A stretch of DNA of 64,000 nt from Anaerolineae bacterium (GTDB taxonomy: Bacteria > Chloroflexota > Anaerolineae > SpSt-313): the NCBI GenBank assembly GCA_034428955.1, contig DAOUGZ010000024.1, positions 5,804-69,803 of the forward strand, in the 5' to 3' direction. Position 1 is the stretch's first letter. Each line of letters opens with the position of its first letter. The notes below the pieces were generated by a model. The model was given only the letters and a program-made list of their open reading frames with translations. It searched no databases and had not been told where the DNA came from. Shown here piece by piece: positions 1 to 64,000 of this stretch. A program made the translations under genes and the position numbers.

Positions 1-120
1 TTCAGCAAGAGCACAAGCAGTTCTGCGCCCCCTGGGCGCCACATAGTTCAGCAAGAGCACAAGTAGTTCTGCGCCCCCTGGGCGCCGCATAGTTCGGCAA
101 AAGCACAAGCAGTCTGGCAT
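1..120. repeat. Tandem direct repeat, unit ~46 bp, ~2.6 copies (ttcagcaagagcacaagcagttctgcgccccctgggcgccacatag). Each unit contains a GCGCC..GGCGC hairpin-capable core.
   Basis: Units at 1-46 and 47-92 differ at 2 positions; a third, degenerate partial unit follows. Seen directly in the sequence. Confidence 0.8.
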
Positions 121-199
121 CTTGGCCGCGCTTCCGAGGCGCCGGTTAGCGACAACCCGCACCACTCGACCCGGCCGCACTCTGTCAATAGGAGGAGGA

Positions 200-1336
200 A
201 TGGCGCCTATGGGTGCCTACCAAGCACCACGTCGAAAGCTTCTCCGCTATTCCATCTCGTTAGGCCTCAGCGTTGCGGGGTGCGGGCTCGTCATACTGGC
301 GCAGCAACTGCCTCCTGTACGCTCCGAGGCCGCACAGGCCTCTGTTCCGAGTGAGCGCCCGTTCCCCGTCGCTGTCAGCGCCCGCGGCCCCCGGCAGGCG
401 GGCTGGGTGCGCCCAGCCGAGGATCTGCCGGTGTTGGCCCTGGGGAGCGTGCAGTCTCTGATGACCAACGATGAGGTCTTGCCGACGGCGACGCTCGAGC
501 CGACACCCACCCTCGCCCCCAGCCCCAGCCCAACCACTCCTCCCCCTGAAGTGGTGGTGTATCAGGTCCAGCCGGGAGATAACTTGTGGATCATCTCCCA
601 GCGCTTCGGCCTGGAGCAGGACACTGTCGTCTGGGCTAATGCGGAGCTGGAGCGTAACCCCGATCAGTTGCAGATCGGGCAAGAGATCTATATCCTGCCT
701 ACCGACGGCGTTTGGCACACTGTGAGCAAGGGCGAGACGCTGGCCTCTATCGCCCAGCGCTACAAGGTGGATGCCCAAACCATCCTCAACTACCCGGGCA
801 ACGACATTACGGACCCGTCGACGATCAAAATCGACCAGAAGCTGATCATCCCCGGCGGGGTCAAGCCGGCCCCAACAGGCGCCGCGGCAGGCCCGGCCAA
901 GGCATCCATCGCCCCGGGTGGGGCGCGGCTTATGATTCCGGCCGGCGCGCCCGCTGTGCCGGTGGAGGCACCGGCCATGCCTGGCCGCTTCCTCTGGCCG
1001 GCGTCAGGGGTCATCACCCAAGGCTATCACAAGTATCACGGGGCCATCGACATTGCCAACAACCAGGGCACGCCCCTCATCGCGCCCGACGGCGGCACGG
1101 TCACCTTTGCCGCTTGGTCCGGCGGGCTGGGCAACGCCGTCCAGATCGACCACGGCGACGGCTTTGCCACGACCTACGGGCACTTGCACACGATCCAGGT
1201 GCAAGTCGGCCAGAGGGTTGAGCGCGGCCAGCAGATCGGCTTGATGGGCACGACCGGTCACTCAACCGGCCCGCACCTGCATTTCATCGTGACCTACAAC
1301 GGCGGCATCCTGAACCCAATGAACTATTTGCCGTAG
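200..1336 (+). CDS. Secreted/membrane-anchored peptidoglycan hydrolase: two LysM domains plus a C-terminal M23 (LytM-type) metallopeptidase domain.
   Basis: ORF 122..1336. In-frame ATG at 200 preceded by GGAGGAGG. N-terminal hydrophobic segment. LysM-like segments (YQVQPGDNLWIISQRFG.. and HTVSKGETLASIAQRY..). M23 motifs HxxxD (HGAIDIA) and HLH (GPHLHF). Confidence 0.85.
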   Translation: MAPMGAYQAPRRKLLRYSISLGLSVAGCGLVILAQQLPPVRSEAAQASVPSERPFPVAVSARGPRQAGWVRPAEDLPVLALGSVQSLMTNDEVLPTATLEPTPTLAPSPSPTTPPPEVVVYQVQPGDNLWIISQRFGLEQDTVVWANAELERNPDQLQIGQEIYILPTDGVWHTVSKGETLASIAQRYKVDAQTILNYPGNDITDPSTIKIDQKLIIPGGVKPAPTGAAAGPAKASIAPGGARLMIPAGAPAVPVEAPAMPGRFLWPASGVITQGYHKYHGAIDIANNQGTPLIAPDGGTVTFAAWSGGLGNAVQIDHGDGFATTYGHLHTIQVQVGQRVERGQQIGLMGTTGHSTGPHLHFIVTYNGGILNPMNYLP

Positions 1337-1464
1337 CGGTCTGTCAGCCTCTGCCGCCGCAGACCGGACTCCAGGCCGGCACGGGGGCGCGAAGCGTATA
1401 GCCCGGTCGCCGGCTCAAGCTATTGCAGTCTGACAGGTTGTTGGCCGTCCGGGCGCAAAGGGAT

Positions 1465-1507
1465 AAACAGGCGCGGCTCTCTCTACAGAGAGGGCCGCGC
1501 CTGTTTT
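1465..1507 (+). terminator. Rho-independent terminator-like hairpin (~18-bp stem) followed by a T-run (ctgttttcg).
   Basis: aaacaggcgcggctctctc ... gagagggccgcgcctgtttt, downstream of the peptidase stop. Confidence 0.6.
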
Positions 1508-1526
1508 CGTCCGCTTCGATTCCGGC

Positions 1527-2042
1527 ATGGATGTTGCTCATAGAGGCAAAAAGCCGGTGAGAGGAGGTTGGGGCTTGAAGGTTGCTGCGGGCGTGCTTGC
1601 TGTTCTGGCCATCGTCATGGCTGTGGTGCCCTCGGTCGCCAACTGCTCGCAGGCGGGCGAGGGGGTGACTCTGGCCAACGGTCGGCGTGCGCCGGCCCCA
1701 TGCCACGGAACGGCGCAGGCCGAGGTGGCGGTGGCGGCGCTGCTCATGGCCGTGGCGGGCCTCCTCGCCTGTAGTTGGCGCCAGGAGACGCGGCTGGCGC
1801 TGGCCGGGTTGGGGTCCATTCTGGGGGCGCTGGCTATCCTGCTGCCGGTGATTCTGATCGGCACGTGTCCTTCATCCGCGGCGCTCTGCAATCGCCTCAT
1901 GCGCCCTGCGCTGATTGCGTCCGGTGCGGGCACAATCCTCACAAGCGTGCTGGTATTTGCCCTGGCCGCCAGGCGTTCCGAGTATGCACAGCGGCCACGG
2001 AACGCCCGCGGGCGCGTACGCTACCTGCGCCGCAACGGCTAG
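1527..2042 (+). CDS. Small 4-TM membrane protein with four conserved Cys (DUF4418-like); tandem paralog 1.
   Basis: Hydrophobic helices. Conserved motifs NC..TLA(N/D)G.R.P..C..TAQAE and LIG.C..S.A.C shared with the next ORF. Start uncertain (ATG 1527, or TTG 1575 after GAGAGGAGG). Confidence 0.6.
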   Translation: MDVAHRGKKPVRGGWGLKVAAGVLAVLAIVMAVVPSVANCSQAGEGVTLANGRRAPAPCHGTAQAEVAVAALLMAVAGLLACSWRQETRLALAGLGSILGALAILLPVILIGTCPSSAALCNRLMRPALIASGAGTILTSVLVFALAARRSEYAQRPRNARGRVRYLRRNG

Positions 2043-2052
2043 TAGTGCACCG

Positions 2053-2103
2053 CAGAGATTCTGATGGGTGCGACTCGCCCCGTGCGGCGCCATGTTACTC
2101 ATA
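2053..2103 (+). repeat. Dispersed ~50-nt intergenic element, copy 1 (agagattctgatgggtgcgactcgccccgtgcggcgccatgttactcata); second copy at 56416-56468.
   Basis: ~85% identity between the two copies. Both begin 10-12 nt after a TAG stop on the + strand. Confidence 0.7.
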
Positions 2104-2168
2104 GGGTCTTGGCGTTTCCTCATGGTACGGATTTTGCTCAGAGAAGGCACATTGTCAGGAGATGGGCC

Positions 2169-2666
2169 ATGAAACTGAGCGCACTTTTGATCGCGCTGTT
2201 GGCCGTCACTGTGGCTGTGGTTCCATTTGTCTTCAACTGCCGAGTTGAGGGCAGGATGATGACGCTGGCCGACGGCGGCCGGATGCCGCCCAGGTGCTAC
2301 TGGACGGCCCAGGCCGAGCTGACGCTGGCTGTGCCGTTGCTGGCGCTGGCCGGGATGCTGGCCTTCAGCCGGCGCAAGGAGGCCCGCCGAGCACTGCTGG
2401 TGCTGGGGGCCATACTGGGCGTCTTGGTCATTCTGCTGCCGGCGCGGCTTATCGGCGTGTGCGCAGATTCGGGCGCATCCTGCAAGCTGATCATGGAACC
2501 GGCGATAATCCTGGCCGGCAGCCTGTTGGCCGGTATCAGCTTGGCCAGCCTGCTGCTTTCCGAGCGCCGGTCCGAGTACGGCGATGAGCCGGTGCGCAGG
2601 CGCCCGCTACACGCAGCGGCCCGGCAGCGTGCCGGCGCTTCTATCGAGACTGGAGATGCGCATTAG
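2169..2666 (+). CDS. Small 4-TM, 4-Cys membrane protein (DUF4418-like); tandem paralog 2.
   Basis: ORF 2064..2666. ATG at 2169 after AGGAGA. Shares TM topology and Cys motifs with 1527..2042. Confidence 0.6.
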   Translation: MKLSALLIALLAVTVAVVPFVFNCRVEGRMMTLADGGRMPPRCYWTAQAELTLAVPLLALAGMLAFSRRKEARRALLVLGAILGVLVILLPARLIGVCADSGASCKLIMEPAIILAGSLLAGISLASLLLSERRSEYGDEPVRRRPLHAAARQRAGASIETGDAH

Positions 2667-2680
2667 AGAGGAGCGGCGGC

Positions 2681-3883
2681 ATGTGCCTCCTCCGCCTGGT
2701 GCGGTATAGCCCTGTGGGCAAGGGACTTGGGGGATGGGCAGCCTTTCTCTCGGCTGCCGTGGTGGCGGCGCTTTCGCTATTGACGGCGCTGATCCTGCAC
2801 GGCGCCGGCGCCTCGCTGGACCTGACTCTCACTCGGCTGGGAGCAGACATCGTCGTCGTCGGCCGGGGGGCCGAAGGTCACCTGGAGAGTTCCCTGGTCT
2901 TGGGTGCGCCGCTGCGGGTGTGGCTGCCGCAGGCGCACCTAGAGCGCATCGCGGCCATTCCTGAGGTGGCTGCCGTCTCGCCCCAGCTCTACCTTTCTGC
3001 GCTCCCTGAGCCCTCCGGCCGTGTCGCCCGGGAGGTCTTCCTCGTCGCCTGCGACCCGGCGACCGATCTATCGCTGCGGCCCTGGCTCGCAGAGGACCTT
3101 GTGGGCCGGCTGCGGCCGAAAGAGGCCGTCGGCGGCAGCAACGTCTCGGTACCCGCGGGCAAGGAGGGCATCAGGTTGTATGGTTCCCTGATTGCCCTAC
3201 GCGCCAACCTGCCGCCGACGGGTACCAACCTGGACCACACCCTCTTCTTCAGCTTTCAGACGGCCTACGATATCGCCGCCAACTCGTACCGGCTGGCCGA
3301 GCAGCCGCTGGTGATCCCGCCGAACAGCATCTCGGCGGCGCTGGTAAAGGTGCGTCCGGAGGCTGACCCGCACCAAGTCGCGTTGGAGATCCGCCGCAGC
3401 GTCCCCGGGGTCACACCCATCGAGCGTGCAGACCTCTTGCCGACGTTCCGAGGGCGAATCGCGGACCTGCGGCGGCGCATGAGGGCTACCTCTTACCCCA
3501 CGCTCGCACTCTTGCCGCCTCTTTTGGGCCTGATCCTGACGTTGACGGCCCAGGAACGGTGGCCCAAGGTCGCCGGCCTGCGCGCACTGGGTGCGACCGG
3601 CCATGATGTACTACGCTGTTTGCTGGCCGAGGCGGCGCTATTGGCCCTGCAGGGCGCGATGCTGGGCACGGCTCTGGCCGTGTTGGCGACGCGCCTTCTC
3701 CGCGAGCGCATCGCCGCCGCGCTCAAGATACCGCTCCTCTTCCCCCCTCTGCCCTCATTGCTGGCGTCGGTGGCCGGGGGCGCGGCTTTGGCATTGGCAG
3801 CGGTCGTGGCGGCTGCCTTGCTCCCGGCTTGGCGGCTCAGCCGGCAGGCGACGAGGCCGGCGACCCAGGGTAGGCCGCAATGA
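2681..3883 (+). CDS. FtsX-like ABC-transporter permease (MacB/LolC-type single FtsX domain). No cognate ATPase gene adjacent.
   Basis: N-terminal TM, large extracytoplasmic domain (..LGADIVVVGRG..), C-terminal 3-TM FtsX domain. RBS GAGGAG before ATG 2681. Confidence 0.7.
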   Translation: MCLLRLVRYSPVGKGLGGWAAFLSAAVVAALSLLTALILHGAGASLDLTLTRLGADIVVVGRGAEGHLESSLVLGAPLRVWLPQAHLERIAAIPEVAAVSPQLYLSALPEPSGRVAREVFLVACDPATDLSLRPWLAEDLVGRLRPKEAVGGSNVSVPAGKEGIRLYGSLIALRANLPPTGTNLDHTLFFSFQTAYDIAANSYRLAEQPLVIPPNSISAALVKVRPEADPHQVALEIRRSVPGVTPIERADLLPTFRGRIADLRRRMRATSYPTLALLPPLLGLILTLTAQERWPKVAGLRALGATGHDVLRCLLAEAALLALQGAMLGTALAVLATRLLRERIAAALKIPLLFPPLPSLLASVAGGAALALAAVVAAALLPAWRLSRQATRPATQGRPQ

Positions 3884-3973
3884 GGTTCCGCCTGTCGAGC
3901 TTGATGTACTTTGCCCAGTGGGCCGAGACCCAATCAGACCGGACATGACGGGCAAGCCGGCCCGCCGCTCTGT

Positions 3974-5044
3974 TCACGGAGTCTCTCCACCGCCCAAAGA
4001 CCTCACGCGGCGCAGAAAGAAAAAGCCGATGGCCAGCGGCAGCCATACGTTCAGCCCGCGGAAGGCGACGGTTATGGCCACCGCACTCGTCGTGGTGACG
4101 CCGAGCGAGGCGAGCACCAGCGCCATAGCGCCTTCGGCCACGCCGATGCCATGGGGGATGATCGTCACGATCGAAAAGACGATATTCAGCATATAGCCGG
4201 CGATCAGAGTTCCCGGGCGCAGCGGCCAGCCATAGGCCAGGGAGAGGGCATAGAGGCTGGCCAGGTTGACGAGGCATGCCGCCATGGCTACGCCCAGGGT
4301 GCTTCCCAGAAGGCGTGGCGCCTCGCTCAGACCCTTGGCTGCCCTGACGTAATCATCCGCCTGCTGCTCCGCCCAGGTCTCCGCCAGCGGCACCGGGCGG
4401 CCGAGTTGCCCCGCCAGCCCATTGACGATGTGCTGCAGGGCGCGGAAGAGGGCGTGAAGCCGGCCGGGCAACCAGCGCCCCAGCAAGATCATCCCGGCCA
4501 GAGAGCCGGTGAAGAGGAGCAGGATGGTGGAGGCGACGATCTGATAGGGCTCCAGGGCTTGCCGGTAGGCGAGGTGATGCAGGCCATAGGCTACCAGCGG
4601 CAGGATGGCCGTCAGGTCGGCGACCAGGACGAGCAAGGCACCCTGAGCGGCGCGCACGGCCGACTGGCCGCGGCGGGCCGCATCGTCGACAACGACTGCC
4701 AGCGCGCTGACGCCCCCAGACGGTACGATGGCTTTCAGGAACAGGGAAGCAAAGAGCACCGGCACAAGGTCGCGCACACGGCTTTCAACGCCGACGCTGG
4801 CCAAGCCGAGCCGATATTCGGCAGCGTACACCAGGTAGAAGGCGCCCTGTAGCAGCGCGGCCGCCAGTATCCATGGCCAACGGCCGCGCCCCAGCGTGCT
4901 GAGGACTCGCACTACCTCTTGTTGGCGCACAGCAACGAGGGCTGCAAAGCCCGTGAGGATTAGGACCAGCAGCCAACGGCGGCGTAGATGGGTGAGCAGG
5001 CGGTGGTGGTGCATCGATGGATCGGATGGGTCTTGGATCGACAC
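3974..5044 (-). CDS. UPF0104/LPG-synthase-TM (flippase-like) family integral membrane protein.
   Basis: ~8 predicted TM helices. Family-typical length and hydrophobic pattern. Divergent from rph. Confidence 0.65.
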   Translation of the reverse strand: MSIQDPSDPSMHHHRLLTHLRRRWLLVLILTGFAALVAVRQQEVVRVLSTLGRGRWPWILAAALLQGAFYLVYAAEYRLGLASVGVESRVRDLVPVLFASLFLKAIVPSGGVSALAVVVDDAARRGQSAVRAAQGALLVLVADLTAILPLVAYGLHHLAYRQALEPYQIVASTILLLFTGSLAGMILLGRWLPGRLHALFRALQHIVNGLAGQLGRPVPLAETWAEQQADDYVRAAKGLSEAPRLLGSTLGVAMAACLVNLASLYALSLAYGWPLRPGTLIAGYMLNIVFSIVTIIPHGIGVAEGAMALVLASLGVTTTSAVAITVAFRGLNVWLPLAIGFFFLRRVRSLGGGETP

Positions 5045-5303
5045 GGAATCTCGTGGCTCCTCACAGTGGCTTGGGGTACCTGATGGCCGGTAGGGTTGGC
5101 GGCATGATGCAGGCTGCTGCGATCCAGGCGGCCGGCCGCTTGCCCGCTTGCTTACTGTTTAACCCCCAATATACCCCCGCGATGTGTAGCAAACTATGGG
5201 CCTGCGTGGCATGCGATTCGCTGAGTCGCTCGCGACGCATGAACAGGAAGCGCCTGCATGCCGCCCCCAGCCGGATGCGGAATGCGGCCGAGGAAGGAAT
5301 GGG

Positions 5304-6026
5304 ATGAGCCGGGCGAGAAGCGACGGACGTGCCCACGATGAGATGCGCCCCGTGGAGATGGTTCTTGACTATCAAGCTTTTGCTGAGGGATCGGCGCTGG
5401 TCAGCGTGGGTGGAACGCGTGTGCTGTGCGCGGTGACGGTCCAGGATGGCATCCCCCCCTGGGTTGTCGGTGCCCCGGGGCAGGGCTGGATTTCGGCCGA
5501 GTACGCCATGCTGCCCCGTTCGACCCGCACCCGGACTTCCCGCGACGGGTCGGCGCGTGAAACCGAGATCTCGCAACTGATCGGGCGTGCGCTGCGCGCC
5601 TCCGTCAATCTACACGCGCTTGGCGAGCGCACGTTTATCGTGGATTGCGATGTGATCCAGGCCGACGGAGGCACTCGCTCAGCGGCCATCACCGGGGGGT
5701 ATGTGGCCCTGGTGCAGGCCGTGCGGCGCCTGATGCGCGAGGGCCGCATACAAGACTCGGTGTGGCGCCCGCCCGTGGCCGGAGTCAGCGTTGCTCTGTG
5801 GCGCGGCGAGGTGGTCCTCGACCCCTGCCATGAGGAGGATATCGAGGCCAATGTGGATTGCGACGTGGCGCTGAACGCCGAGGGGCGGCTCGTAGAGCTG
5901 CATGCGCCCGCTTCCGACCCCTATACGCAGGAGCAACTGGAGGCGATGCTGGCGATGGCCAGGCCCGCAACGCAGCAGTTGATCGAGATGGAGATGCGGC
6001 TGCTGGGCTGGGAGAGGTGGGGTTAG
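5304..6026 (+). CDS. rph: Ribonuclease PH.
   Basis: ATG 5304 after GAGGAAGGA. 240 aa. Signature CDVIQADGGTRSAAITGG and overall RNase PH similarity. Confidence 0.9.
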   Translation: MSRARSDGRAHDEMRPVEMVLDYQAFAEGSALVSVGGTRVLCAVTVQDGIPPWVVGAPGQGWISAEYAMLPRSTRTRTSRDGSARETEISQLIGRALRASVNLHALGERTFIVDCDVIQADGGTRSAAITGGYVALVQAVRRLMREGRIQDSVWRPPVAGVSVALWRGEVVLDPCHEEDIEANVDCDVALNAEGRLVELHAPASDPYTQEQLEAMLAMARPATQQLIEMEMRLLGWERWG

Positions 6027-6472
6027 GGCTCGGCGATCAGCTCCTGCGGCGCCCAGGCCATGGCCTGGGTGTGTAGCCAGGCCAGTTGCCGGTCTGTCTC
6101 CGCCCCCAGGTTGGCACAGACCGATTCCAGTGTCGAGTCGCACAGGACCCGCGCCGCCTGGCCGAGCACGACCCAGCGCAGGTGCACGCTCTGGGCCAGG
6201 AGCCACGCATTCTGTAGGTCTTCCAGCAGGGGGTGCGTCTCTGCGGCAGGGGCCAGCACGGGCAGGCAACTGGCGAGCGCCGCCTCGGCGTTTAGCGGGC
6301 GCCCCGTGAGCTTGCTCAGAACGCGAATGTGCTCTTCGGACCAGGCAGCGAGCCGGGTACCGGTAAAGCCGATATCGAGTTCATCGCTGTGGCGCTCACC
6401 CAGGGCGATCAGCGCGTCTGCCAGTTGCCTCTCGGCAATCAGGAGGAGATCCACATATTCCCATACGCGCAT
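6023..6472 (-). CDS. Hypothetical 149-aa protein encoded immediately downstream of (and overlapping) the molybdoenzyme gene; possible dedicated chaperone/accessory protein.
   Basis: Strong RBS GGGGAGGA 5 nt before ATG 6472. 77-nt overlap with the 3' end of the upstream gene in another frame. Codon usage matches the genome. Confidence 0.45.
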   Translation of the reverse strand: MRVWEYVDLLLIAERQLADALIALGERHSDELDIGFTGTRLAAWSEEHIRVLSKLTGRPLNAEAALASCLPVLAPAAETHPLLEDLQNAWLLAQSVHLRWVVLGQAARVLCDSTLESVCANLGAETDRQLAWLHTQAMAWAPQELIAEP

Positions 6473-8885
6473 ACCTGTCCTCCCCGGCGGTTGGCGCCTT
6501 TCCGATGCGCAGGCGGAAGCGCCTCAGCAGCGAGCGCAATCGCTCACCCAGCGAGGGCTGGGGGATGCCGCAAATGCGCACGGCGGTGTACTTGAGCAGC
6601 GGCTGTTTGCTGACCGGATCCCACTGGCCCAAGGTGAGTTCGTTGGCGGCGCGGATGCGCGAGGGTCCATCCCAGTAGCCGTAGTGAAAGGGCATAAAGA
6701 CCACTCCGGGTGCGATCCTGCCGATTTCCGCCCGTGCCAGGGCCAGCCCCCGGCGCGAACGGACCTCGACCATCTGGCCCGCGACGATGCCCTGGCGGCG
6801 GGCGTCCTCCTCTGAAATCTGCACAAAAGAGTCCGGCGCGGCGTCGTTCAGCACAGGGACGCGCCCCGTCTTGGTGCGCGTCAGCCACTGGTAGACGACC
6901 CGTCCTGTCGTCAGCCAGAGGGGATACTCCTCGTCGGGTGCCTCCGGCAGGGGCGCGCCATCGATGGGCTTGAGCAGCGCTCTGCCCTGCGGGTCTTCTG
7001 CGCTGTAGGCAGAGCGGCCGATCTCGGCGCCGGTCAGCAGATCGTGCCCATAGGTCTGACAATAGTCGGCGCTGGTGTTGAACCGCCCCCCCTCGTACAG
7101 CCGTGGCCGGCCCTCGGGATACTGCTCGTTGCAGGGCCACCGGATGCCCGGGCCGCCGCTGAGCCGGGCATAGCTGAGCCCGCTATAGTCGCAGGGGCGC
7201 CCCCTGGTGCAGGCCTTCCAGGCCTCAAAGGCTCCCTCGGGGTCACTCCATTTGATCAACGGCGCGCCGTCACGGTCGCGCAGGTCCATGAGCCGGGCAT
7301 AGTCGAGAAAGATGTCCAGGTCCGGCCTCGCTTCGCCGGGCGGGCTGGCCGCCGTGTAGGAGATGTGCACCGTCCGGTCGGCAGCGGTGAACGTGCCCGT
7401 CTTTTCGCCCCAGATGGCCGCCGGCAGCACGACATCGGCCAACTGCGCCGTCTCCGTCATGAACGCATCCTGGACGACGAGGAATAGCCCGGCGGAGCGC
7501 AGCGCATTGCGCACGCGCAGCAGGTCCGGCAGCGATACCGCCGGGTTGCTGCCGGTGACCCAGAGCATGCGTATCGAGCCCTCTTCGATGTAGCGCAGTA
7601 TGCGCATGATGTGCGTTGGCGGCCCCCAGCAGGGGATGCGCGAGGGCTCGACGTTCCAGAGGCGCGCCAGTTCGGCCATGTGCTCAGGATTGGCCCAGTT
7701 GCGAAAGGCCGGAAAGGTGCCCGCGCAGCCGGTCTCGTGGACGTTGTGGCTGGCGGGCTGCCCGCTCATGTGCAGGATGCCGCATCCCGGCCGCCCGATC
7801 AGGCCGCGCATGAGGTGCAGGTTGTTGATCTGGACTGCCGTCGCCGTGGCCTGCGCGGACTGGTACACGCCCAACAGTACCGTGGAGACGAGGCTGGGCG
7901 TCGTTCCGAGGATCTGGGCCGCTCCACGTATGTCGTCGACCGGCACGCCCGTTACCGCCTCCACGCGCGCGGGTGACCACTCTCTGACCGATTTCTTTAG
8001 GCGCGCATACCCCAGGGTGTGGGCATCGATATAGGCGCGGTCGACCCAGCCGGATTGGATAATGATGTTGATGAGTCCGCAAAGCAGGGCGGCGTCGGTC
8101 CCCGGGCGCGGGGCCAGGTGGACGTCGGCGGCCTGCGCCGTAGGGGTTTTGCGCGGGTCGATGACGACCAGCCGGGGTGGCCGGGGGCCGGCGCGACGGT
8201 CCAGGATGCGCATCCAGAGCACAGTGTGTTGCTCGGCGACGTTGTGCCCGACGTGCAGGATGGCCTCTGCTGTGTCCAGGTCGCTGAATGAGCCGGGCTG
8301 GCCGTCTGTGCCGAACGACTCCATCAAGGCGGCCGAAGCGCTGGCGGTCGATAGCCGGGTGCTGGCGTCCATGTGCGGGGTACCCAGGCCGGCCTTGCCG
8401 ATAACGGCCAGGGTATAGTACTCTTCCAGAAAGAGCTGGCCACCGGTGTAAAAGGCGATGGCTAGGCTGGTATGATCGGCGCGAATCTGCGCCGAATGCT
8501 CGGCCACCAGGCCCAGCGCCTCCTCCCAACTGACCTCGCTCAGCCGCCCGTTCCGGCGGACTAGAGGGTGGGTGAGCCGGTCGCTACTGGCGTTGGCCAG
8601 CCAGCCGTAGAGCCCTTTGGGGCCGAGCCGGCCGCGATTGGTGCCGTCTGCGCTGCGCCCGCGCACGCCGACCATGCGCCCATCTCGCACGCCAATGTCC
8701 AGCCCGCAACCGTTGGAGCAGAGAACACAGGCCGATTGTACCCAGAACTCGGCCTCAGCCAGTACTCGCTCATCCAAGCGTGTTGGCCAGTCGCCCTCGC
8801 CATAGTAGGGCGTGCGGTACCCCCATATGGACGCAATAGCATCGCGCGACTGGTACTCCTCTGTCTCTCGCCTGCCGAGCATCAT
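6396..8885 (-). CDS. Molybdopterin (Mo-bisPGD) oxidoreductase, nitrate-reductase/formate-dehydrogenase superfamily, cytoplasmic (no Tat signal).
   Basis: 829 aa. N-terminal C-x2-C-x3-C Fe-S motif (SACVLCSNGCG) followed by GRLGPKG where canonical enzymes have GRLC.KG. MopB-type domains and a C-terminal molybdopterin-binding region. Confidence 0.85.
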   Translation of the reverse strand: MMLGRRETEEYQSRDAIASIWGYRTPYYGEGDWPTRLDERVLAEAEFWVQSACVLCSNGCGLDIGVRDGRMVGVRGRSADGTNRGRLGPKGLYGWLANASSDRLTHPLVRRNGRLSEVSWEEALGLVAEHSAQIRADHTSLAIAFYTGGQLFLEEYYTLAVIGKAGLGTPHMDASTRLSTASASAALMESFGTDGQPGSFSDLDTAEAILHVGHNVAEQHTVLWMRILDRRAGPRPPRLVVIDPRKTPTAQAADVHLAPRPGTDAALLCGLINIIIQSGWVDRAYIDAHTLGYARLKKSVREWSPARVEAVTGVPVDDIRGAAQILGTTPSLVSTVLLGVYQSAQATATAVQINNLHLMRGLIGRPGCGILHMSGQPASHNVHETGCAGTFPAFRNWANPEHMAELARLWNVEPSRIPCWGPPTHIMRILRYIEEGSIRMLWVTGSNPAVSLPDLLRVRNALRSAGLFLVVQDAFMTETAQLADVVLPAAIWGEKTGTFTAADRTVHISYTAASPPGEARPDLDIFLDYARLMDLRDRDGAPLIKWSDPEGAFEAWKACTRGRPCDYSGLSYARLSGGPGIRWPCNEQYPEGRPRLYEGGRFNTSADYCQTYGHDLLTGAEIGRSAYSAEDPQGRALLKPIDGAPLPEAPDEEYPLWLTTGRVVYQWLTRTKTGRVPVLNDAAPDSFVQISEEDARRQGIVAGQMVEVRSRRGLALARAEIGRIAPGVVFMPFHYGYWDGPSRIRAANELTLGQWDPVSKQPLLKYTAVRICGIPQPSLGERLRSLLRRFRLRIGKAPTAGEDRYARMGICGSPPDCREATGRRADRPG

Positions 8886-9129
8886 CCCACCTCAGTAGAA
8901 CAGGAGCAAGGTGTGTGCCAGGCTTGTCTGTTACTTCGCTGGCATACACCTTGCTACCGTGGTCGGGAGCCTGGGCGGCCCACCGTGGCCTCGCCAGAGG
9001 GGGTGGCGACCGAAGTGGCCGATCGCATAGATGCTGGTTGCCTGCGTTCCGGTTCCCGCCGGGTAACGCGGGCCATGAGAATCTCTGCGGGCCACTATGA
9101 GGGCCGATCACTCCGTACCGCATATAGGT

Positions 9130-10149
9130 ATGAAGAGAAAAAGCGCGCAACCAAGCCAACGCCACGCCCCATGCGCGTCGCGCCGGTGGCCGGCCACGAC
9201 GGATGGCGCCGGTGACCCGCCTCTGAAGGCAGGCGGGCGCGGCTGTGATGGAGCGGACAACCTGCAGCTTGTCTTCAATGCTGATGACCTGGGCCGGACG
9301 GCGGGCATCAATGTGGCCGTCATGCGCGCCCACGAGGAAGGCATACTGACCAGCGCCAGCCTGATGGTGACCGGTAGCGCCTTTGACGATGCTGTGCGGC
9401 GCGCCCGGGAGCATCCCAGTCTGGCCGTCGGCCTGCATCTGACCCTGGCCGGGGCCGCTGGTGCGTTAGCGCCGCGCCAGGCGCCGCGCTTGCTGGATGG
9501 GCAGGGGCGCCTGCCGCAGAATCCGGCCCTGGCGGGTGTCGCCTACTTTCTCAACCGGGCCGTGCGTTCCGAGTTGCGCAGTGAAATCGCCGCCCAGTTC
9601 GAGCGCTTTGCCGAGACGGGGCTCGATCCCTCCCACCTTGATGGGCACTTTCTCATGCATCTCCACCCTACCATCCTCAGCATGGCCGTGCCGCTGGCTG
9701 AGGAGTATGGGTTTCGCGGCATCCGGTTCCCACGCGACGATCTGCGCCTGATCTTGGGCCTGGACCGCAGCCGGGCAATGGTCAAGGCGGGCTGGGCGGG
9801 GGTCTATGCGCTCCTGTGCCGGCTCGCCGAGCAGCGCCTGAAGCAGAGTTCTGTCGTGTATACCGACCGTGTCTACGGGTTGTTGCAGACGGGGCACATG
9901 CATGAGCAGTTCGTGGCCGGCCTCCTGCGGCGCATCCCAGCCTGGGTTGGGTCAGCCGAAATCTACTTCCATCCCAGTATAGAGGACTCTGGCGAACCGT
10001 ACGGACCAAACCCGGGCGACCTGAAAGCGCTCCTGAGCAACCATGTTCGACAGGCCGTTACAGAACGGAGGGCCAAATTGACCAATTACGCGGCCCTGGC
10101 AGTCAACGGCCATAGGAGGATGGCGTGCCCTGGTCTCTCTTCCTCTTGA
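9130..10149 (+). CDS. hpnK: YdjC-family carbohydrate deacetylase, HpnK-like (hopanoid-biosynthesis-associated).
   Basis: LQLVFNADDLG.. YdjC signature; adjacent and translationally coupled to an HpnI-like glycosyltransferase. Start uncertain (ATG 9130 or 9097; no canonical start near the conserved core). Confidence 0.6.
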   Translation: MKRKSAQPSQRHAPCASRRWPATTDGAGDPPLKAGGRGCDGADNLQLVFNADDLGRTAGINVAVMRAHEEGILTSASLMVTGSAFDDAVRRAREHPSLAVGLHLTLAGAAGALAPRQAPRLLDGQGRLPQNPALAGVAYFLNRAVRSELRSEIAAQFERFAETGLDPSHLDGHFLMHLHPTILSMAVPLAEEYGFRGIRFPRDDLRLILGLDRSRAMVKAGWAGVYALLCRLAEQRLKQSSVVYTDRVYGLLQTGHMHEQFVAGLLRRIPAWVGSAEIYFHPSIEDSGEPYGPNPGDLKALLSNHVRQAVTERRAKLTNYAALAVNGHRRMACPGLSSS

Positions 10150-11288
10150 GCCTTACTGCGGCGAGCTGGATCTATTGGCTTGTGGCGGGTTGGTGCGCGA
10201 CCGAGTTCTTTTCCGAGCCGCAGCCTCAGGCCGATGAGGACCTCCCTCCGGTTTCCATACTGAAGCCGGTGCGTGGCCTCGATGCTGACGCCTACAAGAG
10301 CTTTAGCAGCTTTTTGACGCAGGACTATCCGGCGGACTATGAAGTCCTCTTTGGAGTTTCGGACCCGCTGGACCCGGTTCTGGACCTGGTTACCCGCTTG
10401 CAGTACGAGTTTCCCAAGCGGCAGATACGCGCCTTTGTGGCCCCGCAGCGCGGCGCCAACGACAAGGTCAGCATCCTCTGCCACCTGGCCCAGCAGGCGC
10501 AGTACGATACCTTTGTCATCTGCGATAGCGACATGCGCGTCACGCCCGACTATTTGCGGCGGGTCTGCGCCCCCCTGCGTGACCCCAACGTGGGGCTGGT
10601 GACGACCCTGTACCGGGGAGAACAGGCGGAGACGCTGGCGGCGCGCTTGGAGGCTCAGTTCATGGGGGTGACCTTTCTGCCCTCGGCGCTGGTGGGCCGG
10701 CGTTACCTGAATATGCGCTTTGCCCTTGGGGCGACAAATGTCCTGCGTCGCGAAACGCTGCGCGACATCGGCGGCTTTGAGACCATCCTCAACTACCTGG
10801 CCGACGACTATCAGCTCGGCGCGCGTGTCGCCGATACCGGCCAGCGGGTGCACCTCTCCGACTATACGGCCCAGAGCATCCTCGGCGCCACGACCTTTCG
10901 CGAGCAGTGGGGGCGCGAGGTGCGTTGGGCCAAGTGCTTGCGCGTCAGCCGCCCTATGGAGTACCCGGGCATCCTCTTTATGCTCTGCACACCACTCTCT
11001 GTGGCGACGGCGGCCACGATGGGCTTTTCACCCGTCGGGCTGGGAATCGTGGGCGCTTCGCTGACCCTGCGCTGGCTCGTTTCCTGGCATGTAGCCCGCT
11101 ACGTCCGCGACCGGCTGTTCTTCCGCTACTGGTACTGGCTGCCCCTGCGCGATTTCCTCACGGCGGCCATCTGGTTGGCCGGCGGAGTCGGCGGCCACGT
11201 CTCCTGGCGCGGGCGGCGCTTTGCCCTGCGTGAGGGCGGGCGCCTGCAGCCCCTGCAGCCGATGGTGCCCCAAGAGCCGAGCCCCTGA
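10125..11288 (+). CDS. hpnI: GT2/GT21 membrane glycosyltransferase, HpnI-like (ceramide-glucosyltransferase-like).
   Basis: GTG 10125 after AGGAGGA. Overlaps hpnK by 25 nt. DxD-type motif region (ICDSDM) and C-terminal TM helices. Confidence 0.7.
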   Translation: MPWSLFLLSLTAASWIYWLVAGWCATEFFSEPQPQADEDLPPVSILKPVRGLDADAYKSFSSFLTQDYPADYEVLFGVSDPLDPVLDLVTRLQYEFPKRQIRAFVAPQRGANDKVSILCHLAQQAQYDTFVICDSDMRVTPDYLRRVCAPLRDPNVGLVTTLYRGEQAETLAARLEAQFMGVTFLPSALVGRRYLNMRFALGATNVLRRETLRDIGGFETILNYLADDYQLGARVADTGQRVHLSDYTAQSILGATTFREQWGREVRWAKCLRVSRPMEYPGILFMLCTPLSVATAATMGFSPVGLGIVGASLTLRWLVSWHVARYVRDRLFFRYWYWLPLRDFLTAAIWLAGGVGGHVSWRGRRFALREGGRLQPLQPMVPQEPSP

Positions 11289-11370
11289 GTCCGGGCTCGG
11301 CCGCCTTTGGACATCCACCTTCCTCGTAGTATACTGCTTTCCGCACAGAAGAGAGTTGTAGGTCGGCGGA

Positions 11371-13659
11371 ATGCGGCTCGTTGCTGCGTTGCCTTGGTGT
11401 TCCTTGGTGTTTGTTGTCTTGGAGGGGGCTGGGTCAGGGATGAATACCGGCGCTTTGGCGGGTTCGGGTGTCCATGAGGATTTGGTAGAGCTGCGTCGCC
11501 CTGGCCTGACCCGGCTGTGTCTGGCCGGCCTGTTTGTAGCATGGCTGTGGATTGCCGTTGCGGCTCGCGGCATCTTTTTTGACGAGCCCCAGCAGGTGGC
11601 AACGATTCTGGCTCCCGCCTGGCTGTTCATCGGCTGTGCGGCGGGGCTCTTGCTTCGGGGCCTGCCGCTGGGCTGGCGCAGTACATTCCTGCTGACCGGG
11701 CTGGGCGGCACCTTTGTTCTGAGTTACCTGGCCTCACCGGCCCCCATGTGGCTGTACGGCCAGTCGCTGACTGCGGCTGTGGCCGGGCTGCTCGCCGGGC
11801 TCAATGCCTGCTCCGTGGTGGTTGCCCTGCTCACTCTGGCCTCCATCCTCTGCTTCTGGCGGGATCCAACGGCGGTTAGTCTCATCGATTTTGGCGCGGC
11901 TCTGAGCCTCCTCTGGGCGATGACCCTGATCTCCCGCCTCTCCTCACAGAATCTCTATACAGCCCTGGGCTGGGCGCTTCACAGCCAGGAGCGTGCCTGG
12001 CAGACGGCCAACGAGGTGAGGACGCGGCGGGCGGAACTCAGGCGCACTCTGGATTCGCTCAAGGTCACCCAGGGCATCCTGGAGCGAACCCTCAGCGAAC
12101 TCGAGGCGGCCCGTCTGGAAGCCGAAGAGGCGCGCCAGGTCAAGTCGCGCTTTGTGGCCAACATCAGCCACGAACTGCGCACGCCGCTCAACGTCATTGT
12201 CGGCTTTGCCGAGATGCTCTGCACCCTGCCGGAGACGTATGGGGATTTCCCCTGGCCGGCTGCGCTGCGGCAGGACCTCTTGTCGATCTGGCGCAATGCG
12301 GAGCATCTGCTCAGCATGGTCGATGACGTCCTGGACCTGGCCCAGATTGAGGCGGCACGGTTGCCGGTGCTGCCGGAGATGACCGATCTCGCCCAGTTGA
12401 TCCGCAACACGCTCTCCAGCACGGGTTCCCTGCTTCGCGACGCGAAACTGGAACTGCGCGTCTCACTGCCGGAGGACCTGCCGCCCATCAACGTGGACCG
12501 GGCCCGGATTCGCCAGGTGCTGCTGAACTTGCTGAGCAATGCCGTGCGCTTTACGCGTCAGGGGTATATCGAGGTCGGCGCGCACCTTGTCGACCAAGAG
12601 ATTCACCTATACGTGCGCGATTCGGGGCAGGGCATCCCGCCGGCCAAGCTGGAGACCATCTTTCAGGAATTCGAGCAGGCGGACACGTCCATTCGTCGCC
12701 CCCACCAGGGTGCAGGTCTCGGCCTCGCTATCTCCAGGCATTTTGTCCGCCTGCATGGGGGGCGCATGTGGGCGGAGAGTGAACTGGGCAAGGGGAGCAC
12801 TTTTCATTTCTCGCTGCCCCTGGCCGACAGCGCCGCGTTCCGCTCGCTGCAACCCGGCCGCGCCGTGCCTGAGTATGGCCGCCAGGTGCAGGAGGCGCGA
12901 AGCATCGTTGCTCTGTGCGCAGACCCCCTTGTAGTTCGCCTGCTGGAGCGCCACCTGGAGAATATAAAGGTCTACTGGGCGCAGACTCTATCCGCCGCGG
13001 TGGCGCTGGTTCATGACCGGCACCCCGATGCGGTTTTGGTCGCTGCCGAGTCGTCGAACGGGCTGGATGTGGCGCAGGATCAGGCGCGCGAGCTGATCGA
13101 GGCGGTGGCGCCGTTTGACCTGCCCATCCTCGCCTGCAGCTTTCCGACCGAGCGCCACGCCGGAATGGCGCTGGGCGTGTCCGAGTTTCTGCTCAAGCCG
13201 GTGACTCACAAAGAGGTGGTGGAGGCCATTCGCCGGCTCCACTCGGCGCCCCAGCGGATCCTGATCGTCGATGACGAGCCCGACATGCTGCGCCTGCTGA
13301 CCCGCATTGTCGAGCACGAGTGGACGCAGGCAGAGGTGCTCACCGCCGCATCGGGCGATGATGCTATCGCCATGCTGCCCCAGAAGCCCGACGTCATCCT
13401 CCTGGACTTGCTCATGCCCGGCACCAACGGCGTTGCTGTGCTGCGCGAGTTGCACGCCAACCCCGAGATGGCCGGTATTCCGGTGGCCGTGATCACCGCG
13501 CGGGGGCCGGCCGAGGATCTGGGCGCGGCGCAGCGTGGCGAACTGCACATTATCAAGGGCGCGGGCTTTGCGGCGGGTGAGCTGGTGCGCGTTCTGGGGT
13601 TGATGATGCGGGGCCTGCCGCCTCGCTATGCGGCCGGCCGGGCGCTACAGGGGCTCTGA
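11371..13659 (+). CDS. Hybrid sensor histidine kinase: multi-TM N-terminus, HisKA, HATPase_c, and C-terminal receiver domain(s).
   Basis: H-box SHELRTPLN; G-boxes (GTGLGLAIS); C-terminal REC with LDLLMPG. Confidence 0.8.
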   Translation: MRLVAALPWCSLVFVVLEGAGSGMNTGALAGSGVHEDLVELRRPGLTRLCLAGLFVAWLWIAVAARGIFFDEPQQVATILAPAWLFIGCAAGLLLRGLPLGWRSTFLLTGLGGTFVLSYLASPAPMWLYGQSLTAAVAGLLAGLNACSVVVALLTLASILCFWRDPTAVSLIDFGAALSLLWAMTLISRLSSQNLYTALGWALHSQERAWQTANEVRTRRAELRRTLDSLKVTQGILERTLSELEAARLEAEEARQVKSRFVANISHELRTPLNVIVGFAEMLCTLPETYGDFPWPAALRQDLLSIWRNAEHLLSMVDDVLDLAQIEAARLPVLPEMTDLAQLIRNTLSSTGSLLRDAKLELRVSLPEDLPPINVDRARIRQVLLNLLSNAVRFTRQGYIEVGAHLVDQEIHLYVRDSGQGIPPAKLETIFQEFEQADTSIRRPHQGAGLGLAISRHFVRLHGGRMWAESELGKGSTFHFSLPLADSAAFRSLQPGRAVPEYGRQVQEARSIVALCADPLVVRLLERHLENIKVYWAQTLSAAVALVHDRHPDAVLVAAESSNGLDVAQDQARELIEAVAPFDLPILACSFPTERHAGMALGVSEFLLKPVTHKEVVEAIRRLHSAPQRILIVDDEPDMLRLLTRIVEHEWTQAEVLTAASGDDAIAMLPQKPDVILLDLLMPGTNGVAVLRELHANPEMAGIPVAVITARGPAEDLGAAQRGELHIIKGAGFAAGELVRVLGLMMRGLPPRYAAGRALQGL

Positions 13660-13713
13660 CATGCAAACCTGGTCGCAAGCGGCGGGCTTGTCAGTCCGCC
13701 TCGTAGAACACAA

Positions 13714-14940
13714 CTAGCCGGCCAGGCTGGTCAGGCACTCCAAGAGCTGTGCCTGTCTGACCGGCTTGCGCAGGTAGGCATCGGCGCCCAGCGAAGTTGC
13801 GAGTTGCGGCTCGTCGAGTACAGAGCAGACGACGACCGGAATCCCGGACAACCGGGGCTCTGCCTTGAGTTGCTGTAACACCTCCCAGCCATCGATCTCC
13901 CTCATCATCACATCCAGCACCACCACATCAGGCCGAATCTCCCCGATGCGCTCAGCCGCGTGCAGTGCATCGTCGATGGCGGCGAGCCTGTAGCCGTGGC
14001 CGGCGAGGTAGCGCCGGAAGAGCGCGACCACGTCTTGATTGTCCTCGACGATGGCCACGGTTCGCTCGCGCTCGGCGGCGAGCAGGGAGAGCGCCAGTTG
14101 CCAGGTGTTGCCGGCCTGGTCGCACGTTACGTGCGCTCCCTGGGCACGGGCCAGGACCGTGATCGCCTCCGGCAGGTCGTGCGCTATTGCACCCTCGATC
14201 TCGGCGGAAAGCGTGCATACGACCTGGGCCTGCTGCCTTTCCAGGCGAACCGTCAGCGGCCTGGGGCTTTGCAGGCGGATGGCGTGGGAGAGCGCCGCCA
14301 AGAGCAGTTGGCGGAAGAGGGCGGGGTCACCGCTGATCAGGAGCGGCACGCTCGTGCGCTGTTCGATCAGGGCAGTGCCCTGCTGGGCGGCCAGCGCACG
14401 GGCAGATGTCATGGCGCGCTCGAACTGCTCGCCGGCCTCAAAAACCTGTTGCTCGACGGCGACTCGCGAGATCTCTTGCCACAGCGCATCGTTGCTCGCT
14501 GTGCCGGCGGGCTGGGTGCCCACGGCCGCTTGCTGCCTGTCCAAAAGGGCGATGGCCAGCGCGCGCAGCGCACGCCGCTGCTCGCGTTGGATCTGCCGCC
14601 GGCCGAGGCCCAGTTCCCGCTCCATCTCGGCCAGTTCCTGGCCGAGGACATAGCGGTGATGCAACACGGCATAGGGCCGCCAGGCAGCATCCGCCGGCGG
14701 CGTATCCAGGCTGGGGCGCAATTCCTCAATCAGCGCCAGGATCAGGCGGCGCAGCTTTTGCACCGCCATACGGCTGTCTGCGCCCAGCAGAGGCCGCAGG
14801 CGCTGCAAGAGCGGATGGTTGACCAGGTAGGCATAGTCGTAAAAGTGGCTCATCGCATCGCGCGTTTCGTCGAGAAAGCCGTCAGGGATAGGGTTCAAGA
14901 TTTCTGTCGTTCCTTTGTCGCAGTCGAGTCGCGAATCCAT
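13714..14940 (-). CDS. Response-regulator-type protein: N-terminal HTH-like domain, a degenerate middle domain and a C-terminal receiver domain.
   Basis: C-terminal REC (VAIVEDNQDVV..VVLDVMM..LRKP). Convergent with the hybrid histidine kinase. Confidence 0.7.
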   Translation of the reverse strand: MDSRLDCDKGTTEILNPIPDGFLDETRDAMSHFYDYAYLVNHPLLQRLRPLLGADSRMAVQKLRRLILALIEELRPSLDTPPADAAWRPYAVLHHRYVLGQELAEMERELGLGRRQIQREQRRALRALAIALLDRQQAAVGTQPAGTASNDALWQEISRVAVEQQVFEAGEQFERAMTSARALAAQQGTALIEQRTSVPLLISGDPALFRQLLLAALSHAIRLQSPRPLTVRLERQQAQVVCTLSAEIEGAIAHDLPEAITVLARAQGAHVTCDQAGNTWQLALSLLAAERERTVAIVEDNQDVVALFRRYLAGHGYRLAAIDDALHAAERIGEIRPDVVVLDVMMREIDGWEVLQQLKAEPRLSGIPVVVCSVLDEPQLATSLGADAYLRKPVRQAQLLECLTSLAG

Positions 14941-15011
14941 AGAAACCGGCGTCGCTAGACACTATAATGAATTATAGCGCATTGATGGCTGCTGGCAACG
15001 GAGGCAGTTAA

Positions 15012-15109
15012 TGCTCAACCTTGCGCAAGCTCCAAGGCGTGCCAGCTCGAGGGCAGCTTGCTCAGCCAAGATGTGCTCCGTCAGGACTCGTCTTGGAGCT
15101 CTCGCAAGG
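15012..15109 (+). promoter_or_regulatory. Conserved upstream element, copy A (~98 nt; core CCTTGCGCAAGCTCCAAGG at 15019-15037 with the 10-bp palindrome CTTGCGCAAG).
   Basis: Sequence similarity to copies at 30362-30380, 35731-35749 and 44838-44856 (minus). ~75% identity over ~90 nt with the copy upstream of the DNA methyltransferase. Confidence 0.6.
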
Positions 15110-15134
15110 ATTAAAGGAGTTAGAGGAACCACTC

Positions 15135-17462
15135 GTGGAACGCACAAAAGATGCTCTCGACCAGGTCTATACTTGCGAGGTGTTGGTGATTGGCTCTGGT
15201 GTGTCGGGCTACTGCGCCGCCATCCAGGCCGGCCGGGCAGGCTGCCGGACCATACTGCTGGAAAAGGATGCCGTCCTGGGCGGCAACTCGGGACCCGACT
15301 GTGGCGTGGGCATCACCGGCGCTGACCGCTACAACCCCTACGGCACCGAGACTGGCCTGATTCACGAGCTGCAGGAAGATGCGGCCTGGGCCATGGCCTT
15401 TACGCAGCTTCAGCCCCATGCCATGCCCTACAACATCTCGCGGCGCAATGAGGCCATCGTGCAGCAAAGGCTCGAGGAAGCGGGCGTGCGCGTGCTCAAG
15501 CGCCATTACGCGCGCCGACCCGTGCTGGGCGCGGATGGACGGATTACGGCCGTCATCGTCGAGGACCTGGCGGCTTTCCAGACGGTGCGCATCGACGTGG
15601 AGAGGGTGGTCATCGAGGCTTCCGGCGACGGCGAGATTGGCTTGCTGGCCGGCGCGGACTATGACCAGGGCTCTGAGGCGCAGAGTGAGTACGGCGAGCG
15701 CTCGGCCCTGCCCACGCGCTCCAGTTGGGTGCAGGGCACGAGCCTGGTGGCCATCGCGCAAAAGACCGATCACGAGGTCGTTTTTATCCCGCCGGCGGAC
15801 CTGCCGCCGTTCCAGCCTCGCGTCTGGCAGGGACAGATCGGCTCGCTTGTGCACCATCATGACGGCTGGTTCAAGGGCCCCGAGGGGATTCGCTTCCTCT
15901 ACGTCACCGAAGCCGGCGGCAACATGGATACCGTGCGCCAGGACGGCGAGGTTTACGAACTGCTGCTCAAGCAACTCTGGGCAGAGTGGGACCATATCAA
16001 GAACGGCCCTCACCGCGAGGAGGCGCACAATTGGGACCTGCTCTGGGTCAGCCCCAAGGCGGGCAAGCGCGAGAGCCGCCGCCTGCTGGGCGATGTGGTA
16101 CTGACCCAGACCGACCTCGAAGAAGGGCGTCTGTTCCCCGATGATATCGCCTATGGCGGCCACGATCTGGACGACCACCGCCCACTGGGCTCGGGCGGCA
16201 ACATCTTTGCCCACAGCGTGCCGCCGATGTACGGCATTCCCTACCGTGCTTGCTACTCGCGCAACGTGCCCAATCTGCTCCTGGCAGGGCGTCTGATCTC
16301 GGCGACCCATCTGGCCCACTCTTCCACGCGCCTTATGCGCACCGGCGGCGCCATCGGCCAGGCGGTGGGGCTGGCGGCGGCGCTCTGCTGCCGATACGGG
16401 TGCACGCCGCGCCAGGTGTACGAGGCGCATCTGGACGAGCTACAGCGCGAATTGCTCCTGGCCGACGGCACCATCCTGGCGCGCCCGCTGCCCGCCGAGG
16501 GCGACATGGCGCGCTCGGCGGCCGTGACAGCCACTAGCGAGCTGCGCTACAACGACCAGGAGCCGGGCGAGTTCGTCCCCTTGATTACCCAGGCCGGCGT
16601 GGTGCTCTGGGACTGGCCGGCCGTGCTCGAGTCTGTAGAGGTGTGCCTGCGCAATGATACGGCCGAGCCGCAGCCGCTCGTGCTGACGGTGTATCGCGCC
16701 CGGCGCGAACGCAAGTGGAAGAGCATGGACGAGTACGAGGCTCACGCCCGCGACGACCTGCGCGATACGGCCTTTGCGGAGCTGGGGCGCGTTTCGGTTA
16801 CGGTGCCGGCCGGGCACTGCGGTTGGCTGCCCATTGCATTCGCAGAGCCGATGGAGCTGGGCGAGAAAGACTGCGTTAGCGACGACGACCGGGTGATCAT
16901 CGCCCTGGGCGAGAATCAGGCCCTGCAATGGGCGCTGGCCGGCAGGCCGCTGGCCATCGCCGAGATGGTGGAGCACGCCCACTTTAGCCCGTGCTGGCGG
17001 CGCCTGGGCGTCATGGCCACCCTGCGTATGGCGCCCGCTCCGCCGTTGGGCGAGGCGACCAATGCCGTCGACGGTTACCACCGCCGGTTCTCCAGTGGGC
17101 CTACCCACATGTGGATGTCCGACCCGGCCCAGGGCCTGCCGCAGGACCTGCTGCTCACCTGGCCCGAGCCGGTTACCGTTAGCGAGGTCTGTGTGACCTT
17201 TGATAACCTCTGCCGCCTGCGTCACGAGAACCCGTGGGAGAACGCCACCCGTGTGGCGCCCCATCTGGTGCGGGCCTACGAACTGGCCTACTGGCAGGGC
17301 GACGGCTGGCAAGAGCTGGCCCAAGTAGAGGACAACTACCATCGCTTCCGCCAACACCGCTTTGCGCCGATCACGACCGACCGCATCCGGCTACGGGTTG
17401 TGGCCGTGTATGGGGGCCAGGCCCAGGCACGTGTCTATCAGGTGCGTGTGGGTAGACGCTAG
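15135..17462 (+). CDS. FAD-dependent oxidoreductase (GIDA/FAD_oxidored-type Rossmann N-terminus) with a C-terminal discoidin/F5-8-like domain.
   Basis: VLVIGSGVSGYCAAIQAG dinucleotide-binding motif. Start uncertain (GTG 15135, or TTG 15021 lying inside the conserved element). Confidence 0.7.
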   Translation: MERTKDALDQVYTCEVLVIGSGVSGYCAAIQAGRAGCRTILLEKDAVLGGNSGPDCGVGITGADRYNPYGTETGLIHELQEDAAWAMAFTQLQPHAMPYNISRRNEAIVQQRLEEAGVRVLKRHYARRPVLGADGRITAVIVEDLAAFQTVRIDVERVVIEASGDGEIGLLAGADYDQGSEAQSEYGERSALPTRSSWVQGTSLVAIAQKTDHEVVFIPPADLPPFQPRVWQGQIGSLVHHHDGWFKGPEGIRFLYVTEAGGNMDTVRQDGEVYELLLKQLWAEWDHIKNGPHREEAHNWDLLWVSPKAGKRESRRLLGDVVLTQTDLEEGRLFPDDIAYGGHDLDDHRPLGSGGNIFAHSVPPMYGIPYRACYSRNVPNLLLAGRLISATHLAHSSTRLMRTGGAIGQAVGLAAALCCRYGCTPRQVYEAHLDELQRELLLADGTILARPLPAEGDMARSAAVTATSELRYNDQEPGEFVPLITQAGVVLWDWPAVLESVEVCLRNDTAEPQPLVLTVYRARRERKWKSMDEYEAHARDDLRDTAFAELGRVSVTVPAGHCGWLPIAFAEPMELGEKDCVSDDDRVIIALGENQALQWALAGRPLAIAEMVEHAHFSPCWRRLGVMATLRMAPAPPLGEATNAVDGYHRRFSSGPTHMWMSDPAQGLPQDLLLTWPEPVTVSEVCVTFDNLCRLRHENPWENATRVAPHLVRAYELAYWQGDGWQELAQVEDNYHRFRQHRFAPITTDRIRLRVVAVYGGQAQARVYQVRVGRR

Positions 17463-17492
17463 AGAGCCCATCCGATTGAAAATCGGGGCTCT
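17463..17492 (+). terminator. Hairpin terminator (agagccc-atccgattgaaaatcgg-ggctct).
   Basis: Inverted repeat directly after the stop at 17462. Confidence 0.5.
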
Positions 17493-17681
17493 GGGAGCCT
17501 GCGCCGACGGGGCCGTGGCGGCCAGCGCCACAGCGCCCCCAGGAGCGACTTCAAGTCGTCGGCTCGGAAGTGACCATATCGTATGGGCCGGCCAGCGGCA
17601 AGATCAATGAGTGTTTCAGGATGGCGAGGTCTGGCTGGCAGCCTCGCCGAGAGAGTAGGATTGTTCACAGGGAGGTACGAC

Positions 17682-19073
17682 ATGAGTCTTGATCGTTCCA
17701 TCAGCCGTCGTGACTTTTTGCGGGCTGCGGCAGCCGTGGGGGCGAGCATCGTCGCCGCCGCATGTGCGCCTCAGGCGACACCTGCGCCGCAGTCCCAGCC
17801 GACCAGCGCGTCGGGGCAGGCGACCGAGCCAACTGCTGCCGCGGCTCCGGCGCCCGCAGAGGCTACGACCATCTCCTACTGGCACATCTGGGGTGGCGAC
17901 CGTGTTGACCAGTTGCAGCAGGTGCTCGACCAGTTCATGGTCGAGAATCCGGCCATCAAGGTTGAGCCGCTTCTGTTGCCCAACCCGGGCTACGCCGACA
18001 AGATCATCACCGCCCTGGCCGGCGATGCCCCCGACCTGACCATGGTCTACACCGACGAGTTTGCTCCCTCGGCCCGGCGGAACGCTCTGCTTGCCGTGGA
18101 CGAGCGCATGGACAAGGACGGCCTGAGCCAGGACGTGTGGTACCCCGGCGTGTGGGCCATGAGCCAGTGGCAGGGCAAGACCTTTGGCCTGCCCTTTGTC
18201 GGCAACTTTTTGCAGATGCTCTACTGGAACACCGATGACCTCGAAGCGGCCGGCCTTGATGCCGAGAAGGGCCCCGAGACCTGGGCCGAGTTGACCGAGT
18301 TGGCGTCCAAGCTGACCGAAACCAACGACGACGGCACGATCAAGCGCCTGGGCTACCAGCCGATGGGCATGGGCGATTGGGTCCAGGCGGCCTACCACAA
18401 TGGCCTGAACCTCCTCGGCGACGGCACGCCCGAGACGATTGCCATCAACGATGCCAAGTCGGTGGAGGCGTTGCAGGCCGTTGTCGAATGGTACGACGTC
18501 CAGGGCGGCTATGATGCCGTCGGTGCAGCGCTCACAGGCTGGGGCAACCAGCAATTGGGCAACCCGATGATCGCCGGTGTCACCTCCTGCATCCGCTCGG
18601 GGGTGTTCACGGTCAACGTCATCAACCAGCAAAAGCCTGACCTGCCCTACAGGATCGGCAAGGTTCCCTACGGGCCGCAGGGCGAGTTTGTTGACCTCAT
18701 CGAGGCGGCCTGGTGCAACTGCATCCCGGCCAAGGCCAAGCACCCCGACCAGGCATGGGAACTGGCCAAGTACCTCTCGGCGGGCGACGGCCACCTCAAG
18801 TTCATGGTCGATATGCAGAGCCGGCCGGCGATGGTCAAGGAGTACAACGAGGCTCCCTACGATGAAGCCGCCCGCGCGGGCAACCCCTACTGGGACATCG
18901 TCTTGGAGATCCTCAACGGCAAGCAGGTTAGCTACCCGGTCAGCGACAAACTCACGCCCTACGTCAAGCTGATGACCGAGGCCTTTGACTCGGTGATGCT
19001 GCAGCAGCGCACCCCTGAAGAGGCCGCCAACTGGGCCCAAGAGGAGGTCGTCAAGGCCTTCCAGGAGGCATAG
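17682..19073 (+). CDS. Sugar ABC-transporter substrate-binding lipoprotein (family 1), Tat signal.
   Basis: ATG 17682 after GGGAGG. SRRDFLRAAAAVGASIVAAAC (twin-Arg motif plus lipobox). Confidence 0.85.
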   Translation: MSLDRSISRRDFLRAAAAVGASIVAAACAPQATPAPQSQPTSASGQATEPTAAAAPAPAEATTISYWHIWGGDRVDQLQQVLDQFMVENPAIKVEPLLLPNPGYADKIITALAGDAPDLTMVYTDEFAPSARRNALLAVDERMDKDGLSQDVWYPGVWAMSQWQGKTFGLPFVGNFLQMLYWNTDDLEAAGLDAEKGPETWAELTELASKLTETNDDGTIKRLGYQPMGMGDWVQAAYHNGLNLLGDGTPETIAINDAKSVEALQAVVEWYDVQGGYDAVGAALTGWGNQQLGNPMIAGVTSCIRSGVFTVNVINQQKPDLPYRIGKVPYGPQGEFVDLIEAAWCNCIPAKAKHPDQAWELAKYLSAGDGHLKFMVDMQSRPAMVKEYNEAPYDEAARAGNPYWDIVLEILNGKQVSYPVSDKLTPYVKLMTEAFDSVMLQQRTPEEAANWAQEEVVKAFQEA

Positions 19074-19090
19074 GAGACTATCGGAAGTAA

Positions 19091-19130
19091 AGGGGGACTC
19101 GTGGGGGGCCTTCCCCCACGAGTCCCCGCG
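19091..19130 (+). terminator. Perfect 15-bp stem-loop (gggggactcgtggggg / cccccacgagtcccc) between the binding-protein and permease genes; likely intra-operon attenuator or mRNA stabiliser.
   Basis: Seen directly in the sequence. Confidence 0.6.
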
Positions 19131-19154
19131 GACTCCTTCAGGTTGGAGGCTACT

Positions 19155-20069
19155 ATGCTCGCAAGCCGCTGGTGGCAGGGCCTGTCGCAATCCAAACGGC
19201 GCAACATCACGGGGTATGCTTTCCTCAGCCCCTGGCTGATCGGCCTGCTCACGTTCACGCTGTTCCCCGTTGTCGCTGTTTTCGTTCTGAGCTTTACGCG
19301 CTATGGCGTGTTCGACACGCCGGCGTGGGAGGGCCTGGCCAACTATCGCAAAATCTTTGATGATCGCTACTTTTGGATCTCTCTGGGCAATACCGCCTAC
19401 TATGTCTTTCTCTCTGTACCCCTGCACGTCGCTGTCGGCTTTTTGCTGGCGCTGGGCCTGAACGCCAAGGTCCGGGGTGTGACCCTCTATCGTGCCCTCT
19501 TTTACGTGCCCTCAATCGTCCCCCAGGTGGCAGGGGTGTTGCTCTTTACTTGGCTCTTCCAGCCGCAGATCGGCCTCGTCAACTATTTGCTGCGCCTGGT
19601 GGGCATGCAGGGGCCCAACTGGCTGGGCCGCCCGGAATGGGCCAAGCCGGCCATCATCATCATGGGCATGTGGGGCGTTGGCGGCGGTATGATCGTCTAC
19701 TTGGCCGGGCTGCAGTCGATCCCGCAGCATCTGTACGAAGCGGCCGAGATTGATGGAGCCAATGAGTGGCACCAGTTCTGGGCCGTCACCGTGCCGATGA
19801 TGACGCCGACGATTTTCTTTAATGTGGTCATGGGGCTGATCAACAGCTTCCAGGTCTTTACCACGGCCTATGTGGCCACAAACGGCGGACCGATGAACTC
19901 GACCCTTTTCTACATGCTCTACCTCTACCAGATGGGCTTCCAGGAGTTCAGGTTGGGTTATGCTTCTGCGTTGGCCTGGATCCTCTTTGTACTGGTCCTG
20001 CTGCTGACCCTATTGGTCTTCCGTTCGGGGCAGTCTTGGGTCTACTACGAAGCCGGTGAGGGGAGGTAG
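19155..20069 (+). CDS. Sugar ABC-transporter permease (MalF/UgpA-like).
   Basis: ATG 19155 after GGAGG. 6-TM protein with an EAA-like loop. Confidence 0.85.
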   Translation: MLASRWWQGLSQSKRRNITGYAFLSPWLIGLLTFTLFPVVAVFVLSFTRYGVFDTPAWEGLANYRKIFDDRYFWISLGNTAYYVFLSVPLHVAVGFLLALGLNAKVRGVTLYRALFYVPSIVPQVAGVLLFTWLFQPQIGLVNYLLRLVGMQGPNWLGRPEWAKPAIIIMGMWGVGGGMIVYLAGLQSIPQHLYEAAEIDGANEWHQFWAVTVPMMTPTIFFNVVMGLINSFQVFTTAYVATNGGPMNSTLFYMLYLYQMGFQEFRLGYASALAWILFVLVLLLTLLVFRSGQSWVYYEAGEGR

Positions 20070-20071
20070 CC

Positions 20072-20968
20072 ATGGCCGATATGTACACGGTTCGCAAGGG
20101 CTCGGCTCAGAGCGGGGTCTCCTGGTTTGCGCTCAAATCGGTCCGCCGGCGCACGAAAACGGCCCTCTTGTACGTCATCCTGAGCCTGGTGGCGGCTCTG
20201 TTCTCGTTGCCGCTTGTTTGGATGCTCTCTACATCACTAAAGTCCATCCCGCAGCAGAATGCCTGGCCGCCCGTGTGGATTCCGAGCCCACTCGTCTGGC
20301 AGAACTATCCTGATGCTTTCAGCTTTTTGCCCCTGGGGCGCTATGCGCTGAACACCATTGTCATCGTCGTGCTCACGCTCATAGGCACGTTTATCTCCTG
20401 CCCCCTGGTGGCCTACGCCTTTGCTCGCATCCGCTTCAAGGGCCGTGACCCACTTTTCATTGTGCTCATTGCCACGATCATGCTGCCCGGCATCATACGG
20501 CTGATCCCAACCTACTTGATGTATCACAAGCTAGGCTGGCTGAACACTTATCTGCCCATGGTTGTGCCGGCGTTCTTTGGCAATCCCTTCTACATCTTTT
20601 TGTTGCGCCAGTATTTCCGCACCTTCCCGGAGGATCTGGCCGATGCGGCGCGGGTAGACGGCACTACGGAACTCGGCATCCTGTGGCGGATCTTTCTGCC
20701 CATGTCGGGGCCGGCCTTGGCTGTGGTGGCCATCTTTTCCTTCCAGGGGCAGTGGAATGACTTTTTCGGTCCCTTGATCTATATCAACAAGGACTCGATG
20801 CGTACCCTGGCTCTGGGGCTCTACTACTTCCGGGCTTATCAGGATACAACGAACTGGGGGCAGATGATGGCGGCCGCCTCGGCCATGACGGTCCCCGTCC
20901 TGGTCCTCTTTGCCCTCTTCCAGCGCCAGTTCATCCAGGGCGTGGCCCTCACCGGCATGAAGGGCTGA
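20072..20968 (+). CDS. Sugar ABC-transporter permease (MalG/UgpE-like).
   Basis: RBS GGGAGG. TM topology and conserved permease loop. Confidence 0.85.
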   Translation: MADMYTVRKGSAQSGVSWFALKSVRRRTKTALLYVILSLVAALFSLPLVWMLSTSLKSIPQQNAWPPVWIPSPLVWQNYPDAFSFLPLGRYALNTIVIVVLTLIGTFISCPLVAYAFARIRFKGRDPLFIVLIATIMLPGIIRLIPTYLMYHKLGWLNTYLPMVVPAFFGNPFYIFLLRQYFRTFPEDLADAARVDGTTELGILWRIFLPMSGPALAVVAIFSFQGQWNDFFGPLIYINKDSMRTLALGLYYFRAYQDTTNWGQMMAAASAMTVPVLVLFALFQRQFIQGVALTGMKG

Positions 20969-20973
20969 CCGCG

Positions 20974-22110
20974 ATGCCGGTGATGAACTCGCGCGAGCGC
21001 TTGTTGACGGCCCTGCGTGGTGGCCGGCCGGACCGCGTGCCCATTGTGGTGCGGGGGGTCAACCCCTACGCCAAGCACATGAACTGGCGCGGCGAGGCCG
21101 ACCCCAGCTACCGCCCGCTGCTCGATTTGGTGCGCGAGCACTGCGACGTGGAGCACCTCTGGAGCGCGGGGCGAGGCTTCTTTCTCAACGAGGTCGAGCT
21201 TGCGCTCACCTCCGAGGTCAAGGAGCAGGGCGGTTGGCGTACGGCCCAGCAGACGCTGCAGACGCCGCGCGGCCCGCTGACGGCCGTGCGGCAGGTCGGT
21301 CAGGACGGCTATGCCTCGCATGCTACCCTCAAGCACTGGATTGCTGAGGAGGAGGACGTCGCGCGCTTTCTCTCCCTCCCCTACGAGCCGGCCAAGCCCG
21401 ACCTGGCGCCCTATCACTCTGCCGTCGCCGAACTCGGCGAGCACGGCTACGTTCTGCCCTACCTCGATGATCCGATAGGGCTCGTACACGCCCTGCTCGG
21501 CTCCGAAACGTTGGCTATCTGGACGGTGCAGGCCCCCCATCTCTTGCAGCGGTTGCTTGCGGCCATGGCGGAGCGATTGCACGCCTACCTGCAGGCGCTC
21601 TTGGAGGCGGGGGTGCAGCCGGTGGTGGGGTTGCAGGGCGCGGAGGCCGTTCTGCCGCCCCTCGTCTCGCCGCGCCTGTTCGATGAACTGGTGCTGCGCT
21701 ACGATGCGCCACTCGTCGACCTGGCCCATCGTTACGGCTGCCTCGTGGTGATGCACTGCCACGGCCCCCTCAATGCCGTGCTGGAGCGTTTTGCCGATAT
21801 GGGCCTCGATGCGCTCCACCCCATCGAGGCCCCGCCCATGGGCGATGTGACCCTTGCCGGCGCCAAGAGCCGGATCGGCGATGCGGTGTGCCTGATGGGC
21901 AATATCCAGATCGGCGACATCATGGAGCGTGAGCGGGCCACGATCGTCGAACAGACCCGGGCAGCCGTCCGTGCCGCTGCCCCGGGCGGTGGCTTTGTGC
22001 TCACCCTCACCGCCACGCCCTTTGAGCGCGTGCTCTCGGCGCGCACTCGCGACAACTTGCAGGCCATGGTCGAGGCCGCTTTGGAATGTGGGGACTATTC
22101 TCTACTCTGA
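20974..22110 (+). CDS. Uroporphyrinogen-decarboxylase (URO-D) family protein (MtaA/HemE-like fold), function in this sugar locus unknown.
   Basis: N-terminal ..RERLLTALRGGRPDRVPI.. and overall URO-D-like pattern. Confidence 0.6.
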   Translation: MPVMNSRERLLTALRGGRPDRVPIVVRGVNPYAKHMNWRGEADPSYRPLLDLVREHCDVEHLWSAGRGFFLNEVELALTSEVKEQGGWRTAQQTLQTPRGPLTAVRQVGQDGYASHATLKHWIAEEEDVARFLSLPYEPAKPDLAPYHSAVAELGEHGYVLPYLDDPIGLVHALLGSETLAIWTVQAPHLLQRLLAAMAERLHAYLQALLEAGVQPVVGLQGAEAVLPPLVSPRLFDELVLRYDAPLVDLAHRYGCLVVMHCHGPLNAVLERFADMGLDALHPIEAPPMGDVTLAGAKSRIGDAVCLMGNIQIGDIMERERATIVEQTRAAVRAAAPGGGFVLTLTATPFERVLSARTRDNLQAMVEAALECGDYSLL

Positions 22111-22120
22111 GGAGACAAGT

Positions 22121-24586
22121 ATGCGCCCAACCGTACATATGATCGGCCAGGCCCACCTGGACCCCGTCTGGCTCTGGTGCCGGAGCGAGGGCCGGGCGGA
22201 GGCCCTGGCGACCAGCCGCTCCGCCGTCGACCGGCTGCGCGAGTACCCCGGCTTTCACTATACCCGTGGCGAGGCTCAGATCTATGAGTGGATCGAGGAG
22301 GAGTGCCCCGAGCTGTTCGCCGAGATCTGCGAGCTGATCCGTGCCGGGCGCTGGCACGTGGTCAACGGCATGATCGTCCAGCCGGACATGAACTTGCCGC
22401 AGGGCGAGTCCTTCGTCCGCCAGGCGCTCCTGGCCAAGCGCTACTTGCAGCAAAAGCTCGGCGTCGACGTGCGCATCGCCTACTGCGTGGACTCGTTCGG
22501 GCACGCCGGCACGCTGCCGCAGATCCTCAAAAAGTGCGGTTTCGACTACTATGTCTTTATGCGCCCCCAGGCCCACGAGAAGGACCTGCCCGCCCAGGCC
22601 TTTTGGTGGGAGGCGCCGGACGGCTCGCGCCTGCTCGCCTACCGTATTGCCGGGGCGTATCATTCGGCGCGAGTATCGATCGAGCAACACATCGGTCGCG
22701 CCCTGGAGGCCAAGCCGCCCCAACTCGCCGATACCATGTGCTTCTTTGGCGTCGGCAACCACGGCGGCGGGCCGACCAAGGCGCAGATCGAGGAGGTCCT
22801 GGCGCTGGCTCAGGCCCGCGACGATGTGGAAATCCGCTTCGACCATCCCCAGGCCTACTTTGACGCCATCGCCCCCCAGGCCGGCGAGTTGCCCGTCGTG
22901 GCCGATGAGCTCCAGTTCCACGCTGCCGGCTGCTACTCGGTGAACAGCGCCCTCAAGCGCGCCCACCGCCGCGCCGAGTGCGCCCTGCTCCTGGCCGAGC
23001 GCATGGCCGTGCTGGCCGAATGCTGGACGGGCCGCCCCCCCGACCGCGACGCCCTGCGCCGCCTCTGGCACGACGTGGCCTTTAACCAGTTCCACGACAT
23101 CCTGCCCGGCTCCAGCATCAAAGAGGCCGAAGACGAGGCCATCATGGCCTTTGACCGCGCCACCCTCGGCGCGCGCGAGCTGGCCAACACGGCCGGCCGG
23201 CTGATCGGCGCGCGGGTCGATACCCGCGGCCCGGGCAGCACCGTCCTGCTCTTCAATCCCTTCCCCTATGCGCGGCAGGAGTACGTCGAGTACGAGCCCT
23301 GGACCGACTGGCAGCGCTGGAAGCCCTTTGGCTGGGGGCTGGTGGATGAAGCGGGCGTGCCCGTGCCGCACCAGACGGTCGAGCCCCATTCGGCCACGAG
23401 CCGCGACGACCGGGGCATCGATCGCTTGGTCTTCCGCGCCGAGCTGCCGCCCCTCGGCTACCGTCTCTACCGCTTTGCGCCGGGGTTGCCGGTGGCCGCG
23501 GCCGAGGTGGAGGGCGGCGCCGTGCGGGCCTCCGCGCAGGGGTTGGAGAACGACCTCGTCGCCTTCCGGCTGGACCCGGCAACGGGCGCCATCGCCTCGT
23601 GTGTGGACAAGGCGACCGGCATCGAGTTGGTGGGCGCGGGGCGCTGGAACGTGGCCCAGGTGCTGGAGGATACGAGCGACACCTGGTCGCACGGGGTGCG
23701 CGAGTTCGGCCCCGTCGTGGGCGAGTTCGGCCGGCCCACGGTGACCGTGGGCGACGAGGGCCCCTTGCAGGCTTCGCTCTTTGTCGAGCGCTCGTGGGAG
23801 GGGAGTACGTGGCTGCAGCAGCTCGTGCTGCGCGCCGGCGAGCGGGAGCTGCTGGTGCGCAACTGGTTGCACTGGCAGGGCCGCTGGCGCATGGTCAAGC
23901 TGGCCTTTGATGTGGCCGTGAGCGAGCCGGAGGGCTATCGCGACGTGCCCTTTGGCGCCTTCCGCGCACCCGATGACGGCGCAGAGACACCCCTGCAGAT
24001 GTGGCTGGATGTGAGTGGTTTTTCTGCCCCGCCCGAGGGAGAGCGGGCTATGGCGGGGTTGGCTGTCCTGAACGACGGCAAGTACGCCGGCGATGTGTGC
24101 GGCTCGACCCTGCGCCTGACCATCCTGCGCTGCCCGCCCTACGCCTACCACATCCCCCACGTGCCCGGCAGCAAGCAGCGCTACGACTGGGTGGACCAGG
24201 GCCTGCAAGAGTTCAGCCTCATCCTGCGGCCGCACCTGGGGAGCTGGCGCGAGGCGGGGGTTGTGCGCCGGGCGCGGGAGCTGAACCTGCCCGTCTTGCC
24301 GGTGACGATGTACGCCCACCCGGGCGAGCTGCCGGCGGCGCACAGCGCGGCGCGCCTGGAGGGCGACGAGTTGGAACTGACGGCACTCAAGCCGGCGGAG
24401 GACGGCGACGGCTACATCGTGCGCATCGCCGACCGGCACGGCTATGGCGGGGTGGGCGAGTTGGTCTGGCAGGGCGAGCGAGTGCCCTTGGCCTGCAAGT
24501 CGTGGGAGGTGCTCACCCTGCGCCTGGTGCAGCGCGACGGCCGCTGGCGCGCCCTGCCCTGCGACATGATCGAACGGCCGGTTTGA
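22121..24586 (+). CDS. GH38 alpha-mannosidase.
   Basis: ATG 22121 after GAGGAG. HMIGQAHLDPVWLW GH38 N-terminal motif. ~820 aa. Confidence 0.8.
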   Translation: MRPTVHMIGQAHLDPVWLWCRSEGRAEALATSRSAVDRLREYPGFHYTRGEAQIYEWIEEECPELFAEICELIRAGRWHVVNGMIVQPDMNLPQGESFVRQALLAKRYLQQKLGVDVRIAYCVDSFGHAGTLPQILKKCGFDYYVFMRPQAHEKDLPAQAFWWEAPDGSRLLAYRIAGAYHSARVSIEQHIGRALEAKPPQLADTMCFFGVGNHGGGPTKAQIEEVLALAQARDDVEIRFDHPQAYFDAIAPQAGELPVVADELQFHAAGCYSVNSALKRAHRRAECALLLAERMAVLAECWTGRPPDRDALRRLWHDVAFNQFHDILPGSSIKEAEDEAIMAFDRATLGARELANTAGRLIGARVDTRGPGSTVLLFNPFPYARQEYVEYEPWTDWQRWKPFGWGLVDEAGVPVPHQTVEPHSATSRDDRGIDRLVFRAELPPLGYRLYRFAPGLPVAAAEVEGGAVRASAQGLENDLVAFRLDPATGAIASCVDKATGIELVGAGRWNVAQVLEDTSDTWSHGVREFGPVVGEFGRPTVTVGDEGPLQASLFVERSWEGSTWLQQLVLRAGERELLVRNWLHWQGRWRMVKLAFDVAVSEPEGYRDVPFGAFRAPDDGAETPLQMWLDVSGFSAPPEGERAMAGLAVLNDGKYAGDVCGSTLRLTILRCPPYAYHIPHVPGSKQRYDWVDQGLQEFSLILRPHLGSWREAGVVRRARELNLPVLPVTMYAHPGELPAAHSAARLEGDELELTALKPAEDGDGYIVRIADRHGYGGVGELVWQGERVPLACKSWEVLTLRLVQRDGRWRALPCDMIERPV

Positions 24587-24628
24587 TGGCCATTCACCCC
24601 GAGGGTCGTGCGGGGCGCTCCCCCCCTT

Positions 24629-26341
24629 CTAAGAGCCGGCGAAGAGCGAGGTATACTCAAAGCGGCAGACATCGACCGGCCCACGGTCTGTGAGCTTGAG
24701 CGCGAGGATGACGGGCAGCGCCAGGAAGGAGAGGCTCATGAAGGGGTCTGGCAATGGGCAGCCCAGGGCGCAGGTCACCGCCAAGAGTTCCTCGAGCTGC
24801 GCCGCCACCGCTTCCAGCGGCTGAGGCGACATCAGCCCGGCAATCGGCAGGGGCACGGCCCCACGGACCTCGCCATCCGCCGCCACCACCAGGCCGCCGC
24901 CCAGGCTGATGACGTGCCGGACGGCAGCCAGCATGTCCGCATCGTTGGCCCCGGCGACGATGATGTTGTGCGAGTCGTGCGCCACCGAGGCGGCGATGGC
25001 CCCCTGGCGCAGGCCCAGCCCACGGACAAAGCCCAGGCCGACGCGGCCGGAAGCCAGGTGCCGCTCCACCACGGCCAGCTTGAGGATGTCGCGCTGTACA
25101 TCGGCCACCGCCTCGCCGTTCTCCTGCCGCACAGGCAGCAGCAGCTTGTCCGTGACGATCTGCCCAGGGCGCAGGCCGATCACCCAGGCCTGCGAGCCCG
25201 TCGCCGGCACACGGAAAGAGTCCTCATCCGGCGGGCGCGCATTCATCGTGCTGCGAACGGGCGGCGGCGCGGCGAGGCGCAAGCTCGGTAATAGCGCCCC
25301 ATCGCGGGCTACGAGGCGGCCATGGCGCAGGACCATCTCGGCACGGATGTCCTGCAGGTCGCTCAAGACGACCAGATCGGCCCTGCGCCCAGGCGCCACG
25401 GCTCCCTGGTCGTGCAGGCGAAAGTACTCGGCGGGGTTGATCGTGGCCATGCGAATAGCCGTGATGGGGTCCAGCCCGGCGCCCACAGCCTCGCGCAGGA
25501 GATGATCTATGTGCCCCTCGCGCAACAGGTCGAGGGGATGGCGGTCGTCGGTCACAAACAGGCAGCGGCGCGCATTGTGCGCGTTCACCAGGGGGAGGAG
25601 GTCGTGCAGATTGCGGGCGGCCGAGCCCTCGCGAATCATGATGTGCAGGCCGAGGCGTAGCTTTTCCTGCGCTTCGGCGACCGTCGTGCACTCGTGGTCC
25701 GACCCGATGCCGCCGGCCACATAGGCGTTCAGGTCCTTGCCGGAAAGCCCGGGCGCGTGCCCATCGATCGGCCGGCCGGCGGCGGCCTCGATCTTGGCCA
25801 TCACCTCCGGCTCGGTCGAGAGCACGCCGGGGTAGTTCATCATCTCCGCCAAGCCCAGGACCCACTTGTCCGCCAGGAGGGGGAGTATATCCTCGGCGGA
25901 GAGCTGGGCGCCGGTCGTCTCCAGGTTTGTCGGCGGGACGGCCGAAGGCGCCATCACATAGACGCTGAGCGGGTTGTGCTTGCTCGCCTCCAGCATGTAG
26001 CGCACGCCGGCCAGGCCAAGGACGTTGGCAATCTCGTGCGGGTCGGCGATGACGGTGGTGGTGCCCAGAGGTACGACGGCACGGGCGAACTCAGGCACGG
26101 CCAGCATGCTGCTTTCGATGTGCACGTGCCCGTCGATAAAGCCGGGGCAAACGTAGCGCCCCGCGAGGTCGATCTCGTCGCGGGCGCGATATTCGCCCAG
26201 CCCGGCGATGTAGGAGTGGGCAATAGCCACATCGGCAGCGAACACATCCCCCGAGAAGACATCCACTACCCGCGCATTCCTGAGGACCAGCTCCGCCTCA
26301 GCCTCGCCGCGCGCCACGCGGATTAACTCTTCCTGCAGCAT
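24629..26341 (-). CDS. ade: Adenine deaminase.
   Basis: CPGFIDGHVHIESS metal-binding motif. 570 aa amidohydrolase. Confidence 0.85.
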   Translation of the reverse strand: MLQEELIRVARGEAEAELVLRNARVVDVFSGDVFAADVAIAHSYIAGLGEYRARDEIDLAGRYVCPGFIDGHVHIESSMLAVPEFARAVVPLGTTTVIADPHEIANVLGLAGVRYMLEASKHNPLSVYVMAPSAVPPTNLETTGAQLSAEDILPLLADKWVLGLAEMMNYPGVLSTEPEVMAKIEAAAGRPIDGHAPGLSGKDLNAYVAGGIGSDHECTTVAEAQEKLRLGLHIMIREGSAARNLHDLLPLVNAHNARRCLFVTDDRHPLDLLREGHIDHLLREAVGAGLDPITAIRMATINPAEYFRLHDQGAVAPGRRADLVVLSDLQDIRAEMVLRHGRLVARDGALLPSLRLAAPPPVRSTMNARPPDEDSFRVPATGSQAWVIGLRPGQIVTDKLLLPVRQENGEAVADVQRDILKLAVVERHLASGRVGLGFVRGLGLRQGAIAASVAHDSHNIIVAGANDADMLAAVRHVISLGGGLVVAADGEVRGAVPLPIAGLMSPQPLEAVAAQLEELLAVTCALGCPLPDPFMSLSFLALPVILALKLTDRGPVDVCRFEYTSLFAGS

Positions 26342-26433
26342 GGCCGTCAGGGTCAGCCTCCTTCACTTTTCAACATTATATCATAGCTGTCGGGCCGCAA
26401 CAAGGGCTTGCCGGGCGCTCAACCTTTGGCCCC

Positions 26434-26461
26434 TTGACAGGCAACCGCCAATCGCTATATG
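26434..26461 (+). promoter_or_regulatory. Sigma70-like promoter (TTGACA - 16 nt - TATATG) upstream of the PEP-utilising gene.
   Basis: cttgacaggcaaccgccaatcgctatatgat. Confidence 0.45.
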
Positions 26462-26513
26462 ATGAAGCGGTCCAGCTATTCTTGGAGGGGATCAAGACGT
26501 GAAGGAAACCGGC

Positions 26514-29100
26514 ATGATACGCTATATCCTTTCTCTCTCTGACCCAGACGCCACCCTGGAAAACGTCGGCGGCAAGGGCATGTCGCTGGCCCGGATGCTG
26601 CATGCGGGGCTACCCGTGCCAGACGGCTTTCACGTCACGACACAGGCCTACCGCCGCTTCGTTGCCGAGAACGGGATTCAGGTTCGGATACGGCAGGAAC
26701 TCGAGGGAGCGGACCCGGCCGATCCGGCCACGCTCGAGGCGGCTTCCGAGCGCATCCGCGCTGCTTTCGCTGCAGGCACCACCCCACCCGAGATCGTCGC
26801 GGCTGTTGCAGCGGCCTATGAGGCGTTGCAGAACACTCCGGTTGCCGTGCGCTCATCGGCCACCGCCGAGGACCTGCCCGGTGCTTCTTTTGCCGGCCAG
26901 CAAGAGACCTATCTCAACATTCGCGGCAGCGATGCTGTTCTAGACGCCGTGAAAAAGTGCTGGGCGTCGCTGTGGACGGCGCGAGCCATCGCCTATCGCC
27001 TCAAGAACAACATCGAGCAAGACAGCGTCGCCCTGGCGGTGGTGGTTCAGGAATTGGTTTTGGCCGATGCCGCCGGGATCATGTTCACGGCCAACCCGTT
27101 GAACGGCAAGCGCGATGAACTGGCCATCAACGCCGCCTGGGGCCTGGGCGAGGCGATCGTCTCGGGCGCGGTGACTCCGGATACGATCACCATCAGCAAA
27201 GCCACGGGGCGGGTGCTTGCCCAGGAGACGGCAGAAAAGGCGCTGATGACCGTGCGTACGGAGCAGGGCACCCGCGAGGTCCCCGTGCCTGCATCGCAGC
27301 GGAAAAAGGCCGTGCTCAGCAAGGCGCAGACGGCCGAGCTGGCGCGCCTGGGGGTAGCCATCGAGCGGCTGTACGAGATGCCCATGGATGTCGAATGGGC
27401 GCTGGCGGGCGGCCGGTTCCATATCGTGCAGGCCCGCCCTATTACCGCGCTGCCCGAGCCCCCCCGTGGAGTGGAATCGCCCCGACCCAACTGCCGTCTA
27501 TGCGCGCGGCAGCCTGGCGGAACACATTCCATCCCCTGTCACCCCGCTGTTTGCGACCCTGGGGCTGGAAATTGCCAACCGGGCCACTCAACGGATGTGG
27601 GATCGACTGATAGGCAAGGGCGCCCGGAGCCTGGTAGCGGGTGACGGGTTCTATGTGCCCATCAACGGCTATGTGTTCGGCGGAATCCACATGCGCGGTA
27701 GGCACCTGTTGGCGGTCATCAGCATGTCTATCCGGCAGGTCCCCCTCATATTCCGTGGCAGCGTGGCGCGCTGGCAGGCCGCTCGCCGGGTATTCGCCTC
27801 TGTGGTCGAGGAATGGGAACGGAAACCGATCGAGTCCCTATCGGCTACCGAGTTACTGGCAGGCGTGCGCACCGTCTTTGGTGCCGCCTGCCGCTACTTT
27901 ACCGAGATCCAGACGACCCTGCCCGCCGCATCGAGCAGCGAGGTGCTCTTCGCCCGGCTGTACGACAGGCTGATCCGCCGCAAGCAGGACCCCCCAGCCG
28001 CAACCTTCCTGCTCGGCTCTGATACGGCCGCCTTGCGGGCCGAAAAGTCTCTGTTCGACATCGCCGAGTGGATGAGAGGCAATCCGCCTCTGGCCGGCTA
28101 TGCCCTGCAAACCCCAACCGAGAAGCTGGAGACCGATCTGGGGCAGGAGGCGCCTCCGGAGGGGCTCTCTGCCGACCTGTGGGCCGAGTGGCGACGGCGC
28201 TTCCGTCGCCACCTGGACGAGTTCGGCCGCACAGCGTACGAGTTCGATTTCGCCCAGCCCACGCCGCAGGAAACGCCCGGCCCCATGCTGGACGCCATCA
28301 AGGGCTTTCTCGCCGGCAAGGCCGGCAGCCCCTACTGTCGCCAGCGTGAAGCCATCGCAAAGCGGGAGCAGGCCACGCAGGCCGTGCTCGAGCGGGTCGG
28401 CTGGCCGCGCAAGGGCTGGTTCCTCAAGCTGCTGCGCTGGGCGCAGGATACGGCGCCGATGCGTGAAGACAGCATCTTTGACATGGGCATGGGCCACCCG
28501 CTGATTCGCCGCATGCTGGCCGAGCTCGGGCGCCGCATGGTTGCCGGCGGAGCCATCGCTCAGGCCGGGGACATCTACTGGCTCGAAAAGGCGGAAGTGG
28601 AAGAACTGGCCACCGCCCTCGCCAACGGCAACCCGCTGCCCGACCTGACTGGGCGCGTCCCGCCGCGCAAGGAGCAGTGGCAGTCCGCGCTCAAGATCAG
28701 CCCGCCGGTCATGCTGCCGGAGAAATCGGGCTGGTCCAAGCTGGTGCACGGCGCGGAGGCCGAGAAGAAGAACGGCAAGGTCGTGTTGAAAGGCGTGGGT
28801 ACCAGCGGCGGCCGCGTCACGGCTCCGGCCTGCGTGGTGTTCGGCCCGGAGGATTTCGGCCGGCTCAAGCCCGGCGATGTGCTGGTGGCCGTCACCACCA
28901 CGCCGGCCTGGACCCCGCTGTTCGCGCTGGCCTCGGCGGTGGTCACCGATATCGGCGGGCCGCTCAGCCATAGCAGCATCGTCGCCCGCGAGTACGCCAT
29001 CCCGGCGGTGATGGCCGCCCGGGGTGCGACCCGTTCCCTCCGCAGTGGGCAGGTGGTCACGGTAGATGGGAACGCAGGGACGGTGACCCTGGAGGATTAG
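26514..29100 (+). pseudogene. PEP-utilising enzyme (rifampicin phosphotransferase / PEP synthase-like; ATP-grasp N-terminus plus C-terminal phospho-His mobile domain). Split into two frames by a +1 frameshift in a C7 tract at 27459-27465.
   Basis: ORFs 26499..27644 and 27388..29100. Removing one C restores ..PITALPEPPVEWNRPDP... N-terminus MIRYILSL..VGGKGMSLA; C-terminus ..GGPLSHSSIVAREYAIPAV... Confidence 0.7.
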
Positions 29101-29133
29101 CCCCTGGGTGCGCCTCAAAAGACATAGAGTTAG

Positions 29134-29162
29134 TTGACTCCTTTTCCACTGCCCTTTATACT
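29134..29162 (+). promoter_or_regulatory. Sigma70-like promoter TTGACT - 17 nt - TATACT.
   Basis: gttgactccttttccactgccctttatact, ~40 nt upstream of ATG 29203. Confidence 0.5.
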
Positions 29163-29202
29163 ATGATCTGATCGGCCGGCAGGTTTGGTTCATGGAGGAA
29201 CG

Positions 29203-30231
29203 ATGATGAGATGCCTCGCCATCGTCGTCACCTTCGCCTTGCTGGCGACCATGTCCGTCCTGGCCCACACTGCCGTCTCGTCCCCGACCTATGGGCCGGC
29301 GCTCATCGCCCTGAGCGCCCTGGCCTCGACCCTTTTGGGCGGGTGGCTGGCCCGCCGGGTGGAGGCCCTGGAAGCCTCGCTCCACGTCGAGAGGAAGCAA
29401 AGAGCCGAGTTCGAACGCCACAGCCGCGCGATGTATGCCGAGCTAGAGTCCAAACTGGAGCAACGCACAGCCGAACTGGTGCGCGAGCGCGATATCACCG
29501 TGCGCACGGAAAAGCTGAACTCGCTCAGCCGGCTCGTCGGCGGTGTGGCCCACGAACTCAACAACCCGCTGACGGCCATTCTGGGCGAAGCGACAATCCT
29601 CCGCAAGGCCGCCCCACCCGAGGTGCGGCGCGGCCTGCGGGTGATCGAGCAACAGGCTGCCCGCTGCGCCAGCTTGATCCGCGACCTGGGGGCGTTTGCC
29701 GGCCTCGAGCAGGGCAAGGCCCAGCTTCTCGACGTCCATGCGCTTTTGGAGGGAGCTCTGTCGCAGGTGATCATGGTCGCCCCGAGTCAGGATGTAAAGG
29801 TGGTCCGGCAGTATTGGCAGGCCCCATTGGTGACCACTGGGAACATGGAACAACTGCAGGAAGCCCTGGTCAATGTCATCCACAACGCCTATCAGGCCAT
29901 GTCCGGCAGAGAGACCGGGCAGTTGACGCTGCGCACCCGGCCGCAGGAGGGTGGGGGCATCTGTGTAGAGGTAGTGGACACGGGCGTGGGCATCGAGCCG
30001 TCGATCCTGCCCTACATCTTTGACCCCTTCTACAGCCGGCCACGGACGCGGGCGAGCGCACAGGTCGGGCTGGGCCTCAGCATCGCGCACGGGCTGATCC
30101 GAGCGCACGGCGGGCGCATCAGTGCCGAGAGCCAGATGGGTCACGGCACCACGGTGTTTATTGCCCTGCCGCAGGGTGAGCTAGAGATAGCGAGCCACCA
30201 CGAGCACACGGCCGGCACGGAGGTGGCCTGA
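29203..30231 (+). CDS. Sensor histidine kinase (2 TM, HisKA, HATPase_c).
   Basis: H-box VAHELNNPL; N/G boxes. Confidence 0.8.
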   Translation: MMRCLAIVVTFALLATMSVLAHTAVSSPTYGPALIALSALASTLLGGWLARRVEALEASLHVERKQRAEFERHSRAMYAELESKLEQRTAELVRERDITVRTEKLNSLSRLVGGVAHELNNPLTAILGEATILRKAAPPEVRRGLRVIEQQAARCASLIRDLGAFAGLEQGKAQLLDVHALLEGALSQVIMVAPSQDVKVVRQYWQAPLVTTGNMEQLQEALVNVIHNAYQAMSGRETGQLTLRTRPQEGGGICVEVVDTGVGIEPSILPYIFDPFYSRPRTRASAQVGLGLSIAHGLIRAHGGRISAESQMGHGTTVFIALPQGELEIASHHEHTAGTEVA

Positions 30232-30244
30232 GAGCCAGGGTCCG

Positions 30245-30292
30245 GTGTTCAGAGCGCCACGGTGAGTCCTCACCGTGGCGCTCTGAACACCG
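30245..30292 (+). repeat. Perfect 23-bp inverted repeat with 3-nt loop (ggtgttcagagcgccacggtgag tcc tcaccgtggcgctctgaacacc).
   Basis: Begins 14 nt after the stop at 30231; no T-run follows. Confidence 0.8.
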
Positions 30293-30361
30293 CTGCAGGT
30301 CTTGCCCTTCCGTTTTGACTCCTCCACTTCCCCATACTACAATGACCTTGGTTGTTCTGCA

Positions 30362-30380
30362 CCTTGCACAAGCTGCAAGG
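30362..30380 (+). promoter_or_regulatory. Conserved motif, copy D: CCTTGCACAAGCTGCAAGG (perfect 7-N5-7 dyad), 80 nt upstream of the dehydrogenase start.
   Basis: 18/19 identity to the copy A core. Confidence 0.55.
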
Positions 30381-30459
30381 CTGCTGAGCGCCGCGCTCGG
30401 CGGCGTGGGAGCCGCCCCGGCTTACCCGCCAGGATTCCAGCAGCCTATCGGAGGAAACT

Positions 30460-31542
30460 ATGCCCAAGCCCGAAACCATGCAGGCCGTTGTATGCCATGC
30501 CCCGCAGGATTACCGTCTGGAAACGGTGCCCGTGCCCCAGGTAGGTGCGGGGGAGGTGTTGGTCCGCGTCAAAGCAGCCGGTGTGTGCGCCAGCGACGTC
30601 AAGGCATTCTACGGCGCGCCGCGCATCTGGGGCGGCGAAGGCTTTCCGGCCTACACGATCGCCCCGGTGATCCCAGGGCACGAGTTCGTGGGCGAGGTGG
30701 TCGAACTCGGCGAGGGGGCCGCGGAAAAGTATGGCCTGGCCCTCGGCGACAAGGTCGTCTCGGAGCAGATCATCCCCTGCGGCGAGTGCCGCTATTGCCG
30801 GCGCGGCCAATACTGGATGTGCCAGGTACACCACATCTATGGCTTTCACGGTGGCTTTGACGACGGCGCCTGGGCCGAGTACATGAAGCTCCCCGTCGGC
30901 GCCCTGAACTACAAGGTCCCCGCCTCCGTGCCTGACGATCAGGCGGCGCTCGTCGAGCCTCTGGCCTGTGCCATTCACGCCGTCGAGCGCGGCGAGATCA
31001 AGCTGGGCGACGTGGTCGTGATCGCGGGTATGGGCCCCATCGGCCTGTGCATGCTGCAGACGGCCCGCCTCCAGTCACCGGGGCTGCTCATCGCGCTGGA
31101 TGCCAAGGCCGACCGCGTGGCCAAGGCCCTCCAGCTCGGCGCCGATCTAGCGCTGGATGTGACGCAGGAGGATGTGATCGCGCGCGTGTTGGAGCTGACC
31201 GACGGTTACGGCTGCGACGTCTACATCGAAGCCACGGGCCACCCGGCTGCCGTGAACCAAGGGCTGCAGATGATCCGCAAGCTGGGCACCTATGTCGAGT
31301 TCAGCGTCATGGCCGGGCCCAGCTCGGTCGACTGGTCGATCATCGGCGACCAGAAAGAACTCAACATCCACGGCGCCCACCTGAGCCCCTACCGCTACCC
31401 CCTGGCCATCGACTATATCGCCAGCGGCAAGGTCAACGTGGAGGCGCTCATCAGCCACCGCTTTGCCCTGGCCGACTATCTCAAAGCCATCGAAACGGCG
31501 CACAGCGCAAAGGGATCTTCGAAGGTGCTTCTGATTCCATAA
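30460..31542 (+). CDS. Zn-dependent medium-chain dehydrogenase (polyol/threonine/sorbitol dehydrogenase-like).
   Basis: GHEFVGEV.. catalytic Zn motif; structural Zn Cys cluster CGECRYCRRG; GMGPIGL NAD-binding motif. Confidence 0.85.
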   Translation: MPKPETMQAVVCHAPQDYRLETVPVPQVGAGEVLVRVKAAGVCASDVKAFYGAPRIWGGEGFPAYTIAPVIPGHEFVGEVVELGEGAAEKYGLALGDKVVSEQIIPCGECRYCRRGQYWMCQVHHIYGFHGGFDDGAWAEYMKLPVGALNYKVPASVPDDQAALVEPLACAIHAVERGEIKLGDVVVIAGMGPIGLCMLQTARLQSPGLLIALDAKADRVAKALQLGADLALDVTQEDVIARVLELTDGYGCDVYIEATGHPAAVNQGLQMIRKLGTYVEFSVMAGPSSVDWSIIGDQKELNIHGAHLSPYRYPLAIDYIASGKVNVEALISHRFALADYLKAIETAHSAKGSSKVLLIP

Positions 31543-31547
31543 TGAGC

Positions 31548-31628
31548 GGTGGTCAGTAGTCAGTAGACGGTGGCTGTCCCCTGTCTACTGACTACTGACC
31601 ACTGTCTACTGTCCACCGTCTACTGACC
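31548..31628 (+). repeat. Complex inverted/direct repeat: perfect 20-bp stem (31549-31568 with 31583-31602) plus a second, mutually exclusive pairing (31557-31571 with 31612-31626); repeated TCTACTG units.
   Basis: Seen directly in the sequence; lies between the dehydrogenase stop and the next gene. Confidence 0.75.
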
Positions 31629-31643
31629 GGATTGGAGGAATCC

Positions 31644-32129
31644 ATGCCCGAGGAGAGACAAAAGCCACGTTACACCGGCATGTTCAAGCATGTGGATAAG
31701 GAAGGCGGTTACTCCCTTTGGCTGCCCACCGGCTGGCGGCAGATCGATATGGTGGACGGCCACCACGGCGTCATCTTTACCCCCTCCTCCGATAGCTATG
31801 ACACCAGTTTCAGCGCCGAGAAGCACGTGCTCGAGTACACCGTCCGAGAAAAGGACGCGCCCGTACTGCGCAAGGGCTTTGCGGCGGGGCTGGCGGCGCT
31901 GCCCGGCGTCGAGGTCGAGTCTCAGCAAGAGAACATTACCCCTACGTTGAAGACGCTGGAAGCGCGCTTTACCTTCCTTGAGGGCGAGGCGCGCCGCAAG
32001 CGCTGGGTGCGCGTCGTGTACTGGGGCAAGGGCCAGCTTACCCTCATCGCCCAGGGCGCCACACCCGAAGAGTTCGACTATTGGCTGCCCATGTTCTTCA
32101 ACACCATGATGACGGTCGAGATCCACTGA
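31644..32129 (+). CDS. Hypothetical cytoplasmic protein with PsbP/DUF1795-like signature.
   Basis: ATG 31644 after GGAGGA. ..GGYSLWLPTGWRQIDMVDGHHGVIFTP.. resembles the PsbP-fold N-terminal motif. Confidence 0.5.
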   Translation: MPEERQKPRYTGMFKHVDKEGGYSLWLPTGWRQIDMVDGHHGVIFTPSSDSYDTSFSAEKHVLEYTVREKDAPVLRKGFAAGLAALPGVEVESQQENITPTLKTLEARFTFLEGEARRKRWVRVVYWGKGQLTLIAQGATPEEFDYWLPMFFNTMMTVEIH

Positions 32130-32135
32130 CCCGCG

Positions 32136-32738
32136 ATGGCAGAGAATCTCATCGAATGCCCCTATTGCCAGGCCGAGTGGCCGGTTCCTGAGGATCGTGC
32201 GTGGCAAACCTGCGAGGGCTGCGGGCGCGAGTTGCACATCGCATCTCAGCAGGCCTTTGCCCGCGGGCGAGACCACTTTCTGGCCGGGCAAGAGGCCTGG
32301 GCCGCCGCGCTGGACCGCAAACGCAAGCCGGCATACGGGCCGCAAGCCGAGTGGGCCATCCGCGCCATGCAGCAGGCCCACTCGGCGCTCAGCGAGGCTC
32401 TGCGCTTCCGGCTCGCCGACGAACAGCGTGAATACGCCGTCGAGATGATGGCCGAGATCTGCCGGCTGTTCAATGAGCGAGGGATGATTTCTCCGCTGGA
32501 GGCGAGCTATTGGATGCGAGTCACTGTGGAACAGAACTCGCTACGCGAGTGCGACGAGTTGCGCGCCAAGCTGGCCGACCCCGCCCACCGCAGCCTCCTG
32601 TGGCTCCCCCAGCGCCTGCACTGGCGACTGCGCTTCTTCCAGCTCACCCGCGCCCTCAAGCGGCTGGACCGGCAACTGCAAGCCCTGGAGCAAGCCATCT
32701 GCTTCGTCGACCCCCCTCACGCCCGCCGAGCATGCTGA
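32136..32738 (+). CDS. Hypothetical protein with N-terminal zinc ribbon (CPYC..CEGC) and a helical C-terminal region.
   Basis: 7-nt spacing from the upstream ORF; genome-typical codon usage. Confidence 0.5.
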   Translation: MAENLIECPYCQAEWPVPEDRAWQTCEGCGRELHIASQQAFARGRDHFLAGQEAWAAALDRKRKPAYGPQAEWAIRAMQQAHSALSEALRFRLADEQREYAVEMMAEICRLFNERGMISPLEASYWMRVTVEQNSLRECDELRAKLADPAHRSLLWLPQRLHWRLRFFQLTRALKRLDRQLQALEQAICFVDPPHARRAC

Positions 32739-32862
32739 CGCGGCCCTCCCGCAGGTTCCAGGACTCACTACGATAGCGGACCTGGCACATCCTCGGCGAG
32801 CCTGACGGGAGCAGCCAATCGCCTGACCTGCGGGAGCAGGAGCGAGTAGCCTACGAGAGGAG

Positions 32863-35709
32863 CTATTCCTGGCTCCCCATCCTCAGCACCTGGAACAGCC
32901 GCGACTGCACGGCCTCTCGGATTAGCCCGTTCTGGGCGATGAGCTGCACCAGGGCAAAGACGGCGGCCATGGCGATGATGCTCTGCCGGTCCAACAGGAG
33001 CTGCAGGGGCGGCAGCGGCAGCGAGCCGTCGGGTGTGGAGACGCGAAAGTAGGGGATGAACAGACGCGAGGCTTCGACGCCGATGGCGACCCCCGCCAGA
33101 ATCCCCACAGCGAGCACGATCAGGTACTCGAGCTGCACCTGAAAGGCCAACTGCCGGCGGCTGATGCCCATGGCCCGCAGGGTGGCAAAGCGGAAGAGGC
33201 GCTCGCGCATCGACTTGTGATACTGGATCAAGAGCCCAACGCCGGATAGGGCCAGCGAGGCCAAAAAGCCGACGGTCAGCGTCCCATAGATGCCAATCCG
33301 CTCCTTCTTTTCCATCTCTTCTGTGACCAGCGTGTACACATTCTTGTAGGTCACGTCGCTTTTCATGACGCGCGCGAGCGCACCCGCCAGTTCCTCCGGC
33401 TCCGTCTGCGACCAGTCGGCCTTGAGCCAGATGTCGTAGGTGCTCACTCCACCGGTCGTGTCGATGAGATAATCCATACTGCCGACGAGCGCCGCAACTT
33501 CCTCTTCGTAGACGGTCGGGAAATAGTCGTACACGCCGACGATGGTCACAGGCACCTCAAAGCGGTTAGTCCCATCAGGGCTCACGCGGATCTTGATCGA
33601 GTCCCCGACCTGGCGCGCGGAGGCGGCCAGGAACTGGCGCGATACGAGGACGCCGTCGGGGTGCAGCGCCAGGCGGTTCATCAGCGCGCCCAGCGATTCG
33701 TCGCCAAAGTCGGGCCGGAAGGCGGCCACAGAGGTAATCTGAACCCGGTCCACCGCCAGGTAGCGGGCACTGAGGGTTGTCCTGTCGTCCACCGGCACAT
33801 CGGCGCGATAGCTGCCGACGGCGGTGCCGCCCGTGATGCCCGGGATAGCCAGGAGCTGGTCCCAGGGGATCGACCAAGCGGCCGCATTCGCCGGCTCTCC
33901 GGCCGCGGCAAGCCCACTGCTCGGGTCGATGCCGGCGGCCTCGACACTCATCGCCGGAAAGACAATGTCGCTCCCGAGCCGGTAGTACATGCGGTCCACG
34001 AGCCATTGGTCCAGGCTGGCAGCCATCGAGGCCATGAAGACCCCGACGCTCAGCGAGGCCATAATCAGGAGCAGCGAGTTCATGTACTGTCGGCCCTGAC
34101 GGCCCAACTGGCGCAGGGTCAGGCAGCCCACCAGAGGCAGGTGGCCGGAGAGCAATCGGTCCAGCAGGCGCATCAAGCCGGGGAAGAGCTGGGCTGAGAT
34201 CAGCGAGGCAGCCAGCATAGAGAGCACCGGCACCAGAAAGACCAGCGGATCTCGGAAGACGTCGCCAGAGGACTCGTAACCCAGGACGGCGATTGTGCCC
34301 TGCTGCTTGAGCTGATAATAGGCATAGGCTGTGGGGACGATCAAGAGGACGTCAAAATAGAGCCAGATCCACAGCGAGCCCTCATACTGCCGGCTGGCCG
34401 CTCGGGCATAGTCGATGATGCTCCAACGCGCCTGGCGGATGACCGGCCACAGGCGCGCCAGGAGCGCCACGGCCAGGGTCAGCAGGATAAGCCAGGGGTT
34501 GACGCCGGCCAGCGTAACGTCGAGCGGGCTGCGGGGCACAAAGCGCAAAAAGCTGCTCGCATGTCCCATCAGGCGCGCGACCCCTAGGCCGGTAAGCACC
34601 CCCAGCGGGGCGCCAAACAGGATCAGAATGATGCCCTCCCAAAAGCTGGCCTGCACAACCTGGCTGGAGCCCATGCCGCGGCTGACCATGGTCGCTGTGA
34701 CCTGCCGCTGGCCCTCAACAACGATGCCGGCCACCAGGGTCAGAAAGTAGAGCAAAAAGCCAACGATCGGCACGCTAAAGCTAAAGAGCAGGAGGGTCAG
34801 CGGGCGGCGCCGGCCCAGAAACGCTTCCAGGGTAGCCAGCGGCGAGACGTCGCAGCGCACATCGGGCAGCCATTGGCGGATCTGCACATCGGCGCGCTGA
34901 AAGCCCTTCACATAGCGGTCCGCATACTCGGGTACAAAGCCCCTCTCGTCGAGGTTGATCGCCCAAGAGACAGACCCCACCGGCGTGTTCCCCAGATGAG
35001 GCTCGATCCGCGCCTGATAGTCCTCCGGCTGGACGAGCAGGACCATGCGCAGATTGCCGTTGGGATCCGAGGGCCAATAGGGGTCCTCCGGGTCCTTGGG
35101 CAGCCAAGTGCCGGCAATGCGCGCCTTGATCGGCTGGCGGCCCAGGATCGGCTGGACGACGAACTCTTCGCCGGCGACGATGCCCATCTCCATCGCCCAG
35201 GACTCGTGCAGCCAGACGTTCAGCGCCTCGCCGGAGGACGGGGTGTCGATCGGGTCGCCGCTGACGATCTCCATATGCTCCTGAATATGGGTGACAAAGC
35301 CCGCCTTGGTGTTCCCCAGAAGCGTGCCTGCGGCGCCGTAGGGGCTATCCTCGGCGGTCTTGAGCATCAGCCCGACGGACTCGACCGTCACCTCGGACCG
35401 TTCCACAGGGATGCCCAGGTTGGTCTCGTAGGCCGAGGCGATGCTGGCCGCCATGTCCAGGCATTGCTGGGATGAGATGGGCGTCCGCGAGGAGGGGAGA
35501 TAGTACACGCGCAGCGCCAGAGGGGGGCGCCCGACCCGCTCCGACAGCTCCTGCAGCTCGTCCTCCATAATCGCCCGGCTGACGGCCTGGGCAAAAATGG
35601 GGATGCTCACCGCTAGACCCACCGCTAGAGCAATACCGATTACTGATAGCACCGCCAGCCAGGGCTGGCCCCGCAACCGTTTCCAAGCAATCCACAGCAT
35701 ACCAATCAT
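32863..35709 (-). CDS. Large ABC-transporter permease with two FtsX domains (10-TM, MacB/YtrF-like, ~948 aa).
   Basis: Two FtsX-like 3-4-TM blocks each following a large extracytoplasmic domain. RBS GGAG 7 nt before ATG 35709. Confidence 0.8.
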   Translation of the reverse strand: MIGMLWIAWKRLRGQPWLAVLSVIGIALAVGLAVSIPIFAQAVSRAIMEDELQELSERVGRPPLALRVYYLPSSRTPISSQQCLDMAASIASAYETNLGIPVERSEVTVESVGLMLKTAEDSPYGAAGTLLGNTKAGFVTHIQEHMEIVSGDPIDTPSSGEALNVWLHESWAMEMGIVAGEEFVVQPILGRQPIKARIAGTWLPKDPEDPYWPSDPNGNLRMVLLVQPEDYQARIEPHLGNTPVGSVSWAINLDERGFVPEYADRYVKGFQRADVQIRQWLPDVRCDVSPLATLEAFLGRRRPLTLLLFSFSVPIVGFLLYFLTLVAGIVVEGQRQVTATMVSRGMGSSQVVQASFWEGIILILFGAPLGVLTGLGVARLMGHASSFLRFVPRSPLDVTLAGVNPWLILLTLAVALLARLWPVIRQARWSIIDYARAASRQYEGSLWIWLYFDVLLIVPTAYAYYQLKQQGTIAVLGYESSGDVFRDPLVFLVPVLSMLAASLISAQLFPGLMRLLDRLLSGHLPLVGCLTLRQLGRQGRQYMNSLLLIMASLSVGVFMASMAASLDQWLVDRMYYRLGSDIVFPAMSVEAAGIDPSSGLAAAGEPANAAAWSIPWDQLLAIPGITGGTAVGSYRADVPVDDRTTLSARYLAVDRVQITSVAAFRPDFGDESLGALMNRLALHPDGVLVSRQFLAASARQVGDSIKIRVSPDGTNRFEVPVTIVGVYDYFPTVYEEEVAALVGSMDYLIDTTGGVSTYDIWLKADWSQTEPEELAGALARVMKSDVTYKNVYTLVTEEMEKKERIGIYGTLTVGFLASLALSGVGLLIQYHKSMRERLFRFATLRAMGISRRQLAFQVQLEYLIVLAVGILAGVAIGVEASRLFIPYFRVSTPDGSLPLPPLQLLLDRQSIIAMAAVFALVQLIAQNGLIREAVQSRLFQVLRMGSQE

Positions 35710-35730
35710 TATCGACTCCAGGTTGCTCGA

Positions 35731-35749
35731 CCTTGCGCAAGCTCCGAGA
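35731..35749 (+). promoter_or_regulatory. Conserved motif, copy C (CCTTGCGCAAGCTCCGAGA; palindrome CTTGCGCAAG at 35732-35741), 23-32 nt upstream of the divergently read permease start.
   Basis: Flank gctcgacc matches the gctcaacc / gctcagcc flanks of the other copies. Confidence 0.55.
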
Positions 35750-35848
35750 CTCGCCGGCCTACACGGAAAGCGGTTTCACCGCCAAGGCTGCCAAGTGACG
35801 CAAAGGAAACCTGCATAGAGTTGCGCACCCGTCGGGTGGCCGCCTATA

Positions 35849-35892
35849 GCAGAGCGGGCTCCCACGCCCACGGCGATGGGAGCCCGCTCTGC
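35849..35892. terminator. Perfect 15-bp stem / 14-nt loop hairpin (gcagagcgggctccc ... gggagcccgctctgc) between the small membrane-protein gene and the permease.
   Basis: Seen directly in the sequence. Confidence 0.6.
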
Positions 35893-35910
35893 TGGGGGTG
35901 GGATTTGCAA

Positions 35911-36309
35911 TCAAAAGATGAACTGCAGCGCCAAACTCACCAGGAGGACGCCGGCTTGGATGGCCGTGACCTTGAGCACGCGCCGGTAAAAGAGCCCCTG
36001 GCGCATCCCGGCCCGGTAATAGTACTCAAAGAACACAGAGAGTGCAACTCCGGCACAGGCTAGAACGAGCAGCATGCCCCGATCGATGGCGCCGATAGTC
36101 CAGCCATAGTCGCTGCGCCCAACCACTAGCCCCTGCAAGCGCTCGACCGTCACCTGGCGAAAGGCCCACCACTCCATAAACTCTTGCAGGGCAGCGCGAG
36201 CGAACAGAACGTCGAGCAGGAGCAGCGCCGTAGACCCTAACCAGGAGACGACGTACAGCACCGTCTCCCACCAGCGAACCGGCCTTTGCTCGATACTATC
36301 CAAGAACAC
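35911..36309 (-). CDS. Small 4-TM membrane protein (hypothetical), last gene of the opp-type operon (14-nt overlap with the oppF-like gene).
   Basis: Hydrophobic profile and overlap with the upstream gene. Confidence 0.5.
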
Positions 36310-37375
36310 CTCGCAACTGCAGATCGCGGGCCAGGTGGCAGCTCACAAAATGCCCGGGGCTGACCTCCTCCAGCTTGGGTTCCTCCTTGGCGCACACGTC
36401 TTTGGCGTAGCGACAGCGCGGATGGAAATAGCACCCCGAAGGCGGGTTGGCGGGGTTGGCCACCTCGCCGGGCAGCTTGATCGGGCGGTCCCTCCGCCGC
36501 GGGTCCGGCTTGGGCACCGCCGCCATCAAGGCCTCGGTGTACGGGTGCTTGGGATAGTTGTACAGGTTCTCGGTGCTCGCCACCTCCACCAGCTTGCCCA
36601 CGTACATCACGGCCACCCGGTCGCTGATATGCTCCACCACGCTCAGATCATGGGCGATAAAGATGTAGGTCAGGCCAAACTGGGCTTGCAGGTCCTCCAG
36701 CAGATTGAGCACCTGCGCTTGAATCGAGACGTCCAGCGCCGAGACCGGCTCGTCGCAGATGATTAGCTCGGGGTTCAGGGCCAGCGCACGGGCGATGCCC
36801 AGGCGCTGACGCTGGCCGCCGCTAAAGGCGTGCGGGTAGCGGCTCATGTACTCGGGGCGCATGCCTACGGTGCGCAGGAGGTCGGCGACGCGGTCTTTTA
36901 GCTCCTGGCCCTGGGCCACCTTGTTGATAATCAGCGGCTCGCCCACAATGCGCTCGACGGTCATGCGCGGGTTCAGCGAGGAGAAGGGGTCCTGGAAGAT
37001 GATCTGCATATTCGGCCGCACCGCTGCCAGCTCCTGGCGTGTCATCTGCTCCAGGTTCACCCAGCCCAGCTTGGGGTCGTTGAAGCGAATCTCCCCGGCT
37101 GTGGGCGGCATGAGCCGCAGGATGGTGCGCCCGGCTGTGGTCTTGCCGCAGCCGCTCTCGCCCACCAGGCCCAGGGTCTCGCCGCGACGCACGAACAGGT
37201 CCAGGCCGTCAACCGCCCGCACTGTGCCGGTGACCCGCCGCAGCAGACCCGTCTGCACGGGAAAGTGCTTCTTCAGCCCCTTGACATCCAGAAGCAGGTC
37301 CCCTTGCCCCTGGCCCGAGATAAGCCCATCGCGCGCAAGTCCCGTGGGGCTGGGCTTGGCATCCACATTCATCAC
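36296..37375 (-). CDS. oppF: Oligopeptide/dipeptide ABC-transporter ATP-binding protein (OppF/DppF-like).
   Basis: Walker [10 protein letters not shown]; signature LSGGQRQR; C-terminal oligopeptide-type extension. Confidence 0.85.
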
Positions 37376-38481
37376 TCTTCCTCCCCCGCTTCCGAGTGCA
37401 AGAAGCAGCGCACAGTGTGCCTCTTACCCAGATCCGTCTCCGCCGGCACCCGCACATCGCAGACCCCCGCCATGAACGCGTTGCAGCGCGGGTGGAAGGG
37501 GCAGCCCTTGATGCTCGCGTACGGGTCCGGCACCACGCCCCGGATCGGCTGCAGCCGGGCCTTGGTGCGGCTGCCGACGTGGGGGATCGAGTTGAGCAGG
37601 GCCTTGGTGTAGGGATGCTGCGGGTCGTAAAAGAGGTCCTCCACCGACGCATATTCGACGATCCGCCCCAGGTACATCACGGCCACCGTGTCGCACATCT
37701 GGGCCACCACCCCCAGGTTGTGGGTGATGAAGACGATGGTCATGCCCATCTCGGCCTGCAACTCGCGCATCAGGTCCAGAATCTGGGCCTCGGTCGTCAC
37801 GTCCAGCGCCGTCGTCGGCTCGTCCGCAAAGAGCACCGACGGCGCGCACGAAAGCCCCATGGCGATCATGGCGCGCTGACGCATGCCCCCCGAGAGTTCG
37901 TGCGGGTAGCGCCGCACGACGTTGCTGGGGTTGGGCATGCCGACACGATCCAGGATGTCTATCGCGCGCTCTTCGGCTTCCTGCTTGCTGCAATGCTGGT
38001 GGAGCAGGATGGCCTCCATGATCTGGTCGCCGACGGTGTACGAGGGGTTCAGCGAGGTCATCGGCTCCTGAAAGATCATGGCCAGCTCGGCGCCGCGGAT
38101 GCTGCGAATGACCGGGCCATGGGGGTCCAGGTCCGTGAGGTTCACATCCTCGGTGATCGTGCGGCTCGCGTTCCGCTCCCGCGTGCGGTGGAGGTGGATC
38201 TCGCCCTTGACGATGCGGCCCGGATGCGGCACGAGGCGCATGATCGACAGGGCGGTGACGCTCTTGCCGCAGCCGCTTTCCCCCACCACACCCATCACCT
38301 TGCCGGAGGGCACGTCAAAGCTCACGCCGTTCAGCGCCCGCGATACGCCCAGATCGGTGTAAAAGTAGGTGTGCAGGTTCCTCACCCGCAGGATGGCGCC
38401 GGACTCCGCCACGGCTGATCCCTTTTGCTCGCTCATCGCGTATCCGCCTCCCATCCTAGATCGAGTAGGGATCAACGGCAT
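37372..38481 (-). CDS. oppD: Oligopeptide/dipeptide ABC-transporter ATP-binding protein (OppD/DppD-like).
   Basis: Walker A GESGCGKS; LSGGMRQR; 4-nt overlap with oppF. Confidence 0.85.
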
Positions 38482-39601
38482 CGCGCAAGCCGTCGCCCAA
38501 GAAGCTGTAGAAAAGGACAGTCAGAATGACTGCGACACCGGGGATCATCAACCAGGGATGCTGGAGCACCACCGGCACCTGCTGAGCATCTCTGAGCAGG
38601 GCGCCCCAACTGACCAGGGGCGGCAGGATGCCCAGGCCGAGGAAGCTCAGCGAGGTCTCACCGAGGATCATGTTCGGGATGGCCAGCGCCGCCACCACGA
38701 TGATGTGGCTGGCTGCGTTGGGCAGCATGTGGATGAAAATGACGCGCGCATCCGAGGCCCCCGCCGCCAACGCCGCCTGCACAAAGTCCGCCTGCCGGTA
38801 GGCCATGACCTTGGCCCGCAGTTGCCGCGCCAGGCCCGTCCAGCCCACCAGCGAGAGGATGACGGTAATCAGAAAGTAGCGGTGCAACCCCGTAAAGCTC
38901 TGCGTGATGGGCGGCAAAGCCGCCGCCAGCGCGGCCCACAGGGGCACGGTGGGGAAGGCCATGATGATTTCGATGATGCGTTGCATCACGTCGTCGGTCA
39001 TGCCGCCATAGTAGCCGGACATGGTGCCCATGATCGACCCCAGGATGATGCCCAGAGCCACGCCGAGCAGGCCGATGGTCATCGACACCTGGCCGCCCAT
39101 CAGGATGCGCGCCAGCATATCGCGCCCGAGGGAATCAGCCCCCAGCAGGTAGAGCCGCTGGTCGCCCTCCAGGCCGAACAGGTGGACGTCGGACTTGATG
39201 AACCCGAACAAGGTGTAGGGGTCGCCGCGCACAAGGAACTTGATGGGGATCTTTTTGGTATAGTCGACCTGAAAGACGAATTTAAATTTCTCCTCGTCGA
39301 GGACTGTCGACATCTGATAGGTGTATGGGCGCAGGCTGAACCGTCCGCCCGGCCCGATGAAGGTGATGGGGCTGGGTCCACCATAGACATAATCGTGATT
39401 CTGCAACTGATAGTCGTTGGGCGCCAGGAAAGGACCAAGGAAAACGAGCACGTACATGACAAGCAAGCCGATCAGGCCGGTCATGGCCAGCCGATTGCGA
39501 CCAAAGCGCAACCGCATCAGTTTCCATTGGGACATCTGCCCCACGTCGCTGATCGGCTCGGCTACCCCATGCGCTTGCGGCAATGCGGTCTCTTGAGCCA
39601 T
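38456..39601 (-). CDS. oppC: Peptide ABC-transporter permease (OppC/DppC-like).
   Basis: TM topology; extended N-terminus typical of OppC. Confidence 0.85.
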   Translation of the reverse strand: MAQETALPQAHGVAEPISDVGQMSQWKLMRLRFGRNRLAMTGLIGLLVMYVLVFLGPFLAPNDYQLQNHDYVYGGPSPITFIGPGGRFSLRPYTYQMSTVLDEEKFKFVFQVDYTKKIPIKFLVRGDPYTLFGFIKSDVHLFGLEGDQRLYLLGADSLGRDMLARILMGGQVSMTIGLLGVALGIILGSIMGTMSGYYGGMTDDVMQRIIEIIMAFPTVPLWAALAAALPPITQSFTGLHRYFLITVILSLVGWTGLARQLRAKVMAYRQADFVQAALAAGASDARVIFIHMLPNAASHIIVVAALAIPNMILGETSLSFLGLGILPPLVSWGALLRDAQQVPVVLQHPWLMIPGVAVILTVLFYSFLGDGLRDAVDPYSI

Positions 39602-39628
39602 CTGCTTCCCCCTTGTCTCTTCTGGCGC

Positions 39629-40612
39629 CTACTCGAACCGGATCCGCGGGTCCAGCCAGGCCAGCATGATATCCGCCAACAGATTGCCGACCAGCAAGAG
39701 CACCGCCAGGAACATCAGGAAGGTTGCCCCCAGATACATGTCCTGCTGCTGCAAAGCCCGGAAATAGAGGGGCCCGGTTGTCGGCATGTTCAGCACGATA
39801 GCCACAACAGTCTCGCCCGAGATGATACCCGGCAGGCTCATCCCCAGGACCATGACCAGGGGGTGCAGGGCATTACGCACGGCGTGCTTCCAGATCACAG
39901 TGCGCTCAGTCAACCCCTTGGCCCGCGCCGTCTGCACGTACTGCATGTTCAGCACATCCAGCAGGTTGCCGCGCATCACCCGGCTGAGCCAGGCCGTGCT
40001 GCTGGCGCCGATGACCACGATCGGGAGCCAGAGATGCTTGAGGAGGTCCACGAGCTTGCCCAGGCTCCAGGGTGCGTTCTGATACTCTTGGGAGAACAGG
40101 CCACCGACCTCCTGGCCGAGCACCCGCTGGGCAAAGACCATCAGGACCAGAGCCAACAGGAAGGCGGGGACCGAGAGGCCGATGAACTGCAGGACGGTGA
40201 TGGCATAGTCGGGGATGGTGTAGCGATGAGTCGCCGAGTAGACACCCACAAAGATGGAGACTACCCAACTGAACAACATGGTGAACAGCGAGATCATCAC
40301 CGTATAGCCCAATCTGCCCCAAAGCAGATTGGAGACCGGCAAGTGGTACATGAAGGATTCGCCAAAGTCGCCCCGCACAAAGCCGGAGAACCACTTCCAG
40401 AACTTGATGTATACAGGATCGTGCACCCCGTAGCGGATCTCGAGCGCCTTGATCTGCTCCGGCGCCAGGTTCCCACCCACCTGACGCAGCCGGTTGAGCT
40501 CAAACTCGAGATAGGAGCCTGGCGGCAGTTCGATGATGATAAAGCCGATGATGGCGACAAAGGCCAGCGTGACGAGCATATAGCCCGATCGCCGCATGAT
40601 GTATCTGAGCAT
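39629..40612 (-). CDS. oppB: Peptide ABC-transporter permease (OppB/DppB-like).
   Basis: ORF 39629..40705; likely start ATG 40612 (MLRYIMRRSGYML..). Confidence 0.8.
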   Translation of the reverse strand: MLRYIMRRSGYMLVTLAFVAIIGFIIIELPPGSYLEFELNRLRQVGGNLAPEQIKALEIRYGVHDPVYIKFWKWFSGFVRGDFGESFMYHLPVSNLLWGRLGYTVMISLFTMLFSWVVSIFVGVYSATHRYTIPDYAITVLQFIGLSVPAFLLALVLMVFAQRVLGQEVGGLFSQEYQNAPWSLGKLVDLLKHLWLPIVVIGASSTAWLSRVMRGNLLDVLNMQYVQTARAKGLTERTVIWKHAVRNALHPLVMVLGMSLPGIISGETVVAIVLNMPTTGPLYFRALQQQDMYLGATFLMFLAVLLLVGNLLADIMLAWLDPRIRFE

Positions 40613-40796
40613 GGCACCCCCCAGAGCGTGTCTTGAAACCCAGCCGAAGCAACCTCCAAAACCGGCTGCAGCCTGGGCGCCGGCAACCTGCCGGCGCAGG
40701 GTCAAGGAAGCTGCTTGGCTATGAAGACAACCGGTAGCCTGCCCGAGAGAGCATGCTCTCTCGGGCAGGCCGTCGGTACTGCAACACCACTTGCCC

Positions 40797-42929
40797 TTAC
40801 GCCTTGTAGGCGTAGGTCTCTGGGTTGGTCACCGCCGGGTAGGGGATGATCCAGGGGTTGACGAACCCACCCAGCCGGAGCTGTTCCTTCGTCGGCACGT
40901 TCATCAGCTTTTTGCTGACAAAGATGATGCGCGGATAGTTCGCCACGCTGCCGATGAAGAAGGGGCCCTGGTCGATGTGGATGTTGATCATATCCCACAC
41001 ATAGTGGTGGCGCTTGAGATCGTCGACCTCGACCATGGCCTTGAGGTAGATCTCGGTCAGGTCCTTCACCGGGCCGTCAGTGTAGCCGGCCTCGGTGGAG
41101 GCCCAGCGCGGCGGCTGGCGGTCCCATGGGCTCTTGTCCAGCTCCGAGTCCTCCTGCGGGGTGCCGACCAGCATCAGGCGGTTGCCGCACAGCGGCGCCC
41201 AGCGTTCGGGCTCGTTCGGGACCATCCAGGAGGGGTAGAGCAGATGGTCGGGGCCGTCGCCGACCTCCCAGTTGGTGTGGATGTCCCCCTGGCCGCCCCT
41301 CCACATGGGGCCGAACTCGGCGGGTGGGACCTGGTTGATAATGATGCTCAGACCGATGTCTTTCCAGTTCTTCTCAACGATCTGAAGGACGTTCATGCAC
41401 TCGGCGCCGGCATCGGCCGGGACGTCGATGCTGATATCGAGCTTGCTGCCGTCCGGATACTCGCGGATCCCGTCGCCGTCGGCATCGACGACGCCAATCT
41501 CGTCGAGAATGGCCATGGCCTTCTCAGGATTGTACTCCATATAGGCCGACCGGGCCTTCTCGTACAGAGCCTGGGCCTCTTCGTTAAAGTTGTACTCGAT
41601 GGCCTTGGGGCTCATGGTGCCGGTGGTCGGGATGCCGGTGTTGTAGTAGACAATCCTCTGGATCGTCGGCCGGTCCATGGCGTAGGACATGGCCTGCTTG
41701 AACTTGGGATTGCGATAGAGCTCGCGCTTCTTGTCGTCGGGATGGTCATAGTTCCAGAAGTACATCATGCCCGTGCCGGAGCCCGAGTCCCACAGGCGAA
41801 CTTCATAATTGCCCGTGTCCTCGCTCTCCTTGAGGGTCGAGATGTCCGCCAGGGTGGCGCCATGAAAGTGCACAAAGTCGATGCCGCCCTGCATGATGGT
41901 GAGCTTTTGGACCTCGGCATCCTGGACCTGGGTCTCGTCGATGCCGTCGATGTACGGCAACTGGTTGCCCTCGGTATCCACGGCATAGTAGTAGGGGTTG
42001 CGCTCCCACGTTCTGCTCTCGGCTGCCGTGTACACGGTGCAGATCCAGGGATTCAGCGAGGGGCAGTCCGGATTCTGCCGGAAGAGGATCTTTTGGTCGT
42101 GCTCCTCAAAGTCCGTGACAGCGGGGTTGTACTTGGGGTGGAACTGCTGCATATAGTGCTTGGGCGCGATCCAGCGCGGGCCGATGGCGCCGTTGACCCA
42201 CATCGCCAGGCGCTTGGCCGTGAGCGGCGTGGGCTCGATGTACTTGAGGGTGAGGGTATAGTCGTCGACCTTGATGAACTCGACCAGCTTGCCGCCGGCG
42301 GAGCCAAAGTCGGGCGGTTGGTCGGAATGGTCCTGGTTGAGGACGAGATCCTCCCACCAATACAGGACGTCATCCACCGTGCAGGGCTCGCCGTCGGACC
42401 ACTTGAGCCCCTCGCGGATGTGCACCGTCCACTCGGTGTTATCGTCGTTGGACTCCCACCAGTCGCACATGCCGGGGGCGATGCCCATGCCGTCATCGAT
42501 CCAGCGCAGGGGCGAGTGCCCATACTGGCTCTCTTCCCAGGCGTTGCCCAAGTCACCAGTGAAGGTGCGGATGCGGCCGCCATACTGGCCGATGCCGTCC
42601 ACCGGCGAAAGGACGAGGGGGACCTTGGGCAAGCGATCCGCCAGCGGGGGCAGATCACCCGCCGCGACCCTTTCAGCCAGAGCGGGCGCTTCCTTGAGCG
42701 ATGTCTCGGGTGCCACCGTCGGCACGGGGGTAGCAGTCGCCGCCTGGGTCGGGATGGGGGTCGGCTTGTCCGCCGGGGCGGTGGTAGCCGCAGGCACCGG
42801 CGTGGCCTCCGCAGGCGGAACTTCCGGCTGCGGCTGGCCGCCACAGGCGGTCAACGCCACGCCCACAGCGGCCATAGCCGAACCGAACAGGAAATCACGA
42901 CGGCTAACCTTCATCGTTCTCTTTGACAT
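40797..42929 (-). CDS. oppA: Peptide/nickel ABC-transporter substrate-binding lipoprotein (family 5), Tat signal.
   Basis: ATG 42929 after AGGAGGA. MSKRTMKVSRRDFLFGSAMAAVGVALTAC. ~710 aa with Pro/Thr-rich linker. Confidence 0.85.
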   Translation of the reverse strand: MSKRTMKVSRRDFLFGSAMAAVGVALTACGGQPQPEVPPAEATPVPAATTAPADKPTPIPTQAATATPVPTVAPETSLKEAPALAERVAAGDLPPLADRLPKVPLVLSPVDGIGQYGGRIRTFTGDLGNAWEESQYGHSPLRWIDDGMGIAPGMCDWWESNDDNTEWTVHIREGLKWSDGEPCTVDDVLYWWEDLVLNQDHSDQPPDFGSAGGKLVEFIKVDDYTLTLKYIEPTPLTAKRLAMWVNGAIGPRWIAPKHYMQQFHPKYNPAVTDFEEHDQKILFRQNPDCPSLNPWICTVYTAAESRTWERNPYYYAVDTEGNQLPYIDGIDETQVQDAEVQKLTIMQGGIDFVHFHGATLADISTLKESEDTGNYEVRLWDSGSGTGMMYFWNYDHPDDKKRELYRNPKFKQAMSYAMDRPTIQRIVYYNTGIPTTGTMSPKAIEYNFNEEAQALYEKARSAYMEYNPEKAMAILDEIGVVDADGDGIREYPDGSKLDISIDVPADAGAECMNVLQIVEKNWKDIGLSIIINQVPPAEFGPMWRGGQGDIHTNWEVGDGPDHLLYPSWMVPNEPERWAPLCGNRLMLVGTPQEDSELDKSPWDRQPPRWASTEAGYTDGPVKDLTEIYLKAMVEVDDLKRHHYVWDMINIHIDQGPFFIGSVANYPRIIFVSKKLMNVPTKEQLRLGGFVNPWIIPYPAVTNPETYAYKA

Positions 42930-42956
42930 CTGTGTCCTCCTTGAAAAGATGCCCAC

Positions 42957-43888
42957 CGGTACGGATGATCATTACGCGCCGGCATTTCGCTTCGCGCCCC
43001 TCTATCACCTCCCTCCATCGCAAGCTGCCTACAGCTACTCGGTGCCCGCAGGCCTGGGCCAAAGACCGGTAAAGTTGGTCATCGCGGCGACCCACCTGCA
43101 GCCATCCTACACGGCGGCCCTAGGTGGCTGTCCCCATCCCGTTGGAGCATAGATTGCCCAAGCTGGCTGTGCGCCACTGGAGCGCCTGCCGCGTTGGCGA
43201 TCGGCGCACCGGTTGATAAGAGCGGCCACCTGAGCGGCTATTCCAACACCCCACGAACCGGCGGATGATCCGGCCGCCGAAGCCAGAGCGCAAGACGGCG
43301 CAATGCGCCTTTCTGGGGCGTTGTCGACGCGCGGCGCACGAGGATCAACCCAGCAGCCATAGCCGGGCTCCTTGTGCACGCTCCCATTTGGCTAAAACAG
43401 TCAGACCAAGAACAACGGTTGTGGGAACTCGAGCTACAAAACAGAACCTTGGGATAGAACGAAAGGAAGCAAATCACCCCGAGTTAACAGGCGCCCGTCG
43501 AGGTTGCGGGCAGCCCGAGCGGATCCGGCACATTGGAGCAAGACGTCATCATCAAGGGCCAACGACAGATCACAAACTTGCGGCAAATGACCTTGAGGGC
43601 GAGAAACAGAAGAGAAACACGAGGAAAAAACAAGACAAGGGCGGGTTCCCGGCGCACAAATGGCCCTGCGCAGCACCGGCCTGTAGGAGTCAACAGCCTG
43701 AGGTAGGAGATATGCTTGGAAGCCGGTTGCCAGAGTGAGGTTCCAGATCACCATTCCACCCATGACTTTCAGGTCCCAATCCGCAGCCTTTGCGGATGCC
43801 CTGCCCGCTAGACGACCTTGAGGCATTTCCAGTATAGCATGCAATGCAGAGGCTGTCAACAGTGTGGGTGGGCCACAAAGATTGCATC
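42957..43888. other. ~930-bp non-coding region with locally reduced GC and A/G-rich tracts; no ORF with genome-typical GC3.
   Basis: All ORFs here have mixed third-position composition and low-complexity translations. No tRNA, tmRNA or RNase P signatures found by eye. Confidence 0.5.
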
Positions 43889-44737
43889 TTACTCCTTGCG
43901 CATGATCAGCACATTCTGATGGATGATATTGGGCACATAGGCATAGGGGTAACCGTAGGGGCGGATGCGCGTGCCGGTGGCGTACCAGATGTGCACGCCT
44001 TTGAGGACAAAGCCCACTTCCTTGTAGCGCTCGGCGAGGTGGTAGGCGGTGGGGATGTACTCGCCGCCCTGATAGGCATCGCGCACGATCAACACCAGGT
44101 AGCGCCGCGGCCGCAGCACGCGCAGGAGCTTGACCCCGATGCGTTGCATGGCCGCGAAAAAAGCCGCAAAGCTGTCGAGGTTGCTCAGATCGGCCGGATC
44201 ATCGCTATACTCGACATAGCCGCTACGACGATTGGGCCGGTTGTAACCGGCGTTCGCCGCCGCGCCGGACATGGTCTGCCGCAGACGGATCGAGTAAGGG
44301 GGATCGGTGGCGATGAGGTCCACGCTGTCATCGGCCAGAGCATCGAGGAGCGCCTCGCAGTCGCCGCAGAGCACCGGATGCGGCCGGATGCCCTCTCGCT
44401 CGCAGACCTGGCGGTAGATGGCAATCGAGCGGGGGTTGATCTCCATCCCCAGCGAACGGCGGCCCGCCAGGTGGGCGCCGAGCAGCGTCCCGCCCGCCCC
44501 GGCAAAGGGGTCCAGCACCAGGCCATCGCGCTTGGTAAAGAACTCGATGATACTCTGCATGAGCTGCGGCGGCTTGTTGCCGCCTTGGCGCCGCCGCAGG
44601 TCGTGGCCCAGGATGGAGGGGTAAGACGTCCTGAGTACGCTCTTGGTAAAGTACATCCACTCCGCGCCGCTCAGTTCATTCAACTGGTTCTGGGGATGCA
44701 CCCCACCATTGGTCTCTCCGTCGCCGCGTTCGGCCAT
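43889..44737 (-). CDS. DNA methyltransferase, likely N6-adenine (FxGxG motif I followed ~60 aa later by DPPY motif IV); no restriction endonuclease gene adjacent.
   Basis: DPFAGAGGT and DPPY motifs. ATG 44737 after AAGGAG; the longer TTG-initiated ORF to 44854 lies inside the conserved upstream element. Confidence 0.8.
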   Translation of the reverse strand: MAERGDGETNGGVHPQNQLNELSGAEWMYFTKSVLRTSYPSILGHDLRRRQGGNKPPQLMQSIIEFFTKRDGLVLDPFAGAGGTLLGAHLAGRRSLGMEINPRSIAIYRQVCEREGIRPHPVLCGDCEALLDALADDSVDLIATDPPYSIRLRQTMSGAAANAGYNRPNRRSGYVEYSDDPADLSNLDSFAAFFAAMQRIGVKLLRVLRPRRYLVLIVRDAYQGGEYIPTAYHLAERYKEVGFVLKGVHIWYATGTRIRPYGYPYAYVPNIIHQNVLIMRKE

Positions 44738-44744
44738 CCATACT

Positions 44745-44856
44745 CCTTCGTTATCAAATCCGAAACTTTGCGAAAGCCTCAGGTCGACTCCCAACCCGAC
44801 ACGGCGTGGCTGAGCAAGTTGCCCCCGGGCCGGCGAGTCTTGGAGCTTTTGCAAGG
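44745..44856 (-). promoter_or_regulatory. Conserved upstream element, copy B (core CCTTGCAAAAGCTCCAAGA at 44838-44856 on the minus strand; ~75% identical to copy A over ~90 nt).
   Basis: Fills the intergenic space between the SPFH-gene stop and the methyltransferase ATG. Confidence 0.6.
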
Positions 44857-44867
44857 CTGAGCGCGTG

Positions 44868-45872
44868 TTACTCCACTGGCGTCGGGCTCTGCGCCTGCAG
44901 CCCGTTCAGGTCCAGGATGAACGGGTTATCCGAGGGCAGCAGGATCGTGCTGATGTTGGGTGCCAGCTTTTCGATGTAACGATAGGTCAGCAGGTTCGGG
45001 TTCTGGCTCAGGGCATCGCTAACCAGGCGCAGGGCTTCCGCCTCGCCCTCGGCCTTGGTAATCGCCGACTGCTTTACACCCTCCGCCTCGACCTTTTTGC
45101 GCTCGGCCTCCTGCTGCTCCTTCTGAAGCACGAACTCCATCTGCTCCGCCTGCTGCTGGGCAATCTGTTTCTGCTCAATCGACTTGGCATACTCGTCCGT
45201 AAAGTTGACGTTGCGGATATCAAAAGAGAGCAACACAAAGCCCGCTTCCTCAAAGCGCTCGCGCAGCGCCGTCTCGATCTCGGTCTGAATCTCTTTGCGC
45301 TTGGGGCCATAGACGTCGGTAACCGTGTTCTGCGAGACGTACAGGCGAACAATCGAGCGGATAGCCGGGCGAATGAGCACCGTATCGTACGTCTGCCGAT
45401 ACTTGTCGTGGACGTAGGCAGCCTTGCGCGGGTCGATGGCATAGCGCGTCGAGGAGTCGATGCCGACCTGCAGCCCCTCTTCGGTCGGCGACCAGAGCGA
45501 GTCATCACGGGCAACCTGGGCCTCATCAGCAATGCCGCTCATCGTGTACACCTGCTCCATAGTGCTGTAGCGGTACACCGTATTGATATAGGGCACAATC
45601 ACGTGCATCCCAGGCATGAGCGGCTCGGGCTGGGTGCCGCTGAACGAGTTGAACACCACGCCAACCTCGCCGGCGTCGATGACCACGATGCTTGCTCCCA
45701 ACGTGCTGCAGGTGACGGCGATGGCCAGCAGGATCAACGCTCCGGGAATCGAGATCGTCTTCTTTTTGCCCAAAGGCTGCTGCACACTGCGCACTACTCC
45801 CCAGATCAAATAACCGCCCAGGGCAAGCCAAAAGAGAATGGCCACTCCACTTAGCACGCTCGCGAATGCCAT
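44868..45872 (-). CDS. SPFH/band-7 (prohibitin/HflC-like) membrane protein.
   Basis: N-terminal TM; SPFH domain; C-terminal coiled-coil (..QQQAEQMEFVLQKEQQEAERKK..). RBS GGAGGA. Confidence 0.85.
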   Translation of the reverse strand: MAFASVLSGVAILFWLALGGYLIWGVVRSVQQPLGKKKTISIPGALILLAIAVTCSTLGASIVVIDAGEVGVVFNSFSGTQPEPLMPGMHVIVPYINTVYRYSTMEQVYTMSGIADEAQVARDDSLWSPTEEGLQVGIDSSTRYAIDPRKAAYVHDKYRQTYDTVLIRPAIRSIVRLYVSQNTVTDVYGPKRKEIQTEIETALRERFEEAGFVLLSFDIRNVNFTDEYAKSIEQKQIAQQQAEQMEFVLQKEQQEAERKKVEAEGVKQSAITKAEGEAEALRLVSDALSQNPNLLTYRYIEKLAPNISTILLPSDNPFILDLNGLQAQSPTPVE

Positions 45873-46199
45873 CGAGATCCTCCTTGCATGAACCAGTGGA
45901 AACGGGTGGGAAGGAGTGCCGGAGCGCAGAGCAATGGCGCGTCCACGGCCCGGCCCAGGCGCGACACTGGGCGCAACTCCCTATAAAGTATAGCACATAA
46001 CACCCTTTCTTGCATGACCTCTGCATCTTTGACAGCCTCCGGCACCTGGGCTACCATTACCCGCGGGCGGCCGCGCTCCCCTCCCGCAGGTTCCGCGACT
46101 CACGCGGAATGGCGAGCCGAGCTTCCCAGGCAGGCGTCTCAGCCGGCAAGCGCTGCTGACCTGCGCGAGGGGGACGCATCGAGTAGAAGTGAGGAGACC

Positions 46200-46358
46200 G
46201 TGAGGGAACCCGGCGTTCGGCCCTGGTTCTGGATTACCATCATTCTGGCAATCGTTCTGTTGGCGTTGATCATCCGAGGCTACTGGGAATGGGCCATAGT
46301 TGCGCTGCTTGCAGCAATGGTCCTCGCCCGCCTGCCCGTTATTCGTTGGCCATCCTGA
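46200..46358 (+). CDS. Possible small (52-aa) single/double-TM membrane protein.
   Basis: GTG 46200 after GAGGAG (short spacer). Hydrophobic C-terminal half. Weak evidence. Confidence 0.3.
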   Translation: MREPGVRPWFWITIILAIVLLALIIRGYWEWAIVALLAAMVLARLPVIRWPS

Positions 46359-46368
46359 GGAGTAACCC

Positions 46369-47322
46369 ATGCCCGACCTGATCACCTTTGGCGAGACGAT
46401 GGTCCTCTTTAGCCCGCTCTCCGAGGGACCCCTGCAGTACGTCTACCACTTTGAGAAACGCTTTGCGGGCGCAGAGAGCAACGTGGCCATCGCCACCGTG
46501 CGCCTGGGCCACTCGGCCGGCTGGATCAGCCGCCTGGGTGACGATGATTTCGGCCGCTACATCCTCTGTGGCCTGCGCGGCGAGGGGGTCGATACGAGCC
46601 AGGTGCGCCTCAGCGCCGCGCAGCCCACCGGCGTTTTCTTTCGCTCGCGCGGCTCCGTCGGCGGCGGGAGCGAAACCTTTTACTACCGGCACAACTCGGC
46701 GGCCTCGCAACTGGCCCCAGAGGACCTGGACCCGGCCTACTTTCAGGGGGCGCGCGTGTTGCACCTCACGGGCATTACGCCGGCCCTGAGCGCCGACTGC
46801 CGCGCCGCCACCTATCGGGCCATCGAGTTGGCCCGTCAGGCCGGGCTTTTGATCTCCTTCGACCCCAACCTCCGCCTCAAGCTGTGGCCAGTCGACGAGG
46901 CCCGGCGCGTGCTCTGCGACCTGGCCTCGCGCGTCGATATCGTCCTGCCCGGGCGCAGCGAGTGCGCCATCCTCTACGGCACCGAAGACGAGCGCAAAGC
47001 CGCCGGGGCCATCCTGGCCGCCGGCGCGCGCCTGGTCGTGGTCAAACTGGGGACGGAAGGGGCCTATATCCGCACAGCCGGCGAGGAACTGCGCGTGCCG
47101 GCTGTGCCCGTGGGCCAGGTCGTCGATCCCATCGGCGCCGGCGACGGCTTTGCCGCCGGCTTTCTGGTAGGTCAGATGGAAGGCCGCTCGCTGGCCGAGT
47201 CCGCCCGCCTCGCCGTCACCATCGGTGCCTTTGCCACCGCCACGGCGGGCGATGTGGAGGGCTACCCCAGCCGCGCGCGCGTAGAGGCCTACTGGGCCGG
47301 CCGCGCCCCCCGCGAGCGCTAG
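46369..47322 (+). CDS. kdgK: PfkB-family sugar kinase (2-dehydro-3-deoxygluconokinase-like).
   Basis: N-terminal GETMVLF.. and C-terminal DPIGAGDGFAAG PfkB signature. Confidence 0.8.
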   Translation: MPDLITFGETMVLFSPLSEGPLQYVYHFEKRFAGAESNVAIATVRLGHSAGWISRLGDDDFGRYILCGLRGEGVDTSQVRLSAAQPTGVFFRSRGSVGGGSETFYYRHNSAASQLAPEDLDPAYFQGARVLHLTGITPALSADCRAATYRAIELARQAGLLISFDPNLRLKLWPVDEARRVLCDLASRVDIVLPGRSECAILYGTEDERKAAGAILAAGARLVVVKLGTEGAYIRTAGEELRVPAVPVGQVVDPIGAGDGFAAGFLVGQMEGRSLAESARLAVTIGAFATATAGDVEGYPSRARVEAYWAGRAPRER

Positions 47323-47362
47323 TGCGCGCATCCCAAACTCGCCGGAAACACAAAGACCGTAT

Positions 47363-47401
47363 ACCAAGTGTTCATGGGTGCGGCGCTCATGAACACTTGG
47401 T
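47363..47401. repeat. Perfect 14-bp inverted repeat (accaagtgttcatg / catgaacacttggt) with 11-nt loop.
   Basis: Seen directly in the sequence, 40 nt after the kinase stop. Confidence 0.7.
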
Positions 47402-47509
47402 GATATGTGCCCGTTCACTCAGCAACGATAGCGCTGATTACCGGCTTGAGGCTCCGGCCTTTCGCCGCTATAATTCGCCGCAGATCACAGGAATGGAGGA
47501 TGCCCCGTA

Positions 47510-48733
47510 ATGGCCGAGCCCCGTACCTATCGCCCCTGGCCCCCGGCGTTGATGACCTCCGAGCCGGGTTCCTTTGCCGAGGCGACCATCGTCCGCCGCA
47601 AACCGCAGATCATCCGCGACGTGCTGTGCGACAACGACTATCCCCCCGAGATCGCCCACGCCTTGCGTGCATTGGCGGTCGAGATCGAGAGCCGCGAAAT
47701 CCAGCCGCTGGTCGAGCCGGCGCCGGACCTGGATGAGTGGCAGGCGCAGTGGTGCCCCTACGCCGGGCTCACCTGGCGGCAGGTGCCCTGGTATTTTGCC
47801 GAGGCATTCTTTTATCGGCGCCTGCTGGAGGCGGTGCGCTACTTCCAGCCCGGCCTCTGGCAGGGGCACGACCCCTTTGCCCTTCAGAAGCGACGCCAGA
47901 TCGATGGACCCGCCGGGGCGCTCGAACAGGCGGCCGAGCTGCTCCCCGAGCTGCCGCCGGACCCCGTCGAGGCAGCCCATGCGCTGATCTATGCCTCGCT
48001 TTGGGGCAATCGCGTGGACCTCTCCAACAGCCAGATCCTGGCCGGGGCGGCGCTGCAGGCAGGCCACCCGCACGATGTGCTGATCGACGACAGCCCAGAG
48101 TTGCTGGCCTACCTGACCGGCCAGGGGCCGCACGCCCGCGTCGACTTTATCTGCGACAACGCCGGCCCCGAGGCCGCCTTTGACCTGCTGCTGACCGATG
48201 CCATCCTAGAGCAGGGATGGGCCCGCCGGGTGCGCATGCACCTCAAGCCCTATCCCTTCTTCGTCTCCGACGCCATGCCCAGGGATGTACGCGAACTCAT
48301 CGTCAGGCTGCAGGGAGCGCCGGAGTCGCTGACCCGCGCCGCCGGAGACCGCCTGGCCAGCCGCCTGCAGGCGGGAGCTCTGGAGCTGGTGGACCACCCC
48401 TTCTGGGGCAGTGCCCGCCACTTTGTCGAGATGCCGAGTGAACTGCGCGCCGAGCTGGGGCAGGCCGGTCTCGTGCTCATCAAGGGCGACGCCAACTACC
48501 GGCGCCTCCTCGGAGACCGCCACTGGCCATCTACAGAGCGGCTGGAGGAGATTGCCGGCTACTTCCCCGTGCCCTTTGCCGTGCTGCGCACCCTGAAGGC
48601 GGAGATCATGGTCGGGTTGGAGGAGGGGCAGGCCGAACTCTTGGCGAAGGAAGACGCAGACTGGCTCATCAATGGCCGGCGCGGGATCATCCAATTTGTC
48701 GTGCCCGCCGGGGAAGAGCCGCTGTTCAAATAA
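47510..48733 (+). CDS. DUF89/ARMT1-like damage-control phosphatase family protein.
   Basis: C-terminal ..LIKGDANYRRLLGDR.. signature and overall length (~407 aa). Confidence 0.7.
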   Translation: MAEPRTYRPWPPALMTSEPGSFAEATIVRRKPQIIRDVLCDNDYPPEIAHALRALAVEIESREIQPLVEPAPDLDEWQAQWCPYAGLTWRQVPWYFAEAFFYRRLLEAVRYFQPGLWQGHDPFALQKRRQIDGPAGALEQAAELLPELPPDPVEAAHALIYASLWGNRVDLSNSQILAGAALQAGHPHDVLIDDSPELLAYLTGQGPHARVDFICDNAGPEAAFDLLLTDAILEQGWARRVRMHLKPYPFFVSDAMPRDVRELIVRLQGAPESLTRAAGDRLASRLQAGALELVDHPFWGSARHFVEMPSELRAELGQAGLVLIKGDANYRRLLGDRHWPSTERLEEIAGYFPVPFAVLRTLKAEIMVGLEEGQAELLAKEDADWLINGRRGIIQFVVPAGEEPLFK

Positions 48734-48840
48734 CCGCCTCAGGGGGCGCATAAACTGCAAACGGCCAAAGCCGTCACTACGTGGGAGGGAGTTGCCTCAG
48801 TCCATGTAGTGACCGCTTCAGCGGTTCCCGCCCCAGGGGT

Positions 48841-49218
48841 CTACCTGGTGGGTGGAGCATCTCCCTCTTCCGCTGAGAGGAGCCGGCCGACGACCTCTTC
48901 GAGGGTATCCAGGTCAAAGGGCTTGGGCAAGAGTAGCGTGCCGGGGCAGTCACCCGCAGACAGCCTGCCGGCCGTCATGAGGATGACAGGAATTGATGCC
49001 GTATCGGGGGAGGCGTGGAGCTGCTGGCAGAGTTCCAGGCCGTTCATGATCGGCATCATGATATCGGTCAGCACCAGATCCGGGTGCTCGCGGCGGGTTA
49101 CATCCAGGGCCGCGCGGCCGTCATAGGCACGAAGCACGCGATAGCCGATGTCTTCCAGCAAAGAGCCGACAAACTCGACCACCGCTTCCTCGTCATCGAC
49201 CACGAGAACAGTCTTCAC
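48841..49218 (-). CDS. Single-domain response regulator (CheY-like receiver).
   Basis: VLVVDDE.. D-box; ..LVLTDIMMP..; conserved Lys (LPKP). Confidence 0.8.
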   Translation of the reverse strand: MKTVLVVDDEEAVVEFVGSLLEDIGYRVLRAYDGRAALDVTRREHPDLVLTDIMMPIMNGLELCQQLHASPDTASIPVILMTAGRLSAGDCPGTLLLPKPFDLDTLEEVVGRLLSAEEGDAPPTR

Positions 49219-49590
49219 GACGGCTCCTTACACAGGCCTCAGGCGAGCCCAGGTGCGCCACCACGCTTCAGGAGTGCCGGGGTCACACAGGTCCGAGCAG
49301 ATCCTCCGGCGCCGCAAGCGGCGCGTCTTGACTGTCCGCATCTCTGTGCAGCACGGCTGGGCATGGCCCGTCGGCCCGACCGTGCTCGGACGCCACAGCC
49401 CGGCCTGCACCGGCAATGCACTGCATCTGGCCAATCCTAGCAAATCCTAGGCCAGCGCGACGAGGCCGATCAACACCAGTTCCGTCTGTCCACATCGGAG
49501 TCGCTCAATAGCGCGCAACTCCCTCATTCGAGGCGCCGTCGCACGTCTGAGTCGGCCGGTGATGCATGGTGTGGCTCTTGTAAAGCCAAG

Positions 49591-49623
49591 AAGGCGGGGG
49601 AAGGAAAACTCCCCCCGCCTTCC
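49591..49623 (-). terminator. Intrinsic terminator-like hairpin downstream of dnaK (ggcggggg..ccccccgcc).
   Basis: aaggcgggggaaggaaaactccccccgccttcc, 15 nt after the dnaK stop. Confidence 0.65.
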
Positions 49624-49637
49624 TCAGGCAGATGTCA

Positions 49638-51545
<1,908 letters not shown>

Positions 51546-51688
51546 GGGTTGAGCCTCCTAGATAATGAAACGTCAAACGTCATGCGTCAAACGTGATATA
51601 CGCTGCGTACTGCGTGATGCGTGCTGCGTAAGGTAGCCTGCAGCGGCAAACGCCGCAACGAGAGAGGTTACGCAGTACATAGTACGCA

Positions 51689-52300
51689 TCACGTATCAGC
51701 CCCGGCTTGCTCTTCTTCAGTTCCTCCGGTTGCCTCGTCCGTTACGGTGGGCGTCACAGCGACCTTGACCATCGCCGGCCGCAGGATGCGCCCGTGATAC
51801 TCGTAGCCACACTGCAGGTCGGCGACGACCTGCCCATCGGGGTAGGCGGTCGTCTCCTCGCGCAGCACCGCGTGGTGCCGTTCGGGGTCGAACATCTGGC
51901 CGGTCGCCTCAAAGCGCTTGAGCCCCGCTTGCTCGAGGGTTTGCTCGAACTTGCGTCGGATGAGCAGGATGCCCTCAACCCAGCTCAACTGGCTGAGGTC
52001 GGCCGGCAGGGTGGCCATCGCCCGGTCCAGATCGTCGAGGACGGGCAGCAACTGAGTCAGTAGCAGGCTGTTGGCGAAACGGGTAGACTCCTCGCGCTCG
52101 CGCTCGGTGCGCTTGCGATAGTTGGAGAACTCGGCCGCCGTACGGCGCCATTGATCCAGATACTCTTCTGCCTGACCCTTGGCCTTTTCCAACTCCGCTG
52201 CCAGGTCCTCCTGGGCCGGCTGCACGGACTCGGCCTCCGGCGCTCCATCCGGGGTCGTGGGCTGTGCGGACTCTGTGCCCCTCTCGTTCTCATCAACCAT
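51689..52300 (-). CDS. grpE: Nucleotide-exchange factor GrpE.
   Basis: GrpE C-terminal domain signature; position between hrcA and dnaK. Confidence 0.9.
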   Translation of the reverse strand: MVDENERGTESAQPTTPDGAPEAESVQPAQEDLAAELEKAKGQAEEYLDQWRRTAAEFSNYRKRTEREREESTRFANSLLLTQLLPVLDDLDRAMATLPADLSQLSWVEGILLIRRKFEQTLEQAGLKRFEATGQMFDPERHHAVLREETTAYPDGQVVADLQCGYEYHGRILRPAMVKVAVTPTVTDEATGGTEEEQAGADT

Positions 52301-52340
52301 GATTGGCGTTCCACCTCCATCACAGCGAGCTGCAATCTCA

Positions 52341-53375
52341 TCAATACCCGTGCATCTGCTCGACCAGGTTGCTCAGCAGGCGCGCCACAAAACGCACTGC
52401 CGAGATGGCCCGGCCGTAGGGCATGCGCGTGGGGCCAAGAACCCCCACCACGCCGTTAGCCTCACCCCGCACCCCATAGGGTGACAAGACAAGGCTATAG
52501 TCTTCCATATCTCCCCAGCGCCCCTCTCCGCCGATGATGACCTGCACGCCGTTCGCCCACAGAACGTCGGCGATGATAGCCTCCAGCAGGCTGCGCCGTT
52601 CCAGCAGCTCCACCACTTGGCGGAACTTGTCCACCTCGGCAAACTCGGGCTGGCGCAACACCTGCAGCAGCCCGTCGCGGTGGATATCACTCTCCATCCG
52701 CCGGTCCATCTGCTGCATCTGGCTGACGATACATTCCAGGACGTGCCGCTCCAGCCCCGAAAGGTTGGCGTGGGCCAGGGGGCCGGTGCGAATCTCGCTG
52801 GTGTTGGCCGTGCCCAGGAGCGCGTTCAGGCGGTTCGTCGCCTGAGTCAGCTCCTCTTCGCTCGTCGCCGCCGGCAGCGGCATCACCTGTTGGCGGATGC
52901 TGCCGTCATGGCAGATGAGGATGAGCAAAGCAGTGACCTCGCTGAGCGAGATCAGTTCGACATGCCGGAAACGAGTCTGAGGGGCGCGAGGCGCCGTGAC
53001 TAGAGAGGCGCTGCTCGCCGCCTGCGCCAGCACAGCCGCCGCCAACTTCATCCACTGCCCCAGGTCCAACTGAACCTGGTGGAACTGGTGGCTGATCATG
53101 CGCTGCTCACTGGGGGGCAACTCGGTATCCCGCATCAGCCGGTGCACAAAGTAGCGATACCCCTTGTCGGTCGGCATGCGGCCGGCCGAGGCATGGGTCT
53201 GCATGAGGTATCCCTCGCGCTCCAGGAAGGCAAACTCGGAGCGCACCGTGGCCGGGCTGACGTCCAGGCCGTAGCGTTGCACAATGGCCTTGGAGCCAAC
53301 CGGCACGGCCAGCGCAATATACTCACGCACGACGATACCGAGGATTTCCTCTTGCCGGCGGGTCAGTTGCTCCAT
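52341..53375 (-). CDS. hrcA: Heat-inducible transcription repressor HrcA.
   Basis: N-terminal winged-helix (..LTRRQEEILGIVVREY..VGSKAI..); length 344 aa; CIRCE operator upstream. Confidence 0.9.
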   Translation of the reverse strand: MEQLTRRQEEILGIVVREYIALAVPVGSKAIVQRYGLDVSPATVRSEFAFLEREGYLMQTHASAGRMPTDKGYRYFVHRLMRDTELPPSEQRMISHQFHQVQLDLGQWMKLAAAVLAQAASSASLVTAPRAPQTRFRHVELISLSEVTALLILICHDGSIRQQVMPLPAATSEEELTQATNRLNALLGTANTSEIRTGPLAHANLSGLERHVLECIVSQMQQMDRRMESDIHRDGLLQVLRQPEFAEVDKFRQVVELLERRSLLEAIIADVLWANGVQVIIGGEGRWGDMEDYSLVLSPYGVRGEANGVVGVLGPTRMPYGRAISAVRFVARLLSNLVEQMHGY

Positions 53376-53458
53376 ATCGGAGTCCCCTCTAGTATCGGAC
53401 AGATTGGGCGCTCAGCCCAGCCCCTGCATAGGGCAGGCTGCCAGATGCAGAAGCAGGC

Positions 53459-53485
53459 TTAGCACTCGCCAGTCGCGAGTGCTAG
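53459..53485. promoter_or_regulatory. CIRCE operator (TTAGCACTC-N9-GAGTGCTAG).
   Basis: Near-perfect match to the CIRCE consensus. Lies immediately downstream of a TTGACA - 16 - TATCAT promoter (minus strand, 53488-53515) driving hrcA-grpE-dnaK. Confidence 0.85.
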
Positions 53486-53487
53486 TA

Positions 53488-53515
53488 TGATAGCACGAAG
53501 AGCGCCAACTGTCAA
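53488..53515 (-). promoter_or_regulatory. hrcA promoter (-35 TTGACA at 53510-53515, -10 TATCAT at 53488-53493, minus strand).
   Basis: Seen directly in the sequence; canonical spacing, abutting CIRCE. Confidence 0.55.
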
Positions 53516-53575
53516 GGGGTATGGCGCAAACATTAGCAGGTATATCGGAGGAAACTTGATAAGAGCATTATCAAG

Positions 53576-54766
53576 TTAGGAAGGCAGCAAGCGCCGAGGC
53601 AGGACCCCATTGCCCTGTACGTCGGCGGCATCGTGAAAGGCCGCGAGTTCACTCAGGGCTGTGGAGAATGCCGACTGGAAGGCCGCATCCTCGTACAGCG
53701 ACTCGTCGGCCAGGTGGATGCCCTGTACGATCAAGCGCCGGCGCGACCAGCTCATCTGCGGCTCAATGCGCCCCACCAGCGTATCGCCATAGAGGATGGC
53801 CAGCGCGTGGGCCGAGAACTGCCGGCGCAGCGCGGCCGCGCGCGATGCAGGCTGGCGCCAATCGTAGGCAAAAAAGTCCCGAGCGCGCTGGCTGTCCCAA
53901 ACGACCGGGTCGAGGGGCGAGAGAAAGAAAACGTGCGGCGCAGACGGCCCAGGCTGCGCGCCAAGCGGCAGCCAATCAGCCGGCAACAGGTAGGTCTCGA
54001 AAGGGTCCTCGACCCGCACCTGGATCACCTTGCCCTCCGCCAAGAGCTCGTCCATCACCCGGTTCTTTTCGCGTTTCATCGCCGCCAGGCCCAGGCGCGC
54101 GCGCGAGCCGATCCCATTCAGGACCTGGCTCCAACTGGTTCGGGTCATCGGCGCCAGGATGCACAGAGCGCGCCAGGCCAGTGTGTGCAGGCGCTCGTGG
54201 AGCGGCAGGGAATGGCGCTGACAATCCGGCAGAACGCGCTCCGCCAGGTCATAGACCTCCTGGCCGATCTCGCGATCATCGACCAGGATAGCTCCGCTGC
54301 TGTGGAGATCGTGGATGGCGCGCCCGATGGCCCGCCGGTCGGTCTTGCCCTGGCCGCGCAGAAAGAACTGTAGGTCGCGCAGAGTAGCCGCGCCCTCGTC
54401 CTCGAGGTAACCCAGCACCAGGTCCCCCAGAGACCCCGGGCGTGATGCAGCCTGGATGCGCTCGGGGTCATAGATCAGCACATAGTCCTCAGCCGGCAGC
54501 ACCCCAGGCAGATGCAGGCAATGCTCGAACAGGCGCCCGCGCTCGTAGAGAGCGGTTTCCAGGCCGCCGATGCGGTAGGCCTGGACGCGGCCAAAGAGGG
54601 CGATATCGTGGCTGGGCGCCAGGGCGTGGGTGCGCAGCTCCAGGGGCAGGAACCCCTGGCGGCTGACCCAGGTGACGGCGCCATCCATCCCTCTCAGGCG
54701 CCGCTCTCCCAAGAGTCCTTGCCGGCGCAGCAACAGGCGCCTCAGCTCTTTGCGCGTGGTGAGCAT
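53576..54766 (-). CDS. Winged-helix DNA-binding protein of the AlkZ/YcaQ-like (HTH_42/DUF1006) family; putative DNA glycosylase.
   Basis: N-terminal MLTTRKELRRLLLRRQGLLG.. typical of the family. ORF extends to 54856; ATG 54766 preferred. Confidence 0.6.
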   Translation of the reverse strand: MLTTRKELRRLLLRRQGLLGERRLRGMDGAVTWVSRQGFLPLELRTHALAPSHDIALFGRVQAYRIGGLETALYERGRLFEHCLHLPGVLPAEDYVLIYDPERIQAASRPGSLGDLVLGYLEDEGAATLRDLQFFLRGQGKTDRRAIGRAIHDLHSSGAILVDDREIGQEVYDLAERVLPDCQRHSLPLHERLHTLAWRALCILAPMTRTSWSQVLNGIGSRARLGLAAMKREKNRVMDELLAEGKVIQVRVEDPFETYLLPADWLPLGAQPGPSAPHVFFLSPLDPVVWDSQRARDFFAYDWRQPASRAAALRRQFSAHALAILYGDTLVGRIEPQMSWSRRRLIVQGIHLADESLYEDAAFQSAFSTALSELAAFHDAADVQGNGVLPRRLLPS

Positions 54767-54982
54767 TCGATCCTCCTTGACGCACTCTGGTGACTGTGCT
54801 ATCTTCACCGCCAATGGGCAACGGTCACCACGACACCCCCGGCTGGCTGAACGCATGGATGGCGCCGGCCCGCGGCGGGCCTCCAGGTCAGGGCTGGGTA
54901 CTGGTCAGCCCCGCATCCCTGGTTGTTCGGTTGGCGGCGGCCAGCAGAATCTATGCAAGCCACTACTACTCAGGAGTATGCT

Positions 54983-56413
54983 ATGGCCCGTTATGAAGAT
55001 GCCGACTGGCGCGACTCGATGCGTATCCGCTACGACTATACGAACATGCTGGCTGATGTAGTGGGCGAGAAGCGTGGCGCCTCTGAGAACGATGTGAACC
55101 AGATGAGCTTTCGCCTCGCAGCCGCCCTCGACGTGCTGCGCATGCGCCGTGGCCCCAAAGACCTCGCCTGGACGGACCTGCCCTACCAGGAGGACATGGT
55201 CCTCGACATCCTCTCCTACGCGCGCGAGGTCGAAGGCGTCTACGACGACATCCTCGTCCTCGGCATCGGCGGATCGGCCCTGGGCGTGACAGCCCTCAAG
55301 ACGGCGCTCCTGCCGTTCTATTCCGATATAATGTCGCCCGAAGAGCGCCGACACCCCCGTTTGACCGTGCTCGATAACGTCGACCCCGACTGGGTCATGG
55401 CCGCCCTGCAGCGGTTGGACCCCGAACGCACGCTCTGCCTCGTCATCAGCAAGTCGGGCAGTACGACGGAGACGATGGCCCAATTCCTCATTGCCCGCAC
55501 TTGGCTCAGAGAGCGCCTGGGCGACGGCGCCGCCTGCCACATCGTGGCCATTACGGATCCGGAAAAGGGTCCCTTGCACGACATCGCCGAGCGTGAGGGC
55601 TATCGCACCTTCCCGATACCCCGGGGGGTCGGCGGGCGCTATTCCGTCCTTTCGCCGGTGGGGCTCGTCCCTGCGGCCCTGGTGGGCATCGACATCCAGG
55701 AACTGCTGGCCGGCGCCGCCTATTGCGACAAGCTCTGCAGCGTGAAGGACCTGTACAAGAACCCGGCCGGCATGAGTGCTGCCCTGCAACGCCTGGCCTA
55801 CGACCGGGGCCAGCGCATCTCGGTCATGATGCCCTACAGTCAGCGCCTGCGAGACATCGCCGACTGGTTCCGGCAGCTCTGGGCCGAAAGTCTGGGCAAG
55901 AAGATGAACACCCTGGGCCGCCGCGTGCACCTGGGGCCGACGCCCGTCCTGGCCCTGGGCACGACCGACCAGCACTCGCAGATTCAGCTCTATGTCGAGG
56001 GCCCGCCGGACAAGGTCATTAACTTTGTCGCTGTTGAGCGCTTTGCCGAGGAAGGCCCAATCCCCGCGACCGGCGAGGAAGATGGCGAGATCGCCTTCCT
56101 GGGCGGGCACACCCTGGCCGAACTGATCAATGTGGAGCGCGAGGCGACCATGGCCGCGCTCACCGAGGCCGGCCGCCCGAATTGCACCCACTTTCTCCCG
56201 GAGGTCAACGCTTTCACCGTCGGCCAGTTCCTGTACATGCTGGAGATGCAAACGGCCATCGCTGCCCTCTTCTTTGCCGTCAATGCCTTCGACCAGCCCG
56301 GCGTAGAGGCGGGCAAGGTGGCAACCTATGCCCTGCTCGGCCGGCCCGGCTATGAGGAGCGGGCAATCGAGATGCGCTCGGCCCAGGCCGCGCGGCCGCG
56401 CCACGTTATCTAG
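54983..56413 (+). CDS. pgi: Glucose-6-phosphate isomerase.
   Basis: ATG 54983 after AGGAG; ISKSGSTTET signature. Confidence 0.9.
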   Translation: MARYEDADWRDSMRIRYDYTNMLADVVGEKRGASENDVNQMSFRLAAALDVLRMRRGPKDLAWTDLPYQEDMVLDILSYAREVEGVYDDILVLGIGGSALGVTALKTALLPFYSDIMSPEERRHPRLTVLDNVDPDWVMAALQRLDPERTLCLVISKSGSTTETMAQFLIARTWLRERLGDGAACHIVAITDPEKGPLHDIAEREGYRTFPIPRGVGGRYSVLSPVGLVPAALVGIDIQELLAGAAYCDKLCSVKDLYKNPAGMSAALQRLAYDRGQRISVMMPYSQRLRDIADWFRQLWAESLGKKMNTLGRRVHLGPTPVLALGTTDQHSQIQLYVEGPPDKVINFVAVERFAEEGPIPATGEEDGEIAFLGGHTLAELINVEREATMAALTEAGRPNCTHFLPEVNAFTVGQFLYMLEMQTAIAALFFAVNAFDQPGVEAGKVATYALLGRPGYEERAIEMRSAQAARPRHVI

Positions 56414-56415
56414 TA

Positions 56416-56468
56416 ATAGAGATTCTGATGGATGCGAACCGCCCCATGCGACGCCATGTTACTCATCA
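56416..56468 (+). repeat. Dispersed ~50-nt intergenic element, copy 2 (tagagattctgatggatgcgaaccgccccatgcgacgccatgttactcatca).
   Basis: ~85% identical to 2053-2103; begins 3 nt after the pgi stop. Confidence 0.7.
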
Positions 56469-56660
56469 AGACTGGTGCAGCGCAACAATAGTCGTGTTCC
56501 ACGGACCCTGACGCGCTTGGCCCGTCAGGCATGTGACGCAACACCAGACCATACTGCTTGCATCAGATCACTATCGTTTTTCCGTCAGTAGCCAGGGATT
56601 CGGATTTCCTGTATAATGGCAGCAGCAGGTTGAACCCATGGAAAAACGAGGTCTAACCGT

Positions 56661-58022
56661 ATGGCGGAGTCTCACGACGCTCGGTGCATGTCGTCCGCTC
56701 CTCAGGCGGATGCACTGAGCGCCGACGCTCTGTACAAACAGGGCATGGCCCATTACCGCCGTCGTCAGTGGCGCCAGGCCTGGGCAAGTTTCCAGGGGCT
56801 GAAGCAGGCGGACCCGAGTTGTCGAGAGATCGATACACTGCTCGACGAACTGGATATTTTTATCCGTCTGGAATCGCTCACTTCTACGCCTTCCCCCGAC
56901 GAGGCTTGTGAGCCTGTCGCGTCGTCACCCTCGCCCTCATCTCATCTACAAACGCTTGTGGGGCCCGCACTGGCCAGGCCCATCTGGCGCCCACTGGCCG
57001 TTGCCGGCATCTTGCTATTGGCCTGCCTGATATACGGTGCGGCGAACCCGCATCTCGTCCAGCGTATGGCGGATCTGCGCGCGCGCGCGCAGGCCCACCA
57101 GGCGGCCGGGCAGTGGAATGAAGCCATCAACACCTACGAGCGGCTGCTTCTCTTCGCCCCGAGCGATTGGCAGGTCCGCAAGGCGCTCTCGGCAAGCTAT
57201 GACGAGCGAGGCCAGCAGCGCGCAGCGCAAGCTGAAGCCCTGGAGGAGCGTGCCCAATACCGCGAGGCCGCGCAGCAATGGGAGATGGCCCTAGCCGATT
57301 TCGAGGCGGCACGCGACGTTGCTCGCTCCGAGAGCGGTCCGGCGCCCCAAATCACCCTGGCCCAACAGCGCCGCCACGCGGCTGGCCTGATGGACGGGGC
57401 TATCAGATTGGCCGAAAAGGGGCGCTGGATAGAAGCTATCCAAACCTTGCAGACGCTGAGCGCCGAGCAGCCCGGCTACCGCACGGCCGAGGTGCAGGCC
57501 CACCTGAGCTACGCCTGCCTGCAGGCCGGCAACGCTCGCATCACCTCCGCCACTAGCCCCAGCGGGGTGCGCGAGGGCATCCGCCTGATCGAGCAAGCCC
57601 GCGCTGCCCAGCCGGAGAGCGCCGCGGCCCGTATTGTCCTGGCCCAGGCGCGCATCTATCTGTGGGCACTGGCCGGCATCGAGAGCGAACAATGGAATCT
57701 GGCCGTCTGCACGCTGCAGGGCCTGCTGCGGGCCAACCCAGGCTATGCTGGGGGGCGAGCGAGTGACCTCCTCTGCCAGGCACTCATGCAGCGCGCCGCC
57801 GCTCGCTATCAGGCGGGCGACCTGCGCCTGGCGCTGGACGACTATGAGGTCGTGGCCAACAGCGGCTGCGCCCAGCAGCCCGAAGCCGCACGAATAGCGG
57901 GCAATATCGCCATGGCCCTCACCCCGACCGCTACGCCCACCACCCGGCCGACGCCAACGGCGATGCCGACGCTCTCGCCGACCCCGGCTCTCATGGTCAC
58001 GCCCACGCCCGCACAGCCCTAG
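56661..58022 (+). CDS. Membrane-anchored TPR-repeat protein with C-terminal Pro/Thr-rich tail.
   Basis: TM segment (LAVAGILLLACLIYGAA); multiple TPR-like helical repeats. Confidence 0.65.
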   Translation: MAESHDARCMSSAPQADALSADALYKQGMAHYRRRQWRQAWASFQGLKQADPSCREIDTLLDELDIFIRLESLTSTPSPDEACEPVASSPSPSSHLQTLVGPALARPIWRPLAVAGILLLACLIYGAANPHLVQRMADLRARAQAHQAAGQWNEAINTYERLLLFAPSDWQVRKALSASYDERGQQRAAQAEALEERAQYREAAQQWEMALADFEAARDVARSESGPAPQITLAQQRRHAAGLMDGAIRLAEKGRWIEAIQTLQTLSAEQPGYRTAEVQAHLSYACLQAGNARITSATSPSGVREGIRLIEQARAAQPESAAARIVLAQARIYLWALAGIESEQWNLAVCTLQGLLRANPGYAGGRASDLLCQALMQRAAARYQAGDLRLALDDYEVVANSGCAQQPEAARIAGNIAMALTPTATPTTRPTPTAMPTLSPTPALMVTPTPAQP

Positions 58023-58040
58023 AGCCTATCGGAAAGAATT

Positions 58041-59132
58041 GTGAAGAGCACCGTATTGCGATGGGGAAGGCGCCTGTATCACGCCCTCCGCGCCAGGCAG
58101 AACACCCGCTGGGCGCAGGCCGGCTGGCTGCTGGTGGGCTTTGGCCTGCCGCTCCTAGCCTTTCCCCTGGCCCGCCGTGCCCCCCAAGGCGGCTATTGGG
58201 AACCGGTCAGCGCGTTGGCCGCGCCGGCGAGCGTGCACCTGGTAGCCTCAGGCGCTGCGGAAGGGCAAACGGTCCTCTATGTGGCCGTTGAGGATTGGGG
58301 CATCTTTCGCTCTGAAGACGGTGGCAGAAACTGGGCTGCGGCCAATCGCCTGCCACGCGATGAACAGGGCAGGCTGCATATCGAGGCCATAGCCGTCTCG
58401 CCGCAAGACCCGCAGGTCGCCCTGGCCATGGTCGACAATGAGGCCGTCGCCGGTTGGGCACCAATATACAAAACGGCGGACGGCGGGCGCACCTGGATCG
58501 CGCGGCGTGGCTTGCTCCCCCTCAACCTAGAGGCTATCGCCATCGGCCCAGCCGGAACCGCCTACGCCGCCCACGGCTGGCGCATCTACCGCAGCCCCAA
58601 CGAGGGCGATACCTGGCTCCAGGCGGGCCGGCGCCCTCCGGCCGGGCGCGCCTTGGCCATCGCCGAGGACGGTGTGACGGGCGCTCTCTATGTGGGCACC
58701 GAGGATCAGGGTCTGTGGGCCACGATGGATAACGGGATGAGTTGGTATCCCTCTCTCCCCCATCGCTCCGTGTATGCCATCGCCGCCTCCGACAGCGGCT
58801 GGGTCTACGCCGGCACCCAGGATGGGCTCTACTGCAGCACAGACCACGGCGCTTCCTGGCGCGCACTGGGACCTCTGGGCATGGACGGCCACCCAGACGC
58901 GCTAGCCGTCCGCTCCGGGTCGCCGGACAGTCTCTTCGTCAGCCTGGAGGGCCGGGCGATCCTTCACTCTCCGGATGGTGGCGCCAACTGGCAGGCCCTG
59001 CCGCCGGTACCTGTCGGGGTCGAGGTCACCGCGCTGGCCGCCGACCCGCTCTCGCCCGAGCAACTCTACGTGGGTACCACCCGCGGGCTCTGGCGTTGCC
59101 GCCTGCAGCCCCCGTCCGCCGGGGGAGGGTAG
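58041..59132 (+). CDS. BNR/Asp-box repeat beta-propeller protein (Ycf48/sialidase-like), N-terminal TM/signal.
   Basis: Six S-x-D-x-G-x-(T/S)-W Asp-box repeats (SEDGGRNW, TADGGRTW, SPNEGDTW, TMDNGMSW, STDHGASW, SPDGGANW). Confidence 0.7.
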   Translation: MKSTVLRWGRRLYHALRARQNTRWAQAGWLLVGFGLPLLAFPLARRAPQGGYWEPVSALAAPASVHLVASGAAEGQTVLYVAVEDWGIFRSEDGGRNWAAANRLPRDEQGRLHIEAIAVSPQDPQVALAMVDNEAVAGWAPIYKTADGGRTWIARRGLLPLNLEAIAIGPAGTAYAAHGWRIYRSPNEGDTWLQAGRRPPAGRALAIAEDGVTGALYVGTEDQGLWATMDNGMSWYPSLPHRSVYAIAASDSGWVYAGTQDGLYCSTDHGASWRALGPLGMDGHPDALAVRSGSPDSLFVSLEGRAILHSPDGGANWQALPPVPVGVEVTALAADPLSPEQLYVGTTRGLWRCRLQPPSAGGG

Positions 59133-59140
59133 AGGTCACT

Positions 59141-61411
59141 GTGATCGCATCTAGGGATGGCACGAACCGGTCACCTCGCCTGGATGCCCTCCTGGCCGAT
59201 GAAGGCCGCCTGGGCACGCCCCTACGCGCCCTCCTGTGGCTTGCCGGGCTCATGCTCCTGCGGGCCGTGCATGGGGGCAGCCTCTCCGCCGGCGCCTCAT
59301 GGGTGTTGCGGCTCTATCTGGCCATCATCCTTCTCATCGCCGCGGCCGTCGTGCTACGGCTCACCCCCGTCGGGCGGCGGCTCCGTTCCGACGACCTGAG
59401 TCGCTCGCTGCTGCTGGGCGCCTCGCTCGTGGACCTGCTGTTCATCAGCCTGCTCGTCTTCCACAGCGGCGGCCCCCTCAGCGACGCCGCCCTGCTCTAC
59501 CCCCTGCTGATGCTGCGAGTAGCCACCCTGTACCCTACCCTGCCCGAGAGCGCCGCCGTGGCCGTTCTGTGTGGGCCGGCCTACGCGGGCACGCTCTATC
59601 TGCAGGCCGGCGGCTGGTTCTTCCTCACCCAGCCGTTCTTTGTCTGGCGATATCTGGCCCTGTTCGCCGCTTCACTGGGCGGGCTCGCGCTCGGTTGGAC
59701 CCTCGCCGGCTACCAGCGCCGCTTGCAGGAGGTCGAGGCCCGCTTGAACTCGAGCCGCGGCGACATGGCCCGCCAGACGTTGACCCTGCAGCAGACCGCC
59801 GCTGACCTCAGCCGGCGCGTGCAGCAACTGCGGATGCTCCAGGAAGGCATCAAGGCCATCAACTCGTCGCTGGCCCTGGAAGACTTGCTGACCCTGATCG
59901 TCACCAACGCCGCCCAAGTTGTGCGCGAGGCACGCTGCTCCCTGGCTCTCGTCGATGACGACTCCGGCTTTGCCTCGGTGCGCGCCGTATCGGACCTGCC
60001 GGCAGACCGCATGCGGGCTACCCACCTGGCCGCCGGCGAAGGGATCGTCGATTGGGTCGTCCGCACCGCCATGCCGGCGCGCATCGCTCGCGCGGCGGAT
60101 GACCCGCGCATCAAGGGAACGCCCGACCCCGGCGTCGCTTCACTGATCAGCGTACCGCTAACCGCCGGTGGCCGCGTGCTCGGCGCCCTCACGGCCACTG
60201 CCCCCAATGAGGATGCCTTTTCCGATGAGGACCTGGAAGCGCTGGCCGCCTTTGCCGCCCAGGCCGTGGTGGCCGTCAAGAACGCCCGACTATATCAGAG
60301 CGTTCAACAGCGGCGTAGCGAGCTGGAGGCCATGCTGCGCGGCATCGGCGACGCCGTCATCGCCACGGACTCGCGCCTGCGCCTGACTCTGCTGAACCCC
60401 ATCGCCGCCCGCGTTTTCGGCGTCTCCCCGGGGGTCACGGCCGGCCAGCCCCTGCCGGAGATCATCGCCAACCCCGACCTGATCGCCCTTTCTGCCGATG
60501 CTCTGAAAGGGGGCGAGGAATCGCTCATCCGCGAGTTCGCCTTGCCTACCGAGCCGGGAGGGCAACCGCCGCGCTTTTACCAGGCCCTGGCCTCACCGGT
60601 GCGCGACGAGGAGGGGGAGGTGGGCGGCATCGTCATCGTCCTGCGGGATATCACCGAGCAGCGCGAACTAGATAGGGTCAAGTCGGACTTTTTGTCCGTC
60701 GTTTCCCACGAACTCAAGACGCCCCTGCATTCGATCAAGGGCTTTGTAGACATCATCCTCATGGGCAAGACGGGTCCGGTTACCGCCACCCAACGCGACT
60801 TTTTGGGCACCGTGAAGCAGCAGGCCGACGCTCTGCAGAGTATGATCAATGACCTGCTCGAGTTCTCGCGTCTGGAAGCGGGGCGCGTCCGCCTGCGCAT
60901 CGAGCGCCTGCTGTTGGGGCAGTTGGTACGCGGAGTGGTGGCGCGCCTGGAACCGCTGGCCGAGGAGGCGGGCCTGAGCCTGGTGAACGAGGTTCCCGGC
61001 GATATGGGGCTCATCTCGGCCGACGAGGCGCGCATCGAGCAGGTCGTCACCAACCTGCTCTCCAACGCCATAAAGTTCACGCCCCAAGGCAGTGTGACCA
61101 TCAGCGCCGTCGACCTGGGCGATGAGGTCCAGGTCACCGTGGCTGATACCGGCATCGGCATCCCCGCCGGGCAACTGGAGCGCATCTTTCAGCGCTTTTA
61201 CCAGGTGGACGGCACGGTCACCCGCTCCTACCGCGGCGCCGGGCTGGGTTTGACAATCTGCAAACATATTGTAGAGTATCATGGAGGGCGCATATGGGTG
61301 GAAAGCACGGAGGGCCAGGGCAGCGCCTTTCACTTTGTGCTGCCCAAGAGCCAGCATGATCCCGACGCCCCACCCATCAGCTTCTCCGTTCTGCCGCCCA
61401 GCCGTTCCTAG
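59141..61411 (+). CDS. Sensor histidine kinase: multi-TM N-terminus, GAF, PAS, HisKA and HATPase_c.
   Basis: GTG 59141 (ORF extends upstream, overlapping the previous gene). H-box SHELKTPL; G-boxes GAGLGLTICK. Confidence 0.8.
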   Translation: MIASRDGTNRSPRLDALLADEGRLGTPLRALLWLAGLMLLRAVHGGSLSAGASWVLRLYLAIILLIAAAVVLRLTPVGRRLRSDDLSRSLLLGASLVDLLFISLLVFHSGGPLSDAALLYPLLMLRVATLYPTLPESAAVAVLCGPAYAGTLYLQAGGWFFLTQPFFVWRYLALFAASLGGLALGWTLAGYQRRLQEVEARLNSSRGDMARQTLTLQQTAADLSRRVQQLRMLQEGIKAINSSLALEDLLTLIVTNAAQVVREARCSLALVDDDSGFASVRAVSDLPADRMRATHLAAGEGIVDWVVRTAMPARIARAADDPRIKGTPDPGVASLISVPLTAGGRVLGALTATAPNEDAFSDEDLEALAAFAAQAVVAVKNARLYQSVQQRRSELEAMLRGIGDAVIATDSRLRLTLLNPIAARVFGVSPGVTAGQPLPEIIANPDLIALSADALKGGEESLIREFALPTEPGGQPPRFYQALASPVRDEEGEVGGIVIVLRDITEQRELDRVKSDFLSVVSHELKTPLHSIKGFVDIILMGKTGPVTATQRDFLGTVKQQADALQSMINDLLEFSRLEAGRVRLRIERLLLGQLVRGVVARLEPLAEEAGLSLVNEVPGDMGLISADEARIEQVVTNLLSNAIKFTPQGSVTISAVDLGDEVQVTVADTGIGIPAGQLERIFQRFYQVDGTVTRSYRGAGLGLTICKHIVEYHGGRIWVESTEGQGSAFHFVLPKSQHDPDAPPISFSVLPPSRS

Positions 61412-61510
61412 CCTTAAATCTGTGCCTGGCAGCAGCCGGCCCAGAGAATCCGCTCCGGCCCTATGCAAAGCATGGTGCCGGGATGCCACAGCGCAAGAGT
61501 GAAGGTAGCC

Positions 61511-62557
61511 ATGGACTCTACCCATATCAAGACCGTTCGCTACTTTATCGCCGGCCTGGGGGCCATCGGCCGGCGCTTTGTGGGGTTGACCCAAAGCCAA
61601 GGGGCGCTGCTCGCGGGGCGCTATGGCCTACGCCTGCTGGCGGTGGGCGCGGCCGACTCCTCCGGCGCCGCTCTGGATTCCGCAGGGCTCGACCCGGGCC
61701 GGATTGTCGCCCTGAAGGAGGCCGGCCAGGGCGTGGCCACCTACCCCGGCACCGGGCGGCCACACATGCCCGTCGACGCGGCGTTGGCCCAGTCGCAGAT
61801 CGACCTCCTGGTCGAGGCGACGCCGACCAACCTGCGAGACGCCCAGCCCGGCCTGGGCTGCATCCGCGCCGCCCTCTCGCGCGGGGTGCCCGTCGTCACG
61901 GCCAGCAAGGGCCCGCTTGTGCTCGCCTATCAAGAGTTGGCCTCCCTGGCACAGCAGATGGGGGCGCGGCTGGCCTTCAGCGGCGCCGTGGCCGGCGGCC
62001 TGCCCACCATCAACCTGGGCCGGCGCGACCTGGCCGGCGCCACGGTGCAGCGGGTCGAAGGCATCTTTAATAGCACCACCAACTATATCCTCACCACCAT
62101 GGCCGAAGAGGGCCTCCACTTCAGTGCAGCCCTGGCCGAGGCCCAGCGCCGCGGCGTCGCCGAGGCCGACCCCAGCCTGGATGTAGACGGCCTGGACGCC
62201 GCAGCCAAACTGCTCATCGTCGCCAACAGCGTCCTGGCGCAGCCCACTGCCCTGGCCGATATCGCCGTCGAGGGCATCCGCGGCATCTCGACGGAACGCC
62301 TGGCCGAGGTGGGGCGCCAGGGGCGGGTGCTCAAGCTGCTGGCCCTGGCCGAGCGGGTGGGAGATGTCTACCGCCTCTCCGTTCGCCCCACAGCACTCGA
62401 GCGCAGCCACCCCCTGGCCCAACTGCGTCCGTGGGAGATGGGCGTGCGCTACACGACCGATACCATGGGCGTCATCTACTCGGTGATCGATGAACCGGAC
62501 CCGTTGCCGACCGCGGCAGCGGTGTTGCGCGATGTGATCGACGTCCTCGGCGGATAG
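61511..62557 (+). CDS. hom: Homoserine dehydrogenase.
   Basis: ATG 61511; NAD-binding N-terminus; ..GIFNSTTNYILTTM.. catalytic-region signature. Confidence 0.85.
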   Translation: MDSTHIKTVRYFIAGLGAIGRRFVGLTQSQGALLAGRYGLRLLAVGAADSSGAALDSAGLDPGRIVALKEAGQGVATYPGTGRPHMPVDAALAQSQIDLLVEATPTNLRDAQPGLGCIRAALSRGVPVVTASKGPLVLAYQELASLAQQMGARLAFSGAVAGGLPTINLGRRDLAGATVQRVEGIFNSTTNYILTTMAEEGLHFSAALAEAQRRGVAEADPSLDVDGLDAAAKLLIVANSVLAQPTALADIAVEGIRGISTERLAEVGRQGRVLKLLALAERVGDVYRLSVRPTALERSHPLAQLRPWEMGVRYTTDTMGVIYSVIDEPDPLPTAAAVLRDVIDVLGG

Positions 62558-62568
62558 GGAGAGGAGAG

Positions 62569-63999
62569 ATGCTGCGCGCCATCGGCATCGACCTAGGAAC
62601 CAGCAAGGCCGCCGTCAGCACGCTGCAGCGCGGCGAGGCGGTGGCCGTCTTTGGCCGCGAGCGTAGCCCGCTGGTTCCCTCGCTGCTGGGTTTCGGCCCG
62701 GCCGGCCGCCTGCTGCTGGGGCAGGAGGCGCGCACCCTGGGCGGCGAGGCTGCCGTGCACGTGGGCTCGCTCTTCCGCCCGGAAGCCGGCCGCTTGCCGC
62801 GCACGCCGCGCAGCCGGCGGCATACGCCGGTCGACCTTGTGGCCCTCTTCCTGGCCCAGCTCCGCCAGGGGGCCGAGGCGGCCCTCGGCGAGCCCGTGCG
62901 CCGGGCCGTGCTGACGGCCCCGGTCTCGGCCGGCCAGGCCCAACTGGCTGTGCTGCATGAGGCTGCCGCCCTGGCCGGGCTCTACACCCTGGCTATCATC
63001 CCTGCGCCCCTTGCCTTCCTCCTGGCCTATGCTATCGAGCACCCCCAGAGCCCGCATCGCCTGGTCCTGGTCTTTGATCTGGGCGCCGGTGGGCTCGATG
63101 TGACCGTGGCGCGGCTCTTCCATGGGGCGATGACCGTGCTGGGGCTGGCCGGTGAGGACTGGCTGGGGGGAGAGGACCTGACCGACACGATCGTCGCGGC
63201 GCTGCTCCGGCGCCTGCAGGCCGAGCGCCGGCTGCCTCTCGACGAGAGCCAGGCCGCCCGCCGGCGCCTGCGCCGGCGCCTGCATCTTGTGGCCGAGGAG
63301 GCCAAGGTGGCTCTCTCGACCGTCGATCGCGTGACCATCCCACTGACTCGAAAGACAACGGGTTTCGCCGTGAACCTGAGCGAGACGGTGACCCAGGGCG
63401 AGTACGAGGCGTTGATCCGGCCCCGCCTGGACGAAGCCCTTGAGGTCTGCAACCGGGCGTTGCTGGCCGCCGGGCTGGCGAGGGAGCGGATCGACGGCAT
63501 CCTGCTGGCGGGCGGCTCCAGCCGTATCCCCTTCGTCCAGAACCTGCTCGCGCAGCATTTTCCCAATGCCCACCTGCTGCGCGACGTGAACCCGCTGCTG
63601 GGCGCGGCCATGGGCGCCGCGCTGATGACGGGGCTGCTGCCGGAGGTGCCCTGCCCCGCCTGCGGCCGCCGTAACCCTATCGAACGGCTCGCCTGCGCGG
63701 GCTGTGGAACCGCTCTGGCCGGCGAGGAACGGGTGACCTGCCCCCGCTGCTTCCTGCTCAACGATGCCCGGCGGCGCGCCTGCCGCGGGTGCGGGGGGTC
63801 ACTGCGCGGCGCCCTTCTACAGAGCACGCGGGCCCACCCGGCGCATCACACCTGTTGCCCGCGCTGCGGCGTGCCCATGCCCCACAGCCGGGCCACCTGC
63901 GCCGCCTGCCACGCTCCACTCGGCGAGCCCCAACCCACCGGCCTGCGCTGCCCCCACTGCACTGAGGTATTGCCGGCGGGCAGCTATGCCTGCCCGGCC
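62569..63999 (+). CDS. Hsp70-family (DnaK-like) ATPase domain fused to C-terminal repeated C-x2-C zinc-ribbon modules; 3' end beyond the window (partial).
   Basis: ATG 62569 after GAGGAG. IGIDLGTSKAAV.. and ..LLAGGSSRIPFVQ.. actin-fold motifs, then CPACGRR..CAGCG..CPRC..CRGCG..CPRCG..CAAC..CPHC.. . No stop before 64000. Confidence 0.75.
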   Translation, partial: MLRAIGIDLGTSKAAVSTLQRGEAVAVFGRERSPLVPSLLGFGPAGRLLLGQEARTLGGEAAVHVGSLFRPEAGRLPRTPRSRRHTPVDLVALFLAQLRQGAEAALGEPVRRAVLTAPVSAGQAQLAVLHEAAALAGLYTLAIIPAPLAFLLAYAIEHPQSPHRLVLVFDLGAGGLDVTVARLFHGAMTVLGLAGEDWLGGEDLTDTIVAALLRRLQAERRLPLDESQAARRRLRRRLHLVAEEAKVALSTVDRVTIPLTRKTTGFAVNLSETVTQGEYEALIRPRLDEALEVCNRALLAAGLARERIDGILLAGGSSRIPFVQNLLAQHFPNAHLLRDVNPLLGAAMGAALMTGLLPEVPCPACGRRNPIERLACAGCGTALAGEERVTCPRCFLLNDARRRACRGCGGSLRGALLQSTRAHPAHHTCCPRCGVPMPHSRATCAACHAPLGEPQPTGLRCPHCTEVLPAGSYACPA

Positions 64000-64000
64000 T

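Follow-up and report, generated by a model that had tools for sequence, protein, structure and literature searches.

A solitary DPPY methyltransferase beside the probable distal promoter and long leader of an Opp-type transporter operon in an Anaerolineae genome

The locus was analysed within a window of 64,000 nucleotides (64 kb) from an Anaerolineae bacterium (contig DAOUGZ010000024.1); positions below are those of the window, and related loci are cited by L numbers. All elements described lie on the minus strand (Table 1). Read in that direction, an SPFH/Band 7 gene and a spacer containing a decayed repeat are followed by the gene for a solitary (orphan) DNA methyltransferase, by a gene-free stretch of 959 nt (42930-43888), the longest in the window, and by an Opp-type transporter operon that begins with a family-5 solute-binding protein. 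The gap between methyltransferase and binding protein had been given as 930 bp in the first-pass annotation; the gene-free stretch is real, and its length was corrected to 959 nt with the binding protein starting at ATG 42929.

Table 1. Features of the methyltransferase locus and the adjoining operon, in window coordinates
Feature	Position	Strand	Remarks
SPFH/Band 7 gene, upstream of methyltransferase	44868..45872	−	PF01145, E = 3e-33
Decayed copy "B" of genome-specific ~95-nt palindromic repeat	44763..44862	−	SPFH-methyltransferase spacer
Solitary (orphan) DNA methyltransferase, 282 aa	43889..44737	−	N6_N4 member; permuted motif order (X/I, then IV = DPPY)
Predicted σ70-type promoter TTGACA-17-TATACT	43831..43859	−	11/12 positions; extended −10 TG
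Putative long 5′ leader of Opp-type operon	42930..43830	−	Predicted start near 43824; non-coding
Pyrimidine-rich tract (A/G-rich on + strand)	43594..43645	−	Function unexplained
Upstream Shine-Dalgarno-like motif GGAGGGAGGTGA	43005..43016	−	Core GGAGGTG at −83; candidate STAB-SD-type element
Ribosome-binding site AAGGAGGA and ATG of binding protein	42927..42943	−	True RBS; AAGGAGG precedes ATG 42929
Family-5 (Opp/Dpp-type) solute-binding protein with TAT signal	40797..42929	−	First operon gene; PF00496, E = 9e-59
Two permeases	39629-40705, 38456-39601	−	BPD_transp_1/OppC_N domains
Two ATPases	37372-38520, 36296-37375	−	ABC_tran/oligo_HPY domains

The methyltransferase frame is intact from the ATG at 44737 to the stop at 43889, and its product is an exact match to the protein called by NCBI. 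Motif I (DPFAGAGGT) occupies residues 76-84 and the catalytic motif IV (DPPY) residues 145-148, both being invariant in 36 family members, and Pfam PF01555 was matched in two stretches at 69 bits (cut-off 26.7); the gene had been read earlier as FxGxG followed by DPPY in 282 aa from the ATG, and that reading is confirmed. All 59 residues that are invariant in the family are present (59/59) and codon usage is native (log-odds 0.47). Alignments to TTHA0409 (2zie) and to CcrM were significant. The alignment to TTHA0409 pairs query residues 55-113 with 220-278, and 117-149 and 176-222 with 19-101; the β-class order of motif IV, target-recognition region and X/I is not followed, X/I coming first in a circular permutation. 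This order makes the chain colinear with Trm11 and TrmN-type RNA enzymes. A fold search using an AlphaFold model (pLDDT 82) returned the tRNA enzymes Trm11 and TrmN as top matches (TM ~0.48), and as these matches were to generic colinear class-I methyltransferases only, the fold search does not settle whether the substrate is DNA or RNA; some family members carry the database names TRM11 or RsmD.

At identities of 47-67%, members of the family were found in at least 534 species; 59 columns are invariant and the tree follows taxonomy. Cultured carriers include Thermogemmatispora carboxidivorans, Thermosporothrix hazakensis and Ktedonobacter robiniae. In 11 of 84 related loci, which fall in two clades, the next gene downstream in the same orientation is that of an AlwI-family endonuclease (PF09491), and four of the 11 adjoining copies are visibly decayed (L021, L029, L034, L054). 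Given these adjoining endonucleases, DNA is the predicted target of the methyltransferase, and because the catalytic motif is DPPY the target base is probably N6-adenine. The clade to which the window's enzyme belongs contains no endonuclease-linked member: its nine other members show no endonuclease trace, and each is followed by a different gene, in some cases without a gap. The AlwI-family profile scored negative on all six frames of the 959-nt stretch and gave no signal anywhere in the 64-kb window, and the neighbours within ±10 kb that have a Pfam match are housekeeping genes, accompanied by three small ORFs without a Pfam match. The statement that the methyltransferase has no restriction endonuclease partner was thus upheld, and the locus is not a Type II restriction-modification module in the sense of a methyltransferase with an adjoining cognate endonuclease. 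As read from these sequences, the family appears to descend from Type II restriction-modification modules with an AlwI-family endonuclease partner; the Anaerolineae lineage to which this genome belongs would have lost the partner long ago and retained the methyltransferase as a chromosomal gene under purifying selection.

Upstream of the methyltransferase, both the repeat copy and the same-strand SPFH gene were found as previously described. Adjacency of SPFH and methyltransferase genes was seen only in the closest relatives (L002-L004), and functional coupling of the two was rejected because it is limited to these three. Copy B of the repeat is 73% identical to 15013-15112, and an 18-mer of the repeat, CCTTGCNNAAGCTNCNAG, occurs five times against 0.04 expected; folding gives a long hairpin for copy A (z = −3.45) and none for copy B. 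The ~95-nt element was absent from the 133 loci examined.

Downstream, codon-usage log-odds of the ORFs in the stretch are all negative (−0.09 to −0.64, versus 0.17-0.57 in real genes) and no GC3 periodicity is present, in agreement with the earlier observation that no ORF there has genome-typical codon bias. A leaderless or 109-141-aa ORF at 43434-43859 (codon usage −0.31) and an ORF of 43 aa that has an AAGGAG site (−0.17) were considered as genes and rejected, neither having homologues. Six-frame translations of the stretch gave no Pfam match, a concatenated six-frame query returned nothing at E <= 10 from 5.8 billion proteins, and blastn and tblastx found nothing against four close methyltransferase loci or the 49 loci related to the binding protein. 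The stretch had also been called less GC-rich. This holds against coding DNA (0.592 versus 0.653 for the window) and fails against the remaining 19 intergenic regions (GC averaging 0.594, sd 0.05), the comparison that the first-pass annotation had itself proposed. The A/G-rich tract quoted there is real, and on the sense strand it is pyrimidine-rich: a 36-nt window within it is 89% pyrimidine, a purity reached in 0 of 300 shuffles, and a similar tract lies at a similar distance from the promoter of L085. The tract pairs with Shine-Dalgarno (SD) regions no better than composition-matched shuffles do.

The 710-aa binding protein is identical to the NCBI-called product, and the starts of its orthologues align with its own; its TAT_signal match (PF10518) falls just under the Pfam cut-off (21.8 versus 22.7 bits). 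The rest of the operon occupies 36296..40705 (−). Between the predicted σ70-type promoter and the ATG of the binding protein lie 930 nt, and on its other side the stop codon of the methyltransferase is 30 nt away. Four sites in the window match at 11/12 or better; all are intergenic, and at least three precede a gene on the same strand. Such sites have a background rate of 0.018 per kb per strand. In orthologous binding-protein loci, where the upstream gene-free stretches measure 0.5-1.2 kb, promoters of 11/12 or 12/12 were found at −684 (L085), −699, −671, −643 and −355, and leaders of 640-700 nt lie downstream of consensus promoters; the 930-nt leader of the window is longer than that of any orthologue. 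The window promoter resembles that of L085, a 78%-identical orthologue, beyond the hexamers, and apart from it the two distal leaders have no local similarity; between promoter and SD-like motif the leader is not conserved when the window is compared with its closest orthologue.

Near the proximal end of the stretch, 19/19 leaders that extend far enough upstream, the window's among them, have the heptamer GGAGGTG starting between −79 and −103, and elsewhere it occurs three times in 28 kb. Double-SD arrangements number 29 in 2.17 Mb; of these, 25 belong either to loci retrieved by way of this binding protein or to the binding-protein start of the window itself, and the four distant ones lie near an approximate start. 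The window motif is GGGAGGTGA, not AAAGGAGGTG. As in a STAB-SD, an SD-like sequence complementary to 16S rRNA (GGAGGTGA at −83) stands well upstream of the true site, and from the sequence no ORF appears to be translated from it; behind the motif, the leaders compared share no conserved start codon, ORF or reading frame.

These observations are best accommodated, at a probability of about 0.6, by an old orphan methyltransferase standing beside the control region of an Opp-type operon, composed of a distal promoter, a long leader and an SD-like candidate stabiliser. The stretch shares features with the leaders of orthologous binding-protein operons, and the 0.9 kb most likely holds the transporter operon's promoter together with an untranslated leader of unusual length, not the remains of a partner. 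On this reading methyltransferase and stretch are two unrelated things side by side, and the locus is largely ordinary. In this model the strong σ70 promoter near the methyltransferase stop would launch a leader of ~890 nt, with transcription beginning near 43824 and passing through the whole leader. The long primary transcript would then be processed, as in cry3Aa of Bacillus thuringiensis, where transcription starts at −558 and the processed transcript is protected by a STAB-SD at −125 (Agaisse & Lereclus 1994, 1996, as summarised in PMC12970973). A 30S subunit at the upstream SD-like site may protect the mature mRNA at its 5′ terminus against 5′→3′ decay of the RNase J type, and the outcome would be a stable, highly expressed binding-protein message. 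More tentatively, we propose that one group of orthologous family-5 binding-protein operons in Chloroflexota may use very long leaders of 0.6-0.9 kb for expression, in which an anti-16S motif of strictly conserved position, AAAGGAGGTG (~−83), acts as a ribosome-dependent stabiliser of STAB-SD type. If true, this would be the first element of the kind to be defined by its conservation across orthologues, and a case from beyond the Firmicutes and Actinobacteria. A further, so far undescribed level of regulation might reside in the distal leader and its pyrimidine tract.

The same leader can be read in other ways. The SD-like motif may be a translational enhancer, a ribosome standby site or the site of a short unrecognised upstream ORF and not an mRNA stabiliser, which we regard as rather unlikely. 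Complementarity of the motif to the 16S rRNA 3′ end is complete; all orthologues carry the motif 70-85 nt ahead of the true binding site, and in some leaders ATG or TTG follows it within 1-4 nt. However, no start codon is conserved, this spacing is too short for initiation and the frames are not conserved, and for standby loading the distance to the true start is long. Enhancement and stabilisation are not separable by sequence alone. Possibly the promoter serves a short RNA of its own, and a proximal promoter of the operon may have gone unrecognised. That the promoter at 43859-43831 drives a small ncRNA of ~200 nt whose end is the U/C-rich tract, or a regulatory leader RNA not described before (such as a riboswitch or attenuator), is consistent with the T-rich pyrimidine tract ~200 nt past a strong promoter, with the similarly spaced tract of L085 and, for attenuation, with terminator-like hairpins just upstream of the SD-like motif in the leaders of two orthologues (L089, L099). 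We consider it unlikely nonetheless: a canonical terminator is absent, orthologues do not share a conserved distal sequence, and Rfam at gathering thresholds gave nothing in the window or in 12 orthologous loci, with chance-level matches only at E <= 10 in 42700-45000. Folding of the whole stretch (z = +0.86), of the promoter-proximal 226 nt (43600-43825, z = +1.96) and of 16 proximal leaders was no more stable than that of shuffles, so that a structured RNA or riboswitch is not supported. A known ncRNA locus, one of the origins suggested earlier for the stretch, did not materialise in these scans.

The other two suggested origins concerned the methyltransferase as well. A degraded restriction-endonuclease gene, leaving the 0.9 kb as the eroded end of a decayed restriction-modification module, would occupy the very place that the AlwI endonuclease takes in related loci; decay intermediates exist in the four loci named above, and a weak GC1 > GC2 periodicity is found in 43440-43620. 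The decayed copies in those four loci were readily detected and served as positive controls, whereas the stretch has no residual endonuclease similarity in any frame, by AlwI profile, by Pfam or among 5.8 billion proteins. Together with the nine clade members that have no endonuclease trace and all different downstream genes, and with leader features that are common to binding-protein orthologues having no methyltransferase nearby, this makes such a remnant very improbable. The protein-similarity and Rfam searches that had been named beforehand came back without a protein match and without an Rfam match at gathering threshold, and the GC of the stretch equals that of other intergenic DNA; this is the outcome that the first-pass annotation had said would refute its interpretation. 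Still more improbable is a horizontally acquired island or phage/integrative remnant made up of methyltransferase and stretch. Synteny does break at the locus, relatives with a 91%-identical DnaK keeping hrcA-grpE-dnaK-RR-ARMT1 and lacking PfkB-SPFH-methyltransferase-opp, and an IS200/IS605 transposase adjoins the methyltransferase in relative L002. Against this, codon usage and GC3 are native in the methyltransferase and SPFH genes, the GC of the stretch is typical of intergenic DNA, and the methyltransferase tree follows taxonomy. Phage and plasmid searches with the stretch found nothing, a tRNA/tmRNA scan found no tRNA gene, and no integrase or transposase domain was present in the neighbours scanned, so the locus combines neither atypical composition nor mobility genes, a tRNA or phage or plasmid similarity, and the phage/integrative suggestion was not borne out. 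A single-protein scan of genome contigs for closer relatives found none, and the contigs reached via DnaK (91% identity) were syntenic but without the methyltransferase-opp junction.

For annotation, it is tempting to call a solitary methyltransferase beside a large "empty" region a decayed restriction system; here that would be wrong, as the region most likely forms part of the adjoining operon. The family itself is a permuted N6_N4 group, mostly orphan and taxonomically coherent, in which AlwI-type pairing survives in a minority of lineages, and its decay intermediates offer a usable series for study of how orphan methyltransferases originate. The conserved SD-like motif and the distant consensus promoters supply concrete, testable hypotheses on gene expression in uncultured Chloroflexota.

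Among known enzymes, the β-class N6/N4 methyltransferases (PF01555; TTHA0409/2zie, CcrM, M.RsrI) have the same AdoMet-binding region (NKPPQLM…DPFAGAGGT) as the window's methyltransferase, and share with it the (D/S)PPY catalytic loop and the segment after DPPY. The window's enzyme differs from them in its circular permutation, with X/I first and then IV-VIII, and in that no variable target-recognition domain is evident, its family being unusually conserved. In Type IIS systems with AlwI-family endonucleases (PF09491), members of two clades of the family lie directly upstream of the endonuclease on the same strand; the window and its clade are unlike these in having no endonuclease and no detectable remnant. 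Dam and CcrM provide a parallel in lifestyle, as enzymes derived from restriction-modification that are endonuclease-free across large, taxonomically coherent clades, and the native composition and strong sequence conservation of the window's methyltransferase family add to the likeness, although the window's enzyme is from a different, permuted family.

For the operon, the comparison is with cry3Aa, so far as that system is described in the summary cited above. In both, the promoter lies far upstream of the gene, at −558 for cry3Aa, at −930 in the window and between −640 and −700 in its orthologues, and a perfect SD-like sequence with no ORF behind it stands ~80-125 nt upstream of the start; high expression, the third point of likeness, is predicted for the binding-protein gene. 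Unlike cry3Aa, the present case comes from a Chloroflexota (Anaerolineae) host and not a Firmicute, and has the motif core GGAGGTG in place of GAAAGGAGG. It also differs from cry3Aa, as summarised there, in that the window motif is conserved over a whole orthologue group of transporter genes.

The locus is a rearranged but native chromosomal region in which an anciently orphaned, permuted N6_N4 methyltransferase adjoins what is probably the promoter and long untranslated leader of an ABC operon; all its relevant genes lie on the minus strand. The first-pass annotation had placed a non-coding gap of 930 nt beside the methyltransferase. The gap is real but longer: the binding protein that opens the operon most likely starts at ATG 42929, where orthologue starts align and which AAGGAGG precedes, making the gap 959 nt. 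The 710-aa product read from this ATG is exactly that called by NCBI, as is the 282-aa methyltransferase. The gap is the longest gene-free stretch of the window; other large "gaps" of a crude gene caller hold genes. As first claimed, it contains no ORF of genome-typical codon bias: the third-position GC signal was absent, and codon-usage log-odds were negative for every ORF (−0.09 to −0.64), against 0.17-0.57 for real genes and a mean of −0.45 for off-frame ORFs. Its GC content (0.592) is lower than that of the window (0.653), as had been noted, but indistinguishable from that of the other intergenic regions (0.594 ± 0.05, n=19).

Features of the window and of related loci (negative positions are counted from the binding-protein ATG)
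Feature	Locus	Position	Strand	Remarks
SPFH/Band-7 gene	window	44868-45872	−	first in order of the relevant genes
Spacer	window	between SPFH/Band-7 gene and methyltransferase		130 nt
Methyltransferase	window	43889-44737	−	ATG 44737, stop 43889
Gene-free stretch	window	42930-43888		between methyltransferase and Opp/Dpp-type operon
Family-5 binding protein	window	40797-42929	−	TAT signal; first of five Opp/Dpp-type ABC operon genes
Two permeases, two ATPases	window	36296-40705	−	remainder of the operon
Other σ70 matches, at least 11/12	window	53515-53487; 14998-14970; 26434-26463	−; −; +	intergenic
Promoter, 12/12	L091; L093; L097	−699; −671; −643
Promoter, 12/12	L108	−355
Pyrimidine tract	window	43594-43645	−	229 nt from promoter −35 element
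Pyrimidine tract	L085	~3569-3604		255 nt from promoter −35 element
Genome-specific repeat	window	15008-15120; 35725-35759; 30355-30389	+; +; +
Genome-specific repeat, copy B	window	44763-44862	−
AlwI-family endonuclease	L020, L022, L038, L046, L056			intact (5 loci)
AlwI-family endonuclease	L014, L078			cut by contig end (2 loci)
AlwI-family endonuclease	L021	5933-7884		decayed, frameshift
AlwI-family endonuclease	L029	3662-3853		decayed, first 64 aa only
AlwI-family endonuclease	L034	5825-7007		decayed, internal deletions
AlwI-family endonuclease	L054	1476-2220		decayed, internal deletions

The stretch had been suggested to be a degraded endonuclease gene, a phage or integrative remnant or an ncRNA locus, and none of the three found support. 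Its six-frame translations matched Pfam (E ≤ 1) only at the start of the binding protein, and a query joining every six-frame fragment of 30 aa or more had no match among 5.8 billion proteins (E ≤ 10). The stretch matched nothing in collections of phages and plasmids, no tRNAs were found, and codon usage is native in the methyltransferase and the SPFH gene (log-odds 0.47 and 0.50). Among the neighbours scanned within ±10 kb, those matching Pfam are housekeeping genes (hrcA-grpE-dnaK, a response regulator, an ARMT1-like gene, PfkB, an FtsX permease), and no integrase or transposase domain occurs in any neighbour scanned. Rfam returned nothing at gathering scores and chance-level hits only at E ≤ 10, and folding was no more stable than that of shuffled sequence (z = +0.86 and +1.96).

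Neighbour genes were clustered across 84 loci carrying the methyltransferase family, and one functionally telling partner was obtained, an AlwI-family restriction endonuclease (PF09491) directly downstream on the same strand. The AlwI-family profile, then run on the loci, gave a signal in 11/84, and the endonuclease-linked loci fall in two clades. The intact and decayed partners beside methyltransferases indicate that the family derives from restriction-modification systems and that endonuclease loss is caught in progress across it; together these loci provide a natural series of orphan formation. Although its position would fit a decayed partner, this reading of the stretch was rejected, because the profile scored each of the six frames of the stretch negatively, had no match in the whole window and detected no endonuclease trace in the window's clade (L001-L008 and L030). 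The restriction-modification reading is thus retained for the methyltransferase, an orphan as first annotated, but not for the stretch, which is neither a remnant nor foreign DNA nor a known RNA. Each close relative has a different gene 3′ of the methyltransferase: L001 a convergent AP endonuclease that follows without a gap, L002 a β-lactamase fragment, and L003 a 55-aa ORF and an acetyltransferase.

The methyltransferase is intact, with a PF01555 score of 69 bits and DPFAGAGGT (motif I) preceding DPPY (motif IV), and it keeps all 59 columns invariant across 36 family members. Its segments align in permuted order with the solved β-class enzyme TTHA0409, and the order along its chain is instead that of Trm11-type enzymes, which explains the mixed database names and an uninformative fold search. 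The search yielded 2,217 homologues, and relatives at 47-67% identity were present in at least 534 species (scan of one genome per species), ranging over Chloroflexota classes, Planctomycetota, Clostridia, Armatimonadota, Actinomycetes and some archaea. The protein clusters with L001-L004 (80-83% identity), then with L005-L008 and L030 (Anaerolineae). In Ktedonobacteria (L016, L025, L028, L036, L039, L043, L044, L049, L051, L072), a ~660-aa DUF6909 protein (PF21850, E = 5e-250 in L039, the single member scanned) consistently follows the family methyltransferase and an uncharacterised ~440-aa protein precedes it; this arrangement may reflect lineage synteny or a functional link.

The SPFH gene and copy B of a repeated element lie upstream of the methyltransferase, as described at first pass. 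Among the methyltransferase loci compared, SPFH is adjacent only in L002-L004; in L002 an IS200/IS605-type Y1 transposase (1354-1689) is inserted between the two genes. Proteins that carry the name "Anaerolineae bacterium" share 89-90% identity with the window DnaK, so the source is an uncultured Chloroflexota MAG. Relatives with 91%-identical DnaK are without the methyltransferase-opp junction. Loci L134-L142, compared with window 44000-55000 (DnaK 90-91% identical), keep AlkZ-hrcA-grpE-dnaK-response regulator(-ARMT1) synteny, beyond which NAD synthase or transketolase replaces PfkB-SPFH-methyltransferase-opp; this divergence marks a rearrangement breakpoint near 47400. Copy B is a degraded member of a genome-specific repeat that was absent from 133 loci of other organisms and whose 18-mer CCTTGCNNAAGCTNCNAG is present 5 times where 0.04 would be expected. 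Copy A contains two inverted 18-mers separated by 55 nt and folds into a hairpin of ~95 nt (−49.8 kcal/mol, z = −3.45). The element resembles a palindromic repeat of the REP or MITE type, or a 5′ element that bears an operator. Window 1-138 holds a 46-nt unit three times in tandem (first two 96% identical, third 63%), the array being cut at the window edge. A 49-nt direct repeat ending in …CAT (2054-2102 and 56418-56466; 90% identical, 54 kb apart) may be the common 5′ end of two minus-strand genes or another dispersed element.

A near-consensus σ70 promoter (TTGACA-17-TATACT, TG before the −10; 11/12 positions against the E. coli-type consensus) was located at 43859-43831 (−), 30 nt after the methyltransferase stop. 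Across 2.2 Mb of related DNA, sites matching at 11/12 or better have a density of 0.018 per kb and strand. All four window sites are intergenic, and a same-strand gene follows at least three of them. Two of these are among the three other sites, one of them at hrcA of the hrcA-grpE-dnaK operon; from this placement the E. coli-type consensus appears predictive in this Anaerolineae genome. The 49 loci fetched as binding-protein relatives all lack a methyltransferase or SPFH gene near the binding protein, and all lack blastn-level similarity to the stretch, yet the same layout is met again among them. L085, which encodes a 78%-identical orthologue, is gene-free for 874 nt on its upstream side, where TTGACA-17-TATACT lies at −684, and the promoter, bases beyond the hexamers included, is the sole significant local similarity between its distal leader and that of the window. 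Upstream of the L085 leader lies a LacI-family regulator gene, which argues that the leader goes with the operon and not with the methyltransferase.

The most useful by-product of the analysis is a conserved upstream SD-like motif. In 19/19 leaders reaching far enough, a sequence complementary to the 16S rRNA 3′ end, AAAGGAGGTG, begins between −79 and −103; the window counterpart, GGGAGGTGA, is at the modal position of −83. In the remaining 28 kb of upstream sequence the 7-mer was seen only three times. The arrangement GGAGGTG-N50-95-GGAGR-N4-10-ATG was found 29 times in 2.17 Mb, 25 of them at loci fetched via the binding protein, homologues of 29-38% identity included, or at the window's own binding-protein start. 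No start codon or reading frame after the motif is conserved among the leaders, and no structure was detectable in the proximal leader region. A hairpin of variable sequence usually lies 5′ of the motif and is terminator-like in L089 and L099. In these two loci (~2190-2225 and ~170-210, respectively) it carries a U-run directly upstream of the motif, which suggests attenuation or read-through control in their lineages. The A/G-rich string first noted in the gap is present; on the sense strand it is a pyrimidine tract. The window and L085 tracts are significantly pyrimidine-rich and similarly distant from the promoter in otherwise dissimilar leaders; pairing of the tract with SD regions was no better than in composition-matched shuffles.

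Transcription from the 43859 promoter would produce a leader of ~890 nt, which would then be processed, and a 30S subunit bound at 43016-43005 would protect the binding-protein mRNA from 5′→3′ decay. The SD-like motif could instead be a translational enhancer or standby site, and the distal leader could conceivably hold an extra regulatory RNA. Leader transcription, processing and stabilisation by the SD-like motif are proposed by analogy with cry3Aa of Bacillus thuringiensis, the closest precedent. In PMC12970973 (citing Agaisse & Lereclus 1994, 1996), cry3Aa transcription is described as starting at −558, the long transcript as being processed, and the mature mRNA as protected by STAB-SD, an SD-like stabiliser at −125; the window has its promoter at 43859 and its motif at −83.

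Follow-up and report, generated by a model that had tools for sequence, protein, structure and literature searches.

A lidless Hsp70-family protein with a zinc-ribbon insertion, encoded directly downstream of homoserine dehydrogenase in Anaerolineae

Results

A second Hsp70-family gene adjoining hom

The window analysed here, a 64,000-nucleotide stretch of an Anaerolineae bacterium contig (DAOUGZ010000024.1), contains a bona fide hrcA-grpE-dnaK operon at 49638-53375 and a second, atypical Hsp70-family gene with conserved zinc ribbons (Hsp70-ZnR), both as proposed in a preliminary description of the sequence (Table 1). The open frame of the latter begins at position 62569 and is still open after 477 codons, where the window ends; as that description had also recognised, it is co-directional with hom, starting 11 nt past the hom stop codon. 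The gene had been described as lying far from the canonical dnaK operon, however only 9.2 kb separates them and related genomes keep the two similarly close, which makes “far” a relative term.

The neighbours of Hsp70-ZnR are hom and genes for a GAF-PAS histidine kinase, a BNR propeller, a TPR protein, PGI, and AlkZ, with an 8-gene block conserved in relatives. A sigma-70-like promoter match, 185 nt ahead of hom and inside the histidine-kinase gene at its 3′ end, is a possible promoter of a hom-Hsp70-ZnR transcript; no terminator-like sites were found between 58000 and 64000. The short-form relatives of the encoded protein (~18, named in distinction to the longer zinc-ribbon Hsp70s described below) all derive from Chloroflexota/Anaerolineae metagenome assemblies. 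In each of 11 distinct short-form loci the gene lies within a stable core-genome synteny block between housekeeping genes, with hom directly upstream in 10 (gaps of 5–14 nt in five); the exception, L006, carries Hsp70-ZnR without hom. A J-domain partner had been suggested to follow the gene, however the downstream neighbours, taken from the orthologous short-form loci, vary and lie on the opposite strand in most, with no J-protein conserved among them. Neither a J-protein nor a GrpE is linked to the gene in any short-form locus.

Table 1. Features of the hom-Hsp70-ZnR locus and of its product P0001, in window coordinates.
Feature	Coordinates	Strand	Basis and remarks
hrcA-grpE-dnaK operon	49638..53375	-	dnaK 49638-51545; GrpE 2e-45, HrcA 4e-47; DnaK aligned; context only
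Sigma-70-like promoter match (TTGACA-16-TAGAGT)	61250..61277	+	Consensus match only; one site against 0.4 expected from shuffles
hom (homoserine dehydrogenase)	61463..62557	+	Pfam Homoserine_dh 2e-49; immediate upstream neighbour
Spacer, 11 nt, with ribosome-binding-site-like (Shine-Dalgarno-like) sequence GGAGAGGAG	62558..62568	+	Read from sequence
Hsp70 NBD, residues 1-357	62569..63639	+	Pfam HSP70 profile 1-375; residue tables; AF2 pLDDT mostly >85
Zinc ribbon 1, residues 360-381 (C362, C365, C376, C379)	63646..63711	+	DZR match 362-409; Cys 15/15; pLDDT ~90
Zinc ribbon 2, residues 389-410 (C391, C394, C405, C408)	63733..63798	+	Cys 15/15; mean pairwise identity 0.61
Zinc ribbon 3, residues 428-449 (C430, C433, C444, C447)	63850..63915	+	Cys 13/15; pLDDT 52-69
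Zinc ribbon 4, residues 459-480 (C461, C464, C475, C478)	63943..64000	+	Window ends after C475-P-A; Cys 15/15
Beyond the window: linker PFVG 484-487, SBD-beta ~491-597, stop after residue 601			P0001 sequence, alignment, hhalign

Architecture of P0001

Downstream extension, which the preliminary description had called for, yielded the full-length protein, P0001, of 601 aa, with the window ORF comprising its first 477 codons. The HMM searches it had likewise proposed gave matches to both expected families: Pfam HSP70 (PF00012; E 3e-52 to 8e-56, 3e-52 for the second NBD recognised in the window) over profile positions 1–375, which is the NBD only, and Pfam DZR (PF12773; 42 bits in the window ORF against a cut-off of 27.3, and 42–54 bits in six members). 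At least seven CxxC pairs had been noted after the NBD, and seven are complete in the window (C362/365, 376/379, 391/394, 405/408, 430/433, 444/447, and 461/464), with an eighth (C475/478) split by the window end. That no substrate-binding domain (SBD) is recognisable in the visible part holds true for the window but not for the protein, as the domain appears to be missing because the window edge cuts the ORF. The description of the protein as an NBD fused to zinc ribbons thus has to be revised, since in P0001 the ribbons are followed by a linker and an entire SBD-beta.

The SBD-beta region aligns to the linker and SBD-beta (residues 386–485) of the window’s DnaK with an hhalign probability of 96.4% (E 1e-9), and the C-terminal 123 aa alone match positions 393–484 of the HSP70 profile (16.9 bits). 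The AF2 model of P0001 (pLDDT 86, pTM 0.88) shows eight beta-strands at residues 485–600 and superposes on ATP-state DnaK and BiP with TM scores of 0.70–0.80. The hhalign match and this superposition therefore identify the ribbons as an insertion at the NBD/linker junction, with P0001 consisting of an NBD (residues 1–357), four Cys4 zinc ribbons (360–480), a P-F-V-G linker, and an SBD-beta (~491–597), and lacking an alpha-helical lid. P0001 stops a few residues past its last beta-strand, no helix follows residue 421 in the AF2 model, and the columns of the DnaK lid (SBD-alpha) are empty in all 15 aligned members. Against the features by which the preliminary description would have recognised an ordinary DnaK paralogue the outcome is mixed, the presence of SBD-beta counting against its proposal, and the absence of a lid and the conservation of the cysteines in its favour.

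The best structural matches identified by Foldseek are ATP-state DnaK (4B9Q) and BiP (5E84), with TM scores of 0.70–0.71 and an rmsd of ~4–5 Å. Engineered lidless DnaK/BiP are also among the best matches, the lid-truncated BiP structures 6EOF and 6EOB giving a TMt of 0.80, although these constructs are artificial. ADP-state structures match worse (TM ~0.5, rmsd 19–25 Å), however the docked ATP-like conformation of the model may reflect the AlphaFold default for Hsp70s.

In alignment with the window’s DnaK, the insertion of ~120 aa lies past the end of the NBD and ahead of the linker; a conserved P-F-(V/I)-G segment, rather than VLLL, follows it and aligns to the interdomain linker. The pocket positions 401, 426, 436, and 438 (the window’s own DnaK serving as the reference for residue numbering) remain hydrophobic in short forms. 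The residues of the pocket “arch” (DnaK M404 and A429) are not conserved in short forms, so the pocket would not necessarily bind peptides.

The zinc-ribbon array

Conservation of the cysteine pairs, on which the preliminary description had staked its case, is far from chance: the 12 cysteines of ribbons 1, 2, and 4 are present in all 15 orthologues counted and those of ribbon 3 in 13, whilst no cysteine outside the ribbons is conserved in the 15-member alignment. Ribbons 2 and 4 are the best conserved. Ribbon 3 is dispensable, being wholly deleted in P0014 and P0015. The array, which matches the Pfam DZR/Zn_Ribbon_1 families and is predicted to consist of zinc-binding modules, carries a net charge of +1 to +15 and is basic in all 15 members, if modestly so in several (+1 to +6).

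As a Cys-rich, zinc-binding, client-interacting module of the Hsp70 system, the DnaJ zinc-finger-like region (CxxCxGxG, two Zn centres) offers a conceptual parallel. The P0001 ribbons differ in reading, for example, CPACGRRN and CPRCFLLN, and in being located in the Hsp70 itself. A zinc finger of the DnaJ type was ruled out, with neither a CxxCxGxG motif nor a match to Pfam DnaJ_CXXCXGXG present.

The nucleotide-binding site

In DnaK and Hsc70, K70/K71 is essential for hydrolysis, with E171 and T199 contributing to hydrolysis and coupling. P0001 retains the phosphate-1 (DLGT), phosphate-2 (DLGGG), and adenosine (E267/K270/S274, GG..P) motifs, yet has R, A, and G in place of K70, E171, and T199 (E. 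coli DnaK numbering). Amongst the 17 short forms in our residue tables, D8, D194, E267, and K270 are invariant, S274 is found in 16, and the glycine loops are kept. K70 is found in 2/17, E171 and T199 in none, and no short form has all three. Asn13 of the phosphate-1 loop is replaced by lysine in 17/17 short forms, compared with 0/23 long forms. At R167, through which DnaK contacts the J-domain, P0001 has alanine, and only 11/17 short forms keep the arginine. Judged from this loss of residues, the ATPase activity of the short form is probably low.

Scores against family models show P0001 to be no ordinary DnaK (NCBIfam TIGR02350, 194.2 bits against a threshold of 822.55; NF001413, 185.1 against 648), HscA (TIGR01991, 161.1 against 708.55; NF003520, 166.6 against 620; no isc genes nearby), or YegD (NF008673, 56.7 against 331). 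In common with DnaK it has the NBD fold, the nucleotide-binding motifs, and an SBD-beta sandwich with a hydrophobic pocket, its model superposing on ATP-state 4B9Q. It differs in its sequence (~30–35% identity), in the 120-aa, four-ribbon insertion before the linker, in the change of VLLL to P-F-V-G, in lacking the helical lid and C-terminal tail, in the replacement of K70/E171/T199 and of N13 by lysine, and in having no adjacent grpE or dnaJ.

Long-form relatives, phylogeny, and selection

An exhaustive HMM scan revealed a wider class of long forms of 800–860 aa, with ribbons at the same insertion site as the short form and a ~195-aa, eight-helix C-terminal domain; a word-indexed search with a profile of the zinc array and SBD-beta gave one new partial member. 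Their hosts extend beyond Chloroflexota to Actinomycetota and other groups. The catalytic triad is intact in 22 of 23 long forms, and N13 is retained. In databases they are named only “Hsp70 family protein”. Four independent genomic contexts place them beside a dedicated short GrpE, a ~139-aa J-like protein, large TPR proteins, a TPR-LysM/BON protein, and often a Ser/Thr kinase. The match of the ~139-aa protein to DnaJ is sub-threshold (23 bits against 27.8) and it has no HPD motif. We rejected the idea that the TPR, BNR-propeller, and histidine-kinase genes of the window are a reduced long-form module, as the similarity of the window’s TPR protein is limited to a single repeat (E 1e-6 over 72 aa), compared with E values of 1e-15 to 1e-22 between the TPR proteins of long-form modules.

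Long forms such as that of Kitasatospora (WP_380547601.1, P0126) share with the short form the ribbon insertion site, SBD-beta, and membership of one clade relative to DnaK. In a neighbour-joining tree built on 464 columns, 100/100 bootstrap replicates group all ZnR forms together against DnaK, and the short forms are monophyletic in 100/100, with the long forms grouping alone in 1/100; the phylogenetic placement called for earlier thus sets the protein apart from DnaK, in a tree whose outgroup comprised three DnaKs only. The tree places the short form as a monophyletic group nested within the long-form class, having lost the helical domain, the long-form neighbours, and K70/E171/T199, and gained an invariant Lys13. 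The long-form class is apparently undescribed; our literature search found no account of it, nor of an Hsp70 with a zinc-ribbon insertion, a weak negative given that most subscription journals lay outside its coverage.

Overall dN/dS values of 0.28 and 0.23 were obtained, with values of 0.19–0.27 for the NBD, 0.33–0.34 for the zinc array, and 0.23–0.29 for SBD-beta, showing that all three domains are under purifying selection. The short-form protein nevertheless reaches only 43–54% identity where the genomes compared share 73–78% in Hom and PGI.

Discussion

Proposed role of the short form

We propose that the short form binds nucleotide with low turnover and acts as a lidless binder or adaptor of the Hsp70 type, that its basic zinc ribbons provide an additional surface, and that it is co-transcribed with hom; we hold this reading to be about as likely as not. 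Its catalytic residues are replaced, ribbons are inserted, and the lid is absent, which makes the binding of partners a more probable role than their active refolding. Nucleotide would be bound and turned over slowly or not at all, so that the protein would stay mostly ATP-like in conformation, its SBD-beta docked against the NBD. Without a lid, the hydrophobic pocket would bind peptides as extended segments, with on and off rates that are both fast, and the basic zinc-ribbon array, emerging at the NBD/linker/SBD-beta junction where J-domains act on DnaK, may form a second rigid surface for a protein or nucleic-acid partner. The 16 zinc-liganding cysteines could also render this junction sensitive to oxidation or zinc loss. 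The protein would then serve as a holdase or adaptor, not an ATP-cycling foldase. It would belong to the lineage’s core genome and share its transcript with homoserine dehydrogenase. Hsp110s are likewise Hsp70-fold proteins that act, ATP-bound, as holdases or exchange factors and not as foldases. In contrast to P0001, however, they keep an extended lid and carry their insertion inside SBD-beta, not at the linker, and Sse1 matches the AF2 model worse than DnaK or BiP (TM 0.64, 15% identity). A membrane-associated role, raised in the preliminary description, is not supported, with no transmembrane segment seen by eye in the sequence.

Alternative explanations

An unlikely alternative is that the short form is still an ATP-cycling chaperone, in which position 13 of the phosphate-1 loop has taken over the catalytic lysine of position 70, a housekeeping DnaJ and GrpE encoded elsewhere are used, and the ribbons act as a built-in client-binding module. 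WNK kinases provide a comparable case of a relocated lysine, and the change of N13 to lysine co-varies exactly with K70 loss. The retention of every nucleotide-binding motif, the purifying selection on the NBD, and the presence of the canonical grpE-dnaK 9 kb away are all in keeping with such a chaperone, and the retained linker and SBD-beta suggest that the domains are still coupled. However, E171 and T199 have been lost besides K70, the J-domain contact R167 is missing from P0001 and retained by only 11 of the 17 short forms, and no co-chaperone gene is linked to any short form although the long-form ancestors had both. Furthermore, the 120-aa insert occupies the place where a J-domain would dock, and there is no lid for trapping clients after hydrolysis.

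A more speculative proposal, which we consider improbable, is that of a self-contained, J-protein-independent stress sensor-chaperone in which Lys13 hydrolyses ATP in place of the lost Lys70 and the zinc array acts as a redox or zinc switch, oxidation releasing zinc and uncoupling or activating the SBD. Hsp33 is a redox zinc switch, and DnaJ has a zinc-finger client module. If true, such a sensor-chaperone would join in one polypeptide the separate roles of Hsp33, DnaJ, and DnaK.

Similarly improbable is a role as a nucleic-acid (probably RNA) binder, in which RNA or ribosomes would be targeted by the degenerate NBD/SBD together with the basic ribbons. Nucleic-acid binding is common among zinc ribbons, and the array is net basic in every member, however its charge is modest in several and the hydrophobic peptide pocket is conserved. 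A comparable proposal has been made for CnuD (CnuD/CnuCD) of the Type III CoCoNuT restriction systems, a degenerate Hsp70-like NBD/SBD argued to bind ATP, barely hydrolyse it, and bind RNA (PMC11090510). The short form resembles CnuD in its Hsp70 NBD and SBD unit, its degenerate ATPase motifs, and its predicted nucleotide binding with poor hydrolysis, although the RNA binding of CnuD is itself only predicted (PMC11090510). CnuD is also defined by an operon with the McrB-like GTPase CnuB and the McrC-like CnuC (DUF2357), usually with HEAT-like repeats and HEPN RNases (PMC11090510). None of these defining genes is found near the short form, and a zinc-ribbon insertion is not reported for CnuD. 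None of the neighbouring genes codes for a nuclease, a McrB-type GTPase, a HEPN protein, or anything else related to RNA.

A dedicated role in the assembly, stabilisation, or regulation of Hom would explain the near-universal, tightly spaced pairing of hom with Hsp70-ZnR and the absence of a terminator-like site between them, yet we find it distinctly improbable. The whole surrounding block (PGI, TPR, BNR, kinase, and hom) is syntenic in related genomes, so the adjacency may be inherited, and given the conserved 8-gene block and the L006 locus it could be synteny without functional meaning. In addition, long forms have no link to hom, and the unequal conservation of Hom (74–76%) and Hsp70-ZnR (43–54%) gives no sign of co-evolution.

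Participation in anti-phage or other conflict systems, akin to the CoCoNuTs or to HSP70-containing GTPase-centred systems, is very improbable. The wider class does include a fusion to a TIR domain (P0149, TIR_2 6e-15), one long-form locus with a CHAT-ClpB-like fusion upstream, and recurring Ser/Thr kinase and TPR genes, and the short-form protein evolves fast. However, the only match to PADLOC-DB 2.0 for the short form is a generic one to PDC-M61B (20 bits, E 6e-5, over part of the NBD), and that for the long forms and their neighbours is a 15-bit match to PbeC. In DO-GTPase/GAP1 conflict systems, HSP70 is found near one or more DO-GTPases and GAP1, often with tubulin, GrpE, and FNIII-DnaJ/TPR (PMC7159879). 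No GTPase, tubulin, or GrpE adjoins the short form, nor is any effector or McrB gene nearby; long-form loci have GrpE and TPR proteins, with no GTPase recognised by Pfam. That all sampled members of the lineage carry the gene, and at one and the same locus within a core-genome block unlike a defence island, is the opposite of what is expected of a defence gene, and the defence module entertained in the preliminary description is accordingly not supported.

Finally, orthologue identity is low, and catalytic triad, lid-like domain, and co-chaperone genes have all gone, which might suggest a non-functional relic of the long form decaying after partner loss, but this reading is essentially ruled out by dN/dS values of 0.23–0.28 (below 0.35 in every domain), with full-length ORFs intact in ~18 lineages, 12 invariant cysteines, many invariant glycines and prolines, and the subfamily-specific, invariant gains of K13 and the linker F-V-G standing against it.

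Implications for the Hsp70 family

Hsp70s are amongst the most conserved and best understood of proteins, with a mechanism thought to need K70/E171/T199, a short hydrophobic linker, a lid, and J-protein and nucleotide exchange partners. Occurring in nature and under selection, the short form departs from four of these rules at once, in its lid, its catalytic triad, its linker region (with a 120-aa zinc module), and its linked co-chaperones, whilst its sequence appears to keep nucleotide- and peptide-binding features. Its practical impact will be modest unless a function is demonstrated, the short form being rare and so far confined to metagenome-assembled Chloroflexota. As a natural experiment, it bears on which parts of the Hsp70 allosteric machinery are dispensable, and could show whether the lysine can relocate within the active site. 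Apparently unstudied, too, is the wider class of Hsp70s with zinc ribbons, which in Actinomycetota and other bacteria comes with a dedicated GrpE, a J-like protein, TPR proteins, and a kinase; it may, if the sensor-chaperone proposal were true, represent an undescribed, signalling-linked Hsp70 machine.

Results

The Hsp70-ZnR frame opens with an ATG preceded by a ribosome-binding-like GGAGAGGAG and stays open for 477 codons to the window end. Pfam HSP70 covers it over profile positions of about 1–375 only, the nucleotide-binding domain (NBD), with DZR (“double zinc ribbon”) also matched above its cut-off (42 versus 27.3 bits), and with seven complete CxxC pairs and an eighth split by the window edge. 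This agrees with the preliminary description of a second Hsp70-family NBD with at least seven CxxC pairs, starting 11 nt after hom. Two antisense ORFs over the gene (326 and 266 aa) are most likely high-GC artefacts, given the strong homology behind the plus-strand frame.

The full protein, P0001 (601 aa), was found at 100% identity on a 70.5-kb NCBI contig, and past the eighth CxxC reads “...CPACGELAGPFVGNISRRALGIEGEDGRLDVILPRGQSIPSP...IYEGDRP...VRVGFALGRDGLL...”. Alignment with the window’s DnaK places the Cys array precisely where the final NBD helix would otherwise meet the interdomain linker, followed by a complete beta-sandwich substrate-binding domain (SBD-beta), with no counterpart of the alpha-helical lid in P0001. 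The absence of a substrate-binding domain described earlier therefore holds for the visible frame, which matches the NBD only; at full length the ribbons are an insertion, and of the canonical substrate-binding domain and lid the former is present and the latter absent. A profile of the family’s C-terminal half matches DnaK residues 386–485 (linker and SBD-beta; 96.4% probability, E 1e-9), and the C-terminal 123 residues by themselves match HSP70 profile positions 393–484. The AlphaFold2 model, with the family alignment as input, is confident (mean pLDDT 86, pTM 0.88), with eight beta-strands across 485–600, and pLDDT values of about 90 for ribbons 1, 2, and 4 and 52–69 for ribbon 3. Its closest Foldseek matches are ATP-state “docked/open” DnaK (4B9Q), BiP-ATP (5E84), and lid-truncated BiP (TM 0.70–0.80, rmsd 4–5 Å), compared with a poor fit to ADP-state structures (TM about 0.5, rmsd 19–25 Å). 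Alignment, profile matches, model, and Foldseek together give the lidless layout tabulated below.

Coordinates of the features described (window positions, P0001 residues, or positions in other loci)
Feature	Location	Strand	Support
ARMT1-like phosphatase	47510–48733		E 3e-58
dnaK	49638–51545	minus	
grpE	51689–52300	minus	GrpE 2e-45
hrcA	52341–53375	minus	HrcA 4e-47
Syntenic eight-gene block	53576–62557		
Promoter-like site	61250–61277		
hom (homoserine dehydrogenase)	61463–62557		Homoserine_dh 2e-49
Hsp70-ZnR	62569 to window end	plus	HSP70 3e-52
Antisense ORFs	62593–63573; 63027–63827	minus	
NBD	P0001 1–357		
Four Cys4 ribbons	P0001 360–381, 389–410, 428–449, 459–480		
Linker P-F-V-G	P0001 484–487		
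SBD-beta (no lid after)	P0001 about 491–597		
hutU overlap loci	L008:10754–13123; L009:3919–6288		
Long-form module	L007:271–10942 (Kitasatospora sp., JBHXEM010000073.1); L010:478–7424; L011; L012:2641–12568		
CHAT/Clp_N/AAA fusion	L012:1–2508		

The CxxC pairs proved to be conserved in homologues. Across 15 orthologues (569–617 aa, 45–55% identical) ribbons 1, 2, and 4 keep all 12 of their Cys without exception, and 13 orthologues also have the four Cys of ribbon 3, the other two having a clean deletion of the entire ribbon; none of the six non-ribbon Cys of P0001 is conserved in this set. The array is basic in every member (net charge +1 to +15), and its motifs do not match the DnaJ-type CxxCxGxG.

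Catalytic sites were compared between 17 short forms (the lidless subfamily including P0001) and 23 long forms (zinc-ribbon Hsp70s of 800–860 aa), with E. coli DnaK numbering transferred via the window’s DnaK. D8, D194, E267, and K270 are present in all short forms (23, 23, 22, and 22 long forms respectively) and S274 in 16 (21 long forms), with G341/G342 and the glycine loops likewise retained. The catalytic triad is intact in 22 of the 23 long forms compared with none of the short forms, in which E171 is replaced by S, A, D, or G (Glu in 23/23 long forms), T199 is never Thr (22/23), and K70 is Lys in only two, its segment being deleted in five (22/23). N13 of the phosphate-1 loop is Lys in every short form and in no long form, and the linker (DnaK L390–L392) is an invariant F-(V/I)-G in the short forms and variable in the long. 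Pocket positions 401, 426, 436, and 438 are hydrophobic in both, while the “arch” residues 404 and 429 vary. A Trp lies within the last ~8 residues of 11/17 short forms, usually behind an acidic residue or His (...LEWAP, ...DWPG, ...HWPA, ...LEWQ), and may be a docking motif; the window’s protein (...VELARS) and five others end without it.

Gene context was compared at 11 separate short-form loci (the window, L001, L004, L006, L008, L013, L014, L015, L023, L024, and L025), with a conserved upstream order of hrcA(-), AlkZ-like glycosylase(-), PGI, TPR protein, BNR/Sortilin-type propeller, GAF-PAS histidine kinase, hom, and Hsp70-ZnR. The syntenic eight-gene block recurs in L001, L004, L008, and L013 despite Hom being only about 75% identical, and its propeller carries an N-terminal hydrophobic anchor. 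Linkage to hom is tight, with hom directly upstream in 10/11 loci (gap of 5–14 nt in five) and the histidine kinase in its place in L006; no terminator-like site was found between hom and Hsp70-ZnR, and one promoter-like site was found. The downstream gene varies. Where it lies on the opposite strand it is a Phd/YefM antitoxin, DUF4432, or an unknown protein of 161 aa; on the same strand it is hutU (urocanase), followed by a response regulator of the OmpR type. In this last lineage (L008, L009) hutU overlaps the 3' end of Hsp70-ZnR by 11 nt. A J-domain partner downstream, raised as a possibility earlier, was not borne out, and the 11 loci share no J-protein, GrpE, or further partner gene.

Matches to GrpE and HrcA corroborate the bona fide hrcA-grpE-dnaK operon. 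Hsp70-ZnR, previously placed far from this operon, is separate from it but just 9.2 kb away, with equal spacing in related genomes, such that “far” is only loosely true. In the stretch past dnaK (46339–49638) no dnaJ follows the operon, and it must lie elsewhere in the genome; the next gene that could be recognised, on the other strand, encodes the ARMT1-like damage-control phosphatase.

When 1.84 billion representative proteins were scanned exhaustively with HMMER, using a Zn-array and SBD-beta profile, 25 passed E<1e-30 and 356 passed E<1e-10. The top hits were four short-form representatives and the long forms, the long forms aligning to the profile over its full length without a break (residues about 375–620). 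The latter, among them Kitasatospora WP_380547601.1 (its database name is just “Hsp70 family protein”), show strong Pfam HSP70 NBD (up to 441 bits) and DZR matches, 2–4 ribbons at the same insertion site, and canonical motifs, with eight C-terminal helices at residues 646–838 (AlphaFold, pLDDT 81.5) taking the lid’s place in sequence at about twice its size. A neighbour-joining tree (464 NBD and SBD-beta columns, 100 bootstraps, DnaK as comparison) groups all ribbon-bearing forms against DnaK (100/100) and the short forms on a long stem (100/100), with the long forms alone monophyletic in 1/100 and hence paraphyletic. The short form is therefore a derived, reduced lineage, having lost the lid and linked co-chaperones. 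It is also rare and lineage-restricted: about 18 clusters at 90% identity, the named ones from Anaerolineae or Chloroflexota MAGs, while the family pattern picked up only 1 of 185,579 GTDB species representatives, and three more loci came from metagenomes.

Discussion

With both the NBD and SBD-beta of Hsp70, the short-form protein is a member of the superfamily, although it lacks the lid and catalytic residues, and P0001 falls well short of the NCBIfam score cut-offs for DnaK, HscA, and YegD. Chloroflexi are rich in DnaK paralogues (PMC11019930), with no mention there of zinc ribbons or lidless forms. No published account was found of an Hsp70 carrying zinc ribbons inserted at its linker, a weak negative as subscription journals lay mostly outside the search. 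Hsp70-ZnR is a real feature, and a variant within the superfamily that is apparently new.

In established Hsp70 enzymology, K70 (Hsc70 K71) is indispensable for hydrolysis, with E171 and T199 contributing to hydrolysis and coupling. Their loss suggests that the short form binds nucleotide with little or no turnover, the main caveat being the gain of K13. We give a probability of about 50% to a nucleotide-bound, low-turnover Hsp70-type binder. In such a protein, SBD-beta would be docked on the NBD, the lidless open pocket would allow fast-exchange binding of extended peptides, and the basic ribbon array at the NBD/linker/SBD junction would offer a second interaction surface, and may add redox or zinc sensitivity; it would thus act as a holdase or adaptor and not as a foldase. 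The main rival, that the invariant K13 replaces K70 and ATP is still cycled with housekeeping DnaJ and GrpE, appears unlikely by comparison. RNA binding, as proposed for CnuD (PMC11090510), is a minor alternative; the short form is not itself CnuD, nor the HSP70 of the DO-GTPase/GAP1 system (PMC7159879), as the defining neighbours of both are absent at its loci. Also minor are a Hom-specific partner, where the hom linkage stands beside the exception of L006, and a defence component, with PADLOC not recognising the short form.

Divergence from orthologous loci is remarkable for an Hsp70, with identities of 43–54% for Hsp70-ZnR against 73–78% for PGI, 74–76% for Hom, and 59–72% for the histidine kinase. 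The neighbouring BNR (44–53%) and TPR (38–41%) proteins evolve as fast (38–53% together). This is not decay, as two close pairs gave overall Nei-Gojobori dN/dS values of 0.28 and 0.23 (NBD 0.19–0.27, Zn array 0.33–0.34, SBD-beta 0.23–0.29; hom 0.23 and kinase 0.11 in the same genomes), showing purifying selection and essentially refuting a relic.

The long forms share a gene module in four independent contexts, ordered as [Ser/Thr kinase, ± TPR], one or two large TPR proteins, a ~139-aa protein (sub-threshold J-domain match, no HPD motif), a short GrpE, Hsp70-ZnR, and a TPR-LysM/BON protein. Neither PADLOC nor the literature searched contained a match, and the module looks like an undescribed dedicated Hsp70 system. 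The window’s TPR protein is not specifically related to the module’s TPR partners, and the window’s upstream genes are therefore not claimed as the same module. In L012, a large CHAT-peptidase/Clp_N/double-AAA (ClpB-like) fusion lies directly upstream of the module. A 731-aa relative from the HMMER scan, P0149, combines the Hsp70 NBD, DZR, and SBD-beta with a TIR domain fused at its C-terminus (TIR_2 E 6e-15). Its catalytic residues are degenerate as well, with S in place of both K70 and T199. The protein hints that parts of the wider ribbon-Hsp70 class serve conflict or signalling systems. The long forms as a wider class, together with their dedicated module, are perhaps the more consequential lead.
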